Assembly: GCA_000004985.1 (NCBI GenBank)
Contig: GG738919.1
Source of the DNA: Naegleria gruberi
Lineage: Eukaryota
Length of the DNA: 64,000 nt
Reading direction: 5' to 3' (one strand)
The notes under the pieces are model-generated. The model had not been told where the DNA came from. It ran no database searches and saw only the letters and a list, made by a program, of their open reading frames with translations. The position numbers and the translations under genes were made by a program. Shown here in pieces: positions 1 to 64,000 of this stretch. Each line of letters starts with the position of its first letter. Within the stretch, counting starts at the first letter, position 1.

Positions 1-18
1 ACTCATTTGGAATCAACC

Positions 19-792
19 ATGACAAAGTTCAAGAAGGGGTCTTCATGGAAGACAATTAACAATAATTCCAAGTCATTTGAAATGTTGAATGGATTTACAG
101 GATTTATTACTTTGAAGAATAAGGGAAAGGAGCTAAAGGTGGCTGTTACTGGAAAGATGTATGCAATTTTAATTGGACACAATTCCATACTGACCTATTC
201 TTACTTGTCTAATTGTGCTAGTCCTTATGAGTCATCATTGGAAGAATGTGTTTTCAAATCAATGCCTCCAAAAGAATCCACTCTATTCACCTCTCTATAC
301 TGTGATATTGCTGATTCTCTGTGGTTGAGACACCCATTTGGTTGGGTCTATCAGGAAAAAGACTATTCTGAATTGAGCTATCTCTATTCTCCAGTTCATA
401 TCAAAAAATCAGCTATTGATCAAATTATTGTGGAACAAATTACCAATGATCAATTCAAATCATTAGAAGATCTTTCAAATCAACATTTAAATCATCTCAC
501 TTCCACACTAAAGAATGTCAAGATTATTAGTCCTGTCAAGAAACGTGAAAGATTCAATCCATCACTAACTGTTTCAACAACCAACATTTCTGGATCCAGA
601 TTATTTTATGAATTTGAAATTAGCTATCAAAAAGAAGATACCACACTCACAAGAATCGTCAACCTTACAACAACTTTTGGAAGAAACTTTTGGTTCCTCT
701 CCTATGAAACCTCAACAAAATCCCAAATCAATAAGGATACCTACGAGTGCACTATTTCACAAATTCGTTTCGATGAATCAAAGAAAGAATAA
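19..792 (+). CDS. hypothetical protein (frame is open back to window position 1; true N-terminus may lie upstream of the window)
   Basis: 258-codon ORF 19-792 (excl. stop) with first ATG at 19 and frame open from position 1. No recognisable motif (no P-loop, no TM). Coding-like composition. TAA stop at 790-792. Confidence 0.45.
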   Translation: MTKFKKGSSWKTINNNSKSFEMLNGFTGFITLKNKGKELKVAVTGKMYAILIGHNSILTYSYLSNCASPYESSLEECVFKSMPPKESTLFTSLYCDIADSLWLRHPFGWVYQEKDYSELSYLYSPVHIKKSAIDQIIVEQITNDQFKSLEDLSNQHLNHLTSTLKNVKIISPVKKRERFNPSLTVSTTNISGSRLFYEFEISYQKEDTTLTRIVNLTTTFGRNFWFLSYETSTKSQINKDTYECTISQIRFDESKKE

Positions 793-1038
793 AGAATATA
801 TTGATGAACTCACATTAACATTGTAACCTATGCAATTTCAAGGAGAAACACAAATTCAATCTGATTTCAGGAGAACTTGCAATCTATTTTTAATTCACAA
901 AAACTTAAAAAAAATCCAAAACCTCGAGCAAGAAGGAATTTATTTTCAATTTGCTTTTAAAAACTCTAAGAGACCGGAGATAATATTATCCAATAATATT
1001 ATTTATTTTAATAATTGTTAAATAATAATAATAACACT

Positions 1039-2058
1039 ATGGGTGTACGTAAACTTGCTACTATTCGTACTGCAGGAGAAATTACTCCTATTGCAGGTGC
1101 AGAAGCTATTGAATGTTGCCATGTTGATGGTTGGACTTGTGTGATCAAGAAGGGAGAATTTAAACAAGGTGAGAGGGGAGTCTATTTTGAAATTGATAGT
1201 TTCATAAAGGAAGATAATGATAGGTATCCAATGCTTTCAAAACAAGTTATTGATTATGAAGGTCAAAGAGGTACTCGTCTTCGTACTGCTAGGTTGAGAG
1301 GTCAATTGAGCCAAGGGTTGTTCTTGCCAATGGATAGATTCCCAGAATTGGCTTCCAATCAAGTGGGTGATGATGTTACAGAAATTCTAGGAATTACAAA
1401 ATGGGAACCACCAATTTCCACTAATCTTTCTGGTGAAATTTTGGGTGAATTTCCAACTTTTATTAGTAAGACAGATCAGGAACGTGTACAAAACTTAATT
1501 CCACAAATTGAAGAAAATAAGGGTCAAAAATTTGAAGTGACTGTGAAATTGGATGGCTCATCAATGACTGTATATAGGAAAGATGACCATATTGGTGTAT
1601 GTGGAAGAAATTGGGAATTGAGAGAAACTGCAACTAATGCACAATGGCATGCTGTTAGGAGAAACAAAATGATTGAAGGATTACAATTTTTAAATAGAAA
1701 TTTGGCCCTACAAGGTGAAATTATTGGAGAATCAATTCAAGGAAATTTGGAAAAATTGAAAGGTCAAGATTTTTACTTGTTTGATATTTATGATATTGAT
1801 AAGGCTCAGTATTTGACACCAATTGAACGACAATCATTGGTGAAGCAATTGAATGATAACGGATTCACTGTCAAACATGTCCCAATTTTGGATGATTTGG
1901 AATTGAATCATACAGCAGAGCAGATTTTGGCAATGGCTGATGGGCCATCTTTGAACAAGAATGTCAAAAGAGAAGGTTTAGTATTCAAGAGATTGGACGG
2001 TAAATTTAGTTTCAAAGCAATTTCCAATGCCTATCTTGAAAAGCATAAAGATCGATAA
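1039..2058 (+). CDS. ATP-dependent RNA ligase, Rnl5/DraRnl-like nick-sealing ligase (NgrRnl-like), 339 aa
   Basis: ATG at 1039 (MGVRKLATIRT...). Nucleotidyltransferase motif I KLDGSS has the lysine at residue 170. Motif IV QGEIIGE gives Glu227. C-terminal EGLVFKRLDGKFSFKAIS gives Lys326. Length 339 aa. Length and residue numbering match what I recall for Naegleria gruberi NgrRnl (Rnl5 family, homologous to Deinococcus DraRnl). Single exon. Confidence 0.85.
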   Translation: MGVRKLATIRTAGEITPIAGAEAIECCHVDGWTCVIKKGEFKQGERGVYFEIDSFIKEDNDRYPMLSKQVIDYEGQRGTRLRTARLRGQLSQGLFLPMDRFPELASNQVGDDVTEILGITKWEPPISTNLSGEILGEFPTFISKTDQERVQNLIPQIEENKGQKFEVTVKLDGSSMTVYRKDDHIGVCGRNWELRETATNAQWHAVRRNKMIEGLQFLNRNLALQGEIIGESIQGNLEKLKGQDFYLFDIYDIDKAQYLTPIERQSLVKQLNDNGFTVKHVPILDDLELNHTAEQILAMADGPSLNKNVKREGLVFKRLDGKFSFKAISNAYLEKHKDR

Positions 2059-2253
2059 ATTAACATGAACGAGATTTTTCATCTTGTTGAACTTTTTATC
2101 GTTACAACAACTCTCAACTGTTATAAATTAGTAAGGTAGATATACAACTACATCACCAAGTCTTTCAATTAAATCTTATGAATGACTCACCAAACTTCTG
2201 CTTTGTAATTTTCCGAGATTAAACTTTCAGAATCTATAAAATCATTCAATATG

Positions 2254-5200
2254 NNNNNNNNNNNNNNNNNNNNNNNNNNNNNNNNNNNNNNNNNNNNNNN
2301 NNNNNNNNNNNNNNNNNNNNNNNNNNNNNNNNNNNNNNNNNNNNNNNNNNNNNNNNNNNNNNNNNNNNNNNNNNNNNNNNNNNNNNNNNNNNNNNNNNNN
2401 NNNNNNNNNNNNNNNNNNNNNNNNNNNNNNNNNNNNNNNNNNNNNNNNNNNNNNNNNNNNNNNNNNNNNNNNNNNNNNNNNNNNNNNNNNNNNNNNNNNN
2501 NNNNNNNNNNNNNNNNNNNNNNNNNNNNNNNNNNNNNNNNNNNNNNNNNNNNNNNNNNNNNNNNNNNNNNNNNNNNNNNNNNNNNNNNNNNNNNNNNNNN
2601 NNNNNNNNNNNNNNNNNNNNNNNNNNNNNNNNNNNNNNNNNNNNNNNNNNNNNNNNNNNNNNNNNNNNNNNNNNNNNNNNNNNNNNNNNNNNNNNNNNNN
2701 NNNNNNNNNNNNNNNNNNNNNNNNNNNNNNNNNNNNNNNNNNNNNNNNNNNNNNNNNNNNNNNNNNNNNNNNNNNNNNNNNNNNNNNNNNNNNNNNNNNN
2801 NNNNNNNNNNNNNNNNNNNNNNNNNNNNNNNNNNNNNNNNNNNNNNNNNNNNNNNNNNNNNNNNNNNNNNNNNNNNNNNNNNNNNNNNNNNNNNNNNNNN
2901 NNNNNNNNNNNNNNNNNNNNNNNNNNNNNNNNNNNNNNNNNNNNNNNNNNNNNNNNNNNNNNNNNNNNNNNNNNNNNNNNNNNNNNNNNNNNNNNNNNNN
3001 NNNNNNNNNNNNNNNNNNNNNNNNNNNNNNNNNNNNNNNNNNNNNNNNNNNNNNNNNNNNNNNNNNNNNNNNNNNNNNNNNNNNNNNNNNNNNNNNNNNN
3101 NNNNNNNNNNNNNNNNNNNNNNNNNNNNNNNNNNNNNNNNNNNNNNNNNNNNNNNNNNNNNNNNNNNNNNNNNNNNNNNNNNNNNNNNNNNNNNNNNNNN
3201 NNNNNNNNNNNNNNNNNNNNNNNNNNNNNNNNNNNNNNNNNNNNNNNNNNNNNNNNNNNNNNNNNNNNNNNNNNNNNNNNNNNNNNNNNNNNNNNNNNNN
3301 NNNNNNNNNNNNNNNNNNNNNNNNNNNNNNNNNNNNNNNNNNNNNNNNNNNNNNNNNNNNNNNNNNNNNNNNNNNNNNNNNNNNNNNNNNNNNNNNNNNN
3401 NNNNNNNNNNNNNNNNNNNNNNNNNNNNNNNNNNNNNNNNNNNNNNNNNNNNNNNNNNNNNNNNNNNNNNNNNNNNNNNNNNNNNNNNNNNNNNNNNNNN
3501 NNNNNNNNNNNNNNNNNNNNNNNNNNNNNNNNNNNNNNNNNNNNNNNNNNNNNNNNNNNNNNNNNNNNNNNNNNNNNNNNNNNNNNNNNNNNNNNNNNNN
3601 NNNNNNNNNNNNNNNNNNNNNNNNNNNNNNNNNNNNNNNNNNNNNNNNNNNNNNNNNNNNNNNNNNNNNNNNNNNNNNNNNNNNNNNNNNNNNNNNNNNN
3701 NNNNNNNNNNNNNNNNNNNNNNNNNNNNNNNNNNNNNNNNNNNNNNNNNNNNNNNNNNNNNNNNNNNNNNNNNNNNNNNNNNNNNNNNNNNNNNNNNNNN
3801 NNNNNNNNNNNNNNNNNNNNNNNNNNNNNNNNNNNNNNNNNNNNNNNNNNNNNNNNNNNNNNNNNNNNNNNNNNNNNNNNNNNNNNNNNNNNNNNNNNNN
3901 NNNNNNNNNNNNNNNNNNNNNNNNNNNNNNNNNNNNNNNNNNNNNNNNNNNNNNNNNNNNNNNNNNNNNNNNNNNNNNNNNNNNNNNNNNNNNNNNNNNN
4001 NNNNNNNNNNNNNNNNNNNNNNNNNNNNNNNNNNNNNNNNNNNNNNNNNNNNNNNNNNNNNNNNNNNNNNNNNNNNNNNNNNNNNNNNNNNNNNNNNNNN
4101 NNNNNNNNNNNNNNNNNNNNNNNNNNNNNNNNNNNNNNNNNNNNNNNNNNNNNNNNNNNNNNNNNNNNNNNNNNNNNNNNNNNNNNNNNNNNNNNNNNNN
4201 NNNNNNNNNNNNNNNNNNNNNNNNNNNNNNNNNNNNNNNNNNNNNNNNNNNNNNNNNNNNNNNNNNNNNNNNNNNNNNNNNNNNNNNNNNNNNNNNNNNN
4301 NNNNNNNNNNNNNNNNNNNNNNNNNNNNNNNNNNNNNNNNNNNNNNNNNNNNNNNNNNNNNNNNNNNNNNNNNNNNNNNNNNNNNNNNNNNNNNNNNNNN
4401 NNNNNNNNNNNNNNNNNNNNNNNNNNNNNNNNNNNNNNNNNNNNNNNNNNNNNNNNNNNNNNNNNNNNNNNNNNNNNNNNNNNNNNNNNNNNNNNNNNNN
4501 NNNNNNNNNNNNNNNNNNNNNNNNNNNNNNNNNNNNNNNNNNNNNNNNNNNNNNNNNNNNNNNNNNNNNNNNNNNNNNNNNNNNNNNNNNNNNNNNNNNN
4601 NNNNNNNNNNNNNNNNNNNNNNNNNNNNNNNNNNNNNNNNNNNNNNNNNNNNNNNNNNNNNNNNNNNNNNNNNNNNNNNNNNNNNNNNNNNNNNNNNNNN
4701 NNNNNNNNNNNNNNNNNNNNNNNNNNNNNNNNNNNNNNNNNNNNNNNNNNNNNNNNNNNNNNNNNNNNNNNNNNNNNNNNNNNNNNNNNNNNNNNNNNNN
4801 NNNNNNNNNNNNNNNNNNNNNNNNNNNNNNNNNNNNNNNNNNNNNNNNNNNNNNNNNNNNNNNNNNNNNNNNNNNNNNNNNNNNNNNNNNNNNNNNNNNN
4901 NNNNNNNNNNNNNNNNNNNNNNNNNNNNNNNNNNNNNNNNNNNNNNNNNNNNNNNNNNNNNNNNNNNNNNNNNNNNNNNNNNNNNNNNNNNNNNNNNNNN
5001 NNNNNNNNNNNNNNNNNNNNNNNNNNNNNNNNNNNNNNNNNNNNNNNNNNNNNNNNNNNNNNNNNNNNNNNNNNNNNNNNNNNNNNNNNNNNNNNNNNNN
5101 NNNNNNNNNNNNNNNNNNNNNNNNNNNNNNNNNNNNNNNNNNNNNNNNNNNNNNNNNNNNNNNNNNNNNNNNNNNNNNNNNNNNNNNNNNNNNNNNNNNN

Positions 5201-6871
5201 NNNNNNNNNNNNNNNNNNNNNNNNNNNNNNNNNNNNNNNNNNNNNNNNNNNNNNNNNNNNNNNNNNNNNNNNNNNNNNNNNNNNNNNNNNNNNNNNNNNN
5301 NNNNNNNNNNNNNNNNNNNNNNNNNNNNNNNNNNNNNNNNNNNNNNNNNNNNNNNNNNNNNNNNNNNNNNNNNNNNNNNNNNNNNNNNNNNNNNNNNNNN
5401 NNNNNNNNNNNNNNNNNNNNNNNNNNNNNNNNNNNNNNNNNNNNNNNNNNNNNNNNNNNNNNNNNNNNNNNNNNNNNNNNNNNNNNNNNNNNNNNNNNNN
5501 NNNNNNNNNNNNNNNNNNNNNNNNNNNNNNNNNNNNNNNNNNNNNNNNNNNNNNNNNNNNNNNNNNNNNNNNNNNNNNNNNNNNNNNNNNNNNNNNNNNN
5601 NNNNNNNNNNNNNNNNNNNNNNNNNNNNNNNNNNNNNNNNNNNNNNNNNNNNNNNNNNNNNNNNNNNNNNNNNNNNNNNNNNNNNNNNNNNNNNNNNNNN
5701 NNNNNNNNNNNNNNNNNNNNNNNNNNNNNNNNNNNNNNNNNNNNNNNNNNNNNNNNNNNNNNNNNNNNNNNNNNNNNNNNNNNNNNNNNNNNNNNNNNNN
5801 NNNNNNNNNNNNNNNNNNNNNNNNNNNNNNNNNNNNNNNNNNNNNNNNNNNNNNNNNNNNNNNNNNNNNNNNNNNNNNNNNNNNNNNNNNNNNNNNNNNN
5901 NNNNNNNNNNNNNNNNNNNNNNNNNNNNNNNNNNNNNNNNNNNNNNNNNNNNNNNNNNNNNNNNNNNNNNNNNNNNNNNNNNNNNNNNNNNNNNNNNNNN
6001 NNNNNNNNNNNNNNNNNNNNNNNNNNNNNNNNNNNNNNNNNNNNNNNNNNNNNNNNNNNNNNNNNNNNNNNNNNNNNNNNNNNNNNNNNNNNNNNNNNNN
6101 NNNNNNNNNNNNNNNNNNNNNNNNNNNNNNNNNNNNNNNNNNNNNNNNNNNNNNNNNNNNNNNNNNNNNNNNNNNNNNNNNNNNNNNNNNNNNNNNNNNN
6201 NNNNNNNNNNNNNNNNNNNNNNNNNNNNNNNNNNNNNNNNNNNNNNNNNNNNNNNNNNNNNNNNNNNNNNNNNNNNNNNNNNNNNNNNNNNNNNNNNNNN
6301 NNNNNNNNNNNNNNNNNNNNNNNNNNNNNNNNNNNNNNNNNNNNNNNNNNNNNNNNNNNNNNNNNNNNNNNNNNNNNNNNNNNNNNNNNNNNNNNNNNNN
6401 NNNNNNNNNNNNNNNNNNNNNNNNNNNNNNNNNNNNNNNNNNNNNNNNNNNNNNNNNNNNNNNNNNNNNNNNNNNNNNNNNNNNNNNNNNNNNNNNNNNN
6501 NNNNNNNNNNNNNNNNNNNNNNNNNNNNNNNNNNNNNNNNNNNNNNNNNNNNNNNNNNNNNNNNNNNNNNNNNNNNNNNNNNNNNNNNNNNNNNNNNNNN
6601 NNNNNNNNNNNNNNNNNNNNNNNNNNNNNNNNNNNNNNNNNNNNNNNNNNNNNNNNNNNNNNNNNNNNNNNNNNNNNNNNNNNNNNNNNNNNNNNNNNNN
6701 NNNNNNNNNNNNNNNNNNNNNNNNNNNNNNNNNNNNNNNNNNNNNNNNNNNNNNNNNNNNNNNNNNNNNNNNNNNNNNNNNNNNNNNNNNNNNNNNNNNN
6801 NNNNNNNNNNNNNNNNNNNNNNNNNNNNNNNNNNNNNNNNNNNNNNNNNNNNNNNNNNNNNNNNNNNNNNN
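2254..6871. other. assembly gap (N run, 4618 nt)
   Basis: Uninterrupted n characters. Six-frame ORFs of XXXX across it are artefacts. Confidence 0.99.
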
Positions 6872-6896
6872 ATTTGTTTGACAATTATTTGAGCCC

Positions 6897-8912
6897 ATGT
6901 TGAAATTAATTGGATCAATTATTGGGGATAATCAAAATGTTGAGAAGGTTGTTGAACCGAGTGATGTTTTTAATATGAATATAGCAGAGTTTTTAGCCAA
7001 TGATGAGTACATGTCCCTACCATTGGTAAGTCATTGGATTGAAGTGGACTATTTCAATAGTAGTTTAATTCCGAGACAATACTTGATCTGGATTGTGCAA
7101 TACCTTTCAGGTATGAAAATCAAATATTTAAATAGTGAAATCAATGCTGCTGTTTGGGTATGTGATTTTTTGGAAAATACTATTGGATTACAAGTAACAA
7201 GCATGAAATTCGTGAATCAATTGTCCAAAGGAAAGAATTTTGAAAGGGAGGAGTTTATCCCAATTTTCTCAACAGAATTTACGTTTCAATTCTTGGCTAT
7301 TTGGATTGGAAATTTGGACTTGGTAAAGTGGTGTCTGGAATATCGTTCTGATAATGGAAACAATAGAATAGATACTCTATTGAGAACAGGAATTTTTGAA
7401 GGAGAGCCATCCAGCTATAACATAGTATCTTCATACGGGGCTTGCTACAAGAGAGATGGAGCTGGACTAAACATTTTACATTACGCAATTAGAGGAAAGA
7501 ATGTGGAGATTGTGAAATTATTGATCGAAAAGTACAAAGCCAATCCATTTCAATCTCAATTAATCTCTCCCGCACTTCTTGCATACAGAATGTACACTGC
7601 AGCACCCAAAGACGAGCCTTCCAACAAGATTTACAATCTATTGAAAGAAACCTACAAAGAACATCTGGAAAACCATGTCGAATCGAATAAGAATATATTC
7701 GATGAGGCGAACATGAAAATTTTTGATTTGGATGAAACAGAGGAAGACGATTTAGAAAAGTTACAAATTGATAAGGGTCCAAATGGAATCCCTCTCAACA
7801 AGAATGTGTTGTTAGAAAGAGATTACTATATTGATGAAGGGCTTTCAGATTCTGATGAAGAGTTAGAAGTTAGTGATGAAGATGAAGAGGAGGAATTTAT
7901 TGATATCAAAACAATAAGATCTAAAATTCATAATGTTGACAGTGAAGATCCTTGGGTACAGTGTGTAGAAACTGAAAAAGAATTATCCAAAAACATTACT
8001 GATCTATTGAAGGATACAGAAATAGTACAAGCTAGACATGATTTCATAGATGTTTATCCTTCAGTTCGTATTGGAAAACGTATAGGACTAGAAGAAAACA
8101 ACAAGAAGAGAGCATTCGAGGCTGGAGAAGGTAATGAATATGAACCTAAATTCAAGAAAAGAAAGGAAATGATAATTCCCAAAGCATTTTTTAATGGATT
8201 GACGAAAGTCATTTTAGGAAGTTATAGATTTGATACCATTATTAGCCCATCATCACAGGCAATTATGCAACAGGAAATAGAAAGACTTTGCATTGAATTA
8301 TTCAATTTAACATCTGAAATTTGCAAATTTTTCATGACAGACTTGTGTTTGAAGAATTTTATATTGGTAGCTTTCAATGCATATAATGGATGTTTTAAGG
8401 AAAGTTCAATTGATGAAGAAGCTCTAAAGAATCATTTATCTTCCCTTTCAATGAAGGAGATTAGCTCTGAAAACATTACTAGTATAGTTACTGAAATTAA
8501 TGAACAAAATCTCATGTTGTCAATTAATTACGACACTGATGAAGATGATCCTGACTTTGAAATTGAGTTTGATGATCCAAATGATAGAGTATTGTTTGGA
8601 ATTCAATCGGAGAGCAATATAAATCAGACCAAAGAAGAAAGTCCAAAGGACGATGGGTATGAATCAGATTGGTCTGATGAAAGTGAAATTGGTATCGAAA
8701 TTAGCGAAAATAACGATTTTATATTCTATCCCTCATCTATTGACCAGATAGAAAGTGAAAGGCCTCTCTCAGAAACTATTCTTGGTGATGAATATGCTAT
8801 CAAGTATGAATCTATTCAGAAAGATGGAAAGTATGGTTTTAATATTTATTCTAAAGATACACATTTAGTCAAGAGATTAATAACTAACTCCCAAGTAGAT
8901 ACCCAATTATGA
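6897..8912 (+). CDS. ankyrin-repeat-containing acidic protein, 671 aa (may have upstream exons inside the gap)
   Basis: ATG at 6897 sits 26 nt after the gap. One or two ankyrin repeats (GLNILHYAIRGKNVEIVKLLIEKYKANP). Long Asp/Glu-rich stretches (SDSDEELEVSDEDEEEEF; TDEDDPDFEIEFDDPND). TGA stop at 8910-8912. Confidence 0.55.
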   Translation: MLKLIGSIIGDNQNVEKVVEPSDVFNMNIAEFLANDEYMSLPLVSHWIEVDYFNSSLIPRQYLIWIVQYLSGMKIKYLNSEINAAVWVCDFLENTIGLQVTSMKFVNQLSKGKNFEREEFIPIFSTEFTFQFLAIWIGNLDLVKWCLEYRSDNGNNRIDTLLRTGIFEGEPSSYNIVSSYGACYKRDGAGLNILHYAIRGKNVEIVKLLIEKYKANPFQSQLISPALLAYRMYTAAPKDEPSNKIYNLLKETYKEHLENHVESNKNIFDEANMKIFDLDETEEDDLEKLQIDKGPNGIPLNKNVLLERDYYIDEGLSDSDEELEVSDEDEEEEFIDIKTIRSKIHNVDSEDPWVQCVETEKELSKNITDLLKDTEIVQARHDFIDVYPSVRIGKRIGLEENNKKRAFEAGEGNEYEPKFKKRKEMIIPKAFFNGLTKVILGSYRFDTIISPSSQAIMQQEIERLCIELFNLTSEICKFFMTDLCLKNFILVAFNAYNGCFKESSIDEEALKNHLSSLSMKEISSENITSIVTEINEQNLMLSINYDTDEDDPDFEIEFDDPNDRVLFGIQSESNINQTKEESPKDDGYESDWSDESEIGIEISENNDFIFYPSSIDQIESERPLSETILGDEYAIKYESIQKDGKYGFNIYSKDTHLVKRLITNSQVDTQL

Positions 8913-8994
8913 ACTGTTCATGTTGTAGATTCTACCAACCTTTTTAGAGAATTGAAGTGTAGTCATAATATAGAATTCATGTAAATCAATAATT

Positions 8995-9251
8995 TTATTT
9001 CTTATATTTTATCTTTTTCGAATTGTGTGTGGAATTGTATGGTTTAGATGGTTGATCGAGAGATATCTTATTCATCAATCCAACCAGTTGATCCTCAGAT
9101 TTCTTAGTATTGTAAAGATCCTTCAATTCCAAAGTTAAGTTTTTCAGCTCTTGTCGTTTGGATTCAATTTCATTTTGCAAACTTTTTATTTGATTCTTTT
9201 TAGCTTCGATTTCTTCATCCTTTTCCAAGTTTCTCTTGTTTCGAATAGGTT
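8995..9251 (-). CDS. C-terminal fragment of a coiled-coil protein; the rest is lost in the gap
   Basis: Minus-strand frame is open from the gap edge to a stop at 8995. Heptad-like sequence KNLEKDEEIEAKKNQIKSLQNEIESKRQELKNLTLELKDLYN. Confidence 0.4.
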
Positions 9252-10247
9252 NNNNNNNNNNNNNNNNNNNNNNNNNNNNNNNNNNNNNNNNNNNNNNNNN
9301 NNNNNNNNNNNNNNNNNNNNNNNNNNNNNNNNNNNNNNNNNNNNNNNNNNNNNNNNNNNNNNNNNNNNNNNNNNNNNNNNNNNNNNNNNNNNNNNNNNNN
9401 NNNNNNNNNNNNNNNNNNNNNNNNNNNNNNNNNNNNNNNNNNNNNNNNNNNNNNNNNNNNNNNNNNNNNNNNNNNNNNNNNNNNNNNNNNNNNNNNNNNN
9501 NNNNNNNNNNNNNNNNNNNNNNNNNNNNNNNNNNNNNNNNNNNNNNNNNNNNNNNNNNNNNNNNNNNNNNNNNNNNNNNNNNNNNNNNNNNNNNNNNNNN
9601 NNNNNNNNNNNNNNNNNNNNNNNNNNNNNNNNNNNNNNNNNNNNNNNNNNNNNNNNNNNNNNNNNNNNNNNNNNNNNNNNNNNNNNNNNNNNNNNNNNNN
9701 NNNNNNNNNNNNNNNNNNNNNNNNNNNNNNNNNNNNNNNNNNNNNNNNNNNNNNNNNNNNNNNNNNNNNNNNNNNNNNNNNNNNNNNNNNNNNNNNNNNN
9801 NNNNNNNNNNNNNNNNNNNNNNNNNNNNNNNNNNNNNNNNNNNNNNNNNNNNNNNNNNNNNNNNNNNNNNNNNNNNNNNNNNNNNNNNNNNNNNNNNNNN
9901 NNNNNNNNNNNNNNNNNNNNNNNNNNNNNNNNNNNNNNNNNNNNNNNNNNNNNNNNNNNNNNNNNNNNNNNNNNNNNNNNNNNNNNNNNNNNNNNNNNNN
10001 NNNNNNNNNNNNNNNNNNNNNNNNNNNNNNNNNNNNNNNNNNNNNNNNNNNNNNNNNNNNNNNNNNNNNNNNNNNNNNNNNNNNNNNNNNNNNNNNNNNN
10101 NNNNNNNNNNNNNNNNNNNNNNNNNNNNNNNNNNNNNNNNNNNNNNNNNNNNNNNNNNNNNNNNNNNNNNNNNNNNNNNNNNNNNNNNNNNNNNNNNNNN
10201 NNNNNNNNNNNNNNNNNNNNNNNNNNNNNNNNNNNNNNNNNNNNNNN
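9252..10247. other. assembly gap (N run, 996 nt)
   Basis: Uninterrupted n characters. Confidence 0.99.
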
Positions 10248-10910
10248 AGTGGGGGAACAACCAGCGTTGGTAGTTTGGCAACTAAAACTGTACTGAATGC
10301 ACCTTCAAAAATTGTCATTAACTCTAACAATGAGGTAATCTTTTCAGACTCTTTACACGGTAGAGTTCTTAAAATTGGTTTAGATGGTATTATTAGTGGA
10401 GTTGGAAATAGTTTTCGTATGCCCATTGGTATAGCATTAGGTTCCGATGGTGAAATGTATATTGCTGATACGAGCATTTTTGCAATACTTAAAATTGACA
10501 AGAAAGGAGTGCTTTCAACTATTGTAACTGGATTGGAATCTCCACGTGGCATTACATTAGATTCAAAGGGTAATATTTATGTCACAGATTTATATGTTAT
10601 ACATAAAATAACACCAGGTCAACAACCATCTCCCTATAAATCCACTCAACCTGATACTTCAATGAAACCAACTCAGCCTGATACTTCAATGAACCCAACT
10701 CCTGGAATATCAAGCAAACCAACTCCTGGAATATCAACCAAACCAACTCCTGGAATATCAAGCAACCCAACCCCAGGTCTCTCATTAAAACCAGCCCAGT
10801 CAATGAATGTTCCTACACCAAAAAATAGTGAAAGAGTTTCAGAAGCTCTTTCAGTTGTATCTGGTTGGCTTTTTACTTTTATAATCTTTATTTCAGTTTT
10901 CCAATTTTAG
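10248..10910 (+). CDS. NHL-repeat (six-bladed beta-propeller type) surface protein, C-terminal part: NHL repeats, then a Pro/Thr-rich tandem-repeat stalk, then a hydrophobic C-terminal tail (GPI-anchor or TM-like); N-terminus lies in the gap
   Basis: Frame is open from the gap edge. NHL-like motifs GEMYIADTS and SPRGITLDSKGNIYVTD. Repeats KPTQPDTSM x2 and PTPGISSKPTPGISTKPTPGISSNPTPG. Final 20 residues are hydrophobic (VVSGWLFTFIIFISVFQF). Stop at 10908-10910. Confidence 0.55.
   Translation, partial: SGGTTSVGSLATKTVLNAPSKIVINSNNEVIFSDSLHGRVLKIGLDGIISGVGNSFRMPIGIALGSDGEMYIADTSIFAILKIDKKGVLSTIVTGLESPRGITLDSKGNIYVTDLYVIHKITPGQQPSPYKSTQPDTSMKPTQPDTSMNPTPGISSKPTPGISTKPTPGISSNPTPGLSLKPAQSMNVPTPKNSERVSEALSVVSGWLFTFIIFISVFQF
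10642..10772 (+). repeat. in-frame coding tandem repeats: 27-nt unit x2, then 24-nt unit x3
   Basis: ccaactcagcctgatacttcaatgaa(a/c) repeated twice, then ccaactcctggaatatcaa(g/c)caaa repeated three times. These encode the PT-rich stalk of the NHL protein. Confidence 0.7.
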
Positions 10911-11974
10911 AATTAAATAAAACAGTGACGACTATTGGTACATTAAGACCATCCTCTACCATAATTCATTATTTCTTGATTCTCTTTTGTTTCAAATGGT
11001 AATGAAGTGTTTTGGTTTTTTTTGGTAATAGTATTCACTAATTCCATTGCATTTTCGTATGATGTTACCACCCCATACAGTGTCTCTTCTTATTACTCTC
11101 TAAAGATTTGACCCTTTGCTTCACTATCAAAATTTATAGAGGGCTTTGTTACCTCAATATATCCCAAAGCAAGGTTAATAAAATCTTTTTTCAAATTATT
11201 ATTCTTAAAATTACTGTGTATCAGATTAAAATCAGGCTTTCTTTAGTGTTTCCCTTAAGTGAGTATCTACAGCAATATATCCATGGTGCGTTTTGGAAGA
11301 AATTCTGTAAAAAATTCTTGTACAAAGGATTCCTTAGTGAGGTTTCTTTCTTGTAGTGGTGTCAGAGTAATTGATGGGATTGGTGGAAGCAGAACATTAT
11401 CTAGCCATGTTGGGGCGCATTCTCACGTCAATACTCCACAATAATCAACTCTTCAAAAAACTCAGAGTTATTTTCTGATGATTCTGGTTGCACCAATGGC
11501 AGCTTAATTTTATGTTCCAAAAGTGCAATTCGCTGCAATAAATTGTTAAGAGTTGATGGATCAAATTCCGGACTTTTACAAAATTTGGAAATTCATTAAA
11601 GTTTTTTCAAAAGTAAAAAAAATAGCAAACAATGCATCTTCTCCCTTCCACTAGATATTTGGCAACATTGTATTTTTGAATATTTGATTGGTCCGATTCA
11701 TGAAATTAATTTTCAAACAAATGATGAAATTATGAAATTCAAGAATTTAACTTGTCCTAAAATTTGGGAAGGATTGGATGTGGAAACATTTCCATTGTAA
11801 AAATGCAGAAATTAATAGAGGCAGTTGAGATGAATGCGAATAGAGAGTACAAGGATATTATCGATCCAAACATGTGTAGTAATAATTATTATTATGATAC
11901 AGATTTAGATTTAAATGAAGTTCCAAATGATTTCTCAAATGAGGAAGTGAACAATTGAACGAGCTCAGAAATTA

Positions 11975-12883
11975 ATGATTTCCAAATCAAAGTTCGAAAA
12001 AATCAAAGAATTGACTCAATTGGATCCATATGATTTATTTCTGCATAAGGCATTGATATTGTCTCTTGATATGGTTTCATATTTTGATAGCGAGAGATAC
12101 AAAGGTGAAAACCATTACTATTACAGCACTTTGGAAAGATGTTGTTTAATTTCAGAAGGATTATTTACTGATAATTTCACAGATACTAATTCTCTTGGTT
12201 TATTGATTGATTTGGAGATTGGATACTCAGCAGAGGATTTAACAGTTTTTGAAGAAATTCATCCTTGTTTTGTGGCCATTTCGATTAATTTCAATTCAAA
12301 TTATCTGCACCTTACAGTACCAAAACATGCTCAATATTTATGCTTTTCTTTTGCAGATCCGTATGACAATACAGAGGAATACGAAAGCTTTTTAGAAGGT
12401 CAGGATGAGTTTCCAAACGTTCGAGATTTAACTATCAAATTTCCCAATACGCAAAATAACAAATATTTGGGTATTGATACTGCCGATGTAGAGAATAATA
12501 TCCTCTCAGCAATTACAAGAAAGAGATTTCCCAAATTATTGAGACTTTCAATTCAGGGATCTGTTTCAATGGAAAATCTTGACAATTATGGAATATTCTC
12601 TGAATTATTGTATGTGGAAATTATTAATAATAGAAGAAGAGCCGATGATTATGTCATTGTTAAATATTGGACTGAAAGGACAGTTCACTCTTTCATCAAG
12701 CAACAATTTATTGAGAAGGATTCACTGATTCATCAATTGGTTCTCTATGCCAATATTTGTAGGAATTATCCAGATGCAGATTACAATTCCATTAAGGAAT
12801 ATTATGATATGAGCAAGGAAAAATTCGTGCCCTGTATTGCACACTCTTCTGTCAATGAATATTATGATAGATGTTATGAGTAA
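11975..12883 (+). CDS. hypothetical protein, 302 aa; possibly preceded by an upstream exon 11803-11946
   Basis: ATG at 11975, TAA at 12881-12883. No domain recognised, with a weakly LRR-like spacing of leucines. The upstream ORF 11764-11958 (first ATG 11803) could be joined by a 46-nt intron 11947-11992 (gtgaac...tcaaag) that restores frame, but the donor is non-consensus. Confidence 0.45.
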   Translation: MISKSKFEKIKELTQLDPYDLFLHKALILSLDMVSYFDSERYKGENHYYYSTLERCCLISEGLFTDNFTDTNSLGLLIDLEIGYSAEDLTVFEEIHPCFVAISINFNSNYLHLTVPKHAQYLCFSFADPYDNTEEYESFLEGQDEFPNVRDLTIKFPNTQNNKYLGIDTADVENNILSAITRKRFPKLLRLSIQGSVSMENLDNYGIFSELLYVEIINNRRRADDYVIVKYWTERTVHSFIKQQFIEKDSLIHQLVLYANICRNYPDADYNSIKEYYDMSKEKFVPCIAHSSVNEYYDRCYE

Positions 12884-13711
12884 TAGTTAATTGAATAATC
12901 CTCGTTTCCGGATAGTAAATAGTTTGAAAATGTAGTTCATCATGTAATGTTAATGCAAAGTTTGTGTACATCATTAAACAATTTAATTTATTGCTGTGCG
13001 ATGGCACTCCCAATTAGGAAATTATGTTTCCCTGGACCAAATCATCAATATCTTTAATATTACAACAGAAATTTATTGTGCAATAATTTAAAAAACAACA
13101 ATTAAATTCCTACTTTATTTTTAGTTGGCAAATGGACACAAAGTAAGAAATTTAAATAGTCATTGAATGAATTCAAAAATTTATTAAGACTTTGGTTATG
13201 AGCTAAGCAAAAGGGTAATTATCAGGGAAGGTATTGAACCTCCACCGTGTTAGACCCCTTCAACACATGCAGACCACTACAACACCTGAAATACCCCATC
13301 AATGCTTGAAAAATACTGACCTAATTGACTAATTTAATTTTAGAACTGAGTTCCATTTCCAATAAGGTTTAGAAAAAGTTATCAAAGTTTTTTGGGCTTA
13401 ACAATCACTCCAACTTTTAAAATAATAGAGGTCCACATTGTAATATTCCACAACTTGAATAACACTGAAAAGGTTCTTTTCTGCTTTTCTTTCTTTGTTT
13501 ATCATTTTACTGTTAACACCAAAAAGCAAGTACTGTATTGACAAAAAACTATTGTCGTAATAGAAATCGAAAAAAATCAAGACAATTTGTTTTAATAAAT
13601 AATTTAATTGCCATATATTCTCAGGCTGAATAGAAAATAAAAGAAAGCCAATTTGTTTTAATAAATAATTTAATTGTTTTACAACTTTTATTTTGTTCAA
13701 ATCTGATAGAT

Positions 13712-14845
13712 TTAGAAACACTTTCTGTGGACAATACCTGGGCCGGCATCCTCATATTCTTCCTTTGTGATCCACATTTGTTGGAAAGTGGACAATGAAG
13801 CCAAGATGGAACCACCAATCCAGACAGAGTACTTTCTTTCTGGTGGAGCAACAACCTTAATCTTCATAGAGGCTGGAGCCATAGCAGTCAATTCCTTGGT
13901 CATTCTTTCAGCAATACCTTCGAACATAGTAGTACCACCAGACAAGACAACGTTACCGTACAAGTCCTTTCTGATATCAATATCACATTTACCAATAGAG
14001 TTGAAAGTAGTTTCATGAACACCAGCAGCTTCCATACCAATGAAGTTTGGTTGGAACAAAACTTCTGGACATCTGAATCTTTCGTTACCAACAGTAATAA
14101 CATTACCGTCTGGCAATTCGTATGACTTTTCAACAGATGATGATTCAGCAGCAACCTTCATTTCAGCTTCAAAGTCCAAAGCAATATAACAGAGCTTTTC
14201 CTTGATATCTCTGACGATTTCTCTTTCAGCAGTTGTGTTGAATGAGTAACCTCTTTCCATCAAAATCTTCATCAAGTAATCAGTCAAATCACGACCAGCC
14301 AAATCCAATCTCAAGATGGCGTGTGGCAAAGCATAACCTTCATAAATTGGAACAGTGTGGGAGACACCATCACCAGAGTCCAAAACGATACCAGTAGTTC
14401 TACCAGAAGCATACAAGGACAAGACAGCTTGAATAGCAACATACATAGCTGGAACTGAGAAAGTTTCAAACATAATTTGAGTCATCTTTTCTCTGTTAGC
14501 CTTTGGATTCAAAGGAGCTTCAGTCAACAAGACTGGGTGTTCTTCTGGAGCAACTCTCAATTCATTGTAGAAAGTGTGATGCCAGATCTTTTCCATATCG
14601 TCCCAATTGGTAACAATACCGTGTTCAATTGGATACTTCAAAGTCAAGATACCTCTCTTAGATTGAGCTTCATCACCAACATAGGCATCCTTGTTACCCA
14701 TACCAACCATGATGGACTTTTGCTTTGGTCTACCAATAATTGAAGGGAAGACAGCTCTTGGAGCATCATCACCAGCAAAACCAGCTTTACACATACCAGA
14801 ACCGTTGTCAACAACGAGGGCTTGAACGTCTTCACAGAAGGACAT
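13712..14845 (-). CDS. actin, 377 aa, intronless, divergent paralogue
   Basis: Full-length actin signature: [23 protein letters not shown]; [26 protein letters not shown]; [22 protein letters not shown]; C-terminal [13 protein letters not shown] at 14845-14843 in an aaaATG context. TAA stop at 13714-13712. The DFEAEM motif is Amoebozoa/protist-like. Unusual substitutions [15 protein letters not shown] and [12 protein letters not shown]. Confidence 0.95.
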
Positions 14846-15548
14846 TTTGAATTTTGAGTTTTTTTTGATTTGTGTGAAATGATGTTTTTTAATGTTTGAT
14901 GGTTTTATTGGATTTTTGAGTGACGTGTTGCGTTATGGGAACGTCAAGTTGAAAGTCATCAATCAACAGATGGTCAACTTGAAGCTTACAAAAAGTATGA
15001 TGTGAAACTGGTTGACGGGTACTGAAGGATCGAAATTGTTATTGTAAAAATCTTTCAGCGCTTTTCACGACCTCTTTCTGATTGTGGATTCGAAACCTTT
15101 CCAACGTACCTAACGAGTTGTTCACATGCTGCTCCTACATATTGAGGTGGATCGATTTTAGATATTTGCTTCTAGACGAAATTGCTTTGCATCAAAATAA
15201 CAAACAATATCAACTTTATATTAATTGTAGATGATGAAATTGTGCAATATTACAATAAGCAAAAAAAATGATTTCTCTTTATCATTGGGATGTTTTCACC
15301 AAACTTTTCAATAGTGTATAATTGATGAATTGATGAAATTGTCTTCCGATAATTAATTGGATATTTAAATCCATCTCCGAATAATGTGGCTTATTGGAGT
15401 CATTTAAAAGAAAATTTGATAAATGTGTATTCAGAATACAGTCAATGGAGCCATTATTACCTTCACCTCTAAATCCAACCAATTATTCGATGATCAAATC
15501 AGATGATCAACTTATTAATACAAATATTATATACAAACAACAAATAAA

Positions 15549-17694
15549 ATGAGTGAATCAACATCTTCATCAGCACATAACATCTTCCCAATCATTTCTC
15601 CACTCGATAAGCAAAGTTTTGCCAATAATCATCAAGTGGTGGCTCATCACTATTACATGGATCTCACCACTGATTTTAAAAACAAAATTCTTGTTGGTTA
15701 TGTTGATGTTACTTTTGAGGCTTTGATTGATCGTCCGAGTCATGTTGTTGTTGATGCTCGTAATTTGGTTATTAAACAAACTAAATTCCTCTACAAGAAG
15801 CATCATAAACACTCTGAGGATAATATTAATGAACAACAACATCAAGAACATGAACTTGCTTTCCGAGTCTTCTCCAAGAGTGAAGTAGCACAAAATGGTT
15901 ATCCATCAGTTTATGGTGAACCTCTTTCTATGAGTCTTACTCATGAAGCTGTTGATTTGGAGGCTGGAAACTTTTTCGTGGTTAGAATTTTCTATGAAAC
16001 TACTCATGAGAGTGAAGCTATTCAATGGTTGGAACCAGAACAAACTCTCGGAAAGGTTCATCCATACTTGTTTACTCAATGTCAAGTAGGTTTTTTAATT
16101 TCTATCAAATCTAACCATCCATGTAATTCAATGAAAATCACACAATCATCAACTATTATATTATTATTATTGGAAATGTATTAAATTAATAATTACTGGA
16201 AAATAATATTAACATTAATCGGATAATTACAATAATTATTTTCATCATGATAGGCTATTCATGCTCGTTCTCTCCTTCCATGTCAAGATACTCCATCCAA
16301 CAAGATTACATACTCATCAACCATTAGAACACCAAAGCCACTCGTAGCTGCCATGTCTGCCATTAAACAATGGGAAGATGTCTCCACTCATATTAACATT
16401 TATCACTTTAAACAAAATGTCACAATTCCATCCTATTTGATTGCTTTGGTTGTTGGTGCTTTAGAAAGTAAGGAGATTGGACCAAGAAGTACTCTCTATT
16501 GTGAAGCTGAAGTTTTGGAAGCTGCTGCTTATGAATTCTCTGAAACAGAAGCTTTCATTAAGGCTGCTGAAGAATTCTTGCCACCTTATGCTTGGGGTAG
16601 ATACGATATTGTCCTCTTGCCAAGTTCTTATCCATTCGGTGGTATGGAAAATAGTAATCTCACTTTCCTCACTCCAACATTGCTTGCTGGAGACAGAAGT
16701 TTAGCGTAAGTAATTCTTTATACTTTCCATTAATAATCTAATGATCCTTAGTAATGTTGTTGCTCACGAAATTGCTCACTCCTGGTCTGGTAATTTGATT
16801 ACCAATTCCACTTGGGAAGATTTTTGGTTAAATGAAGGTTTTACTGTATTTATTGAAAGAAGAATTCTTGCTAGATTATCTGGTGAAGAATATGCCAAAT
16901 TCCATGCTCAAATGGGTTACAGTCATTTGGTTTCATCAATCAATCATTATAAGGAAATTAATGAATTGCAATATACCAAGATGATTCCACTTTTGGAAAA
17001 GTGTGATCCTGATGATGCCTTCTCTTCAGTTCCATATGAAAAGGGATTCAACTTTTTATATTATTTGGCTGATCAAATTGTTGGATCCATTCCAAGATTT
17101 GAAAAGTTCTTGTATCATTACTTTACTGTCTTTTGTCAAAAGACTGTTAACAGTGCCGAAATGAAGAAGTGCTTCTTGGAATATTTCGCTGATGTTGAAA
17201 AGACTAAGGAAATTGATTGGGATTCTTGGTTCAATGTTGAAGGTGATTTGATTGTCAAGAATAACTTTGAAAATACTTTGAACGTTGCTGCTAATGCTTT
17301 GTGTGAAAAGTGGACAAGTGGTGCTGAAGGAACATTCGCTAAGAGTGATATTGAAGGATGGTCATCAACTCAACTCACATACTTCCTCGATATTCTCTTG
17401 AGTAATGACAAGCCATTGAATGTTCAAAAATTGGATGAAACCTATGAATACTCTAAATACACTAACAGTGAAATTAGATTTGGTTGGCAAATGCTTGCTA
17501 TCAAACACAAATACGAACCAGTCAAGCCTCAAGTTGTTGCATTCATTACAATGCAAGGTAGAATGAAATATGTCAGACCACTCTATCGTGAGCTCTTCAA
17601 ATTTGATGCTGAATTGGCCAGAAGTACTTTCCAACAATACAAGGGATTCTACCACGGTATTGCCAGAAAGATGATTGAAAAGGATTTACAATAA
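15549..17694 (+). CDS. leukotriene A4 hydrolase / M1-family zinc aminopeptidase, ~643 aa, 3 exons
   Basis: Exons 15549-16085, 16254-16705, 16752-17694. Introns 16086-16253 (168 nt, gtaggt..tag) and 16706-16751 (46 nt, gtaagt..tag). The spliced product aligns collinearly with LTA4H (from memory): FTQCQ|[14 protein letters not shown] and SL|[19 protein letters not shown]. Zinc site HEIAH...[10 protein letters not shown]-terminal domain ...[13 protein letters not shown]. Confidence 0.9.
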
Positions 17695-17905
17695 ACTATT
17701 TCAATATCAATGTGTTTAAGCCAATAGTAGACATTGAATAGTGTTCTTGTTCAATAATTTGGCAAACTAACTGTAGAAAGTCTATCAAATTTCACTCAAA
17801 ATTTGCAAATAGTATTCCAATAACAAATTAATAGAATCCGACTTTCGAAAAGACACAGTGCACGACATTCGATGGTGGATCCGCTTTCAACACGAAAAAA
17901 TTGTC

Positions 17906-19443
17906 ATGAAATCACAACAGCAATCGCTCAGTTTCGAACAGTTAACAAGTCTCTATGACTTTCCCTTCGAAGCAATCTTTGATGTTCCCGAAGCTAAAGA
18001 AGAATTTCGATTATTTCTCAAGAAGGAACATAATGAAGATCCCTTTCTCTTCTTTCAAGAAACTGAAGAATTCAAGAGATTAAAATTCGAAGAAAACAAA
18101 GCCAAGAAGGCCATCACATTATTCGAAAGGTTTATTCTACCGAATAGTCGACAAGAAATTAACATTTCAAGTCAGCAACGACAAGATATCATTCATAGCT
18201 TTTCAGATGTTTCTCAATTATTAGATGAGAAACATTTACTAGTGAATGACAATGTTTTTGATCAAGTTCAATTGAGTGTTTTTTGTAATTTGAAAAGTGA
18301 CAATTATCCAAGATTTACAATGAGTGAACAATTTAAAAAGTTTTTAAAAGATAAGGATTGGGAATTTATTTCATTAATTGCTGTCAAGAAATCAACCAAG
18401 TATATGGAATATATTCCAAAATTTGATGGATTAGTGACAGATAGAGATATTACCTTCTTATCATTTATGGCTTTTAGTAAGGAAACTGATGTTTGGGATG
18501 AAATCAAAGTGGGTAAGTTTCTTTTCCCAAAATATTCTAATCCCTATTCGAAACTAAAGATGACTCTCGAGCTTGCTACATCTCCAAAAAGGAATTCCAA
18601 TTCAATGAAAAATCCAATCAATCCACCGGTAAACTCTTCAAACAAGTTTTCATCCTACCAGCCACCAAAGAGCAATCATTTTCAGTTTTTTCACACACTC
18701 CACTCCGTAAGGAAATTATGGGCATTGATGGCATGAATCAAATTGATTACATTCCAATTTCAAAGAGTAACAAGTATGCACATTCACTCGTTCATTTATA
18801 TGTGAATATGAGGGAATTGTCGTGGATTTTGAAACCTAGAGATGTGGTTTTGGCTGTAACTTGTGTTTTTGATAGGAAGAGGGATTGTTTGGTGATTGCT
18901 AAAAAGTCAACTGAGACAGTGTTGATGCCAGAGAAGAAGAGTCATGTTAGGGCACAAATGTTAACTAGTGGATTTTTTTGTGATTGTTCTCCAAATGAAA
19001 AGATTGTGTCAGTTAAAAAGTCAAATGACAAACAGTCAACTGGGAGCTCACAACTTGATAGGAAGAATTCCAATGCATCATCACTTTCTTCATCAGTATC
19101 TACAGCTAGCTCATCAACTTTAAGCTGTTCACCAAATATCAGTCAAAATGGTCAAGAAACCTATACGAAACTAACCCTTCTCTTCTTTGTCGATATCAAA
19201 ACTTTGGATTCAGATTTCATCAAGAAGAAAATTGTTTCCAAGAAGAACAAACTTACCCACCAAGCATTTCTTCGGTCTATTCGAGAACAGCGAGAATTTG
19301 GATTTAAAAGACCAAAATTTTCGGAAGGATTATTGGAAACTTTTGACGAATTTAAATCAACTTATTTATCTGAAACAAATCCTGTAGAATTGTCGTGGGA
19401 TTTGGAAGAGGAGAATGTTTTGAATCATCCATTATTGAATTAA
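17906..19443 (+). CDS. RGS-domain protein, ~492 aa, probable 2 exons
   Basis: ATG 17906 (MKSQQQ...). An RGS fold signature occupies the first ~150 residues: FEAIFDVPEAKEEFRLFLKKEHNEDPFLFFQETEEFKR...KAKKAITLFERFI. Exon 1 is 17906-18706. Putative intron 18707-18765 (59 nt, gtaagg..aaag) joins in frame to ORF 18766-19443. The join is not homology-supported. Confidence 0.55.
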
Positions 19444-19602
19444 ATTGTAATTTCCAATAAGATTAGTTTAATTTAGTTTCTGATTTGAATTTTCAGTTTA
19501 AATTATCAAAATGAAAAGTGTTGAAAGATACCCTATTACAATGACTGTCATAATAATCATCTACTCACATTGTAACAATTCACCTTTCCTTATCGTTCCA
19601 AA

Positions 19603-22003
19603 ATGTCACACATCCACCTGCCAAACATCACTGCAGCAAAAAACATTTCCAAAAACAAATTTGACAAATCAAATCTCTTCCAAACAATACAACAAAAAAT
19701 GGGTCAAAAACTAAAACCCATTTCACGAGTTTCTTCTTCATATCCCGATCACTTGGAACCAATCTACACAGTTTCACAATCAATTCTTGGACAAAATTCA
19801 ACACTCCAACAATTTCATTATAAATTAAACGATCAACAATGTAGAATGTTATTGAAAAAGTTTATTCAGAATCATTTTGGTTTCTCCTTGTTGTTTCCAA
19901 CATTTTCGGATGAATTATTCGAAAGTACTTGGGCCTTGGATAATTTGTTGAAACAGACGAGTGCGAATAGGATGATGTTGGTTTATGCGAATGAATTGTA
20001 TGTTTTGAATAATTATTCGAAACAAAATCGGGTGAATGGTGGATTGGCCGCAATTGATGAATTCTTCATTCCAATACAATTTACGAGAAACCAATTTAAA
20101 AAATGTTTAGAAAATGTTTCGAATAATGATCATGAAAGGAAACCAAGTCATTCAGAGATGAAGAACATTCCACTACTTTCGAATATTTATGAAAAGACCT
20201 TGTTATTGGAATGGAATTTGAAATGGACTATAAATGATAAAGAAACAAACGTTACCATATTGAAAACTGTGCCATTGTGGATTGGTGCTATGAGATTACG
20301 AGAATTCATCAAATCAAATTTGGAAATTCAGAAATTATTTGATGGTAATTTCAAATTGACTTTTCCAAACATGGAATTTAAAAATTTGAACGAATCCAAA
20401 TTGGTTTCTAGTATGAGCTCCATGTTTTCTATAATATTCGAGTTGTTTATAATGTATATTTCATGTCCCTTGTTGGTATTGAGTTGGGTTGCTGGCACAG
20501 AATCGAGACACATTCAGGAATTGTTTGATGATCATCATATTGGAACGATTCCACTCTTCACATGTTGTGAGTTGTTCGTACAGAGAATGATTGGTGTATT
20601 GGATTCAAAGAATGAGTTTGGAAAGGATTTGTTGCAATATTTTGGATTATTGAAAAGTTTGGGACAACATGGAATTGGAGCAGAGTGGAAAGATTCCTAT
20701 CGGTTAATGTTTGAGAATTGGAGGAGTGATATGGTGAGCTTGTTGGATCAGCCAACAATTATCCAATTGTTCAAACCGTTTTCAATCAGCTCACTTTCAA
20801 CAGAGATGGACTTTATTGAAATTTATTTGAGCGGAAATTCATTGCTTTCTCTTCCAAAGGTTTTCATTTCGGAGAGATGTAGGGATTTAAAGCTGGATTC
20901 CCTGTTTAATATTCAGGAGAACAAGTGGGAGGTGAAGGATGTGAAAAATTCGAAAATTATCCTAAACTTGGTTTCTTTTTGGATTGGATTGGAATTGTTG
21001 GACGATAAAAATTTACAGGACTTGCTGAAAATATCCTCCAAGTTGGGTGATAAGGAATTTTCAAAGCAATTGACTTCATTGATGGCAAGGCGAGTGACTG
21101 ATTCGAATAGTTACAAATTCTTCAAGATTGCTCAAGATTTCAAAATTACTTCTCTCACGGATTTGTGCAATTTATTCACTCAACTCGAAAAGTACAAGAA
21201 AGAACACACAAACAATACCAACCAGAGAAGAAGATCTTTGGCTGTTGTTCTAAAAAGAAATCCAAGTGAGAGTAATCTTGCTGATTCTCCATTTCAGTTT
21301 ACAAAACTCTCCTATCATGATGGATCAGAGTTGCAATTGGCGTTTTCACAGGCCACTTCAAAGGAAGCATCTTCACAGACGCAACAGAAGGAGGATGTGA
21401 CCTCAATCATTGCAAGTGGAGATAGGGAGAGTATTTCATCTCATATTGGAGTTTGGATTTGTGGAGGAGATCACCCAGGAAAGACCAGTTTAATATCCAC
21501 TTACATGTTCGGTCAGTTCGATGCTACTGCCTACGATACGAGCATTAATGAGAGTTATCGAAAAGTGGAGGGAAATTATGTTATTGATTTGAAGGATTCA
21601 TCAAGTAGAAACTTGGAGGAGGAGAAAATCAACAAGTCATTCATTGGAAAGTCAGATATTTTCATTATTTGCTATTCAGTCAAGAATTTGAATAGTTTCA
21701 AAATGGCAAGGTGAGTAATTCATTTCTTATTTGAATTTCATCTGAAATATATTTCTGATAAAATTCAGAGATTACATTGATTATATCAAAACCATCAAAA
21801 CTAATCCAATTCTCCTAATTGCAGCACTTCAATGCGATTCACCAAAGAGCATTTGGAAAGTTACAACACAAGACGGCTTGAAATTGGCCAACGACTATGA
21901 TGATGCTCAATTCTTTGAAATATCGAGCTATTTGGGAATTAATGTTCGAGATATTTTCATGAGTGGAACGGTTCAATTGATAAAGAGATTAAATAATTGT
22001 TAA
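19603..22003 (+). CDS. large protein (~780 aa) with a C-terminal divergent Ras-like small-GTPase domain; 2 exons
   Basis: Exon 1 is 19603-21710, intron 21711-21768 (58 nt, gtgagt..cag), exon 2 is 21769-22003. Across the junction the sequence ...NSFKMAR|DYIDYIKTIKTNPILLIAALQCD lines up with the Ras switch-II-to-G4 region. G1 (GGDHPGKTS) and YDTSINESYRK (cf. YDPTIEDSYRK) are conserved. G3 (DxxGQ replaced by DLKDSS) and G4 (NKxD replaced by ALQCD) are degenerate. The N-terminal ~600 aa has no recognised domain. Confidence 0.6.
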
Positions 22004-22094
22004 ATATTTTGTTAAATGTGTCCAAGCTTTTTTATTTTGTTAAATATTGAAATTTTTTATCTCAAGATATGGCAAACAACTCCCATTAATATAA

Positions 22095-22167
22095 GTACCC
22101 TTGGCTCAATTGGAAGAGCATCGGCCTACGGAGCCGGGGGTTGTGGGTTCGAGTCCCACAGGGTATA
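22095..22167 (+). tRNA. tRNA-Arg (anticodon ACG), 73 nt
   Basis: Cloverleaf read by eye. Acceptor GTACCCT/AGGGTAT with G1-U72 wobble. D arm GCTC/GAGC. Anticodon stem TCGGC/GCCGG with loop CTACGGA. T arm GTGGG-TTCGAGT-CCCAC. Discriminator A. Pol III terminator T6 follows at 22171-22176. Confidence 0.85.
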
Positions 22168-22348
22168 TCTTTTTTCAACTCTCCAACATTTTTTCCATTA
22201 TTATAAAACAGTGTTGAGCCATTTCCAATCTTTTCTACCAATAAACATAATTTTAATTTGGCTTAATGCAATTTGAACCTATTTTTAAAAATGAAAAGCA
22301 CAACTGCGTTCCGAAAGTTGATCATGGAACATCAACATTAAAAAAAAA

Positions 22349-23233
22349 ATGCAGAAATTATACAACCTGCTAGTGATTACTTCAAGTTTAGGTGATGATT
22401 TTCATCGGGTTGCTCTGCAAAGATTTAGAGGATCGGCCTATTCAGAAATTTTCAATGAGGTGAGAGAGTTGGGATTGGAATCAGCCTCTCTAGATGTGAT
22501 GAGAGATAATATTAATAGTAGTGATGTTTTATGTTTTTGTCCGAATAGTACAATTAATCAAGAATTGGAGCCTTGGATAAATAGGAAGGTACATCAGGGT
22601 GATTTGTCTTTGATTTTTCTGAGAGGAATTGAAAACTTTTCGGCTCCTTATCAGTTAGGATATGTCAATAATTCATATGTAGATTGGGCAAATGCTAATT
22701 CATTTGCCTTGGATGTTTTACATGTAAAACAATTGAATAGCATTCACTTGAATAGATTTTTGCAAAAGTACAATGCCGAAACAAAATTATTCTATGAAAA
22801 TTCTGAAAAATTAATTTCAAAAGATCATACCGGAAAGGACGTCATTTCGCCTGTGGATTCTCACCTATTCAGCACATTTCATAAGATTAATCTTGATGGA
22901 AGTTATATTTGTGGAGAAACAAATTCTAAAGTTGTAGATTATGAAAAGAGTTGGACCACTTTGGCCTATTCAACAGGAGATACTGATCAAGTTCGAAGCT
23001 CTGTACTCATCCACAATCAGTATAAGGTGATGTTTCCTCACTTTTATGGTTTCAGTGAGGCAGATACAGAGTATAGTAAGGACCTTCTCAAGGCACTCAT
23101 TCAGTATTTATTGTTGGAACATGGTTCAAGACAAAAGAGCAGAACCACTTTATTCTTTTCAAGATTATTCAATGCGAGTAGGAATAATATTTACTCTGAT
23201 ATTTCAATATCAGCTCATGATTATTACAATTGA
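22349..23233 (+). CDS. hypothetical protein, 294 aa
   Basis: ATG at 22349 in an aaaaaaaaATG context. TGA stop at 23231-23233. No motif recognised. Confidence 0.5.
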   Translation: MQKLYNLLVITSSLGDDFHRVALQRFRGSAYSEIFNEVRELGLESASLDVMRDNINSSDVLCFCPNSTINQELEPWINRKVHQGDLSLIFLRGIENFSAPYQLGYVNNSYVDWANANSFALDVLHVKQLNSIHLNRFLQKYNAETKLFYENSEKLISKDHTGKDVISPVDSHLFSTFHKINLDGSYICGETNSKVVDYEKSWTTLAYSTGDTDQVRSSVLIHNQYKVMFPHFYGFSEADTEYSKDLLKALIQYLLLEHGSRQKSRTTLFFSRLFNASRNNIYSDISISAHDYYN

Positions 23234-23289
23234 TATTAATTGTAATAAATAAATGTAATTTAACCAATTTGGAAAGGAGCTTGTGGAGA

Positions 23290-24228
23290 ATGCATCATTC
23301 AGGAGTAACTTTCGAACGGAAAAAAATGGCCAAGGATAATCATAATGATGTAGCCGTGATCTCTGCATCATCTGTTTCCAGCAGCAACAGTAGTACTATC
23401 AACAGCAAGGAAAAGTCAACATCAACACCCAATCATCACGATGGTGTGAAGGATTTAATTACACTATTTGTAATGGTTGTGGTTATTTCAATTTCACAAT
23501 ACTTGGTCGGAACTTATTTGCAGTTTAATAATTTCAGCATGGAAATGTATTTTGCTTTGACATTTGTGGGTATTTTCACATTGGTTGGTGGATTTGAATT
23601 GTATTTCAAGGTAGGTGTTACTTGATTGTCAAAAAACAAATGGATAACACTTGATAACTGTTTTGATTTGTGAATGGGACAACAGACACAAAGAATTGTC
23701 ATTTCGAATTATCAATCAAAGAAGGACTATATTATTGCTCATAGTTTTATTGATGATTTAATACCATTCATTCCACACAGTATTTATTTGTACACATTTG
23801 GAGATTTGTTTATCATGTCGTGTCTAATTCCAACCTCTCCTAATTTGGAAACAATTATTAGAATTTTCTTTGGAATGTTGGTCGTTTGTGTGATGCAATG
23901 TTTGGTTTTCCTTATATTCCCATCAACAATTCCAGATAACTATAGACATGCAATTGATGAATATCAAACCAAGTATGGAAAGATTGATTCTTATACTTAT
24001 TCATTCTATAAGAAAATGTATGGAGTTGATTTGCATGCTAATGCCATTCCTTCTGGACATTGCTCAATTGCTACTTATTTGGCAATGACTCAGTGGAACG
24101 TTCTTGGACCAATTACATTGCTAAATCCTTTGTTAATTGCCATTAGTTGTGTCTGTACAAAACAACATGCTGCTTTGGACACTATTGTTGGTATTTTGTT
24201 TGGATTATTAATTTATAGCGTTGTTTAA
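23290..24228 (+). CDS. PAP2-superfamily (lipid phosphatase / phosphotransferase-like) multipass membrane protein, 2 exons
   Basis: Possible starts at 23290 or 23326 (aaaaaaATGG). Exon 1 ends 23610, intron 23611-23685 (75 nt, gtaggt..aacag), exon 2 is 23686-24228. PAP2 motifs PSGH and CTKQHAALD (SRxxxxxHxxxD-like). Several TM helices. Confidence 0.6.
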
Positions 24229-24375
24229 ACAATAATAGAATTTTAATTTGTAAATAAAAGGATGGACGAATAATTTATTAATTTATTATAAAAATGAAAT
24301 CATTTTTATTTACAATTCATTTTTAATTCAAGTTAAATAAATAAAGCAAAATTTATAGACCTAGTTATTGATAAT

Positions 24376-25808
24376 TTACAATTTTTCTCTCTTCCAGTTG
24401 CAGTTTTCAATGATAGTGGCAACAGCAGCACCGTGACCAATACACATACTTTGCAAACCATAACGCTTATTAGTTCTTTCCAATTCATTGACCAATTTAG
24501 TCATCAAAATAGCACCAGTAGCACCAAGAGGGTGACCCATAGCAATAGCACCACCATTTGGATTCAATTTGCTATCTGGAACATTGAAAGTCTTCTTCCA
24601 GGCCAAAACAACACTGGCAAATGCTTCATTAATTTCAAAAACATCAATATCATCAATTGACAATCCAGACTTTTCCAAAGCCTTTCTAGTTGCTGGAATG
24701 ACACCATCCAACATCATGACTGGATCACAACCAATTGAAATTCTAGTGACAACACGAGCTCTTGGCTTGAGTCCCAATTGTTTAACCTTTTCACCAGAAC
24801 ACAACAAGACAGCAGCAGCACCATCAGAAATTTGAGAAGCATTAGCAGCACTGATAACACCATCACGTTTAAAGACTGGCTTCAATTTGGAGAGTTTTTC
24901 AGTATCAACTGGATAACGAATACCTTCGTCATGCTTGAACCAAGTTTCAGTTTCTCCCTTCTTAACCTTAATTGGCAAAATTTGTGAATTATAAATACCC
25001 TTCTTTGAAGATTCGTATGCTTTACGATGTGATTCAACAGAGAATTCATCAATTTCCTTCTTTGAAATCTTGTAATGTTCAGCAATCAATTCAGCACTAA
25101 CACCTTGATGCAACAATTTATATGGAAATTTACCAAACTTCAATTCCTTTGGAGTGGCAGAAATTTGGAATAATTCTGGATCACAATCACTTCCCATAGG
25201 AACAACAGACATCATTTCAACACCACAAGCAACAATCATATCAACATCTCCAGAGGCAATAGCTTGAGCTCCGAAATGAACAGCTTGTTGGGAAGAACCA
25301 CACATACGATTCAATTGAACTCCAGGGACATGAACTGGATATCCAGCCTTCAAGAGAGCCAAACGTGGAAGATTGGCACCTTGTTCCTTGACAGGTGTAA
25401 CAATACCACAAATAACATCTAAATACGATCGAAATTAATCATCATCACCACACATTATAATAATTTCATAATAATATCAATATTTCATCATCATCATTAG
25501 CAATTATTAATAATAACAACAAAAGGAGAGAAATGGAATGAGAATTAATAGTCCGTATATATCAAAGATGATGAAAAGAGTTCATTCGAATTGAAAGAAC
25601 AATATAAAACAAACATACCTTCAACTTCAGCCTTGTTTACATTACATCTAGAGGTAACACTATCCAAAACATAGGATAACAAGGAGACTGGATGTATATC
25701 GTGCAAAGATCCTGTATTTCTACCCAATCCGATTGGTGTTCTAATACAATCGACAATATATACATCTCTTCCACAGGTATTTCCGGCAGTTTCGTTCATG
25801 CTCAACAT
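24376..25808 (-). CDS. acetyl-CoA C-acyltransferase (thiolase), ~410 aa, 2 exons
   Basis: Exon 1 is 25808-25619, intron 25618-25419 (200 nt, GTATGT..TTTAG on the minus strand), exon 2 is 25418-24376. Junction ...KAEVE|DVICGIVTPVKEQGANLPR. Thiolase signatures NRMCGSSQQAV, GVEMMS, and C-terminal GHPLGATG...CIGHGAAVA. Confidence 0.9.
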
Positions 25809-27133
25809 TTTTAGTTTTTCAAAGAATTTCTATTAATCAAATAATATTATATAATACAACAAGAGAGTTTCAACGCTATTGAAAGGCTCGAGGAGGTTTT
25901 TAGGCTTTTTTTTTTGATGTGGAAGGACAGTAAGCATCGCTGCAGAGGATGTTTTTTCATTTCGCACACACAAAGATTCTTGTAGGAAAATTGCAGTGAA
26001 AGATTTTATTCTCCTTAAGTGTATTTTGTAAAGTGGAGATCACTTTGTGCAGGGAAAAATTGAATGACCATAAAAATTACCATATTATTTGGATGTGTTT
26101 GATAAATTGGATGTAAGACTAACTTTTAGATGTAAGAACAAAGTATTAAAATGTTGTGTTTTTAAACAGATTGGTGTTTGAAGAAGCAATGGTTTTGAGC
26201 TTGAATCCTCTTTCTAGTATTCTTCTGATGGTTGAGAATTTGGTGAATGGAGACTTTCTTCAGATTTCATCATCAAGTAATGATGTGGTGTTTGAAGTCA
26301 TCAAATAGGCATTAATTTTTCAGGTTGGTCAACCATCATCACAATATAATAGGATTTCTGTTTCAATTTTTGGCGTTTAGTATAAACTTATTTCTTTAAG
26401 AAACGTTGAATGCTCACTGCAATCAATTTTTTTGATAGCCATAAATGCATCAAAGATATTGAGATAGGAAGAAACATTACTGTCAAACTTCCTCAATATT
26501 ACCCTCAATCCTCCACACTTAAACTTCCACTTTCCCTTAAAATACCTTGATGGAGGTTGAATATATATTGAATCAAGCACAGTAGTATGGAAACTGGCAA
26601 AAATTTGAAGACTAAACTGAATGCTGGCTTACTCAAACAAAACAAAAACAAGTAGAAAAGCGTTGTGGAAGGACTTGGATGTTGTGAATCAAGAAGTGAA
26701 TCTTGACATTGTTTCATTCCAAGAATCGTATATTGCGAATTGTCAAAATATCGAATTATAAAGGTGCCTGTTAAAGAATTCGCTACTGAATATCGTTCGT
26801 CTTCCCAAACCAATACATCCTAATCTTGGAAACGTGCCCTATTTGCACAAGTAAGGTTTGAGTTCCACATTTTGTTTGATACAGTGTTTCACCAAGGTTT
26901 CGTTATCTTCCAAAATTCGAAATATGGAAGAAATAATTAGCGGGGTAGATTCTTCCTTTTAACAGTCACCAGCACAATTAATGCGCGACCATTGAGGTTG
27001 ACTATTGAAATTCAGTCCACCCATCATTTGGAACGATTTCAAACCATTAGATAATCCTAATCCCAAGTCCAGACACCAATCCATAATTTAAATTTTAACA
27101 CAACAAAAAATTGAAACTCTAATCTTTTGAATA

Positions 27134-28383
27134 ATGCTCATGTACTCGCTGATAAACTCAACATTCTCGAACACAACAACAGCTAATTCATCATCACTCT
27201 ATGATGGTGATTGTATCAAGGTTGACCCATTTGGAAATGAGTATGTCCAATGGATGTACACTTCATTTGGAGAATGTGTTCACTCTTCGAATGAATTGGC
27301 TTCCTTCTATCTGGGTCTTGCTCTCTTACTCTTCTACTTTGGTATGATTCCTCAAATTATATTCAGAATTTCATAAAGGGAAATGCAAATGGACTTTCTC
27401 TCTTATTACTTGCTCAGTGGGCTGTTGCTGATAGCGCTAGTTTGATTGGAGCTCTTCTTTCCAGTCAATTATTCACTCAAATTGTGTTGGCTGTCTATTT
27501 TGTGATTATTGATATATTTCTAATTGGCCAATACATTTTCTACAATTCGAGAGAGGCTTACAGAAAGAGAAAACAGAAAAAATTGGATGTGAATGAGGGA
27601 GAAACTCCAATTCCAACCATTTCAGAGAATGTTTCTTCTTCACTCAATACCAGCTCTTCAATAATGACACCAGTGGAAGAATTGACTGGTTCTGCAGTGT
27701 TTGACACCACTCAAGAAATGGATAAGAAGGAGAGTAATTTCAATCCAGTTATTTACAAGTCTATATCTCAGGAATTGAATGACTTGGATCAATCAATAAC
27801 AAAGGAGGAAGGTCCAATTACTGAAGGATCTACCAGGATGAACTCACATATCATTGTTTCAGTTCTATCCATCACAATTGTATCAATTTTCTTCTGTTTC
27901 CAATTTTACAATCCATCTCCACAATCACTTTCACATAGCATTGGAAGAAAACTCTTAAATATTCAAGAAGAAGAAATCAAAGATCATAATGCTGTAGAAT
28001 TTCCACCTACTGAAGCAAAAAAGATTGTTGGATATGTGATTGGTTTCATCTCTACAGTTTGCTATTTGGGTTCAAGAATTTCACAAATTGTCAAAAACTT
28101 TAGAAGATCTAGTACTGAGGGAATGAATCCCATTCTCTTTGGAAGTTTGTTCTGTGGTTATATTCTCTATACTGTCTCCATCTTTCTATTCAGTGTGGAT
28201 CATTCTTTTCTCATGTCCAAATTTCCTTGGCTCACGACTAGTATTGGAAATTTAATGTTGGATGGGTTGATTCTGTGTCAGTATGTGTACTATACCTTTA
28301 TACGAAAGAAGGTCAAGAAGGTAGAGGAAGAATTGAAGGAAAAGAAACAGGATACAGAAAATAAAGTTCTCGATTCAATTTAA
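27134..28383 (+). CDS. PQ-loop repeat (cystinosin/LCT-family) membrane transporter; reading frame disrupted inside the first PQ motif (sequence error or pseudogene)
   Basis: ORF 27134-27376 ends ...GMIPQIIFRIS*. ORF 27442-28383 contains the second PQ motif ISQIVKNFRRSSTEGMN. The frame carrying GNANGLSLLLLAQWAVADSASLIGALL (first PQ-loop body) is open from ~27361, shifted relative to the PQII codons. A single inserted base near 27365 would give PQIIFKNFIKGNANGLS, a canonical PQ-loop. Confidence 0.55.
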
Positions 28384-28443
28384 ATCCAACTGTTATTATC
28401 TCACAAGTTAATACTACAAATGTGTTAATCCAAGTTGGATGGC

Positions 28444-29358
28444 TCATTCCTTCTTCATTATTTCAAAGACAGAGGCAAAATCTTCCTGACCCTTGATTTG
28501 TTCATCTCTATTACCAGCTTGTTCGTAGAGATTTTTGATTGTGGAAATAAGATTGGTGTTAACTTTTGAATCTTCTGCCATCTTTTCAATACAATCCAAA
28601 TCCTTGACAATACCATTGACTGAAAAGTTCATATCCGAGTAATCATGATTTAATAACCTTGGAAGTTTCATATCAAAATATTTAAAATAGAGGGCGCTAT
28701 CTCTGACAATATCTGCATACATATTTACATCGAGATCATTTGATTGGACAAGTGAAATAGAGTTGGCCAACACACCTGTAAGGGAGGCAACAAGGAAATT
28801 GAGTGAAAGTTTCATTTTGATAGCTTTTGATTTTTCTCCTACATGTTTAAGACTTCCAAAATTTTGTAAAACATTCAAAGATTCCACTCTTTCAAATAAT
28901 TCCTTTGAACATCCCAATAAAACTTGTAACTTTCCAGCAATGGCAACTGTATTAGTTCCCAAAACGGGTGCTTCAATAAATTCACCACCACATCTACCTG
29001 TCAATTCATCTAATCTTGCCGATTGTTCCACAGAAATGGTACTCATCTGAATAAACACCTTTCCACTCAATGGTGATCCACCCAATTTATCCAAATTTTG
29101 AAACACGACATCCACAATATTTTGATAATCAAATAACATGGAAATAATAATTCCAATCGATTGATCAGCAAGTACTCTTTGAATATCTTCATCGGACGAA
29201 GAAATTACATGACAAGAGGAAGGAAATTCCTTTACAAGATCCATCGCCTTGGTACTCGTCCTATTGTACACATACACTTCGTGGTTGTTGATAAGAAGAT
29301 GTTTTGCCATCGGAAGACCCATCAAGCCTAAACCAAAAAACGCAATCTTGTGAGGCAT
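28444..29358 (-). CDS. 3-hydroxyisobutyrate dehydrogenase-like NAD(P)-binding dehydrogenase (6PGDH-NAD-binding fold), 304 aa
   Basis: N-terminal Rossmann KIAFFGLGLMGLPMAKHL. Family-typical spacing of Gly and Lys residues. Single exon. ATG at 29358-29356. Confidence 0.75.
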   Translation of the reverse strand: MPHKIAFFGLGLMGLPMAKHLLINNHEVYVYNRTSTKAMDLVKEFPSSCHVISSSDEDIQRVLADQSIGIIISMLFDYQNIVDVVFQNLDKLGGSPLSGKVFIQMSTISVEQSARLDELTGRCGGEFIEAPVLGTNTVAIAGKLQVLLGCSKELFERVESLNVLQNFGSLKHVGEKSKAIKMKLSLNFLVASLTGVLANSISLVQSNDLDVNMYADIVRDSALYFKYFDMKLPRLLNHDYSDMNFSVNGIVKDLDCIEKMAEDSKVNTNLISTIKNLYEQAGNRDEQIKGQEDFASVFEIMKKE

Positions 29359-29417
29359 TGTTTAAATATTTTTTTTAATTTGTTTACAATATTGAATTTT
29401 GTTGAAACACTTTTTAT

Positions 29418-30029
29418 TTAATACTTTCTATAGTTGTGTTCTTGAGTAACGTAATCTTGGAATCTTGGATGAGCCTTCAAAACCTCCTTAGATTTGATAA
29501 TATGAGTAAATTGACTCAAATCAACTTCCTTAAATTGGAGTGCATAAACCATGTCCAAAAGAACAAAGTCAGCCCAAGTGAACTTTCCCTTGATGAGATG
29601 TCCATCTCCATTCTCTTCCAAAATCTTTTCCAATGCACCCAAGATTGTCTTGACTGGTCCTTCAAGGAAAACTTTCTTTTCTTGTTCTCTGGTTTCTTCT
29701 GGAGCAATGAAGAAAACTCTGGCATACTTATTGAAAAGTTCGTCAATGGCTGCAACATATTCTTCAGTTTGTGTGGCTTCAATATTGTCCTTTGGATACA
29801 AATCACCTTGTTGTGCCAAATATCTGGCAATTGCATATGTTTGATAAATGGTCAACTTGTCATTTACCTTTAAATATGGCATTTGACCATATCTTGTGTG
29901 TGGCTTGTGAGTTGGCCATTCATCTTTAGTGATACCAACAACCTTGTAATCAACATTGGCTACGTGGGCGATCAACTTGAGAAGTTCGGATCTTCCAGGA
30001 CCTGCAAAGTAAACAATTTCAACGACCAT
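29418..30029 (-). CDS. glutathione S-transferase, 203 aa
   Basis: Thioredoxin-like N-terminal domain with YFAGPGRSELLKLIA...GQMPYLKV. C-terminal GST helices. Single exon. ATG at 30029-30027. Confidence 0.75.
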   Translation of the reverse strand: MVVEIVYFAGPGRSELLKLIAHVANVDYKVVGITKDEWPTHKPHTRYGQMPYLKVNDKLTIYQTYAIARYLAQQGDLYPKDNIEATQTEEYVAAIDELFNKYARVFFIAPEETREQEKKVFLEGPVKTILGALEKILEENGDGHLIKGKFTWADFVLLDMVYALQFKEVDLSQFTHIIKSKEVLKAHPRFQDYVTQEHNYRKY

Positions 30030-30232
30030 TTTCTTGTGTTTTAGTTAAGATTAGAGTTTTGTTATTTGTTTTGAATTGGAGTGTGATGGAATGCAATTGA
30101 AGTGGTATTTATTCAGATGTGAAGATAGAATTAGTCCTTTCTTATCACGGGTGCACAATTTGTTTACAAAACTTATATCGGAACCTGTTTTGATCTTTCA
30201 ACTGTTGAAAAAAATTTGATTACATTGGCAAA

Positions 30233-30321
30233 AGGCGACTGAGGGAATTGAACCCTCGACCCTCAGTTATCTCGGCATTTCTGCCTACAAGACTGATGCA
30301 CTGCCACTGTGCTAAGCCGCC
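30233..30321 (-). tRNA. intron-containing tRNA, anticodon UGU (tRNA-Thr by anticodon), 17-nt intron after position 37
   Basis: Minus-strand read: GGCGGCT-TA-GCAC-AGTGGCA-GTGC-A-TCAGT-CTTGTA-[GGCAGAAATGCCGAGAT]-A-ACTGA-GGGTC-GAGGG-TTCAATT-CCCTC-AGTCGCC-T. All four stems pair perfectly once the 17-nt insert at the canonical 37/38 site is removed. TTTT follows on the minus strand. A Tyr(GUA) reading was tested and fails to pair. Confidence 0.7.
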
Positions 30322-30666
30322 TTACGATGGAAATAAAAAATAATAATTAATAAATTTGATTGGTAATGTGAGGAACCCAGTTCACTATTTAAAAGCTTTA
30401 TTCAGCATTATATATCTGGAAAAATTAGAAAGAGTGAGCTCAAAGATACATGATACATGATCGAGATTGAAATGAATGCTCAAGACAAGAAATTAATTAC
30501 AAGAAAATTATCACGAACTAAAACAGTACATAATGTAGGACATTGAATATTTCATGCGATCGCACCCAATCGGGATTTTTTATGTACTACATGCGCGGCC
30601 TTTAATTTGTAATCAATTTCTCTCTGAACAATTTTCATCGAACAAAATCATCAAAAACAAAAAAAA

Positions 30667-32018
30667 ATGGCCAAAGACACAAAGAAGGCAGTCGAAGATC
30701 TTGCAGAGGGAAAATCATCCTTGTGTTCACTCATCACCCGAACACTCCTTTCCCTGATCGCCGCTCTCATTCTCTTTTATCAAGTAAATTCCCTTACTAA
30801 ATCGCCACCTCCTAAAGTTTCCGATTTTTATCAAGATAAGCCATCCAAGTTGAATTATAATTTCCCATCGAGATTGATTAAAACAAATGGAATTTCCTTG
30901 AATGTAATTACTATGGGAAGAGAGGAAAATTTTGATGAAAATTATAGTGGAGAGAAGGATCCATTGATTATTTATCTTCATGGTAGGTTTAATAATTTAT
31001 TATTTGTGGATCATTGTTTAAATATTATATTGTGTGATGATTCTATGTTAAAATTGTTATAGGTTTCCCACAAGCTGCTGCTACTGTAAGTTTCAAGAAA
31101 CTTGAAGAATTTTCATACGAATTTTAATCTCAGTGTTGGACCTATCAATTGCAAGATTTTGCCAAGAGAAACTTTAAGTATGGAGAAAAGAGATTTGCAT
31201 TGATGGCACCTGATCTTCGTGGTTATAATACTAGTGACAAGCCAGATATTACAGATTTAAATAATTATGATATGGGTGAACTAGTTCATGATATTAAAGG
31301 ATTGATTGAAGGATATTACAAGAATGGAAAAGGAAAGGCTGTCCTTGTTGCTCACGATTGGGGTGCAATTATTTCATGGGTTTTGACATCTACTTATCCA
31401 GAAGTTGTTGAAAAGTTAATTGTTCTCAATGTTCCTCATCCAGTTTCAATGCAAAGAGAAATTGGTCAATTGCCACTCAAAACCATTTATGCTCAATTGA
31501 AGAAGAGTTGGTATATCTTGTTCATGCAACTTGGATTTTCAATTCCAGAAAATTATTTCAAGAATGATAATTACAGAGCCCTTGCATTTGCCTATTTGGA
31601 TTTGGCCAAGAAGGGTATTTTGACAATGGAAGATTATCATCACTATGTAAAGGGATGGGCTCAACCAGATGCTTTGGATGCAATGATGGCCTACTATAAG
31701 GGATTCATGACTGGAAAGTTTGCTAATGCTATCAAGATGAAATTGGGTTATCCAGATGCAAGACGTTATCCAAAAGTTGGACAAACATTGGAAGCACCTC
31801 TTGAACAACAAAAGGTTAAGGTTCCAACTCTTATTTTGTGGGGTAAGGATGATCTTGCCCTTATAGAAGAAACTGCTGATTTGAGCTTTAAGTATTACAT
31901 TGATGAAAGCGTTAAACCAAAGTCTAAAATTATCAAATTTGAAGCTGGACACTTTATTGCATTGGAAATTCCAAACACTGTCATTCAAGAAATTGAACAA
32001 TTTGTTACTCAACAATAA
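30667..32018 (+). CDS. membrane-anchored epoxide hydrolase-like alpha/beta hydrolase, ~407 aa, 3 exons including a 23-nt micro-exon
   Basis: Exons 30667-30982, 31063-31085 (23 nt), 31134-32018. Introns 30983-31062 (80 nt, gtaggt..tatag) and 31086-31133 (48 nt, gtaagt..ctcag). The spliced product gives IIYLHGFPQAAATCWTYQLQ...RFALMAPDLRGYNTSDKP, which matches the epoxide-hydrolase HGFPExWYSWRYQ...DxRGYG region. Nucleophile motif LVAHDWGAI. N-terminal TM anchor TRTLLSLIAALILFYQV. Confidence 0.8.
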
Positions 32019-32180
32019 TTGTAAATAATAAAACTATTCTATTTATTAAATTCTGAGTAGTGACTTTATTTCTCTATAATATACCTTAATTTCTTATATT
32101 TAACAAAATACAACTGCAATGGAATAAGATTTTTCCTAAGAGGAACCACTCTGGTGAAACAAGTATAATAAATAATTGTA

Positions 32181-34377
32181 TTAAGCATAAAATAACATCT
32201 TTTCCCATTCTTTCGATTCATTCAGTGAGGTCAAGCTTCCACATCTATATCCTCCTCTGCCAGTCAAATGCCATGAAATTTTATCTTTGCCTTCTGAAAG
32301 ATCAGCAGTACCTAGTTGAACTAGAGACGATCCAGAGAAACCAAATGAGTGATTCTTCCAGTGATAAAAGAAACATCCATTCTCCTTAGTGGTTTCATTT
32401 TCAAATGTTTCTCTCAAAACCTTTTGCTTCATACCCATAGCACAAAGTGCCAAAGCAGAAGAATTCTTGTGACGAGCGCCTATCAGAATACGAGTTCCTT
32501 TGATAGCTTGAATATCTGCTTCACTAGTTGGGTGATGGTATGGTTTGTGATAGTAGAGACACCAACCTTTCAGCTTACTAATTGGTACATCAGTACAAAC
32601 ACCGCTGACATAGAAAAGAGAACCTTCTCTGACTTTGAGACGAGCTGAATTGAACAAGTCAACTCTGTTTTGAAGTGAGTGAGCTCTGTAAGCTTCAAGT
32701 AATAATTCACTTGGGACAACCTTTGAAATTTCCACAAATTCATACAATTCAATAGGATCCAAAGTTGGGAATCTAACATTATGTAAAATATCGTACAATA
32801 GTTTGGCCAATTGTTGGCAGAAACTCTTATCGTGTGTATAATTGACAATCTTGAGAATTCTTTCCTTCTTTTGCTTCAATTCATCTGCATCTTGTTTGCG
32901 AGAGGCAGAAGGATTGGTTAACATAATTTCAGGATTGAGTGTACTATATGCTAAGGTGTCAACTTCCTCTTCATATTCATCATCTTCATCCACAACATCC
33001 TTATCTGTTTCATCATCATCGTCATGTTTTGGATTGAGTTCAGAAATTGATAATTCTGGACTTGGTTGTGGAGCTTTCTGTTCTGAAATTGAAAGATTTC
33101 TCTCAGTCAAACTCTCTGTCAGCCCAGATTTCTTCAAATGATCTGGAAGATTTTCCTTCGAAAGTACCTTACTAGAACCATCCATTCCATAAGAGATGAC
33201 AGTCTTAGTTGGAGTTGAAGTACTTCCAACACTATTCTGATGACCTGAAGCAACATGTGTCTGTACAGTAATTTGATTTGCACCTGATTTTGGTGAAACA
33301 ATTTGCACACCCATTCTGTGAATTAATTGATGTTTTCCCCAAATAACGACAGCAATGAAAATATCCAATTCACCCAAGTGAATCTTGTCAGATTTTAACA
33401 AGTCAATCAGGGTTTCCTTTGTAATGTTTAAAAAGCTTTCCGAGAAGAACATTTGATTTGCATTTTCTTCCAAATATTCTTTACAGTACTTTCTCAATTC
33501 TAATAGTTTAGGATAAACGTCAATGACAAAAATACATACCATCAAAGTTATGGAATGATGATTCTTCCAAAACATCAAATACATTATCGGCTGATACACA
33601 ATCCTTCACATATTCAATACATTTCTCCTTCACTATTTGTACACCCAACTCATCACTCAATTTCAAAACACCAAATGCATTAAAATGATTAATATTAATC
33701 ACAGCTGAATAAAAGAAATCCAACAAGCACTTGAAATCATCTGGTCTCTTATCTGGAAACTTTAAATAACCCTGCATACAGTCTTTCATTTGTGAGTGGA
33801 ATAGTTTACTGAAATATTCACAACGAGCACATAAAATAGCTCTGTGTACTTTAAATTCCACAACAGAGCAGTCATCTGATGGATAATACTTGTTTTTAAA
33901 CTTGTCAGAGCTATTAGTTGTCTTGTAAGGTTTATCCTCTTCCATACTTCCAATCAATTTTGAAGGACCCACAACAATTGTCAAATCGGACATTATTTCC
34001 GATTCGAATAGTTTCATAATATCTTGTCTATATTGTTGTAAAAGTAATAAATCAAAAGAAGGATCCTTCTGTGTGGTCGATGAATTTGGTTTCCCAATAG
34101 AAATAGTTCTACTTCTAGCTGATGATGCTGATGAAGTTCCTGTGGTCAATCCAGTAACTCCCAACTTGGGAACAGCAGTTGTTGGTGTGGTGACACTTGT
34201 TGTTGCAGTCACTACTATTGAAGTAGCACCACTTGCAGAGGCAGCTGTACTTGCGAGAGTAGATGATGCTGAAGTTGTAGTAGGAGTCAATGTTGAGGAT
34301 GGTGTTGTTACAGTGCTGGGAGTCGATGATGATGATGAGGAAGTAACAGCAGTAGTGGAGGCGCTTGGAAGAGTCAT
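32181..34377 (-). CDS. BTB/POZ-BACK domain protein, ~718 aa, with Ser/Thr-rich N-terminus; 2 exons
   Basis: Exon 1 is 34377-33540, intron 33539-33500 (40 nt, GTATGT...CTATTAG), exon 2 is 33499-32181. BTB core DLTIVVGP...EFKVHRAILCARCEYFSKLF. Junction ...SSFHNFD|ELRKYCKEYLEENANQMFF (BACK-like). The unspliced reading hits a stop after FDGMYFCH. Confidence 0.75.
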
Positions 34378-34756
34378 TGATAATTGTTCTCTCTAGATGT
34401 AAATATTTACAAAGTGACTATGGTGGTTTGTTCTTTCCAAAATCAACTAAACACAAGCAGTAAATTGTTAGTAGTTGTTGATTCAGTGTGGTGCCTTCGG
34501 AAAAGTGGAGGATTTGATTTTGTTTTTTAATTTTTTAAAATCATTATCGCGTGATGTTTGATCCGAATCAGCACCAAGAGAAGTGAAGAAATTGGAACTG
34601 TGCTGAGGAAATTCGCAGAACACGATTTTACTGTTCTTTGTTATATTAAGGAGCACGATAATGTTAGATTCACTTTGGTGATTGTGTTGATCTAGTTCAC
34701 ACAAGAGAATGATTGCCAAATGTTTGTGATTCAGTCATTTTTGATGTGAGCTCGTA

Positions 34757-35952
34757 TTAAACTTTGAATAATTGCAGCTTGTTATTGGGAAGAAGTGTTT
34801 GCCAGTGACTCAGGAATTGAAGTAGAGTTTTTGAACCATGTTTGAAGAGGTAGGAAATGAGGGAGTGGAGTGTATCATGATCGGAGGAGAGTAGTTTCTT
34901 TGTAATTTGAATCATTACAAAGTTAGTCCAAGAATTCGACAATTCGGCAAGTAAGAGTATGAGATAATGAGAAAGATTGCAGTCGAGGAGACTAATCTCA
35001 CCTGTATCGAAAATTCTACTGACATACTTGGATTGTTGTTTCCAATTTGAAAGAATGTTTGGTAATTCCTCAAGAAGGAGATTTGAAAATGTGTCCAAAT
35101 GTTGGGAAGAAAGGTCAGTGATGGAAAGAATCAATGTTTCCAATCCTCTACTATTGCTTGCCACAATTTTACATAAACGTTTGAAAAATTTGGAAATTCC
35201 AGAGCTGTACATTTCTGACAGTATTTCTAATTGTGAAGTAATTAATTTCACCTGGACAAAGGAGACATGTCTACATTTCACACAATATTCCAAAGAACTT
35301 GTATAGTAATTGGTGTTCACCTCTAGTAAAGGAAAATTATCTACATGTGAAACTGCATTAGAAAATAATTGAGAGAATTGACATTCCTTCTCAAACATCT
35401 GTTCCAAGTAGTTATCCAATATTCCAAACTATTTAAACTACTCACATCAGTAATCATATTCAAAATATTCACAATTGGAGGCTCATCCGATTTCTCCTCA
35501 TCAAAATTAATTTCTGTCTCTTCCTCTGCCCCTTCTGTATTAAAATCATCATCAGTTGCTGTTGTATCCTCATCCTCTTCTTGTTCATCATCTTCCATCA
35601 AATAATCAAAAGCAGTCTTCTCAGTCACTCCTGTTGTCTCTTTCGATTGTTGCAACATTGTCAATTGTAAGTTCATCCAATCCTGTATAATTCTCGTATA
35701 TAATGCATAATCCTCTTGTTTTCCACTAAACATTGAATTTCCAACATGACGAAAACAACTCGTCAGAAACAACTCTGTTAATCCAACAAGATTGCTCTTA
35801 ATATTCAATAAATTCTTCAACAATTTTACTCTATTCAAATCCTCCAAATAATCCACAGCACTTTCCCTCTCATCAAATTTCCTACACCAATCCAAAGCCA
35901 ATTCATAATCTAATTCCGAAGAAGGCTTGTTTCCATTCGTCGGAACGAACAC
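34757..35952 (-). CDS. hypothetical acidic protein, 2 exons; 5' end unresolved
   Basis: Exon 35952-35446 and exon 35398-34757 are joined by a 47-nt intron 35445-35399 (GTGAGT...GGAACAG) that converts frame A into frame B exactly. Asp/Glu-rich segment DDEQEEDEDTTATDDDFNTEGAEEETE. There is no ATG at the 5' end of the open frame; see the frame-disruption finding. Confidence 0.5.
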
Positions 35953-36653
35953 ACTATTTACAAACCTTTAATATTCTTCCCTCTGAAAGATTTTAATGGA
36001 ATGGTACTTTGCATGAGAATTCCTTCCAATTGTTGAGTGGTTTCTTCCTCTTCATCAAGTTGCAACATTTTTTTTTTAATTTTTAATTTTATTTCCACTT
36101 TTAATCAGAAAATGATTTTGTAAAAATTGTTGAGAGTTGTATTCCAACAGTTGATTGTAAAGACCCAATGCATTTTTCAATCAATAATGGACCTTTACAA
36201 ATGGCCAATTCATCCAAATCTTTTCATTTTTGACTCTTGATCAGAGAAATCAAAACTAGATTTGTCTCTTTTTGTATTTTACATCATCTCTTGCTTTCAT
36301 ATTCCAAACACCAAATCAATTCTCTAAAAATCCCAATAGATCATGGATTTCGCAAAACTCCTCATTCTCAATCTACCTTTTCGAAATCATTCTTCTCCAA
36401 TCGCTTCCTTATGCAGTACCTTTTATGATGTTTTGTGGTGCGGATTCTTTCTTACTACCACCAACACTTTGCGCCAACAAACAACCTTTCATCATTAAAA
36501 AAAAAACAAATACAATCGTCGCTTATTTTTCTGCAACACACAACTTTGAGGAGAGAAATCATATTTCAAGGGTTTGAGAAAACGCATCATCTATTGTTCT
36601 TTTATTTAAAAAAAGTTCACGTTTAGACAGTATTGTGGAAAAAGAGATAGAAA

Positions 36654-39188
36654 ATGGTTGTGGATAATAGCGATAGTAGAACAAGTCTTCGAGTGAATGA
36701 ATCAGAGTTACGAGTGCCTTCTGCAGAATTATTAGAAATGGATAGTAATATGTCGAGTTTTTCGGGCTCGTTTGATATTGCCATCGGAGGAGGAGGAAAT
36801 AAACAATATGAAGACAACTATGATGAAAGGTCAACTACTCGTTCACATAGTAATAGCACTGCAAAGGAAAAGGCAATTTCTGTGCTGCAGAAGAAGTTTG
36901 ACATTAAAAATTTATTTAATAATGAAGAGATGGAAAAGAGAGATAAAGTGGGTTGGCTAAACTCTATTCGATTCAAGACTCTAACAATATTACTCTTGCT
37001 GTTCTTTGTGACAGTGTTGGCTTGTCTGGTAATATTGATCGTTGCCTTCCATTTATCATATACGAGGGTTGAGTACAATTCGGTGGTGGAAGCAAGTGTT
37101 AGAGTATCTCGAGGAATACACGAATATTATAGTGGTCTGTATGTTAAACTTTTGGAATATGCACCATGGGATTCAACTTTGAATCTGTTTGTGAATGTGA
37201 CCTATGAGGATGGTACCACAATTGAGCCAAGTCCTGAACTGGTTGACCAATATTTTACAAACAACATTTTTTGTTCATATATGAGCAATGTTAACTTGTC
37301 ACTTGTTGCTCTGTATTATTTGAACGGAACTAAATTAAGGAGTATGGCTTGCTTTAACTCAACATTGGAGGAGAGTTTACCTGAAGAATTGGAAAATCTT
37401 TCGCCAGATCATTATCTCATTAAGGATATGTCAGTAACATCAACTAGGAGAGCTACCTATATGAAGCCATCATCAAACAATGTAAATCACTCTAATGACA
37501 TGTTAATGCTCGTGGCAATGCCGGTACTGAGCTCGGATTATTCATCAGAATCTGGAGGTGTTATGGTATTCGGAAGATACCAGAACGCTGATGCTATTCA
37601 TGCATTAACTACCAAGACTCAACTTTGTATATCATTTTATAATTACAATTCTTCGAGCGATCAGCTTGTTGTTGAAAAATCAACATCAACAAGTGCTAAA
37701 CAATTCGATTCTGTTGTTTCTTCAAGTGAAGCATTGCAGGTAGATGTAGAAGATGACAGCTGGGTGTTACAATCAGCAATATATGTTTCTACATTTGATT
37801 CTGCAGATGCTGTGGCGACTACAAATAGGTATTGTTATTCTACCAAGACTAAAAATTCTGGAATGACTCCAGAAGCCATTGATGGTGAAAGAATGTCTGC
37901 TTATCAAATCATGTCTGATATTAATGGAGAAAAGACAATTCTCGTTAGAACAGACATGTCTAGAAAAATTTACACTAATGGAATCAATTCTTTCCTTATT
38001 ACTTGGGGAGTAATGACAGTCATGTTAATTATCCTTTCTGTAGCTGTAATGGCCTTTATTGAGCTAGTGGTGCTGAGAAGAATGGTGAGATTAACTAATT
38101 CAGTCGTTAAAATTACAAACAATTGGGAAACTGTTGTGATGAACGGCTCTAGAATTCCCAAATATACCCAAGACGAAATTGGTAGATTGGCAAACCGCGT
38201 TAATTTAATGCTTGGAGTTTTGGAAAAGTCCTATCAACACTTACAAAAGGATCACGAAAATGCTCAATCTCTATTAGATCGAACCTCTCTTGAGGAACAA
38301 AAATATAGACAAGTGTTGAATGCTATATCAGATTTCATTATTACCATTGATTCTAAAGATGGTAAAATATTGAATTATAACACATCATTCCAGGCTAAAA
38401 TCATGACCAGAGTGGTAAATGAGGCCACAGAGAAGAAGGTCACCAACAAGGCAATTAATGAATACTTTGACTCCAAGCCAACCATGCAAGAGTTGCTTGG
38501 TAGGATGGAGGACATTTGTTCTGGCACAGCCAAGATTTGGGAAACTAATTTTGTTTCAAGATACAATGCTCTCATACCCATTCATGTAAATTGTAGTAAG
38601 GTGAAGATTGTCATTGATGGAGGAGAAATTGTGGATGCATTTGTTCTGTTGGCAAGAAATATGGCCGACCAGTACGAACTTCAAAAGACAATCAAGACTC
38701 AACAAGAACAATTCTCAGAGCAAAGAATGAATTTCGAGTTTGACTATTATTGGAAGAATAAGGAAATGAAAGAAAAGTTGAGAATATTCTGTATTAATGA
38801 GAAATCATACGAAAATTGCCTATTCCTTGAAGAAGTTGAAGCATATAGAAAGATTAAACGTACACATAACCGTGTCAAGAAGCAACAGGAAATAATTGCC
38901 AAATTCCTGACAAAGGATGCCAAATATGAGCTCAATATTTCTAAAGAGGAAGAGTTTACAATCGTTTCTAAAATAAGGGATGGATATGGGCAGATAGATT
39001 TGTTGGATAAACTGTTTTCCATTGTACGGGGAATGTTTTATAGAGATACATTCCAAAGATTCCTCAAAGAATTGGATCAAGAGAATGAGTCCACTACTTC
39101 ATCTAGTGGATTGGACGTAGACGAAACATCAGATACAATCTCATCTTCCACATCCTTCACTGATTTCACTGGTCCTACAGATAAATAG
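36654..39188 (+). CDS. transmembrane sensor-type RGS protein: cytosolic N-term, TM1, ~310-aa N-glycosylation-rich extracellular domain, TM2, HAMP, PAS, RGS; 844 aa, single exon
   Basis: ATG 36654. TM1 ~aa108-132 (LTILLLLFFVTVLACLVILIVAF). Many NxS/T sites between the TMs. TM2 ~aa447-474 (FLITWGVMTVMLIILSVAVMAFIELVVL). HAMP signature ...IPKYTQDEIGRLANRVNLMLGVLE. PAS-like block LEEQKYRQVLNAISDFIITIDSKDGKILNYNTSFQ...VIDGGEIVDAFVLLARNMADQYE. RGS fold KEKLRIFCINEKSYENCLFLEEVEAYRKIK...IIAKFLTKDAKYELNIS. TAG stop at 39186-39188. Confidence 0.75.
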   Translation: MVVDNSDSRTSLRVNESELRVPSAELLEMDSNMSSFSGSFDIAIGGGGNKQYEDNYDERSTTRSHSNSTAKEKAISVLQKKFDIKNLFNNEEMEKRDKVGWLNSIRFKTLTILLLLFFVTVLACLVILIVAFHLSYTRVEYNSVVEASVRVSRGIHEYYSGLYVKLLEYAPWDSTLNLFVNVTYEDGTTIEPSPELVDQYFTNNIFCSYMSNVNLSLVALYYLNGTKLRSMACFNSTLEESLPEELENLSPDHYLIKDMSVTSTRRATYMKPSSNNVNHSNDMLMLVAMPVLSSDYSSESGGVMVFGRYQNADAIHALTTKTQLCISFYNYNSSSDQLVVEKSTSTSAKQFDSVVSSSEALQVDVEDDSWVLQSAIYVSTFDSADAVATTNRYCYSTKTKNSGMTPEAIDGERMSAYQIMSDINGEKTILVRTDMSRKIYTNGINSFLITWGVMTVMLIILSVAVMAFIELVVLRRMVRLTNSVVKITNNWETVVMNGSRIPKYTQDEIGRLANRVNLMLGVLEKSYQHLQKDHENAQSLLDRTSLEEQKYRQVLNAISDFIITIDSKDGKILNYNTSFQAKIMTRVVNEATEKKVTNKAINEYFDSKPTMQELLGRMEDICSGTAKIWETNFVSRYNALIPIHVNCSKVKIVIDGGEIVDAFVLLARNMADQYELQKTIKTQQEQFSEQRMNFEFDYYWKNKEMKEKLRIFCINEKSYENCLFLEEVEAYRKIKRTHNRVKKQQEIIAKFLTKDAKYELNISKEEEFTIVSKIRDGYGQIDLLDKLFSIVRGMFYRDTFQRFLKELDQENESTTSSSGLDVDETSDTISSSTSFTDFTGPTDK

Positions 39189-39415
39189 GTAATAATTATG
39201 AAGAAATAATCGCTTTTGTAAAGAAATCCATTTGAAATTTGGAAAAACTTGATTTTATGACAAGTAAGAATTACCTAGTTCCATTAGTAAAAATAAAATC
39301 TGTCAATTCATCTATCTGCATTGTGTTGTTCTTAAAGTAGAGAGTCTTTTTCAGAGTTTCTTCAAATGATTCGAAATAGAGCAAATCAAAAATATCATTG
39401 CCTAGAACTTTTGCA

Positions 39416-40510
39416 TTATGTTTGGAAAAGAGTTTGAATATTTCCAAGAATTTTTCGTAGTCTGCCTGTGTAGCAATAGCATGTGCGTGGTGGTTTCATG
39501 TTTGAGAAATAGTTGCAAATATCAATGATAATTTGCCTTTTATCTGACAAGTTCGTCACCATATGTAAAAGTGGTTCGTATGTGAGTGGATTATCTAAAT
39601 ATCTCCAAAACTTGCCAAATAATTCCACTGGTATTGGATAATCATTTGCAAGTCTACTGCTTGCGTAAATAAAATCTCTGTTCAATAGTTTAAAATACTT
39701 GGCACATTCATTCATTGAATTAACCACAACAATAAGTGCTTTCATGTAAGGATTTTTTGAGGTTGCCTTTTCATCATGAATATTTTTCAAAGGTTTTACA
39801 AGATTTTTGTAAACTTCTTTGAAAGCCACCAAAATATTACCCGGAATTTTATACCTCAAATTTGATTCACTTCCATAGCCATACTTTCCCCAATTTTCCA
39901 AAATGATCTTTGAAGCATGTCTGTAATTTCTACAAAATTCCATAAAATTCTCATTCGTTACCGTCACATCCAAATACTTTTGAATTTTATACTCTACACT
40001 AACCCTAATTCGTTCCTCCTCAAATTCCTTTCCAATTCTTTTCAAGTTCTTACTCATCATTGGATTATAATGTACAAATAACTTTTCCAATTCTCTATAA
40101 ATATCATCAAAGCTATTTCTTCTACCGTGACTCAATTTCAATGTCCCAGGAATACTCTCTATAAATCTCATCTTTAAATAAATTCCAAATCGTGCAATCC
40201 CAAACTCATCACCAAATAAATGTTTAATCGGGAGAGAACAATAAGAAAATCCATCACTATATCCAACACTAGATGAAGAGCCAGATCCGGAGCCAGATCC
40301 ACCACTGTCACCATTAGAAACATTAGATAATGATGATAAACCAAGGCTAATTGTCTCTTGTAATTGTGTTGGCAAATAATAGTCAACAGTTACAAAGCAA
40401 AATATTAAAGGCTTGAGTGAAACAAAATCCAAATAACGCAAAATATCAAAAATCAACTCGGCGGGAACCTGTCGTAATATTCCATGGTACTGTTGTTGTG
40501 ATGAGGACAT
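39416..40510 (-). CDS. F-box-like protein, 364 aa
   Basis: ATG at 40510-40508. N-terminal LRQVPAELIFDILRYLDFVSLKPL is an F-box consensus. Gly/Ser linker. Remainder unassigned. Confidence 0.55.
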   Translation of the reverse strand: MSSSQQQYHGILRQVPAELIFDILRYLDFVSLKPLIFCFVTVDYYLPTQLQETISLGLSSLSNVSNGDSGGSGSGSGSSSSVGYSDGFSYCSLPIKHLFGDEFGIARFGIYLKMRFIESIPGTLKLSHGRRNSFDDIYRELEKLFVHYNPMMSKNLKRIGKEFEEERIRVSVEYKIQKYLDVTVTNENFMEFCRNYRHASKIILENWGKYGYGSESNLRYKIPGNILVAFKEVYKNLVKPLKNIHDEKATSKNPYMKALIVVVNSMNECAKYFKLLNRDFIYASSRLANDYPIPVELFGKFWRYLDNPLTYEPLLHMVTNLSDKRQIIIDICNYFSNMKPPRTCYCYTGRLRKILGNIQTLFQT

Positions 40511-41049
40511 TTTTTTGTAATGTTGTTGTCACTTGTAATGTTGTTTGTTTTAAAACGTTCAGATTCAAAATTTACCATCAGTTGAGGAAATACTTTACTT
40601 CCCACTTTCCAGCTAGCTTCCAACCCACAAAAATAAGAGTTTTTAACAATACACATTACAATTAGTTGAAAAGTTGAATAGAACATCCCAAATTTGGGAA
40701 CAGTTCCTGAAACCAAATCCTCTTTTAGCTCAACTGTATTAAGAACGAACAAAACCTCAACATTATATTGTGCTACCTTTCAATTCGACTGTATTGATGA
40801 AGATAACTCACTGAAGTACCACATGCTTATGTTCTAATCAGAGAAGGCATTTAATTTTGGAAAAACAAATCATTCAAATTGAATATTACCGTATTGAAAA
40901 AGTGTTTGCAGTGAAGAGTGAGGATCCACTAGTCATGCCTGAGGTTGCTACCAATCAAAATTATTATTTGGCAGCTTTCATTGTTCCATTTGTGGTGTTA
41001 TTTATTTTGAAAGTCAATAATAATAAATTCGAAAACTTGTTAATAAAAA

Positions 41050-42078
41050 ATGTCTCAACTGAATCCACTTCCCTCGGACATGATCTTTCACATGATGCAA
41101 TTTTGTGATTTTGATCAGATGGCAGTTGTCATGATGGTTTCTTGTCAATGGTTCGGAGAGTCATTAAAATTTGAATTTGAAAAATCATATGCATCAATCG
41201 ATAGGAATAATTTTTCAGAGATTTGTTTACACCCATCATCATTGCTCATCACTAATCTTTCCATTTCACAAGCAACTTGTTCGTGGGATACATTGTTTGA
41301 ACTATTTTCTGAATCAAAATATTTGATAAATTTGAGATCATTATCCGTACATGGAAGAGATGAGACAGTTAATAAGATTGACAAGTTGTTTAAGGGGAAA
41401 ACTCTGAAAAATTTAACCTATTTGGATTTGGATAGAGTTAATATTGGTGATGATGGATTTAAGGCATTGGCTGATAGTCCTTATATCAAAAATTTAATTC
41501 ATTTGGAATCATTTTGGGGTGGGAATTCATATTTGACATCTAAATATATTTCAGAAAGTGAAAATTTCTCAAAATTGACATTTATTGACATTAGCAATAC
41601 ACAAAAGAGAAACTATGAAGGTTATATACATTTTTGTAAAAGTCAATTTCTGTCAAATTTGAAATCTATTTCATTTTCAAATGAAGCCGACGACACGTTG
41701 ATGGATTTATTGACACACAATACATACCTTACTAAACTTGAAAGAATCTATATGGATAGTGGGACTTTCACCCCTGATGGATTGAAAAAATACCTTAACA
41801 GTGAAAATGCTAAGAATATCACTGACCTATACTTGGATTATGCCGAATTGGGAGATGAAGGGATGAAAGTCATTGCTGAATGTCCAAATATGACCAACCT
41901 GAAAGAATTATCAATTGCAAATGCAAATATTAGCAATGTAGGAGCTCTATATTTATTGGAGAGCAAGTATCTGAAAAATCTTACAAGCTTAACACACAAA
42001 AGTAACGATCCATTTTATATGGGTCGTGATATTGATGAAGAAATGGATGCACTCTTGAAACAATCTTTTAAGAACTAA
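41050..42078 (+). CDS. F-box / leucine-rich-repeat (RNI-like) protein, 342 aa
   Basis: ATG 41050 in an aaaaaaATG context. F-box-like LPSDMIFHMMQFCDFDQMAVVMMVSCQWF. Repeated LxxLxLxxxxIGDxG-type LRRs (NLTYLDLDRVNIGDDGFKALA; ITDLYLDYAELGDEGMKVIA). Confidence 0.65.
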   Translation: MSQLNPLPSDMIFHMMQFCDFDQMAVVMMVSCQWFGESLKFEFEKSYASIDRNNFSEICLHPSSLLITNLSISQATCSWDTLFELFSESKYLINLRSLSVHGRDETVNKIDKLFKGKTLKNLTYLDLDRVNIGDDGFKALADSPYIKNLIHLESFWGGNSYLTSKYISESENFSKLTFIDISNTQKRNYEGYIHFCKSQFLSNLKSISFSNEADDTLMDLLTHNTYLTKLERIYMDSGTFTPDGLKKYLNSENAKNITDLYLDYAELGDEGMKVIAECPNMTNLKELSIANANISNVGALYLLESKYLKNLTSLTHKSNDPFYMGRDIDEEMDALLKQSFKN

Positions 42079-42195
42079 TCAAGGGAATCAAACAAAATAC
42101 ATTACAAAAATTATCCTATGAAAATCTACGAATATCCACAAAGTTGTGGAAATTGATAAAAGGTAACCCTCCAACTTGATTCCAAAACAAAAAAA

Positions 42196-43656
42196 ATGAA
42201 ACGACACGATTCACATTCAACGGAGCATCTTTCGAAAAAAACCAAGCTAGATTGCTCCTCCCAATCTCTAATACACTTGACCAATGAAATACTGGCCAAT
42301 ATTTTCCTTTTTTTGGATCCAATCACCGATTTACTGCCAAATGTTATGGCTGTGTGTGAAAAGTTTTTTGAAATTTTGGGTGGGAAGGGAACATTGGACA
42401 CTAAACACATAATTTATGAAAAGATTATTCTCAAAAGTAGGATGAAATTGCATAGGGATCGTTTTGACAAGGCATACTTTGTTAGATTGGTTGATTTTGT
42501 GTCTAGAGCTGCTTGTGTGAACGCATGTAAAGTATTAAAATTGGGTAATAATTATGATGGGGATGAAGGATTGAGTTTAGTGTTGACAATTGATTTTTTC
42601 AAAAAATCAAAAGAAACTGGATGCTTTAATGGTTTGAAAAAGTTATCCTTGTTCAATATATCCATATTCAAGCAAATGAGCCAAAAAAACATCAAAATAT
42701 TGAAAGAATGGGTTTCAAGTTTGTCAAATTTGGAAGAATTACATCTAAATAATCTCATTCCACAAGATGTGATGAATGCTATTCTTATTGAATGTAAGAA
42801 TTTAAAACATTTGACATGCGTTAGTGGCAATTTGGCAATTAATGATGATATGGGACCATTTGCTCTGGAATCATTGGATATTTCCACTTCTGATGATAAT
42901 GACATCAACTATTCATTCTTTACCAGAACACCTCACCTAAAGAAGCTTGCAATTGGTTTTAACTATTGTTTTCCCAATACATTATTCTTGAATATTAGAG
43001 ATTATTGTAGAGAATTGACAGAGTTTTCATATGGTGAAAGAGATATGAATGAAACTGGGAATTTACAAATCATGATGCAAATGAATCAATTGGAAAAAGT
43101 CTGTATTAATACTCAGGAATTGGATCTGGACATTATTAGGCACATTGTAAACACCTTCAAGTTGAAAATGTTTCCAATTTCACTTGGTTCTGAAGGAGAT
43201 TTTAGTGATATTTTGGAGGTATTGGAGGAAACATTGGAACTCGTTGATGACTCCTACGTATTGTACCAAGCCAAACCTGAGACAAATTTTCTCCAAAAAT
43301 GTAAAAAGTTCAAACAAGCAAGAAGATTTCTGACATTTGGTGAGACATTGGAGAATAATCATGTCACCATAGGAGATCTATTCGAAGAATTACCTCTTCT
43401 TAATGAATTATTGTTAACTCTTTCTATTGAAAATATAAGAGAGCAATCATTGAAAGGAGCCAACCAAGCATTCAAACTCATTCATGGAAAGGAAGGAATT
43501 GTGAATGAATTGTTCAATGACACCACATTCTACACCAAGATTGAAACTCAAAGTAGAGGCTCACTTAAATTAAGAGTACGAATAGTTGATTTTGAAAACA
43601 TGGATTATGAACAAGATGAACAAGATGCAATATTCAAGATTTCACTTGTTAAATAG
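42196..43656 (+). CDS. F-box / LRR protein, 486 aa
   Basis: ATG 42196. F-box-like LIHLTNEILANIFLFLDPITDLL...VCEKFFEIL followed by irregular LRRs. Transcribed in tandem with the preceding gene. Confidence 0.6.
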   Translation: MKRHDSHSTEHLSKKTKLDCSSQSLIHLTNEILANIFLFLDPITDLLPNVMAVCEKFFEILGGKGTLDTKHIIYEKIILKSRMKLHRDRFDKAYFVRLVDFVSRAACVNACKVLKLGNNYDGDEGLSLVLTIDFFKKSKETGCFNGLKKLSLFNISIFKQMSQKNIKILKEWVSSLSNLEELHLNNLIPQDVMNAILIECKNLKHLTCVSGNLAINDDMGPFALESLDISTSDDNDINYSFFTRTPHLKKLAIGFNYCFPNTLFLNIRDYCRELTEFSYGERDMNETGNLQIMMQMNQLEKVCINTQELDLDIIRHIVNTFKLKMFPISLGSEGDFSDILEVLEETLELVDDSYVLYQAKPETNFLQKCKKFKQARRFLTFGETLENNHVTIGDLFEELPLLNELLLTLSIENIREQSLKGANQAFKLIHGKEGIVNELFNDTTFYTKIETQSRGSLKLRVRIVDFENMDYEQDEQDAIFKISLVK

Positions 43657-43756
43657 AAGTGGAGAAATCAACTCATCTTGATTTTGAGTACACAAAAGCG
43701 AAACTGTTCATTAAATATTTCCCTCCAAAAATAACGGAAAACAATTTATAAAAAAA

Positions 43757-44905
43757 ATGACTGAAACACTCTTGTTCTCCCGTCATAACCAAGTTGTCCT
43801 GAATAATATTAAGCTTTGGAACATTGGCATCCACAACAAAATTGATTTCTTAGCGGAAAACAAACTTTTCTTCAATTCAAGAATGGCCGAAATTAAGGAA
43901 CAAGCCATCCGATTAAATGATGATGATTTATCTCCCGAGGAAAGAGAAAAAATAAGTATTGAAAAGTTTGTTCTTGATTTGGTTCTGAGATGGAATGTGC
44001 AAGATTACTTTGATGATGATATTGAGAAAAGCTTTCAAGTTCCGTTTTTTTTGAATGAACATTTTAATAAGTATACCATGTACAGCTTGCTGTTTTTTAG
44101 AAATATATTGTTTGAATCTGAATATTATATGGAGGAGTACATTAGAGAATATCCAAAGATAGCAATTTATTCTCCCATGTTCAAATGTTTTGCTAGTTTT
44201 GTAAAGGAAGAATATGACTTGAAGAGCAAGAGATCTTCTATGTTAAATCAAATTCCCTTCTTGAACTTTATTATTAAGCTATTTAATTCTGTAGGAGTTG
44301 AAGTTAAGGTGAATGATTATTTGAGAGATGAGAATGGAAATATCCTGGTCAATCAATTACTAGCAATCAGCTATGAACAATTTAATATGTGTGGAATAGT
44401 TTCAAGTGACTTGTCAATAGAGAGCGAAGAGGAATGGAGAAACTGTATTTTCACATCACACATAATGCAAAGAAAACACACCAACACACAAAGAATGTTC
44501 TCTCTTTGTTTCATCATCCATGGTTGTAAAATTACCTTCTTTTATTCACATCAACCATATTCATTGGATTATTTCTTATTCAATAAGATTCAAACTTGGG
44601 ACTTTTGCAATGCAGATCATCTTATTGAAATAGTTGGATGCCTTTTCATGTTTATAAATCTTTCTTGGATGAATTCAAAAACAAATCCTTTTGGATATAT
44701 TGGTACACAGATTCTTTCTGCAATGAACACTGTTGCACTTTATGAACAAAAACTAAAAGAAAAACTAAAATATGAAGAGGAGAGACAACAGTATCGGATA
44801 ATTAAGGAAAAGCATAGATTGTTAAAAAAAAAGAGAAAGGACAAAAAAATTAAGTTTACTGAGAGTGTTATTGACCAATTATTGAAATGCACAATTACCA
44901 AATAG
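43757..44905 (+). CDS. hypothetical protein, 382 aa, Lys-rich C-terminus
   Basis: ATG 43757 (aaaaaaaATG). No motif recognised. C-terminal KKKRKDKKIK, possibly an NLS. Confidence 0.5.
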   Translation: MTETLLFSRHNQVVLNNIKLWNIGIHNKIDFLAENKLFFNSRMAEIKEQAIRLNDDDLSPEEREKISIEKFVLDLVLRWNVQDYFDDDIEKSFQVPFFLNEHFNKYTMYSLLFFRNILFESEYYMEEYIREYPKIAIYSPMFKCFASFVKEEYDLKSKRSSMLNQIPFLNFIIKLFNSVGVEVKVNDYLRDENGNILVNQLLAISYEQFNMCGIVSSDLSIESEEEWRNCIFTSHIMQRKHTNTQRMFSLCFIIHGCKITFFYSHQPYSLDYFLFNKIQTWDFCNADHLIEIVGCLFMFINLSWMNSKTNPFGYIGTQILSAMNTVALYEQKLKEKLKYEEERQQYRIIKEKHRLLKKKRKDKKIKFTESVIDQLLKCTITK

Positions 44906-45020
44906 TCTGGTAACAATTTCATAATTCAAATGTGTAGTATTGCTCATATTTAGGCTAATCTTGTTGTATATAATTTCACTGGTTTACTAATTTTACCAAC
45001 ATTTCAATATTTATTCGAGA

Positions 45021-45959
45021 TTAAAACTTTTTTGAAGGATTAACTTGCATTTCAGAACTTAAATTTCCATCATTCACAATTTTCTTTCTAACAACCATGT
45101 TAATATAAATTTCTGAAATGATTAAATTTCCACTCACAGCCAACCAAGCTGAAGCTCCATAAACTTCCTTCTGGGCTGCATCCAAAATGCCATATGAAGT
45201 ATCAGAGAGATTTGGATTGCCAGCAATGTAAAAACCAGCAAATAGAAATAGATAAATTCTCAGAGTGATGGCAGCACATACAGAACTGAAACATCGAATC
45301 ATCCATTCTCTATGTCTTTGAATTCTATCACCTTTAGGAAGATGTTTTACGAGTGGATTCTTGTGAGCAAAGGTTACGTATAAAAGAGCCATTCCCAGAG
45401 TGACAATCCATATCAGAGATAGGAGAGAGAAGGCAACTTTTGTGTTAACACCTCCTACACTATATGGAATGAGCCATAATCCACCCACGAATCCAATAAA
45501 CACACACGCTGAAAAGATGTAACCAATAATCTTGTGAATAATCATCACTCTTCTTCGAATCACATCCTGAAATTGCAATATACCAATGAGTAGACACAAT
45601 ATTCCACCAATAGCATGAACAATGAGTGCTGGATATCCCTTATCGACAGTATAGTCTTTTCCAATAAAGAGGTCCTTTCTATAATCTTCAGGATTATTTG
45701 GATTAACAGGAGAAGCTCTCATAATTCCGAATTGAACTGCTATTGCAACCCATCCAGCAAATATCAATAACCAATACACTATCCATCCAATAACTCGTCC
45801 ACATTGTTTTAAATTCTTTTTACTCATGATTGGTTTTTTGAACTTAACTGGAATGTTATCTTTAATATTGCCTGTTGTGGATTTGGAGTCGTCATGACGT
45901 GGTGCCTTGTCCAATATGAGGTCTTGAGAGGAGTTGGAAAGAGTCATATTGTCGCCCAT
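45021..45959 (-). CDS. multipass membrane protein with conserved His-containing motifs, 312 aa; family unassigned
   Basis: ATG 45959-45957. About 6 hydrophobic helices. Motifs HAIGGILCLLIGILQF...RRRVMIIHKIIGY and HREWMIRCF. Confidence 0.5.
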   Translation of the reverse strand: MGDNMTLSNSSQDLILDKAPRHDDSKSTTGNIKDNIPVKFKKPIMSKKNLKQCGRVIGWIVYWLLIFAGWVAIAVQFGIMRASPVNPNNPEDYRKDLFIGKDYTVDKGYPALIVHAIGGILCLLIGILQFQDVIRRRVMIIHKIIGYIFSACVFIGFVGGLWLIPYSVGGVNTKVAFSLLSLIWIVTLGMALLYVTFAHKNPLVKHLPKGDRIQRHREWMIRCFSSVCAAITLRIYLFLFAGFYIAGNPNLSDTSYGILDAAQKEVYGASAWLAVSGNLIISEIYINMVVRKKIVNDGNLSSEMQVNPSKKF

Positions 45960-46336
45960 GCTTTTTTTTGTTGATTGGGTTTTTGTTTACAGTCAGTTAT
46001 AGTTAGTTGGCTGAGATTTCACATTAAGGTGGTCATGAAGGAATTGGAATTGGAAGAAAACAGTAATGGGGTTAAAAGAGTCGCATATTAGAAAATATAC
46101 CTCAGCAAATTGGAAGTGGAATAAATTGGCGCTATATTTGGTAGTTAAGGTATTGAAACAACTCATGTGGTCACTCCAGAAAATGTCAAGCAGAGAAGAA
46201 GGAAACAAATCCAACTCATTTGCAAACATTTCATTGCAATAGGTTGCCTTACAGAAACGACTTTATAAAGTCTGTATTAATAGCTTAATGCAAAATTATT
46301 GTTATGTACATTATTTTGGTGTTTATTTACATTATT

Positions 46337-47122
46337 TTAATTATCCATTTCCATGGTTAACTCCTTTTTCAATGAATAGAAGGTAAAGTGACCCATCAAA
46401 TTCAATGAATTGTACGAAAGATATCTGCAAATGGCTTCTCTTTGCTCTGGCCAAAATCCAGCATTGACTTGTTTGCCGAATAACTCAAATAACGAATGCA
46501 ATGATTCAAGGGCCTTCTTGTCATTAGTCAGCATGATTAAGTCTATCAAAATGGATGCAACTTGCTCAACAAAACAATTGGAAATCCTCAATTTTTGATT
46601 AGAATTTCTTTCAATCCATAACTTTTCCAAAGTATTCGAAACATGTTGAGAGAGTACATCCTCTCCAAAGCTCAAATTCAATCCCTTCTCATTGAAAATT
46701 TCATTCACCAAAACTTTAGCCTTCTTTCTCCTAATCATATTTACAAAAACAACTGCAATGTAGACTTGTTCTTCAAATATTACCAACAATTCGGAAGAAA
46801 CTTGACTCAACCAAGCAAATACCTTCTCCATTAATACCTCTTCATACTTGTTATTATTATTTAAGGAAGAAGCTTCGCATTCTGCTTGACTAGCAAATTG
46901 AATAATGAGGTTTTGTACGGAATGGAAAATCGACGTCACTTCAAATGCTGTAATTGTTTTTCTTGGCAATGATTTTGTATTCAAAATTGATTCAATTTCA
47001 TCTTGTATACAATGAGGAGAGCAAACATCTGGATTGGAATGTTGTTCTTCCTCCTCAGTTGCTGCTGGTGCTTGATGAGTTGATAAAAAGAAGGCTTCTT
47101 CGGTAGTGGTCGTCGTGCTCAT
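46337..47122 (-). CDS. hypothetical protein, 261 aa
   Basis: ATG 47122-47120. No motif recognised. Coding-like composition. Confidence 0.45.
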   Translation of the reverse strand: MSTTTTTEEAFFLSTHQAPAATEEEEQHSNPDVCSPHCIQDEIESILNTKSLPRKTITAFEVTSIFHSVQNLIIQFASQAECEASSLNNNNKYEEVLMEKVFAWLSQVSSELLVIFEEQVYIAVVFVNMIRRKKAKVLVNEIFNEKGLNLSFGEDVLSQHVSNTLEKLWIERNSNQKLRISNCFVEQVASILIDLIMLTNDKKALESLHSLFELFGKQVNAGFWPEQREAICRYLSYNSLNLMGHFTFYSLKKELTMEMDN

Positions 47123-47522
47123 TTGTAGGCTTTGAGAATTTTTGTTTTTTTTAAGTTTGTTTCCTTAAGAGTTTTTAAAAATAGCGCGCTTGTAATACAA
47201 TTGTAGTAGAAGTTGACAAAGCTTTGAGAGCAAGGTTTTTTGTAGGCTTATTGGAAAGTATTCGAATCTCCATAATTTTTTGACAAGCACTCTGTCACTG
47301 AAGCGTTCAACGTTAATGGTTGGATTAAAGATAATGAAGTTGAAGGAAAGTCATACTGTCTAAAGACAATTTCCAAAATAAATATTTCATCTTCTTTGAA
47401 CTTTACAAGTAATTTTCATGAAATAATTATCTTCATTATATATGTAAATTTTCTACTTTGGAATTTTATAAAGAATTTCTAAAAGAATCTTTATTTCTTC
47501 CATTCGAAATTAAGGAAAAAAA

Positions 47523-47981
47523 ATGAATCCAACCACAAACACTACGCAACCGCAACAACAAGCTATCAACCCATCCGAACCGGTTCCAGTCAGCCACGAA
47601 CAAAAATACGAAACGAAACCTTCGCATACTGGACAATCAGTTCATTATGTGCATGATCCAATTTATGTTCAACCTCAATATCAGCAGCCTGTCATGATGG
47701 TTCCTGTAGATATTGATCAAGATGCTGCAGAAGCTTCAAGTGCCTTCACCATGGCCATTTGTTTCTCTATCTTAATGACATGTTTTGGATGTGTTTGTAT
47801 GAGCAGTATTCCATTTTTGTTTGTTTGGGTAATGTACAGAAAATCGTCGAGTGAGAGGGCTAAAAGACTTTCCTCCCTGTCAATGCTCACCTTTTTTATC
47901 TTGCTATGCATGAACATTGTTTTCATAATCATAACTATTTGTGTTGTGACAATTGTGCCACCTGTTGTGATCTATACATAA
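47523..47981 (+). CDS. small membrane protein, 152 aa, with Pro/Gln-rich N-terminus and two TM helices
   Basis: ATG 47523. Hydrophobic segments FTMAICFSILMTCFGCVCMSSIPFLFVWVMY and LSMLTFFILLCMNIVFIIITICVVTIV. Confidence 0.45.
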   Translation: MNPTTNTTQPQQQAINPSEPVPVSHEQKYETKPSHTGQSVHYVHDPIYVQPQYQQPVMMVPVDIDQDAAEASSAFTMAICFSILMTCFGCVCMSSIPFLFVWVMYRKSSSERAKRLSSLSMLTFFILLCMNIVFIIITICVVTIVPPVVIYT

Positions 47982-48124
47982 AGTTGGTCTTGTAATGGTC
48001 CATGCCTCAAATAAATTCATTATACTTTGTTTCCTCTTCAAGCCATTCACCAGAAGAGCTAGTATAAAAACATCCACACAACAGAAAATCTGCTTTACCT
48101 TGAATCTACTCTTTGAGCAACAAT

Positions 48125-49000
48125 TCAATCATAAATAGCTAGACTTGATTCAAGAAAAATCATCATGTATTTGCAATCTTTCAGAAAGAAGAATCCACAC
48201 AAACTAGTACTATTTCCAAACTGTACATTTTCAATTAGTCTTCCTTCCACATCAAAGGTTGTTAAACACTGCGAATTATTAGAATGTATATAGGTCTTAC
48301 GATTGTATCTATCTACTTTCGTAGTAAAAGTCAAATACGCATAGTTAGTTTTCTTCTTTACAACTTTACCATTCTTGGTAAACACTCTCGTAAAATATAA
48401 ATACTTTGAATCGTATCCTCCCACAATCAAGTTATCATTTACATCCCATCCAATGCCATTAAACATTCGCATTTTCACTCGAATTTTATCGAGAATAAAT
48501 CCAGTCACTGAATCCATCAATGTTAAATATCCATCATAGGAGAAGTAAAATAATATCCCCCTATCATCCTCCACAATAGTATCAGTCTCAACTCCCGGCT
48601 TTATCCACACAATATCACCACTCTCAATATCAATTTTTCGTAATTCTCTCTTTCCAGCAATATTAATAATGGTCAGGAAACACTTTTCCTTTTTTAAGGG
48701 AAACAGTACTGGTATAGTGTATAGTGCTCCTTCAATATTTAGCTGATATTCATTAACTATTGATATATTAACTTGCATAGCAAGTGGATCATCATCATTG
48801 AATGAAAAATCGGCAACAACAATTTTAGTTTGATAGGGTTGCTGTTGGTTCATTGCTTTGGCAGCAACAATTAAAGTTTTATCAGGATAGGGACAATAAA
48901 TTGCTTGCCTAATATTCTCTGATCCGAAGGGAAAGCTAACTTCAGCCAGTTTATTCAAGTTGGTTTGATAGCCCTGGAGATTTGGTGTTGCTGTAGACAT
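48125..49000 (-). CDS. hypothetical protein, 291 aa, beta-rich
   Basis: ATG 49000-48998. No motif recognised. Confidence 0.45.
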   Translation of the reverse strand: MSTATPNLQGYQTNLNKLAEVSFPFGSENIRQAIYCPYPDKTLIVAAKAMNQQQPYQTKIVVADFSFNDDDPLAMQVNISIVNEYQLNIEGALYTIPVLFPLKKEKCFLTIINIAGKRELRKIDIESGDIVWIKPGVETDTIVEDDRGILFYFSYDGYLTLMDSVTGFILDKIRVKMRMFNGIGWDVNDNLIVGGYDSKYLYFTRVFTKNGKVVKKKTNYAYLTFTTKVDRYNRKTYIHSNNSQCLTTFDVEGRLIENVQFGNSTSLCGFFFLKDCKYMMIFLESSLAIYD

Positions 49001-49243
49001 TTTTTTTTAATAATTTTATTTTGTGAGTTACAAGTTCATTTGCAGTTCACTTAAAGTTCTACATTCTCATAAATATCTGGGATATTAACATAACCTTTCA
49101 TTATTATTTTATTCATACGAATATATCCAATGAGCATTCTCAAAGCAGAGGAAAGAAGAGTTCATATATGAACTAATTCTTGGTTCTTGTACTGCTGAGA
49201 ACAGGGTCTAGCTCACAGTCATTTTGTAATCAATTTCAAAAAA

Positions 49244-50200
49244 ATGCTAAAGTGTAGACCCCATCTTTCGTCAAGCTGTAATTTATTTCATACAAATCTT
49301 GCCATTGTTAAAAAACATCAGTGGCTCAGTCACAACATTTTCAATAATAGAACCTTTGAAAAATATAAATCTACCTGCTTACTACTTCTTCCAGGAATGG
49401 ACGGAACTAGTCTTCTGTTTGAACCATTTACTCAACAAATGATGGAAAAGAGCAAACAATTCAACCATCCTTTGCACATCTATCCGATACCTTATCCTAA
49501 TCAGCCATTGATGAACTATTCAGAGTTGGAACTATATTCGAGAAGAAAAATCAAAGAAATTCTTGACAATTATCACATGGAAGAAGAAACTAATGTTGTA
49601 ATTTTGGGAGAATCATTTTCTGGACCTATTGCCACGTCCATTACATCAATGATGAATAATGAACGGGAAGGAGGAGAATTTCCGATTAGTGGTTTGATAT
49701 TATGTTGTACATTTGTGGCCAATCCTAGACCAGTACTCAGTTTTCCTTTCAGGTTCATATTTTCTTCACCCAATTCCAATAATCAAAGCTTCAAAACTAA
49801 TCTAATGGATTCTCTAATTAGAATTTTATTTCAACAGGAGTGGCTTATGAAAATCATTAGTAAGCTCATGTTCCATTCAGAAAAACAGAGGAATCTATTT
49901 CTCAGAGCTATGAAAATAACTCCTCCTGAAGTTATTGGCCTCCGATTGAGAAATGTTCTATATGTGAACAGAATTGAAGAATTGAGAAAATGCAACAATA
50001 TTCCTCTATTAATTCTGAGAGCTAGGAATGATTGGATTGTCCCCAACTCTGCTCAACAACTCTTGGAGGAGGTATTCGAAGGAAATTGTAATTGTCCTCC
50101 ACCAATTGTTGGTTCTCATTTTCTTTTACAAAACAATCCAGAAGAAACTTCAGAAGTTATTTGGAAATTCGTTCAAAATTTACCCAAGGTCAAGTCATGA
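49244..50200 (+). CDS. alpha/beta-hydrolase (lipase/esterase-like), 318 aa
   Basis: ATG 49244 (aaaATG). Nucleophile-elbow pentapeptide GESFSG (GxSxG). Confidence 0.6.
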   Translation: MLKCRPHLSSSCNLFHTNLAIVKKHQWLSHNIFNNRTFEKYKSTCLLLLPGMDGTSLLFEPFTQQMMEKSKQFNHPLHIYPIPYPNQPLMNYSELELYSRRKIKEILDNYHMEEETNVVILGESFSGPIATSITSMMNNEREGGEFPISGLILCCTFVANPRPVLSFPFRFIFSSPNSNNQSFKTNLMDSLIRILFQQEWLMKIISKLMFHSEKQRNLFLRAMKITPPEVIGLRLRNVLYVNRIEELRKCNNIPLLILRARNDWIVPNSAQQLLEEVFEGNCNCPPPIVGSHFLLQNNPEETSEVIWKFVQNLPKVKS

Positions 50201-50323
50201 TCTTTTTCCACTTTATTCAATCCTCAAAAGTTTAGTTTTCATAATCAATCTAATAATTAATATTGAAAAAGTGGACTATATAAAAATTGAAATTCAATCA
50301 AAATAATAAATTGAAAAAAAATA

Positions 50324-52390
50324 ATGCTCTCACATACAGCCAAGATTTTCCGTCATTCAAGAAGGGTTTGCAATAAATCGGCCCTCTCATGTGTTGCCAC
50401 TTCATCATCATCGGCAATGCTCGGAATGAAGAATATTCCGACAACAACATTTCAAAATCAATTCCTTGTTGAAAATATCAAGAATTTTAGTACACAATTA
50501 AATGTTAGAAATCAACAACAAGAACAACCACTTGATGAATCAGCCTTGAGTCAACATATTTTCCAATTTATTCAACAACAATCTGCTAATCTTCCTTTGC
50601 AAAATTTTGCTGATTTGGACAAGTTACTTCAAACATTGATTTTCCAAGGACATCTCATCTTTAGAGCACAAACTATGGAAGAATGGAAACCTGTTTATTA
50701 TGAAATTTTGAATATTCTCTCTAGCAATTCTACTATTTTTGCTGATATTGACCAAACTCAATTGTCTCAAGTGGAAAAGGATGTTAATGAATTTGCTGAT
50801 GCTATCATTAGTACATTTGAAAAGTATGCTACTTCTGGTGGATTGGAGAATAAGGTTGTTGGTGATGTTTTGAGGTAGGTTTGAAATAGTTCAAATTTAT
50901 TCATCTATTTGTTTAATGATTGAACTATTTCATGTATATAGAATGTTGGCTGAAGATGTCATTGTTTCATCACTCCCAACTGTTAAATTTGCTCCAAATG
51001 GAGCTCATGCTCAATATGTTCAACATGTTGCTGACCAAATGGGAGATTATGTTGAAATGACTAATTTACCTCAAATCAAGGTCATTCTTCTCACTAGAAA
51101 GGCTTTAGGTTTGCACAAGCTTGGAGCTTTGGATAAGGCTTTGGAAACTTGTGATAAGGCTATTGAAATTATGCCAGATTTCTCCCCAAGTTATCTGTAA
51201 GTATTGTGAATTTGAAAAGTGAAATATTGAAAGACATTAGTGTTCGTGCCTCCACTTTCTTATTCATGGAAAAACCACAAGAATCCATTGAAGCTTGTAA
51301 CAAGACCCTCTCAATTGAAGAAGGAAATATGGAAGCCTATTTGTGTAGAGCTGTTTCCTACCTCAAATTGGGTGATACTGAAAAGGCACTTACTGACCTT
51401 AACACTTTGTTGGAAGCTCATCCATCCCGTTTCGATGCCTTGACCAAGAGAGCTGCCATCTATTTCTCCAAAAAGATGTACGACAGTGCCATTCTCGATG
51501 TTGAAAGAGCCATCTACTATAATTCCAACGATGTTCAAGTTTTCACTGATGTTGTCATGAGTTTCGATTGTGCCTCTGATAAGTGTGCTGAACAAATCAT
51601 TGTAGGTCTCTTCAATAAGACTCGTAATCAAATTGCTGATGCAGTTAAAGCATTCGATGAAGCTATTAAGGTCAATCCTGATGATGCTGTCTCATATCAT
51701 CAAAGAGGTCTCTTGCAATACAATTATATGGGTGATTCTAAGGCTGCTCTCGAAGATCTCCAACAAGCTATCGATAAGAGAAGTTCATTGACCTCTGAAA
51801 CATACACTGGTATTTTACTCCAAGATTATGCCATGATTGTTCTCAATATGTTCGTTGCTGAATATAAGGATAAGGCACCAGATGGAAATGTTCCAACCTT
51901 TGAAACTTCTCCAGCTTTGGCCACTGCTTACAGTTGTTTTGCTGAATCTACTACTAAAATGCCAGCTCCAGCTCAATTGAAGGCCATTACAAGTATGGGT
52001 AGTATTCACATTCTCATGAATGAAAATGAACAAGGTATCGAATTGTTCACTAAGGCTATTGAAGTTGCCAAGCCAAAGACTGCCAGTGGATACACTCCAG
52101 AATTGAGAAGTGAAATGGCTGCTGCTTACTTTAACAGAGCTCACGTCTATCACATGAAGATTATCAATAATGAATTGGCTCTCAAAGACTATGACATGGC
52201 CATCAAGTTGAATCCAAACAATCCATTGTTCTATCACTATCGTTCCATGCTCCACATCCACATGGGTAATGATGAATTGGCCAAGAAGGATGAAGATACT
52301 GCCAAGAAGATTACTGAAAGACAACAAGAAAGAATCAAACAAATGCAAAAATTGCAACAAGAAAGCAGTCCAGAACAACCAACCCTCTAA
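50324..52390 (+). CDS. tetratricopeptide-repeat protein with presequence-like N-terminus, ~651 aa, 3 exons
   Basis: Exons 50324-50874, 50942-51196, 51241-52390. Introns 50875-50941 (67 nt, gtaggt..tatag) and 51197-51240 (44 nt, gtaagt..cattag). The second junction restores the TPR register: ...PDFSPSYL|VRASTFLF..., cf. P...AYYNRG. N-terminus MLSHTAKIFRHSRRVCNKSALSC is Arg-rich with no acidic residues. Confidence 0.75.
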
Positions 52391-52474
52391 TTTATTAAAA
52401 AACAATATTTTCTATTCTTGTAATCTGTGCTTGAATGTCAGACACTTGACGTTTTAAATTAAATATTAAAAAAA

Positions 52475-55400
52475 ATGAAAAAATTATTCAGAAGGAAAAA
52501 GAAGAAGGATTCCACTGATGAAGAAACAACAGTCACCGATCAACAAGCACCAACTGATGAAGATGATGTAACAGCCACCAACTATGACTATGATGAGGAA
52601 TTAATGGACGAAGAAAACGAAAGTGACAATGAAGAGGAAGATATGGAACAAAAACAACTTTTATATCATCAATATAGTGATTATACATCGGAGGATTTAA
52701 AATCATCACTGGATGAAATTATAGATTCGATTGATGCTGAATATAGAGTTGAGGATTTTAGTTACATTGATGCCATTGCTCGTTCTCTCAAGAATGGAAC
52801 GGATAAAGAGGATTTACGTAAATTGAAGGATAATAAGAAGTTTTTGGATGATGCAGTCAAGCAAATTGTCTGTGTTAATTATAAGGGCTTCAATAAGAGT
52901 ATTCGTAATTTTTCTGACATGTTGGATTTGATGGAGAAGGGTCAAAGTCAAGTACAGAATATGATTGAAAAAGTTAGAACAACGAAGGAGTTGTTGGCTT
53001 TGAGATCTACAGATTTGATTTCATTGTATAGTAGTTATTTGCAACAGAAAGAGGTAAGGAGTTGTTGAGATTTTTAACATGTTTAAATTGAAACTGGAAT
53101 TTCGGATAGATTTTGGATATTTTAGATGTTGTGCAGAAAGTAAAGAATGCACCAAATGAGATTACATCGTCCATGAATTCAAAACACTTTTTATATGCAG
53201 CTCGTACTTTGAAAACTTATAATGGAATGGCAAATAGCGAAAGATTGAGATCTATCAAGGCTCTTCATGATATTCGTGACCAATTTATGGAATTTTATGA
53301 CAAAATGCCAGATATTATCACTGATGAATTGAAGGCTCAGCTTCACATTCATGCCTATCAAAAATCATTGGATATGATTGATGATGATGATTGGAGATAT
53401 CAATTGGCTGGTGGAAGTGGTAGTGGTATTCCTACCCATGCCAATTCACCAATTACTATTCCAAAACTGAATAGTAAATTGGCTAATCAAATTAAGAGAT
53501 TTTCCACAAGACCAGGTGTATCCCCAATTATAACTAAAGAAGATCCAGAACCAGAACAAAAAATCAAACCATTTTCACAAGTCCAAGATAATTTGGCACT
53601 AGATTATGAGAAGGAAGACCCAGCCCAGTATGTTATCAATTTAGTGGAAGCTCTCGATGTGTTGGGAACACTTTCTGAATTGCAATCCAAATTGGTACAA
53701 AATTTGAGATTCGAATTGAGACACTTGATAGAGTCTCACATTAACGAGTTTGCAAATTCATTGAAGGGATCTGACAGAGACTTGTTGTGGCTAATTATTC
53801 AAAATAAGAATTTAGCAAGTAATGAACAAGTTGGGCTCTTTTCCAGTAACTTTGACGATCCACTCGAACAACATAAAACCAACACTGGAAAGGCAATTTT
53901 GCAAGGAAGATTAATTTCGGAAATGATGGAAGGACTTTTTATCAAACTGAAAAAGGTGATGAAGAATTATCAATTCTTAATCAAATTACTCGAGCAAAAG
54001 TTAGCTCAGAGAGACAGCTCCATTATAGGCGATAAGGAATTGGGATCTATGAGTATTATTCTTTCCAAGCAGGTTATTACAAGAGTAAGAGAATCCATCT
54101 CTAAGAAATTAGAAGATTTGAGATTGAATTTTAGAACTGCTGGAGACTTTGAGGACTTGTTGCAGGAGTGCATGGAAGAATTAATGTACAACTTTATTGA
54201 TAAGAACTACGACGAGTCAGCAAGACAACGTGTAAAGGATCTAATCTTGATATTTGAAGTTCAAGTTGACTTGAAGACAAGAGATGCAGGAAAGAAGGAG
54301 AAACAAAATGCAGAAAAGGTTAAATCTAGCTTCAAGACACTTGTCATTAATACACTTTCCTCTCCAGATACACCAAGTCTCCTCTCCATTGAACACATTT
54401 GGAAAACTGTGGAAGATGAAATGGGATCCGTACTCAAGGAACTCTTAGGTTTGAGAAATAGTGATTTGGACAATTCAAGCAAGAGAAAATCCACCACAAA
54501 CCTCAGTGAATTTGCTGATAATGGTAAAAAGAAGAAGAAAATCTCTGATTTTAACTTTGAAATCAAATTCAAATTCTCCACCAATGTAGATTTTCCACTC
54601 ATGGCCATGAATGAATCTGAAGATCAAGGTTCAATGAAAATTTTGTGTGAATCGTTGAACAGCTACTTTATCTTCTCACCTTACAATATCATTTGGATGT
54701 ACAAGGTTGTTACTGGATTCGTCGATCAGATCTATTCCAATTTCAAAATTGTCAATGACAGAGACGAAGATGATGAAGATGAAAGAACCTATTCTGGAAA
54801 CAGCAATGAATCAATCCTCCAAATGTTCATGGATAATTTCATCATTGGTGCATTCATGCCACTCATCGAAGAGGACTATAGAAACAAATTGTCCAAACTC
54901 TTAACTGACCAAGACAAGCACAATACCAATGCCTTCCTCCCTAGAGAATCCCCAAACCAAACCTCCTCAACTTATACCTACGTTTCCAAAACTGAAAAGA
55001 GACCACTATTGAACAGTGCTCTCTTCTTAGCATCTTGGCTTAGAGAATTGTTCAAGATTTCTCTTTCCCTTCCAGTGTACAAAATGAGTATTTTTAATGT
55101 GATTGAAATTGTTTTGAAGAATTATTTGGCCTCTTGCAAGAGTCAATTTGATTCTGTCATTAGAGGCAAATTCATTCAACAATCTTTGACTGCAGAGTAT
55201 GAAAGTGTGTATCCAGTGTTGAAATCTGATCCAAACTTTAAACTTCTCTATACTAAATCAAAGTCACAAATTGATTCGTCAACCTATTCGAAACTCTCCG
55301 AGAAATTCTACAAGAAATTGTTTGTCATCATTGATGAAAAACTTCAAATCAATTATCCACACAATCTTCCAAAGACCAAATTCATTGACAATAACTCTCA

Positions 55401-56493
55401 ATTAATTCTCTTGGCAAATATCAATGATAGTTTGGAATGGTTAGCAGATCTCATCAAGAGCTACCAAAAGGAACTCATTCAAACAGAACTTTTTGCAGTC
55501 AAGACTCAACAAAAGACAGAAGAATACAGAGTAAAGAAAGAAGCTGCATCAACACCTAATACCACTAGTATGCATCAAGTGGCAAGCGATCCAAATATCA
55601 GAAAACCTATTAAGGTTCATCACTTGAGAGTTTTGAGTACGGATGCTGAGAGTGTAACCTCTGATCATTCAGATGAGGAAACCAATGCCATTCAAAGAAT
55701 TAAGAAATCTACCCTCTTCCTCTCCAATTATGAAAAGGATTACAGAGATTTGGCAATAAGATGTCTATTCTCACTCAAGTTGGATATTCGTGTTCACTGT
55801 TATCACTTTATTCATTGTAATTTGATGGACAATTTACTCAAGTTTGGAACCTACGACTGTGAAGATGAAAGAAAGGAACCTGAAGATTTCATCAATTTAT
55901 TCAATCAAGATTTGTTCAGAATTGAGAGATATCTTTCCTGCTATTTACCAAAGAGCAAATTGAGATATTTATTCGAATCTATTGAAAAGATGATTCTTGA
56001 TCTTTTTATTGGAAGTTTACCATTTGCCATTTCACAATTCTATGAAATGAAACTTGACGATAGCTCTTCAGCAATGTTAGGAGGTGGCGATCTTATCAAA
56101 TCACCTTCATTCTCCAAGCTTGGTTTAGAGAAAATGATGAGAAATATCTTTAGTTTGCAGCAACAGCTTTCCAGTTTCAGTTTTGTAGACGAAAGAAAAT
56201 TCGAATCCATTCGAGAATACTTCTATCTCCTCCAAATGCAATCCCACCAACTTTTAAGAATGATAGAAACCAAATCACTCAAACAATTACCATTCACACA
56301 AGATCAATACGAAGCCATTCTCCAAACCGATTACGATCACATCAAGAGAGATGTTAAGGATGTAAACGTGTGTCGTCAATTCTTTGAAAAGAAGATTAAG
56401 AAACAGCAAGAAGCTCTCGCTGCCAAATCAGTCAACTCTCCAACGACACCAACCAGAAGATTAGTTTCCTCTTCATTGCCAAAGAAAAAATAA
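52475..56493 (+). CDS. exocyst complex component Sec8 (EXOC4-like), ~1320 aa, 2 exons
   Basis: Exon 1 is 52475-53053, intron 53054-53109 (56 nt, gtaagg..ggatag), exon 2 is 53110-56493. N-terminal region matches Sec8 (MNSKHFLYAARTL ~ MASKHYLSA). C-terminal region DLAIRCLFSLKLDIRVHCYHFI and MMRNIFSLQQQL matches Sec8 C-terminal conserved blocks. Acidic N-terminal extension. Confidence 0.8.
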
Positions 56494-56836
56494 AACAATT
56501 AAGGATGATCTTTTTAAACCTATCTGATACCAGATAGCATTATAATACTGATATTTTCTGATCCATTGTTCATAAAAGTGCACACTCTGAATCGATAATC
56601 AATTTTGTTGGGTATTATAATATCTTGTGCTGTAATTTTTCCCGCCAAGAAAATTTTCGTTTTTTCAGTTTAAAAAAAAAGAACAAAATTGGATTCATTG
56701 CCACCCTCTCTTTTGATTGCTGCTGATTATCATCATTGTTTAATTTCGGAGGAAGGCACAATATAGTAGATATAATATTTAGGAGAAGGAAGTTATAAAC
56801 ACTGTACAACAAACAACATATAAGAAGGGGAACAAA

Positions 56837-58921
56837 ATGTCGGATAGAAGATCCCCAACTCAGGGGACGCTTAAACTGCAGCAAAACAAGGCAAGGCCTG
56901 TGAGGATGGCCTCAAAGCTGCTAATTTCTCAAAAAACATCTGTAAATTTAAATGCAAATAGTACTAGTTTTGAAAATTCGCAATCCATCACATCACTTCC
57001 AGGTGGATCGAATCAAACACAAAATTCAATAACCATCATGTCTGATGAAACTAGGAAAATTGTAGATATGCTAAAGAAGGAAGTAGAAACACTAAAGTAC
57101 GATCTGACAAACTCTGAAACAGAGAAGGAAACATATGTATTTCAGATTGGTGAAATTAAAAAGAAAAATAGACGAGATATGGAAAGATTGGAACAGGAAT
57201 TACATGATAGAAAAGAAAAGCAACATAGTATGGAGGAAAAACTGTCACGTGTTGAACAAATTGAGGATGCAATCATTAAACTCTATCTCGAGTTGAAAGA
57301 TAGAAGTTATGAGGCTGTTGGAAGTGATGATGACATTAAAGAGATTGAAAAGAAAGAAAAAGAGGAGCTCAAAAAAGAGAACCCACTTGTAATATTGGAT
57401 AGATTAAAAGCAAACTTGAGAACTTTATTGGTATTTAAGGACGATTATGAGAATGAACTGAAAGATCAAATTAGACGAAGAAAAACTGAAGCTGAGTATA
57501 AGGTTGAAGAATTGAAAATGAAAATTGAACAAATGCAACAAGAGAAAGATGAATATAAGAGTGCTGCTATGAAAGCTATTGAATTGAAAGATCGAGCTGT
57601 CAGAGATCAAAATGATAATACTGACTCTTTCTCTAATGAGATTAATACCTTAAAACAGGAAAATAGCATGCTTGCCAGCGTTCTTGCAAAGAAAGAACAG
57701 GAAATAGACAAGCTTCACGAGATGATTGATCGAAGAGATTCAATTCTTCGACACAGAGAAGTTCAAATGATGAAAATTACTCAACTGGAGAGTAAAATCA
57801 AAAACGATAAGACTAAACACCAATTCGATATCAACAGGGAGAAATCTGAAAAGTATCAAGTTCTCAAAAAGTATGACAATGATATTAATTTTTACCAGAA
57901 AATGGAAAATGAAAAGAAGGAAATGGAAAATGAGTTAAACAAAATGCGAGACGAAGTTAAATCCCTAAAGACAAATGCTAGTAGAGAAAAAGTTCAAGAA
58001 TTAACAGAGGTGAATCAGAAACTTCAAGAAAGAGTCAATTCATTAACCGAGGAGCTTAAGAAATACCAAGCAGAGTCACGATCTTTGAAAATCCAAGTCT
58101 CCAATTTGAGAAGATCCCAAGTTGAAATGAAGCAACAATACTTGAACATTTTCAATGCCAATTTAGAAGAAAAGAAGAAGAGGAAGGCCCAAGAAGAAGC
58201 CAATATCAAGGAACAAATTGAAAGACATTTCCACGAAAATGCTGAAAGAAATCCTCAATTGGCATCGTATTACAAGAAGAAACTGAAAGAGAAGGAGAGA
58301 GAAGTGGAAGAACTTGGAAAGAGGTTGAAGAGAATGATTCTTCACCAAAACAGAGAAAATCAAGTGGAAAAGAATTTTATCAAGGAAAAGACTTACTTGA
58401 TTGGAGAATTAACACAATTAAGAAGACAGATACCTAATGCCATCCCAAATGATGATTACACAAATCCAAACAGTCATGCTGCTCTCTTACAAAGAAATTC
58501 CTACCTTGAAGAAAAACTTAGAGACTATGAGAATTTACAAATCATTTCCAAATCTTCAACTGTAAGTTTTGTACATAGTATTTCATATTTATTGACTGTT
58601 TAAAAGGTTGCTTATGAAAAGATTGCAACAAATAAGATCAATACCTCTATAGATTTGGACAAGTCTGCATTTACAGACCTTCAAGAATATGTGGATGGTC
58701 CTGTCCCTGATTCACCAGCCAGCGTCAAGACACCTTCATTAGCCTTACCAGAATACAAATCTGGTAGACCATTATCTGCTACATACGCAACTTCAAAGAG
58801 AAAGGTTGGCGTTGCTCTGCCTCCTGCTGGCTCTCGACCCTTATCTGCTGGTCCCAGAAGACCCGTCTCTGCACGATTCGTTCAAAGACCAGTACAGGTT
58901 GGAACTTTAACAAACCAGTAG
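56837..58921 (+). CDS. long coiled-coil protein, ~679 aa, 2 exons
   Basis: Exon 1 is 56837-58561, in-frame intron 58562-58606 (45 nt, gtaagt..ttaaaag, contains a stop), exon 2 is 58607-58921. Heptad-rich throughout. Pro/Arg/Ser-rich C-terminal tail (RPLSAGPRRPVSARF). Confidence 0.6.
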
Positions 58922-59090
58922 GCGAATTCATGTTGTTGAATACTGGTGTAAAGGTCTGTTGCTATGATTAAGGTTTGGAGCATTGAGTCAGTCAAGAAAT
59001 GTAATACGTTTTGGAAATAATCCAACCAATCATAAAAATTAAAAATATTTAAAATTTAAACGAATAATTTATTACTACTTAGGAGGAGTT

Positions 59091-61955
59091 TCATTGTTGG
59101 AATGAAAGGAAGTTTGTGGTGGAGGTTGGAGTTGAGCTTGGTTGTGGTGCTTCTTTTTCTCTCTTCTTGGACTTAGAAGTTGTACCACTTGAAGATGGTG
59201 TAGAAGTGCCTCTTAGATAAGCATCATTATAAAGAGTCTTGACATCTGGCCTTTTTGACATTTCATGTGTAAGGCAACGTCTGATAAATTCCTTAGCTTC
59301 TTCTGAGACAGCAGGTTTATCAGGAAAACCAACTTGGGTGGCATTTACGATTGTTCCTTCGCTAAGAATTTTTTGTTGTGAAAGGTTGTTTCCAAATGGT
59401 TTTGTACCGTACAACATTTGGAAAAAGATTACACCCGCCGACCAAACATCAACCTTGTTTGAAATTTTAGGTGGTGGACCTTCACCTGATGGGTTATAAA
59501 AACATTCTGGAGGTAAATACCAATATGTTCCTGCACCCTGTGATGTCAACTCTATAGACTCTTCTTCATCCATAATTTTAGAAAGACCAAAATCTGTAAT
59601 CTTAATATTTCCATCCTTATCAAATAAAATGTTAGCAGGTTTCAAATCGTAGTGAATAACTCTTTGCTTTTGTTGGCATAAATAGTTAAGTCCACTAAAT
59701 ATTTGAGAAATGATATTCTTGGCTTCTCTTTCTGGTACTCTTTGGTGCTTTTTAATGTACAAATCCAAATCAGCACCCTCACAATATTCCAATACTGTAA
59801 CAAAAGTGTTATTGTCAAAGACAAAAGTGTCATACATCTTGATAAGCTTTTCATGATTAATGCTTTGATTAATTTGACATTCTCGCAACACGTGTTTGAT
59901 ATAATTCTCCTTTCGGTGCTCTTTCCAATTTGGATTCAGTTGATGTATTTTACATGCCACAACTTTAAAGTCTGTGAGATCATAGGCCTTGTAGACTTCA
60001 CTAAAGCCTCCTTTACCAAGCATTTTCATAAGGAAGTATTCATGATGATTACTTGGTTGTGGTTGTTGACCATTAATTTGAGGTGTTCCAGGACCATCTG
60101 GTGTGGTTGGAATATATTTTTGGTGTCCAATGATTGGATAATTCTTAAACATTGACTTTTCTTGATCTCTAATACGTTTGATTTCTCTGATCTGTATACT
60201 CTTTTCAATCAAGAGGTTCTCTTGTTCTGCAATATTTTGAGTTTCTTCCTTCTTGAGATGTATAAGTTTTAACTTGACTGTTTCCTCTTGCTCATTTAGG
60301 TCGTGCAATTGTTCTTCTAATTTTCTTATAAATTCGGCATCGTTTGTAGTAATTTGTTCCTTCTTCAATTGTTGTCTTTGTTTTTGAATATTCTTCTTTT
60401 GCTTTTCCAATTTGTCTTTTTCTGTCGTTATTCTATTTTCATTTTCTTTCAATTGTTGGAACAGTGTACCATCTTGCCAAACTTCATAAACGTCCAATCC
60501 TTTTTGATATGTAATAGTACCTATTGTTATTGACTTTTCATTAACCTTTTTCTTATCCTCAATTCTTTCTCTTTCAGCCCTTTCTCTTAAAAATTGGACT
60601 GCAATTTCTCTGAATCTCTTATTACGTTCGTTGTTTTTAATATCATAGTCATGGATTGCATTCTTCATTTGATTGATTTCACTCTCATAACCCTTTGTCT
60701 TGGATTCAGAATTTTCAAGCGATTTGTCTTTTTGTTTCAATTGCTCTTTAACATGTTCGAGTTCTAGTTGTAATTTGGCAATCTGTTGTTGATAAGCTTC
60801 AATGTTACTTTGAACGCCTGTATTATTTATGGCACTGGAACCCATACTAGAATTGGAATTGTAAGACATCATAAAACTGTTACTATTATTGCTAGCGTCA
60901 ACATATAAACTATTACTGTTTTGATTAGAGGAAGAAGATGCCATATTGGATTGACTCTTCTTTGAAGTGCTAGCTTGAAGACTTTGAAACATTTGAGGAA
61001 GTGTCTTTTGCTTCTTGTTTGAAGGCTCCACAAGTTCCTCACCCTCAATACTTAGAGAGTTTTCTTGTTTGTTACAATTTAAAGTAGTATTATTGCTGTT
61101 AGGAGGTGCGAGGTAAATTACAGGAGATGTTTGAGGTAGTGATTGAGGTTGGTTGGATTGATAAGTAGTACTGTTTTCAGTAATGCTCGATGAAACAGAT
61201 GAAGGAATAGTAATTTGATTATTGTTGTTGTTGTTGTTCGTACTGGTGTTGATAGTATTGTTTGAGTACTTGTCACCAGAGTTTTGTCCACTAATAATAT
61301 TAGAAGCATTATTATTGGAGGATCCAGCATTGTTTGTTGAAGAGGAAACTCCAGAAGATGAAGCTTGTTGAGCGGTAGATACAGGCTCACCATCGTCTTT
61401 CCTCATTCTCATATATCTGCTCTTGATTTGTTCCTTTGTTCTTTCGATACATGCATACTTTGCGACACCATCCCAATCAATGTTATTGTCCTTCTTATGT
61501 TTTGCAATTCCTTCTTTAATCTTTTTATCTTCTTCTGGGGTAAATCTTCTTCTCTTCTTTGCCGCAGCAGCAGCTGTTGAAAGATGAGCAGCAGCAGGAT
61601 TTGAAGTAGATGATGATCCTGTACTACTACCTGGAGCACCATTACCAGAACTTGATTTGTGGAGGTTGAAACTGCCTTGATTACCACTACCCATATTAAA
61701 ACTTTGGTGGTGGTCCATATTATTCACTCCATACATATTGTCATCTTCTTCTACAAGATGATCATCATTATCTCTCATCATTGCATTATTTACAAAGGTC
61801 CTTTGTAGGCCTGGTTGATATTCAGAAGACTCTTCACTGTTTACGCTTTCTTCCATGTGTTCTTCAGATTCGTCATTAGAGAGTGATACTGTTGTGCCAA
61901 ATCCCTGCGGAGAAGTTGGTTTAGAGTTGTTAGACTCTCCCGCTGTATGTTGCAT
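59091..61955 (-). CDS. Tousled-like serine/threonine kinase with an N-terminal Myb/SANT-like domain, 954 aa, single exon
   Basis: C-terminal kinase domain matches the TLK family very closely: LGKGGFSEVYKAYDL...HYDLKPANILF...GNIKITDFGLSKIMD...LTSQGAGTYWYLPPECF...PKISNKVDVWSAGVIFFQMLYG. Central coiled-coil. Myb-like segment ~aa135-185: RRRFTPEEDKKIKEGIAKHKKDNNIDWDGVAKY...QIKSRYMRM. N/Q/S low-complexity linkers. Confidence 0.85.
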   Translation of the reverse strand: MQHTAGESNNSKPTSPQGFGTTVSLSNDESEEHMEESVNSEESSEYQPGLQRTFVNNAMMRDNDDHLVEEDDNMYGVNNMDHHQSFNMGSGNQGSFNLHKSSSGNGAPGSSTGSSSTSNPAAAHLSTAAAAAKKRRRFTPEEDKKIKEGIAKHKKDNNIDWDGVAKYACIERTKEQIKSRYMRMRKDDGEPVSTAQQASSSGVSSSTNNAGSSNNNASNIISGQNSGDKYSNNTINTSTNNNNNNNQITIPSSVSSSITENSTTYQSNQPQSLPQTSPVIYLAPPNSNNTTLNCNKQENSLSIEGEELVEPSNKKQKTLPQMFQSLQASTSKKSQSNMASSSSNQNSNSLYVDASNNSNSFMMSYNSNSSMGSSAINNTGVQSNIEAYQQQIAKLQLELEHVKEQLKQKDKSLENSESKTKGYESEINQMKNAIHDYDIKNNERNKRFREIAVQFLRERAERERIEDKKKVNEKSITIGTITYQKGLDVYEVWQDGTLFQQLKENENRITTEKDKLEKQKKNIQKQRQQLKKEQITTNDAEFIRKLEEQLHDLNEQEETVKLKLIHLKKEETQNIAEQENLLIEKSIQIREIKRIRDQEKSMFKNYPIIGHQKYIPTTPDGPGTPQINGQQPQPSNHHEYFLMKMLGKGGFSEVYKAYDLTDFKVVACKIHQLNPNWKEHRKENYIKHVLRECQINQSINHEKLIKMYDTFVFDNNTFVTVLEYCEGADLDLYIKKHQRVPEREAKNIISQIFSGLNYLCQQKQRVIHYDLKPANILFDKDGNIKITDFGLSKIMDEEESIELTSQGAGTYWYLPPECFYNPSGEGPPPKISNKVDVWSAGVIFFQMLYGTKPFGNNLSQQKILSEGTIVNATQVGFPDKPAVSEEAKEFIRRCLTHEMSKRPDVKTLYNDAYLRGTSTPSSSGTTSKSKKREKEAPQPSSTPTSTTNFLSFQQ

Positions 61956-62016
61956 TGAAATTGATGATGATAATTAAAAGATAATTGTAAAATAATATAA
62001 CAATACAATTATCAAA

Positions 62017-62063
62017 ATAATAATAATATAATAATAATAATAGTAATAATAATAATAATAAAT
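62017..62063. repeat. (ATA/TAA)n microsatellite in the intergenic spacer
   Basis: aataataatataataataataatagtaataataataataataaa. Confidence 0.7.
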
Positions 62064-63204
62064 TCAATTCTGATGAATAGATTGATGTTGAATTAAATTC
62101 TTTTTTGTTTGTTGTTGTTGTTAGAAGTGGAAGAAGAAGTTAAATTTCCTCGTCCTTTGTGTGTTCTAATATTCGCCAAAAATCAACGATAATAAACACC
62201 TATGAAGAAAAATCGAAAAAACTACTACTAGATAATTGAAAGAAACACAGTCCGTCTGAGACGTCTGAAAAAGCCTTCTGCTCTCTCGAGTGATGAAGCA
62301 AAACAAAGGCTCTGTGTCTAATAAAATGATAAGGGTTTTTTACCGCTTTGCAAATTTTATCTGGTCGCGCAAGGAGTGGTTTCCGTTTCACTGCTGGAAG
62401 ATGAGATTAAAGGGTGATTATTTTGGCCTCTCCTCCGTGTTGTAAGATTGTTGAGAGTTCTTGCAAAGGCACCACTCTATCACAATTCAATAGATGAAAT
62501 CGATTTGTACGATAATGTTGGAGTGTACAAAGCTACTTGTATGGGTGATCTCCCAATCAATGATGATGAAGGATTTTGTTGTGTGTTATTGTTGTAATAT
62601 TTATCGGCGCAATAGAACAATGTTGATAATGTTGATAATATTGTTCTTTCTTGTTCCTTGTTTGTTAACAAACTTTTGAGTAGTGAATGAGAAGTTGTTT
62701 GATTTCTTTACAACAAGTTGTTCAACTGTAATTGTGTTGAAACAATTTTTTGGTGATTTACTTCAAATTGCTTCCATGCCTATTGTAAAAAGCTTGAGAA
62801 AAAGATGTTTGGCAATTACTCTATTCTCATCTGTTTATTCCTAATAATCATTATCATGGAACATCCTATTTCCATAGCTGATTGAGATAAGATGATTCAA
62901 TCGAATTCCAATGCACAATAAAGGTGATAGGCACTACAGATAGATTCCAGCCAACTGTCTATTATCGATTGAATTAGTATTCTTGCCACGTTATTGTAGA
63001 ATGTACTTTTTGGATGAATGCGTTAAAAACTCAATTGGAAATAGGGTTATACCAACTATCTTGATTGGGAGAAAATCAATGATTAACTGTTGAGAATATT
63101 GCAAAATATCTCCATTATTGGTCTGTTGATAAATGATATCCTCAATACTTTGATATCATTTATTCGAAGATTTGCAACTTTTAAGGGATGAAATGTATCC
63201 ATTA

Positions 63205-63983
63205 TTAATAAGCCAAACCTCCACCACTAATAATTGTCCTGATTGAAATGTCACTCAGCTTTGAGTTGTCAATTCTTCTCTTGAGAAAGACAAAATGTTT
63301 GGAAATTTTCATATCTGTTTTCAAGTAAAAAGCAATGTGATAATATCTGGCACTGACACCAACAATTTCTGGAGTGACTGGTGTCTGGAAAATATCATTG
63401 TAATCCATATCGAGTTCATAGTATTCATCCTCTCCATCTCCCAGAGTGAATGTATTGTTGTTTCCTCTAATATGAATACAATCGGGTCTAGAGATGGACA
63501 ATAATTGCTCACACATGTTCACATCCAGTGCATCATTGAACTTTTCCAACCCTTTGAAAAGGAGAACATCAAATTTAGGATATCTCGATGAACCCAATCT
63601 ATCAATGGTTCTATCACTCTTAAGGAAGAGAGTAAAATCAGATCCACAATTAATACCAATTGGTTTTTCTATTTGATTATCCAGAAAGACTTCCTGAATT
63701 CCCTTCCTTGAAGTATTGTAGACACTGCCCAATTGATCCCTCGAATTACTTCCACAACAGAAAATACGACCATCCTTAAGGAGGGCAACAATGTGAAATG
63801 CTCCTGATTTGAGTTGGTACACAGGGGAAGGGAAGGTTTTAAATGTTTTGGTGATAACGTGTCGAGAATTTACCAAATTAGGTGTTTGAGTTCTGTTCGT
63901 GATAGAGAGAGAAATTTGTTAAACATTTTGATTGAGGTAAAAACTTACTCATCTGCAATCCAATCTTGTCCTGCAACTCTCAT
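63205..63983 (-). CDS. RCC1-repeat protein, ~240 aa, probable 2 exons with a 35-nt first exon
   Basis: Main exon 63892-63205 with RCC1-like HIVALLKDGRIFCCGSNSRDQLG. The frame is open upstream with no ATG. A putative first exon 63983-63949 (ATGAGAGTTGCAGGACAAGATTGGATTGCAGATGA) is joined through a 56-nt intron 63948-63893 (GTAAGT...CGAACAG). Confidence 0.5.
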
Positions 63984-64000
63984 ATCTGTTCCATTGATAA

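Follow-up and report, generated by a model that had tools for sequence, protein, structure and literature searches.

A splicing endonuclease and a tRNA ligase are expected in any eukaryotic host. To our knowledge, Thr-UGU is absent from the spliced tRNA families of both yeast and human, and we know of no spliced tRNA in trypanosomatids other than tRNA-Tyr. The supergroup Discoba includes both Naegleria and Leishmania. In archaea and eukaryotes, protein-only splicing has its canonical intron site at position 37/38 (PMC4090602; PMC10485636). Across the 576 eukaryotes of GtRNAdb release 19, the most intron-rich tRNAs are Tyr, followed by Ile(UAU) and Leu(CAA), and introns occur in ~7% of tRNA genes in animals, ~6% in plants and ~50% in fungi (PMC12168002). 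Sea urchin, at 3.7%, and Cryptococcus neoformans, at 92%, mark the ends of the range for the intron-containing fraction (PMC4090602), and because these fractions vary so widely among eukaryotes, the isoacceptors that carry introns are lineage-specific. Hayne et al. (2023) have argued that the four-subunit endonuclease is restricted to Amorphea, and the cytosolic endonuclease of Trypanosoma brucei appears to lack subunits other than a catalytic and a structural one (PMC10485636).

For N. gruberi, a survey published in 2010 counted 924 tDNAs by tRNAscan-SE (PMC2888827), and the gene that we describe here has therefore almost certainly been predicted before. Our literature search found no paper describing nuclear tRNA introns in Naegleria, and none joining Thr-TGT with the term intron-containing. 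Here we analyse a tRNA-Thr(UGU) gene interrupted by 17 nt at the canonical site and compare it with genes from Naegleria and Willaertia relatives and from metagenomes.

Results

Genomic setting

The locus lies in a stretch of 64,000 nucleotides, all of which was analysed and which we call the window. This DNA comes from the nuclear genome of Naegleria gruberi. An open reading frame at 1015–2058 (+) matches the N. gruberi RNA ligase NgrRnl (PDB 5COT) over all 340 residues at ~99% identity, and two reading frames that neighbour the tRNA gene, at 28444–29358 (−) and 29418–30029 (−), match NCBI proteins of N. gruberi from a 216-kb contig at 100% identity. Domains typical of eukaryotes are encoded in the window, including Ras, BACK, RGS, Sec8 and a protein kinase with Myb, and its G+C content is ~34%.

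Several features of the window stand apart from the tRNA gene. The NgrRnl reading frame comprises an N-terminal OB domain and an RNA_ligase domain, with two differences from the crystallised sequence (E for D and V for A). It is 28 kb away from tRNA-Thr(UGU), and NgrRnl is not known to us as a tRNA-splicing ligase. Two frames pair their domains oddly: the 844-aa frame at 36654–39188 (+) joins a CHASE4 sensor domain to RGS, and the 954-aa frame at 59091–61955 (−) joins a Myb DNA-binding domain to a protein kinase. Runs of N at 2254–6871 (4618 bases) and 9252–10247 (996 bases) are presumably masked or unassembled stretches, and they give rise in every frame to artefactual 'ORFs' of 1500 aa.

Gene structure and cloverleaf

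ARAGORN, run on the window, called a tRNA-Thr with the anticodon tgt on the minus strand at 30232–30322. Rfam independently matched RF00005 at 30321..30233 (−); the hit scores 58.5 bits (E = 4.6e-10), where the gathering score is 29. The RF00005 alignment is full-length (model positions 1–71), and the insertion state in the anticodon loop holds 19 nt where 2 are expected. Only two loci exceed the Rfam gathering thresholds in the whole window, tRNA-Arg(ACG) and tRNA-Thr(UGU), and ARAGORN found the same two. The two programs thus agree with the initial annotation, which had proposed a tRNA with a UGU anticodon and a 17-nt intron at 37/38, and they supply the minus strand, which that annotation had left unstated.

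The gene occupies 30233–30321 (−) and specifies an 89-nt precursor body that includes the discriminator U73; CCA is not encoded. The 5′ exon, at 30286–30321 (−), comprises tRNA positions 1–37 in 36 nt, with position 17 absent, as read from a hand parsing that agrees with the Rfam alignment. The anticodon UGU (positions 34–36) resides at 30287–30289 (−), appearing as 'aca' on the plus strand and as tgt in ARAGORN. The intron, GGCAGAAAUGCCGAGAU, is 17 nt long and sits between positions 37 and 38 at 30269–30285 (−); its exact match is unique in the window. The 3′ exon, at 30233–30268 (−), comprises positions 38–73 in 36 nt, by the Rfam alignment and by sequence reading. The minus-strand transcript accordingly reads GGCGGCU-UA-GCAC-AGUGGCA-GUGC-A-UCAGU-CUUGUA, then the intron GGCAGAAAUGCCGAGAU, then A-ACUGA-GGGUC-GAGGG-UUCAAUU-CCCUC-AGUCGCC-U.

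Removal of the intron gives a product of 72 nt including U73 (75 nt after CCA addition), and not the 71 nt first put forward for 30233–30321. This product is predicted to fold into a clean cloverleaf at −27.0 kcal/mol; the precursor fold is predicted at −35.5 kcal/mol, with a z-score of −3.3 versus shuffles. The initial annotation had all four stems pairing perfectly once the 17 nt are removed. All four do pair, but not by Watson-Crick pairs throughout, as the acceptor stem contains a single wobble, G5-U68. The mature anticodon loop, C32 U33 U34 G35 U36 A37 A38, has 7 nt with a purine at 37; the short variable loop, of 5 nt, is that of a class I tRNA. By hand reading, the conserved nucleotides U8, A14, G18, G19, U33, G53, U54, U55, C56, A58 and C61 are all in place, as are the tertiary partners G15-C48 and C13-G22-G46. 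The gene carries G1-C72, G35, U36 and U73, which we take to resemble human tRNA-Thr. Its Rfam score is near the 62.8 bits of the intronless Arg(ACG) gene.

To place the intron, we removed by hand each possible run of 17 contiguous nucleotides from the 24 nt that separate the two strands of the anticodon stem. UGU is the sole sound anticodon, because every other removal deprives the loop of U33, puts a pyrimidine at 37, or cuts one base off (38/39) with the same anticodon. A Tyr reading of the locus was rejected on the failure of these alternative registers, in keeping with the earlier statement that with a Tyr(GUA) reading the anticodon stem cannot form. A Ser reading was rejected on the absence of a long variable arm. 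A group I intron was likewise rejected, as the insert has 17 nt versus the more than ~200 nt needed and Rfam found no group I match in the window. The antisense strand of the gene has a 44-aa stop-free translation, for which a search of a protein database gave no match.

Promoter boxes, T runs and flanking sequence

The internal promoter of RNA polymerase III has the consensus TRGCNNAGTGG for the A box and GGTTCRANNCC for the B box. In tRNA-Thr(UGU), an A box, UAGCACAGUGG, at 30304–30314 (−) and a B box, GGUUCAAUUCC, at 30244–30254 (−; ggaattgaacc on the plus strand) fit these consensus sequences by sequence reading. The 3′ trailer, at 30208–30233 (−), contains T runs that resemble RNA polymerase III terminators: U73 followed by TTT (30233–30230), and a T7 run (30214–30208) 19–25 nt downstream of the gene. 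The run directly after the gene is just four T, U73 included, which counts against a functional gene. Sequence reading of the 5′ flank, at 30322–30365 (−), found it AT-rich (…AAUUUAUUAAUUAUUAUUUUUUAUUUCCAUCGUAAG), and it may contain a TATA-like upstream element. Taken together, the boxes, the T runs and the AT-rich flank would fit an expressed nuclear tRNA gene.

The other tRNA gene of the window, tRNA-Arg(ACG) at 22095–22167 (+), is intronless, scores 62.8 bits and has a T6 terminator starting 3 nt past its end. It is built like tRNA-Thr(UGU), which supports reading the latter as functional. A scan of the tRNA-Thr(UGU) locus for bacterial promoters and terminators gave nothing, a result that is irrelevant to RNA polymerase III.

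The intron and its possible bulge-helix-bulge motif

We defined the strict hBHBh′ motif as two 3-nt bulges around a 4-bp helix, with flanking helices of at least 2 bp and splicing after the second nucleotide of each bulge. In the tRNA-Thr(UGU) precursor a central 4-bp helix is possible, joining the anticodon loop to nucleotides 12–15 of the intron (CGAG) and formed by C32-G15i, U33-A14i, U34-G13i and G35-C12i, where i denotes the intron. The 3-nt bulge A16 U17 A38 holds the 3′ splice site and the 3-nt bulge U36 A37 G1 holds the 5′ site. An outer helix of 3 bp follows, in which intron nucleotides G2-C3-A4 pair with U9-G10-C11 and close a GNRA-type GAAA loop. As a possible pairing, this is the strict hBHBh′ arrangement, and C32-G15i fills the place of the A-I base pair with the 3-nt bulge remaining.

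We found a complete central helix (4/4) together with 3 bp or more of outer helix in 0.12% of 200,000 shuffled introns. The strict motif occurred in 0.13% of random 17-mers at the window composition (34% GC), and in ~0.3% of those shuffled introns that already had the A-I pair. The bulge-helix-bulge (BHB) drawing is available to this intron and rare by chance. In predicted energies, the strict-motif conformer lies at −31.8 kcal/mol, the minimum-energy fold at −35.5 kcal/mol and a fold with the GGCA/UGCC hairpin only at −34.8 kcal/mol, so that the strict BHB conformer is 3.7 kcal/mol less stable than the minimum-energy fold in the nearest-neighbour model. The small GGCA/UGCC hairpin that had been noticed earlier within the intron is part of that minimum-energy fold. 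We infer that the BHB could nonetheless be the form that the endonuclease recognises.

tRNA genes of Naegleria and Willaertia relatives

Over 1840 nt, the window shares 99.3% identity with L001, an N. gruberi-like contig of 1.8 kb that comes from an ENA metagenome and also carries the window's GST. This contig starts within the 3′ exon, 5 nt past the intron, and the 32 exon nucleotides that it holds (window 30264–30233) are unchanged; the first of its 13 mismatches to the window falls in the 3′ flank of tRNA-Thr(UGU). A break within a tRNA gene is as expected at a repeated sequence, which is only a hint. The assembly that contains L001, ERZ929261 (PRJEB11402), also contains GST homologues in L003 (72% aa) and L004 (56% aa), which suggests that several Naegleria-like amoebae were present in the sample. 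ARAGORN found no tRNA near the GST homologues of L003, L004 and N. fowleri (L005–L007), and Rfam found none near those of L003–L005 and L007. Because the GST homologues of these relatives are without an adjacent tRNA, support from synteny is absent. The locus of a dehydrogenase homologue, L129, has no room for a tRNA.

In Willaertia magna (GCA_041937235.1), Rfam detected two tRNA-Gln(UUG) genes, in L002 at 10983–11067 (+) and in L128 at 17641–17723 (+). Their exons are identical and their introns at 37/38 differ, being ATAAGAAAAAAGTC (14 nt) and ATAACATAGTCA (12 nt), and T runs follow both genes. The L002 intron can form a 4/4 central helix with an outer helix of 1 bp; the L128 intron fails the strict rule, with the pattern 0110. 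The L002 gene begins 59 nt after a gene like 3-hydroxyisobutyrate dehydrogenase, a homologue of the neighbour of GST in the window. ARAGORN missed both Gln(UUG) genes. It misses intron-containing tRNAs more generally, calling none in the metagenomic contigs L016 and L037, each of which holds one, and we therefore rescanned the heterolobosean loci with Rfam.

The third sampled tRNA gene of W. magna, Arg(UCU) in L002, is intronless, so that introns occur in 2 of 3, both of them Gln(UUG). In the whole heterolobosean sample, a very small one of five tRNA genes, three contain an intron, and Tyr, Ile(UAU) and Leu(CAA) are all missing from those three. Small as it is, the sample speaks for spliced tRNAs being common and varied in Heterolobosea.

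Thr(UGU) genes with inserts in metagenomes

A strict pattern built from the anticodon arm, variable loop and T loop of N. gruberi tRNA-Thr(UGU), with a gap of 0–30 nt allowed, gave no match in either IMG/VR or the JGI metagenomes. With a generic pattern, which asked for any Thr(UGU) gene carrying an insert of 5–35 nt after CUUGUA, we obtained at least 120 loci, and the matches listed include 108 well-formed tRNAs with a 9–35-nt insert at 37/38. Among the matches listed, 93 have U73. All 93 of these can form the pair between position 32 and intron position −3, 44 have a 4/4 central helix, and 24 have, in addition, an outer helix of at least 2 bp. Among the 15 listed with A73, the 32:(−3) pair is possible in 12 and the strict motif in none. 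The U73 genes listed mostly have GC-rich stems, and CCA follows in many; judged on these features, most of them would appear to be archaeal. In its pairing, the N. gruberi intron behaves like this archaeal-looking majority among the matches listed.

Genes on contigs of the A73 group and on others include an NCLDV major capsid protein (L016), a minor capsid protein P2 (L089), a topoisomerase IA (L121) and a class I aaRS (L086), and the eukaryotic-looking Thr(UGU) contigs carry dense tRNA clusters. A 'eukaryotic' origin of the A73 group and some others was dropped in view of these capsid genes and tRNA clusters, which mark the contigs as giant-virus-like; they are therefore no proof of Thr(UGU) introns in cellular eukaryotes. 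Thr(UGU) genes with 9–30-nt inserts at 37/38 occur on the giant-virus-like contigs L016, L037, L045, L046, L070 and L127, with further cases on L012, L072, L121, L086 and L089. In the L089 tRNA, 24 bases (TTAGCACAGTGGCAGTGCATCA) are identical to the D-arm region of N. gruberi tRNA-Thr(UGU). Six contigs, L014, L047, L073, L075, L103 and L111, form a Thr(UGU) family with related introns of 30–33 nt. Introns of this type open with a near-duplicate of the anticodon stem's 5′ strand (…CCTGA CTTGTA CCTGATNATT…), and the contigs, of up to 242 kb, have 34–40% GC.

Discussion

Read from its sequence, the locus is very probably a working nuclear gene for tRNA-Thr(UGU), whose canonical 17-nt intron the standard endonuclease-ligase pathway removes. 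RNA polymerase III would transcribe it via the internal A and B boxes and end at the downstream T runs. The 89-nt precursor could then show each splice site in a 3-nt bulge flanking the 4-bp helix, with C32-G15i standing at the place of the A-I pair, the pair needed by eukaryotic endonucleases. TSEN would be expected to cleave after A37 and after intron U17, and an RNA ligase to join the tRNA-Thr halves. End trimming and CCA addition would yield a 75-nt tRNA predicted to read ACA, and ACG by wobble. Transcription, cleavage, ligation and the enzyme architecture are what we infer for this gene.

The locus might instead be a dead copy, one of many tDNAs that acquired a 17-nt insertion in its anticodon loop and whose transcript, if any, stays unspliced. 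Pseudogenes are likely to exist among 924 tDNAs (PMC2888827), and no syntenic tRNA was found in the relatives examined. Against this, the insert lies precisely at 37/38 and builds a splice motif with a chance of ~0.001, all stems and conserved nucleotides are intact with a score near that of the Arg gene, and the 32 nt of 3′ exon in a second strain (L001) are unchanged up to a first mismatch in the 3′ flank; we regard a dead copy as improbable. Another isotype, such as Ser or Tyr, or an intron at a non-canonical position draws on the general ambiguity of intron placement, visible in the 4-nt 'anticodons' that ARAGORN reports at several other intron-containing loci. At this locus the remaining 17-nt removals lose U33 or put a pyrimidine at 37, the long variable arm of Ser is absent and the two programs agree, which makes a different assignment hardly credible.

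Within the preferred reading of a spliced, functional gene, it is quite possible, if short of probable, that the BHB is incidental and that the endonuclease uses a ruler mechanism and the A-I pair alone, as in yeast and human. Eukaryotic enzymes are described as working by a ruler, and helices between intron and anticodon are dispensable in yeast and Xenopus extracts (PMC4090602). The GGCA/UGCC hairpin is also energetically favoured over the strict motif, and one of the two Willaertia Gln introns (L128, pattern 0110) breaks the strict rule. On the other side, the full motif arises by chance in ~0.12% of cases, or ~0.3% given the A-I pair, and non-Amorphea including Leishmania are inferred to have an endonuclease of the two-subunit type, which may read local structure (PMC10485636). 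We speculate, tentatively and with more doubt than conviction, that the heterolobosean tRNA set is intron-rich and that its strict BHB is read in the archaeal way by a two-subunit-type (alpha-beta)2 endonuclease, and not by a ruler. A strict BHB that arises about once in a thousand by chance fits the idea of Hayne et al., though it is a single case and one of the two Willaertia introns disagrees.

Tyr, Ile(UAU) and Leu(CAA) had been named in the initial annotation as the typical intron carriers, which matches the GtRNAdb survey (PMC12168002), and a Thr(UGU) intron had been called unusual. It does fall off the animal and plant pattern, but it is not surprising for a protist, given the ~50% in fungi and the Gln(UUG) introns of Willaertia. 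Alone, the gene is of little weight: it adds another protein-spliced tRNA intron in the usual place, such as tRNAscan-SE would flag whenever run on the published genome. Its value is comparative: it extends the spliced-tRNA repertoire of Discoba beyond the tRNA-Tyr of trypanosomatids, and it offers a short and tidy strict-BHB substrate from a free-living relative of Naegleria fowleri. Recent reviews argue that a simpler, archaeal-like endonuclease may be at work outside animals, fungi and Amoebozoa, a proposal that a handful of natural substrates of this kind would render testable. If recognition is of the archaeal style, tRNA-Thr(UGU) would serve as a clean natural substrate on which to test what Hayne et al. 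(2023) propose about non-Amorphea eukaryotes.

Comparison with known systems

The N. gruberi intron resembles the eukaryotic TSEN/Sen introns, known from ten spliced families in yeast and four in human, in its position at 37/38, in its short length (typically 15–30 nt), in the pair between position 32 and intron position −3, and in a 3′ splice site within a 3-nt bulge. It differs from them in that a 3-nt bulge is possible at its 5′ site as well, so that the motif is strict and not relaxed. With the archaeal hBHBh′ introns at 37/38, including those of the archaeal-looking Thr(UGU) genes (L008–L127), it shares the same rule, positions 32–35 pairing with intron positions −3 to −6, and the two 3-nt bulges followed by an outer helix; the 4/4 helix is found in 44 of the 93 U73 genes listed. 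The exons differ, GGCGGCU… in N. gruberi versus mostly GCCCCGR… in the archaeal-looking Thr(UGU) genes, and we saw no sequence relationship between the N. gruberi intron and the introns of those genes. N. gruberi is, moreover, a eukaryote, and its gene does not encode CCA and has promoter and terminator features of the RNA polymerase III type.

Eukaryotic nuclear pre-tRNA introns with a strict or relaxed BHB are likewise found in Cyanidioschyzon merolae (PMC3728597), where they commonly occur at ectopic sites, in multiples or together with permuted genes; the N. gruberi gene has one intron, at the canonical site. The Willaertia Gln(UUG) introns come from the same class, Heterolobosea, and are alike in their 37/38 position, in being short and A/U-rich and in the T runs after the gene. 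They belong to another isoacceptor, and while the L002 intron has a 4/4 helix like that of N. gruberi, its outer helix is 1 bp and the L128 intron fits poorly. The tRNA-Tyr intron of T. brucei is a nuclear tRNA intron from the same supergroup, Discoba. Trypanosomatids differ in that the introns of Naegleria and Willaertia reside in isoacceptors other than Tyr.

Follow-up and report, generated by a model that had tools for sequence, protein, structure and literature searches.

The window analysed here is a stretch of 64,000 nucleotides from contig GG738919.1 of the Naegleria gruberi assembly (GCA_000004985.1). It is AT-rich (about 34% GC), and assembly gaps occupy positions 2254-6871 and 9252-10247. 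The ORF occupying 1015-2055 shares about 99% identity, across 339 residues, with the N. gruberi RNA ligase NgrRnl (PDB entry 5COT), from which it differs by two visible substitutions. The gene that is the subject of this report encodes a predicted epoxide hydrolase (EH), lies on the plus strand, and comprises three exons (30667-30982, 31063-31085, and 31134-32018). The spliced coding sequence extends from an ATG at 30667 to a TAA stop codon at 32016-32018, has a length of 1224 nt including the stop codon, and encodes 407 amino acids with no internal stop. The predicted exons and introns are as follows.

30667-30982, plus strand: EH exon 1, starting at the ATG and ending with base 1 of the HGFP Gly codon, including the N-terminal hydrophobic anchor.
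30983-31062, plus strand: EH intron 1, 80 nt, phase 1, GTAGGT...TTATAG, 20% GC.
31063-31085, plus strand: EH micro-exon, 23 nt, GTTTCCCACAAGCTGCTGCTACT.
31086-31133, plus strand: EH intron 2, 48 nt, phase 0, GTAAGT...TCTCAG, 27% GC.
31134-32018, plus strand: EH exon 3, from CWTYQ to the stop codon, including the AHDWG nucleophile motif, conserved Tyr residues, and the catalytic His.

These coordinates match exactly those of the initial annotation, which had proposed a 23-nt exon at 31063-31085 between introns of 80 and 48 nt. Exon 1 is an open frame with a positive coding score that can be aligned to the N-termini of the Naegleria lovaniensis and Willaertia orthologues, and its frame ends ...TATCTTCATG at 30982. 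The micro-exon contributes positions 2 and 3 of the Gly codon and then FPQAAAT, the core of the HGFP oxyanion-hole motif. It is internal, with an acceptor on one side and a donor on the other, and at 23 nt falls within the size of about 30 nt or less by which micro-exons are recognized. Both introns have GT at the 5' end and AG at the 3' end, and their extended donors correspond to the window consensus. At 8-14 nt ahead of the AG, the EH introns contain TTAAT- or TTAAA-like motifs, which are loose, YTRAY-like candidate branch points picked out by eye. Removal of both introns yields a continuous ORF homologous to uninterrupted relatives, and the doubly spliced junction is predicted to read ...TTCATG|GTTTCCCACAAGCTGCTGCTACT|TGTTGG.... 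JGI metagenome and metatranscriptome contigs contained no exact match to this junction, and a protein-pattern scan of the JGI contig collection found no relatives.

The spliced EH protein matches the Pfam families Abhydrolase_1 (6.5e-17) and Abhydrolase_6. Its best solved relative is the epoxide hydrolase of PDB entry 5NG7 (E=1.8e-42), with an alignment that is unbroken through LHGFPqaaatCWtYQ save for one single-residue gap. Identity to solved enzymes is only about 35-40%. In an alignment of 13 sequences, HGFP (residues 105-108, split over the junction of exon 1 and the micro-exon), the AHD188WG nucleophile elbow, Y240, Y301, D353, and H386 are invariant or nearly so. AHD188WG, D353, and H386 occupy invariant columns and are also aligned to 5NG7. 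Y240 and Y301 are invariant within the 13-sequence alignment and may correspond to the two ring-opening tyrosines expected of the cap domain. The protein shares HGFP, AHDWG, the putative cap tyrosines, and the C-terminal His with the α/β-hydrolase epoxide hydrolases, among them 5NG7, EPHX3/EPHX4-like enzymes, and the C-terminal domain of sEH. EPHX3 and EPHX4 have an N-terminal hydrophobic anchor, and a similar N-terminal hydrophobic stretch is common to the EH protein and its closest relatives. Homologs are annotated as "epoxide hydrolase 4", and the earlier suggestion of an EPHX3/4-like enzyme is reasonable on both counts. Judged from sequence, EPHX3/4-like epoxide hydrolase of the α/β-hydrolase fold is a fair label for the gene, and epoxide hydrolysis is its predicted activity. 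The EH protein differs from bacterial and solved epoxide hydrolases in having one extra residue between HGFP and the tryptophan of W.YQ, a feature common to the heterolobosean orthologues and a few metagenomic relatives.

The nuclear gene, which would encode a membrane-anchored epoxide hydrolase, very probably contains two ordinary U2-type GT-AG introns with predicted junctions. With only 23 nt between them, the internal exon that they define would bear most of the catalytic HGFP (HGXP, oxyanion-hole) motif.

The setting in which these introns occur was described by cataloging the introns of the whole window. Open segments of positive coding potential were joined via GT-AG introns and the joins were checked by Pfam continuity; the LTA4H model was additionally aligned to N. 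fowleri and Willaertia proteins. Beyond the two EH introns, the predicted features are listed below.

16086-16253, plus strand: LTA4H intron 1, 168 nt, GTAGGT..ATAG; Pfam Peptidase_M1_N continuous, orthologue alignment gap-free at FTQCQ|AIHARS.
16706-16751, plus strand: LTA4H intron 2, 46 nt, GTAAGT..TTAG; Pfam Peptidase_M1 continuous, orthologue alignment gap-free at SLA|NVVAHE.
18513-18559, plus strand: probable intron of the RGS-START gene, 47 nt, GTAAGT..AAAG; frame join.
21711-21768, plus strand: intron of the Ras-domain gene, 58 nt, GTGAGT..TCAG.
23611-23685, plus strand: intron of the PAP2-family gene, 75 nt, GTAGGT..ACAG; consensus donor, coding potential on both sides.
25419-25618, minus strand: thiolase intron, 200 nt, GTATGT..TTAG; Thiolase_N continuous over 1-259 of 260.
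33500-33539, minus strand: intron of the BTB-BACK gene, 40 nt, GTATGT..TTAG; BACK domain continuous.
35399-35445, minus strand: intron of gene 34757-35967, 47 nt, GTGAGT..ACAG; frame join, consensus donor.
50875-50941, plus strand: TPR gene intron 1, 67 nt, GTAGGT..ATAG; consensus donor, strong coding score on both sides.
51197-51240, plus strand: TPR gene intron 2, 44 nt, GTAAGT..TTAG; consensus donor, strong coding score on both sides.
53054-53109, plus strand: intron of the Sec8 gene, 56 nt, GTAAGG..ATAG; Sec8_N continuous over 33-140 of 142.
58562-58606, plus strand: probable intron of gene 56837-58918, 45 nt, GTAAGT..AAAG.
63893-63948, minus strand: first intron of the RCC1 gene, 56 nt, GTAAGT..ACAG; RCC1 repeats in the downstream exon.
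63949-63983, minus strand: first exon of the RCC1 gene, 35 nt.

The window holds 15 predicted introns of 40, 44, 45, 46, 47, 47, 48, 56, 56, 58, 67, 75, 80, 168, and 200 nt (median 56 nt). The same total had been given in the initial annotation, which placed 11 of them at 40-59 nt; this class has ten members here, and 11, 3, and 2 would sum to 16. Its three introns of 67-80 nt and two longer ones (thiolase, 200 nt; LTA4H, 168 nt) were reproduced independently, as were the 35-nt RCC1 first exon and the 47-nt intron at 35399-35445. All 15 donors conform to the proposed GT[AG][AGT]G[TG], while the proposed YAG acceptor holds for 13 of 15, the introns at 18513-18559 and 58562-58606 needing AAG. 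The hexamers found at the EH donors, GTAGGT and GTAAGT, start 10 of the 15 catalogued introns. On the plus strand of about 58 kb, GTA[AG]GT occurs 12 times and is an inferred donor in nine cases, both EH donors included; when only sense-strand occurrences within genes are counted, the proportion is 10 of 12. Within the window, GTA[AG]GT thus appears almost diagnostic of predicted introns.

Support for the individual joins varies. A Pfam match runs uninterrupted across the junction in six of the 13 non-EH introns (both in LTA4H, and those of the thiolase, BTB-BACK, Sec8, and Ras-domain genes), and two of these six, the LTA4H pair, are also backed by the orthologue alignment. The window LTA4H is 77% identical to that of N. 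fowleri. Splicing of the Ras-domain gene extends its Ras Pfam match from positions 4-90 to 4-156 of 162, and the BTB-BACK ORF is split likewise on a metagenome contig (L005, described below). The remaining non-EH introns rest on splice consensus and coding potential. The spliced PAP2-family ORF contains PAP2 domains; a 125-nt intron joining ORF 22349-23233 to this gene was rejected in favor of two separate genes, because PAP2 starts from a separate ATG at 23326, in the AAAAATGGCC context also seen at the EH start codon. The 47-nt RGS-START model keeps segment 18562-18685, whose coding score is positive (0.28 per codon); models of 149 or 173 nt with YAG acceptors were set aside on coding potential, which does not settle the choice. 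Gene 56837-58918 has a consensus donor 40 nt ahead of a stop codon and an open segment with coding potential downstream, and 60- and 75-nt variants of its intron are also in frame. Pfam support for the intron join was not found in gene 34757-35967.

The EH introns are short and AT-rich and have donors at or near GTAAGT/GTAGGT, for which splicing by intron definition is the most likely mode. Splice sites would then be paired across each short intron, so that the length of the intervening exon would not be limiting and the 23-nt exon would be included constitutively, with no requirement for an exon-definition signal. The two introns may be removed one after the other. This mode and order of splicing are suggested by what is generally known of short-intron genomes.

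Departures from double splicing have predictable consequences. Skipping of the micro-exon gives a frameshift, and retention of intron 1 introduces an in-frame stop, as does retention of intron 2 even though its length is a multiple of three. Either outcome yields an unproductive mRNA, such that only the doubly spliced form would give enzyme. Such an arrangement could in principle serve as a switch, with regulated skipping of the micro-exon or regulated retention of an intron turning the enzyme on and off through unproductive splicing, and both outcomes do give premature stops. Transcriptomes of N. gruberi do, in general, contain cases of exon skipping and of intron retention (PMC6142364). Both EH introns nonetheless have strong consensus donors, and the locus shows no sign of a conserved RNA structure or a regulatory element, making a regulated switch unlikely. 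The RNA secondary structure of the micro-exon region is not significant (z = -1.2), and a structure looping out the micro-exon was rejected on this value. Constitutive inclusion of the 23-nt exon would be the expected behavior if intron definition applies.

Micro-exons are familiar from animals and plants as internal exons of about 30 nt or less, for example the neuronal 3-27-nt exons and plant mini-exons. Like these, the EH micro-exon is a tiny coding exon that keeps the reading frame and encodes structurally important residues. Animal and plant micro-exons have long flanking introns, whereas those flanking the EH micro-exon are very short, so that special enhancers or activators are presumably dispensable for its inclusion. 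It also differs in showing no sign of tissue- or stage-specific regulation, and in not being conserved as an exon in sister species, where its codons lie in an uninterrupted ORF.

The closest full-length relatives of the EH protein are those of a second Naegleria species (56% identity), N. lovaniensis (55%), and Willaertia magna (44%). All three orthologous genes are uninterrupted (N. lovaniensis, locus L001, 3001-4203; second Naegleria, loci L003/L004; Willaertia, locus L002, 3001-4191), and at the site in question their DNA reads CAT GGA TTT CCA CAA AC. GC. ... TGG without a break. Their motifs (HGFPQTATTSW, HGFPQTATTAW, and HGFPQTAANSW, together HGFPQTA(T/A)(T/N)(S/A)W) have a spacing of eight residues between HG and W, and that of the spliced EH protein, HGFPQAAATCW, is equal in length. 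The spliced model HGFPQAAATCWTYQ agrees with the orthologues (HGFPQTATTSWYFQ), the extra residue included. Between HG and W, five of eight residues are identical to N. lovaniensis HGFPQTATTSW, the micro-exon-encoded FPQAAAT corresponding to orthologue FPQTATT. Comparison with orthologous epoxide hydrolases had been proposed as a check on the micro-exon, and the identical HG-to-W spacing in the closest of them answers it favorably. Frame logic, Pfam and PDB continuity, and this spacing all agree with the earlier claim that the micro-exon recovers HGFP...W.YQ in frame.

The micro-exon model was also ranked against its competitors. All stop-free, in-frame models of the region that remove either one GT-AG intron or two, each no shorter than 30 nt, were enumerated (n=396) and scored against the three orthologues. 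The micro-exon model ranks first, with a score of 143 against 122 for the runner-up, and is the only top-scoring model in which both donors fit the window consensus. Codon-usage scores per codon are +0.82 for the micro-exon and +0.51 for exon 3, and are negative for the flanking introns in their best frame.

The best rival among the shifted-site and single-intron models dispenses with the micro-exon altogether and posits a single 128-nt intron at 31006-31133 (GTGGAT...CAG), giving ...LHGRFNNLLFCWTYQ... in a protein of the same length. This model maintains the reading frame, contains no stops, and leaves the HG-to-W spacing intact, but fails on both homology and donor quality. It loses the near-invariant F and P of HGFP, replacing FPQAAAT with RFNNLLF, and matches none of the eight orthologue residues between HG and W, compared with five for the micro-exon model; its orthologue score is 105 versus 143. 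A GTGGAT donor is absent from all 15 catalogued introns, and the model passes over two consensus donors of a kind otherwise almost always used. The segment that it would read through has intron-like codon usage, and under this model one of the two haplotype substitutions would be non-synonymous (F>Y), where the accepted exons have five of five synonymous. A single intron at this position is therefore very improbable, and the two-intron structure with its predicted 23-nt exon is preferred.

Haplotype variation provides an independent view of the two-intron structure. The EH gene is borne at about 99% identity, and with the same structure, by two haplotypes of the same species, L005 and L006, which are independently assembled Illumina metagenome contigs from sample ERR1078381. 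Exact look-ups of other proteins encoded in the window, neighbors of the EH gene among them, matched contigs of this sample or nothing. The window differs from them at five positions in the 1201 nt of exons 1 and 3 (three in exon 1 and two in exon 3), all of which are synonymous third-position changes, and the micro-exon is free of differences across the three haplotypes. The introns have three substitutions, in addition to indels, over 128 nt. Two of the substitutions are in the 80 nt of intron 1; intron 2 has a C>T change at position -5, which leaves the acceptor as YAG, and a 2-nt deletion that is accompanied by a compensating 2-nt insertion in L005 only. The lengths of intron 2 over the three haplotypes are thus 48, 48, and 46 nt, the last in L006. 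A net change of 2 nt would be a frameshift in coding sequence and is tolerable only if the segment is untranslated. The contrast in polymorphism is a pattern of purifying selection such as typically separates exons from introns. On the matching metagenome contig, a prokaryotic gene caller split the EH gene into fragments of 131 and 271 amino acids.

That the gene is instead a decaying pseudogene or an assembly artefact, with insertions that resemble introns by chance, could be argued from the three other heterolobosean orthologues being uninterrupted at the site, but is scarcely credible given the same structure in two independently assembled metagenome contigs, a spliced ORF intact over 407 amino acids with all catalytic residues present, polymorphism concentrated in the introns and purely synonymous in the exons, and inserts that each have the consensus donor of this genome at the start and YAG at the end. 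There is little room for anything except two real introns and a real 23-nt exon, the junctions of which are predictions.

As all three orthologues lack both introns, the EH pair is, within the set of taxa compared, confined to the N. gruberi lineage. Gain would require two insertions on the N. gruberi branch; loss would require two events, each deleting the adjacent pair, one in Willaertia and one in the fowleri/lovaniensis ancestor. Both scenarios need two events, and neither direction is favored by event count. It is conceivable, at somewhat less than even odds, that the N. gruberi lineage recently acquired the two introns in separate events, each insertion falling within the catalytic motif that is the gene's most conserved. 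Such a difference is not exceptional. Elsewhere in the window, the two LTA4H introns occupy positions at which Willaertia has none; the Willaertia gene instead contains two others, one of which lies just six codons away from LTA4H intron 2 of the window. LTA4H is thus a case of free turnover of intron positions between Naegleria and Willaertia. By published estimates, N. gruberi shares no more than 30-50% of its intron positions with other supergroups (PMC3174169).

Two further origins were considered and rejected. Similarity of the EH introns to the window and to loci L001-L006 is at chance level, with matches of 15 nt or less, and an introner or repeat origin was dismissed for want of similar copies in these sequences. 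A nested intron (stwintron) was rejected because removal of the whole 151-nt block shifts the frame. The EH introns resemble introner- or transposon-derived introns and fungal stwintrons in their close spacing and lineage specificity. Introners are expected to have copies similar to each other, in contrast to the EH introns, which have no such similarity in the window or L001-L006.

The short introns of the window fit what has been published for Naegleria. The figure given for N. gruberi is 1.7 exons per gene, and read mapping in N. fowleri has used a minimum intron length of 30 nt (PMC8296547). The window introns are of the same kind as the short U2-type introns of Naegleria, GT..AG, with a GTAAGT-like donor, AT-rich, and 40-80 nt in length. 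The one discrepancy is in length, with a published N. gruberi mean of 203 bp against a window median of 56 nt; there is otherwise no qualitative difference, and the genome-wide mean must reflect a long tail or annotation. Sparse short introns being a published property of Naegleria, that part of the finding is correct and already known. The EH feature is a sound micro-exon structure and an ordinary instance of known phenomena, in a genome already known for short introns.

The current understanding of splicing is unchanged by the EH micro-exon, which matters chiefly for annotation. The remark in the initial annotation that exons of this size tend to escape gene predictors is plausible. Gene prediction or ORF calling that overlooks the 23-nt exon truncates or splits the enzyme, and a model without it loses HGFP, with the risk that the gene is wrongly taken for a pseudogene or for one encoding an inactive protein. 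The window motif GTA[AG]GT is usable as a prior for re-annotation. More broadly, the locus indicates that a Naegleria coding exon can be far below the length detectable by coding-potential methods. It could also mark the timing of intron gain or loss within Naegleria and, if the introns are indeed recent gains, would provide a clean, datable heterolobosean case in which a micro-exon was created by the gain of introns.

Two short and in other respects regular introns bear on the stringency of the acceptor signal. Both begin with a GTAAGT donor, and for both a short, in-frame closure is possible only with an AAG acceptor:

18513-18559, + strand, intron of the RGS-START gene
58562-58606, + strand, intron of gene 56837-58918

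The need for AAG at both sites suggests that the 3' splice site of this genome is not strictly YAG. At the donor side, GTAAGT and GTAGGT occur 7 and 5 times, respectively, on the + strand of the whole window and 6 and 5 times on the - strand, below the approximately 20 occurrences per hexamer per strand expected from base composition. When only the sense strand of the genes is considered, these hexamers are nearly restricted to intron starts (10 of 12). Their rarity and their confinement to intron starts fit a model in which cryptic donors within exons are selected against.

The LTA4H introns differ in position between the window species and Willaertia magna. One pair nearly coincides: the introns at 16706-16751 in the window and at 1449-1488 of the W. 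magna locus (L009) are separated by just six codons (SLA^NVVAHE^IAH), near the zinc-binding HEXXH motif. Intron sliding, or independent gain near this motif, is a possible explanation.

An environmental metagenome (sample ERR1078381, project PRJEB11402; contigs L005 and L006, and also L007 and L008) holds at least two haplotypes of an organism whose epoxide-hydrolase (EH), BTB-BACK, GST, and dehydrogenase genes share approximately 99% identity with those of the window. A 2-nt indel in EH intron 2 distinguishes the two haplotypes from one another.

ORF 1015-2055 (+), which contains Pfam RNA_ligase and PHA02142 OB-fold domains, is approximately 99% identical to the crystallised N. gruberi RNA ligase NgrRnl (PDB entry 5COT), and this match assigns the window to N. 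gruberi or a strain very near to it. The two visible substitutions, Glu for Asp and Val for Ala, suggest that the window and the crystallised protein come from different alleles or strains.

The start contexts of the PAP2-family gene (23326, AAAAAAATGGCCAAGG) and the EH gene (30667, AAAAAAAATGGCCAAAG) are nearly alike, and both genes encode proteins beginning MAKD. This similarity probably reflects merely an A-rich start-codon context.

Two tRNA genes were located:

22095-22167, + strand, tRNA-Arg(ACG) without an intron, immediately downstream of the Ras-domain gene
30232-30322, - strand, 91-nt tRNA gene (Rfam, 58.5 bits) between the GST and EH genes

The latter reads as tRNA-Thr(UGU) with an approximately 18-nt intron immediately 3' of the anticodon, which ARAGORN depicts as a long extra arm.

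In N. lovaniensis (L001), the genes that flank the EH orthologue encode an NHL-repeat protein and actin. Window genes with domains matching these neighbors precede the EH gene by approximately 16-20 kb:

10275-10910, + strand, and 13715-14932, - strand, genes with matching domains (NHL-repeat, actin)

Their location hints at a remnant of synteny that has undergone rearrangement.
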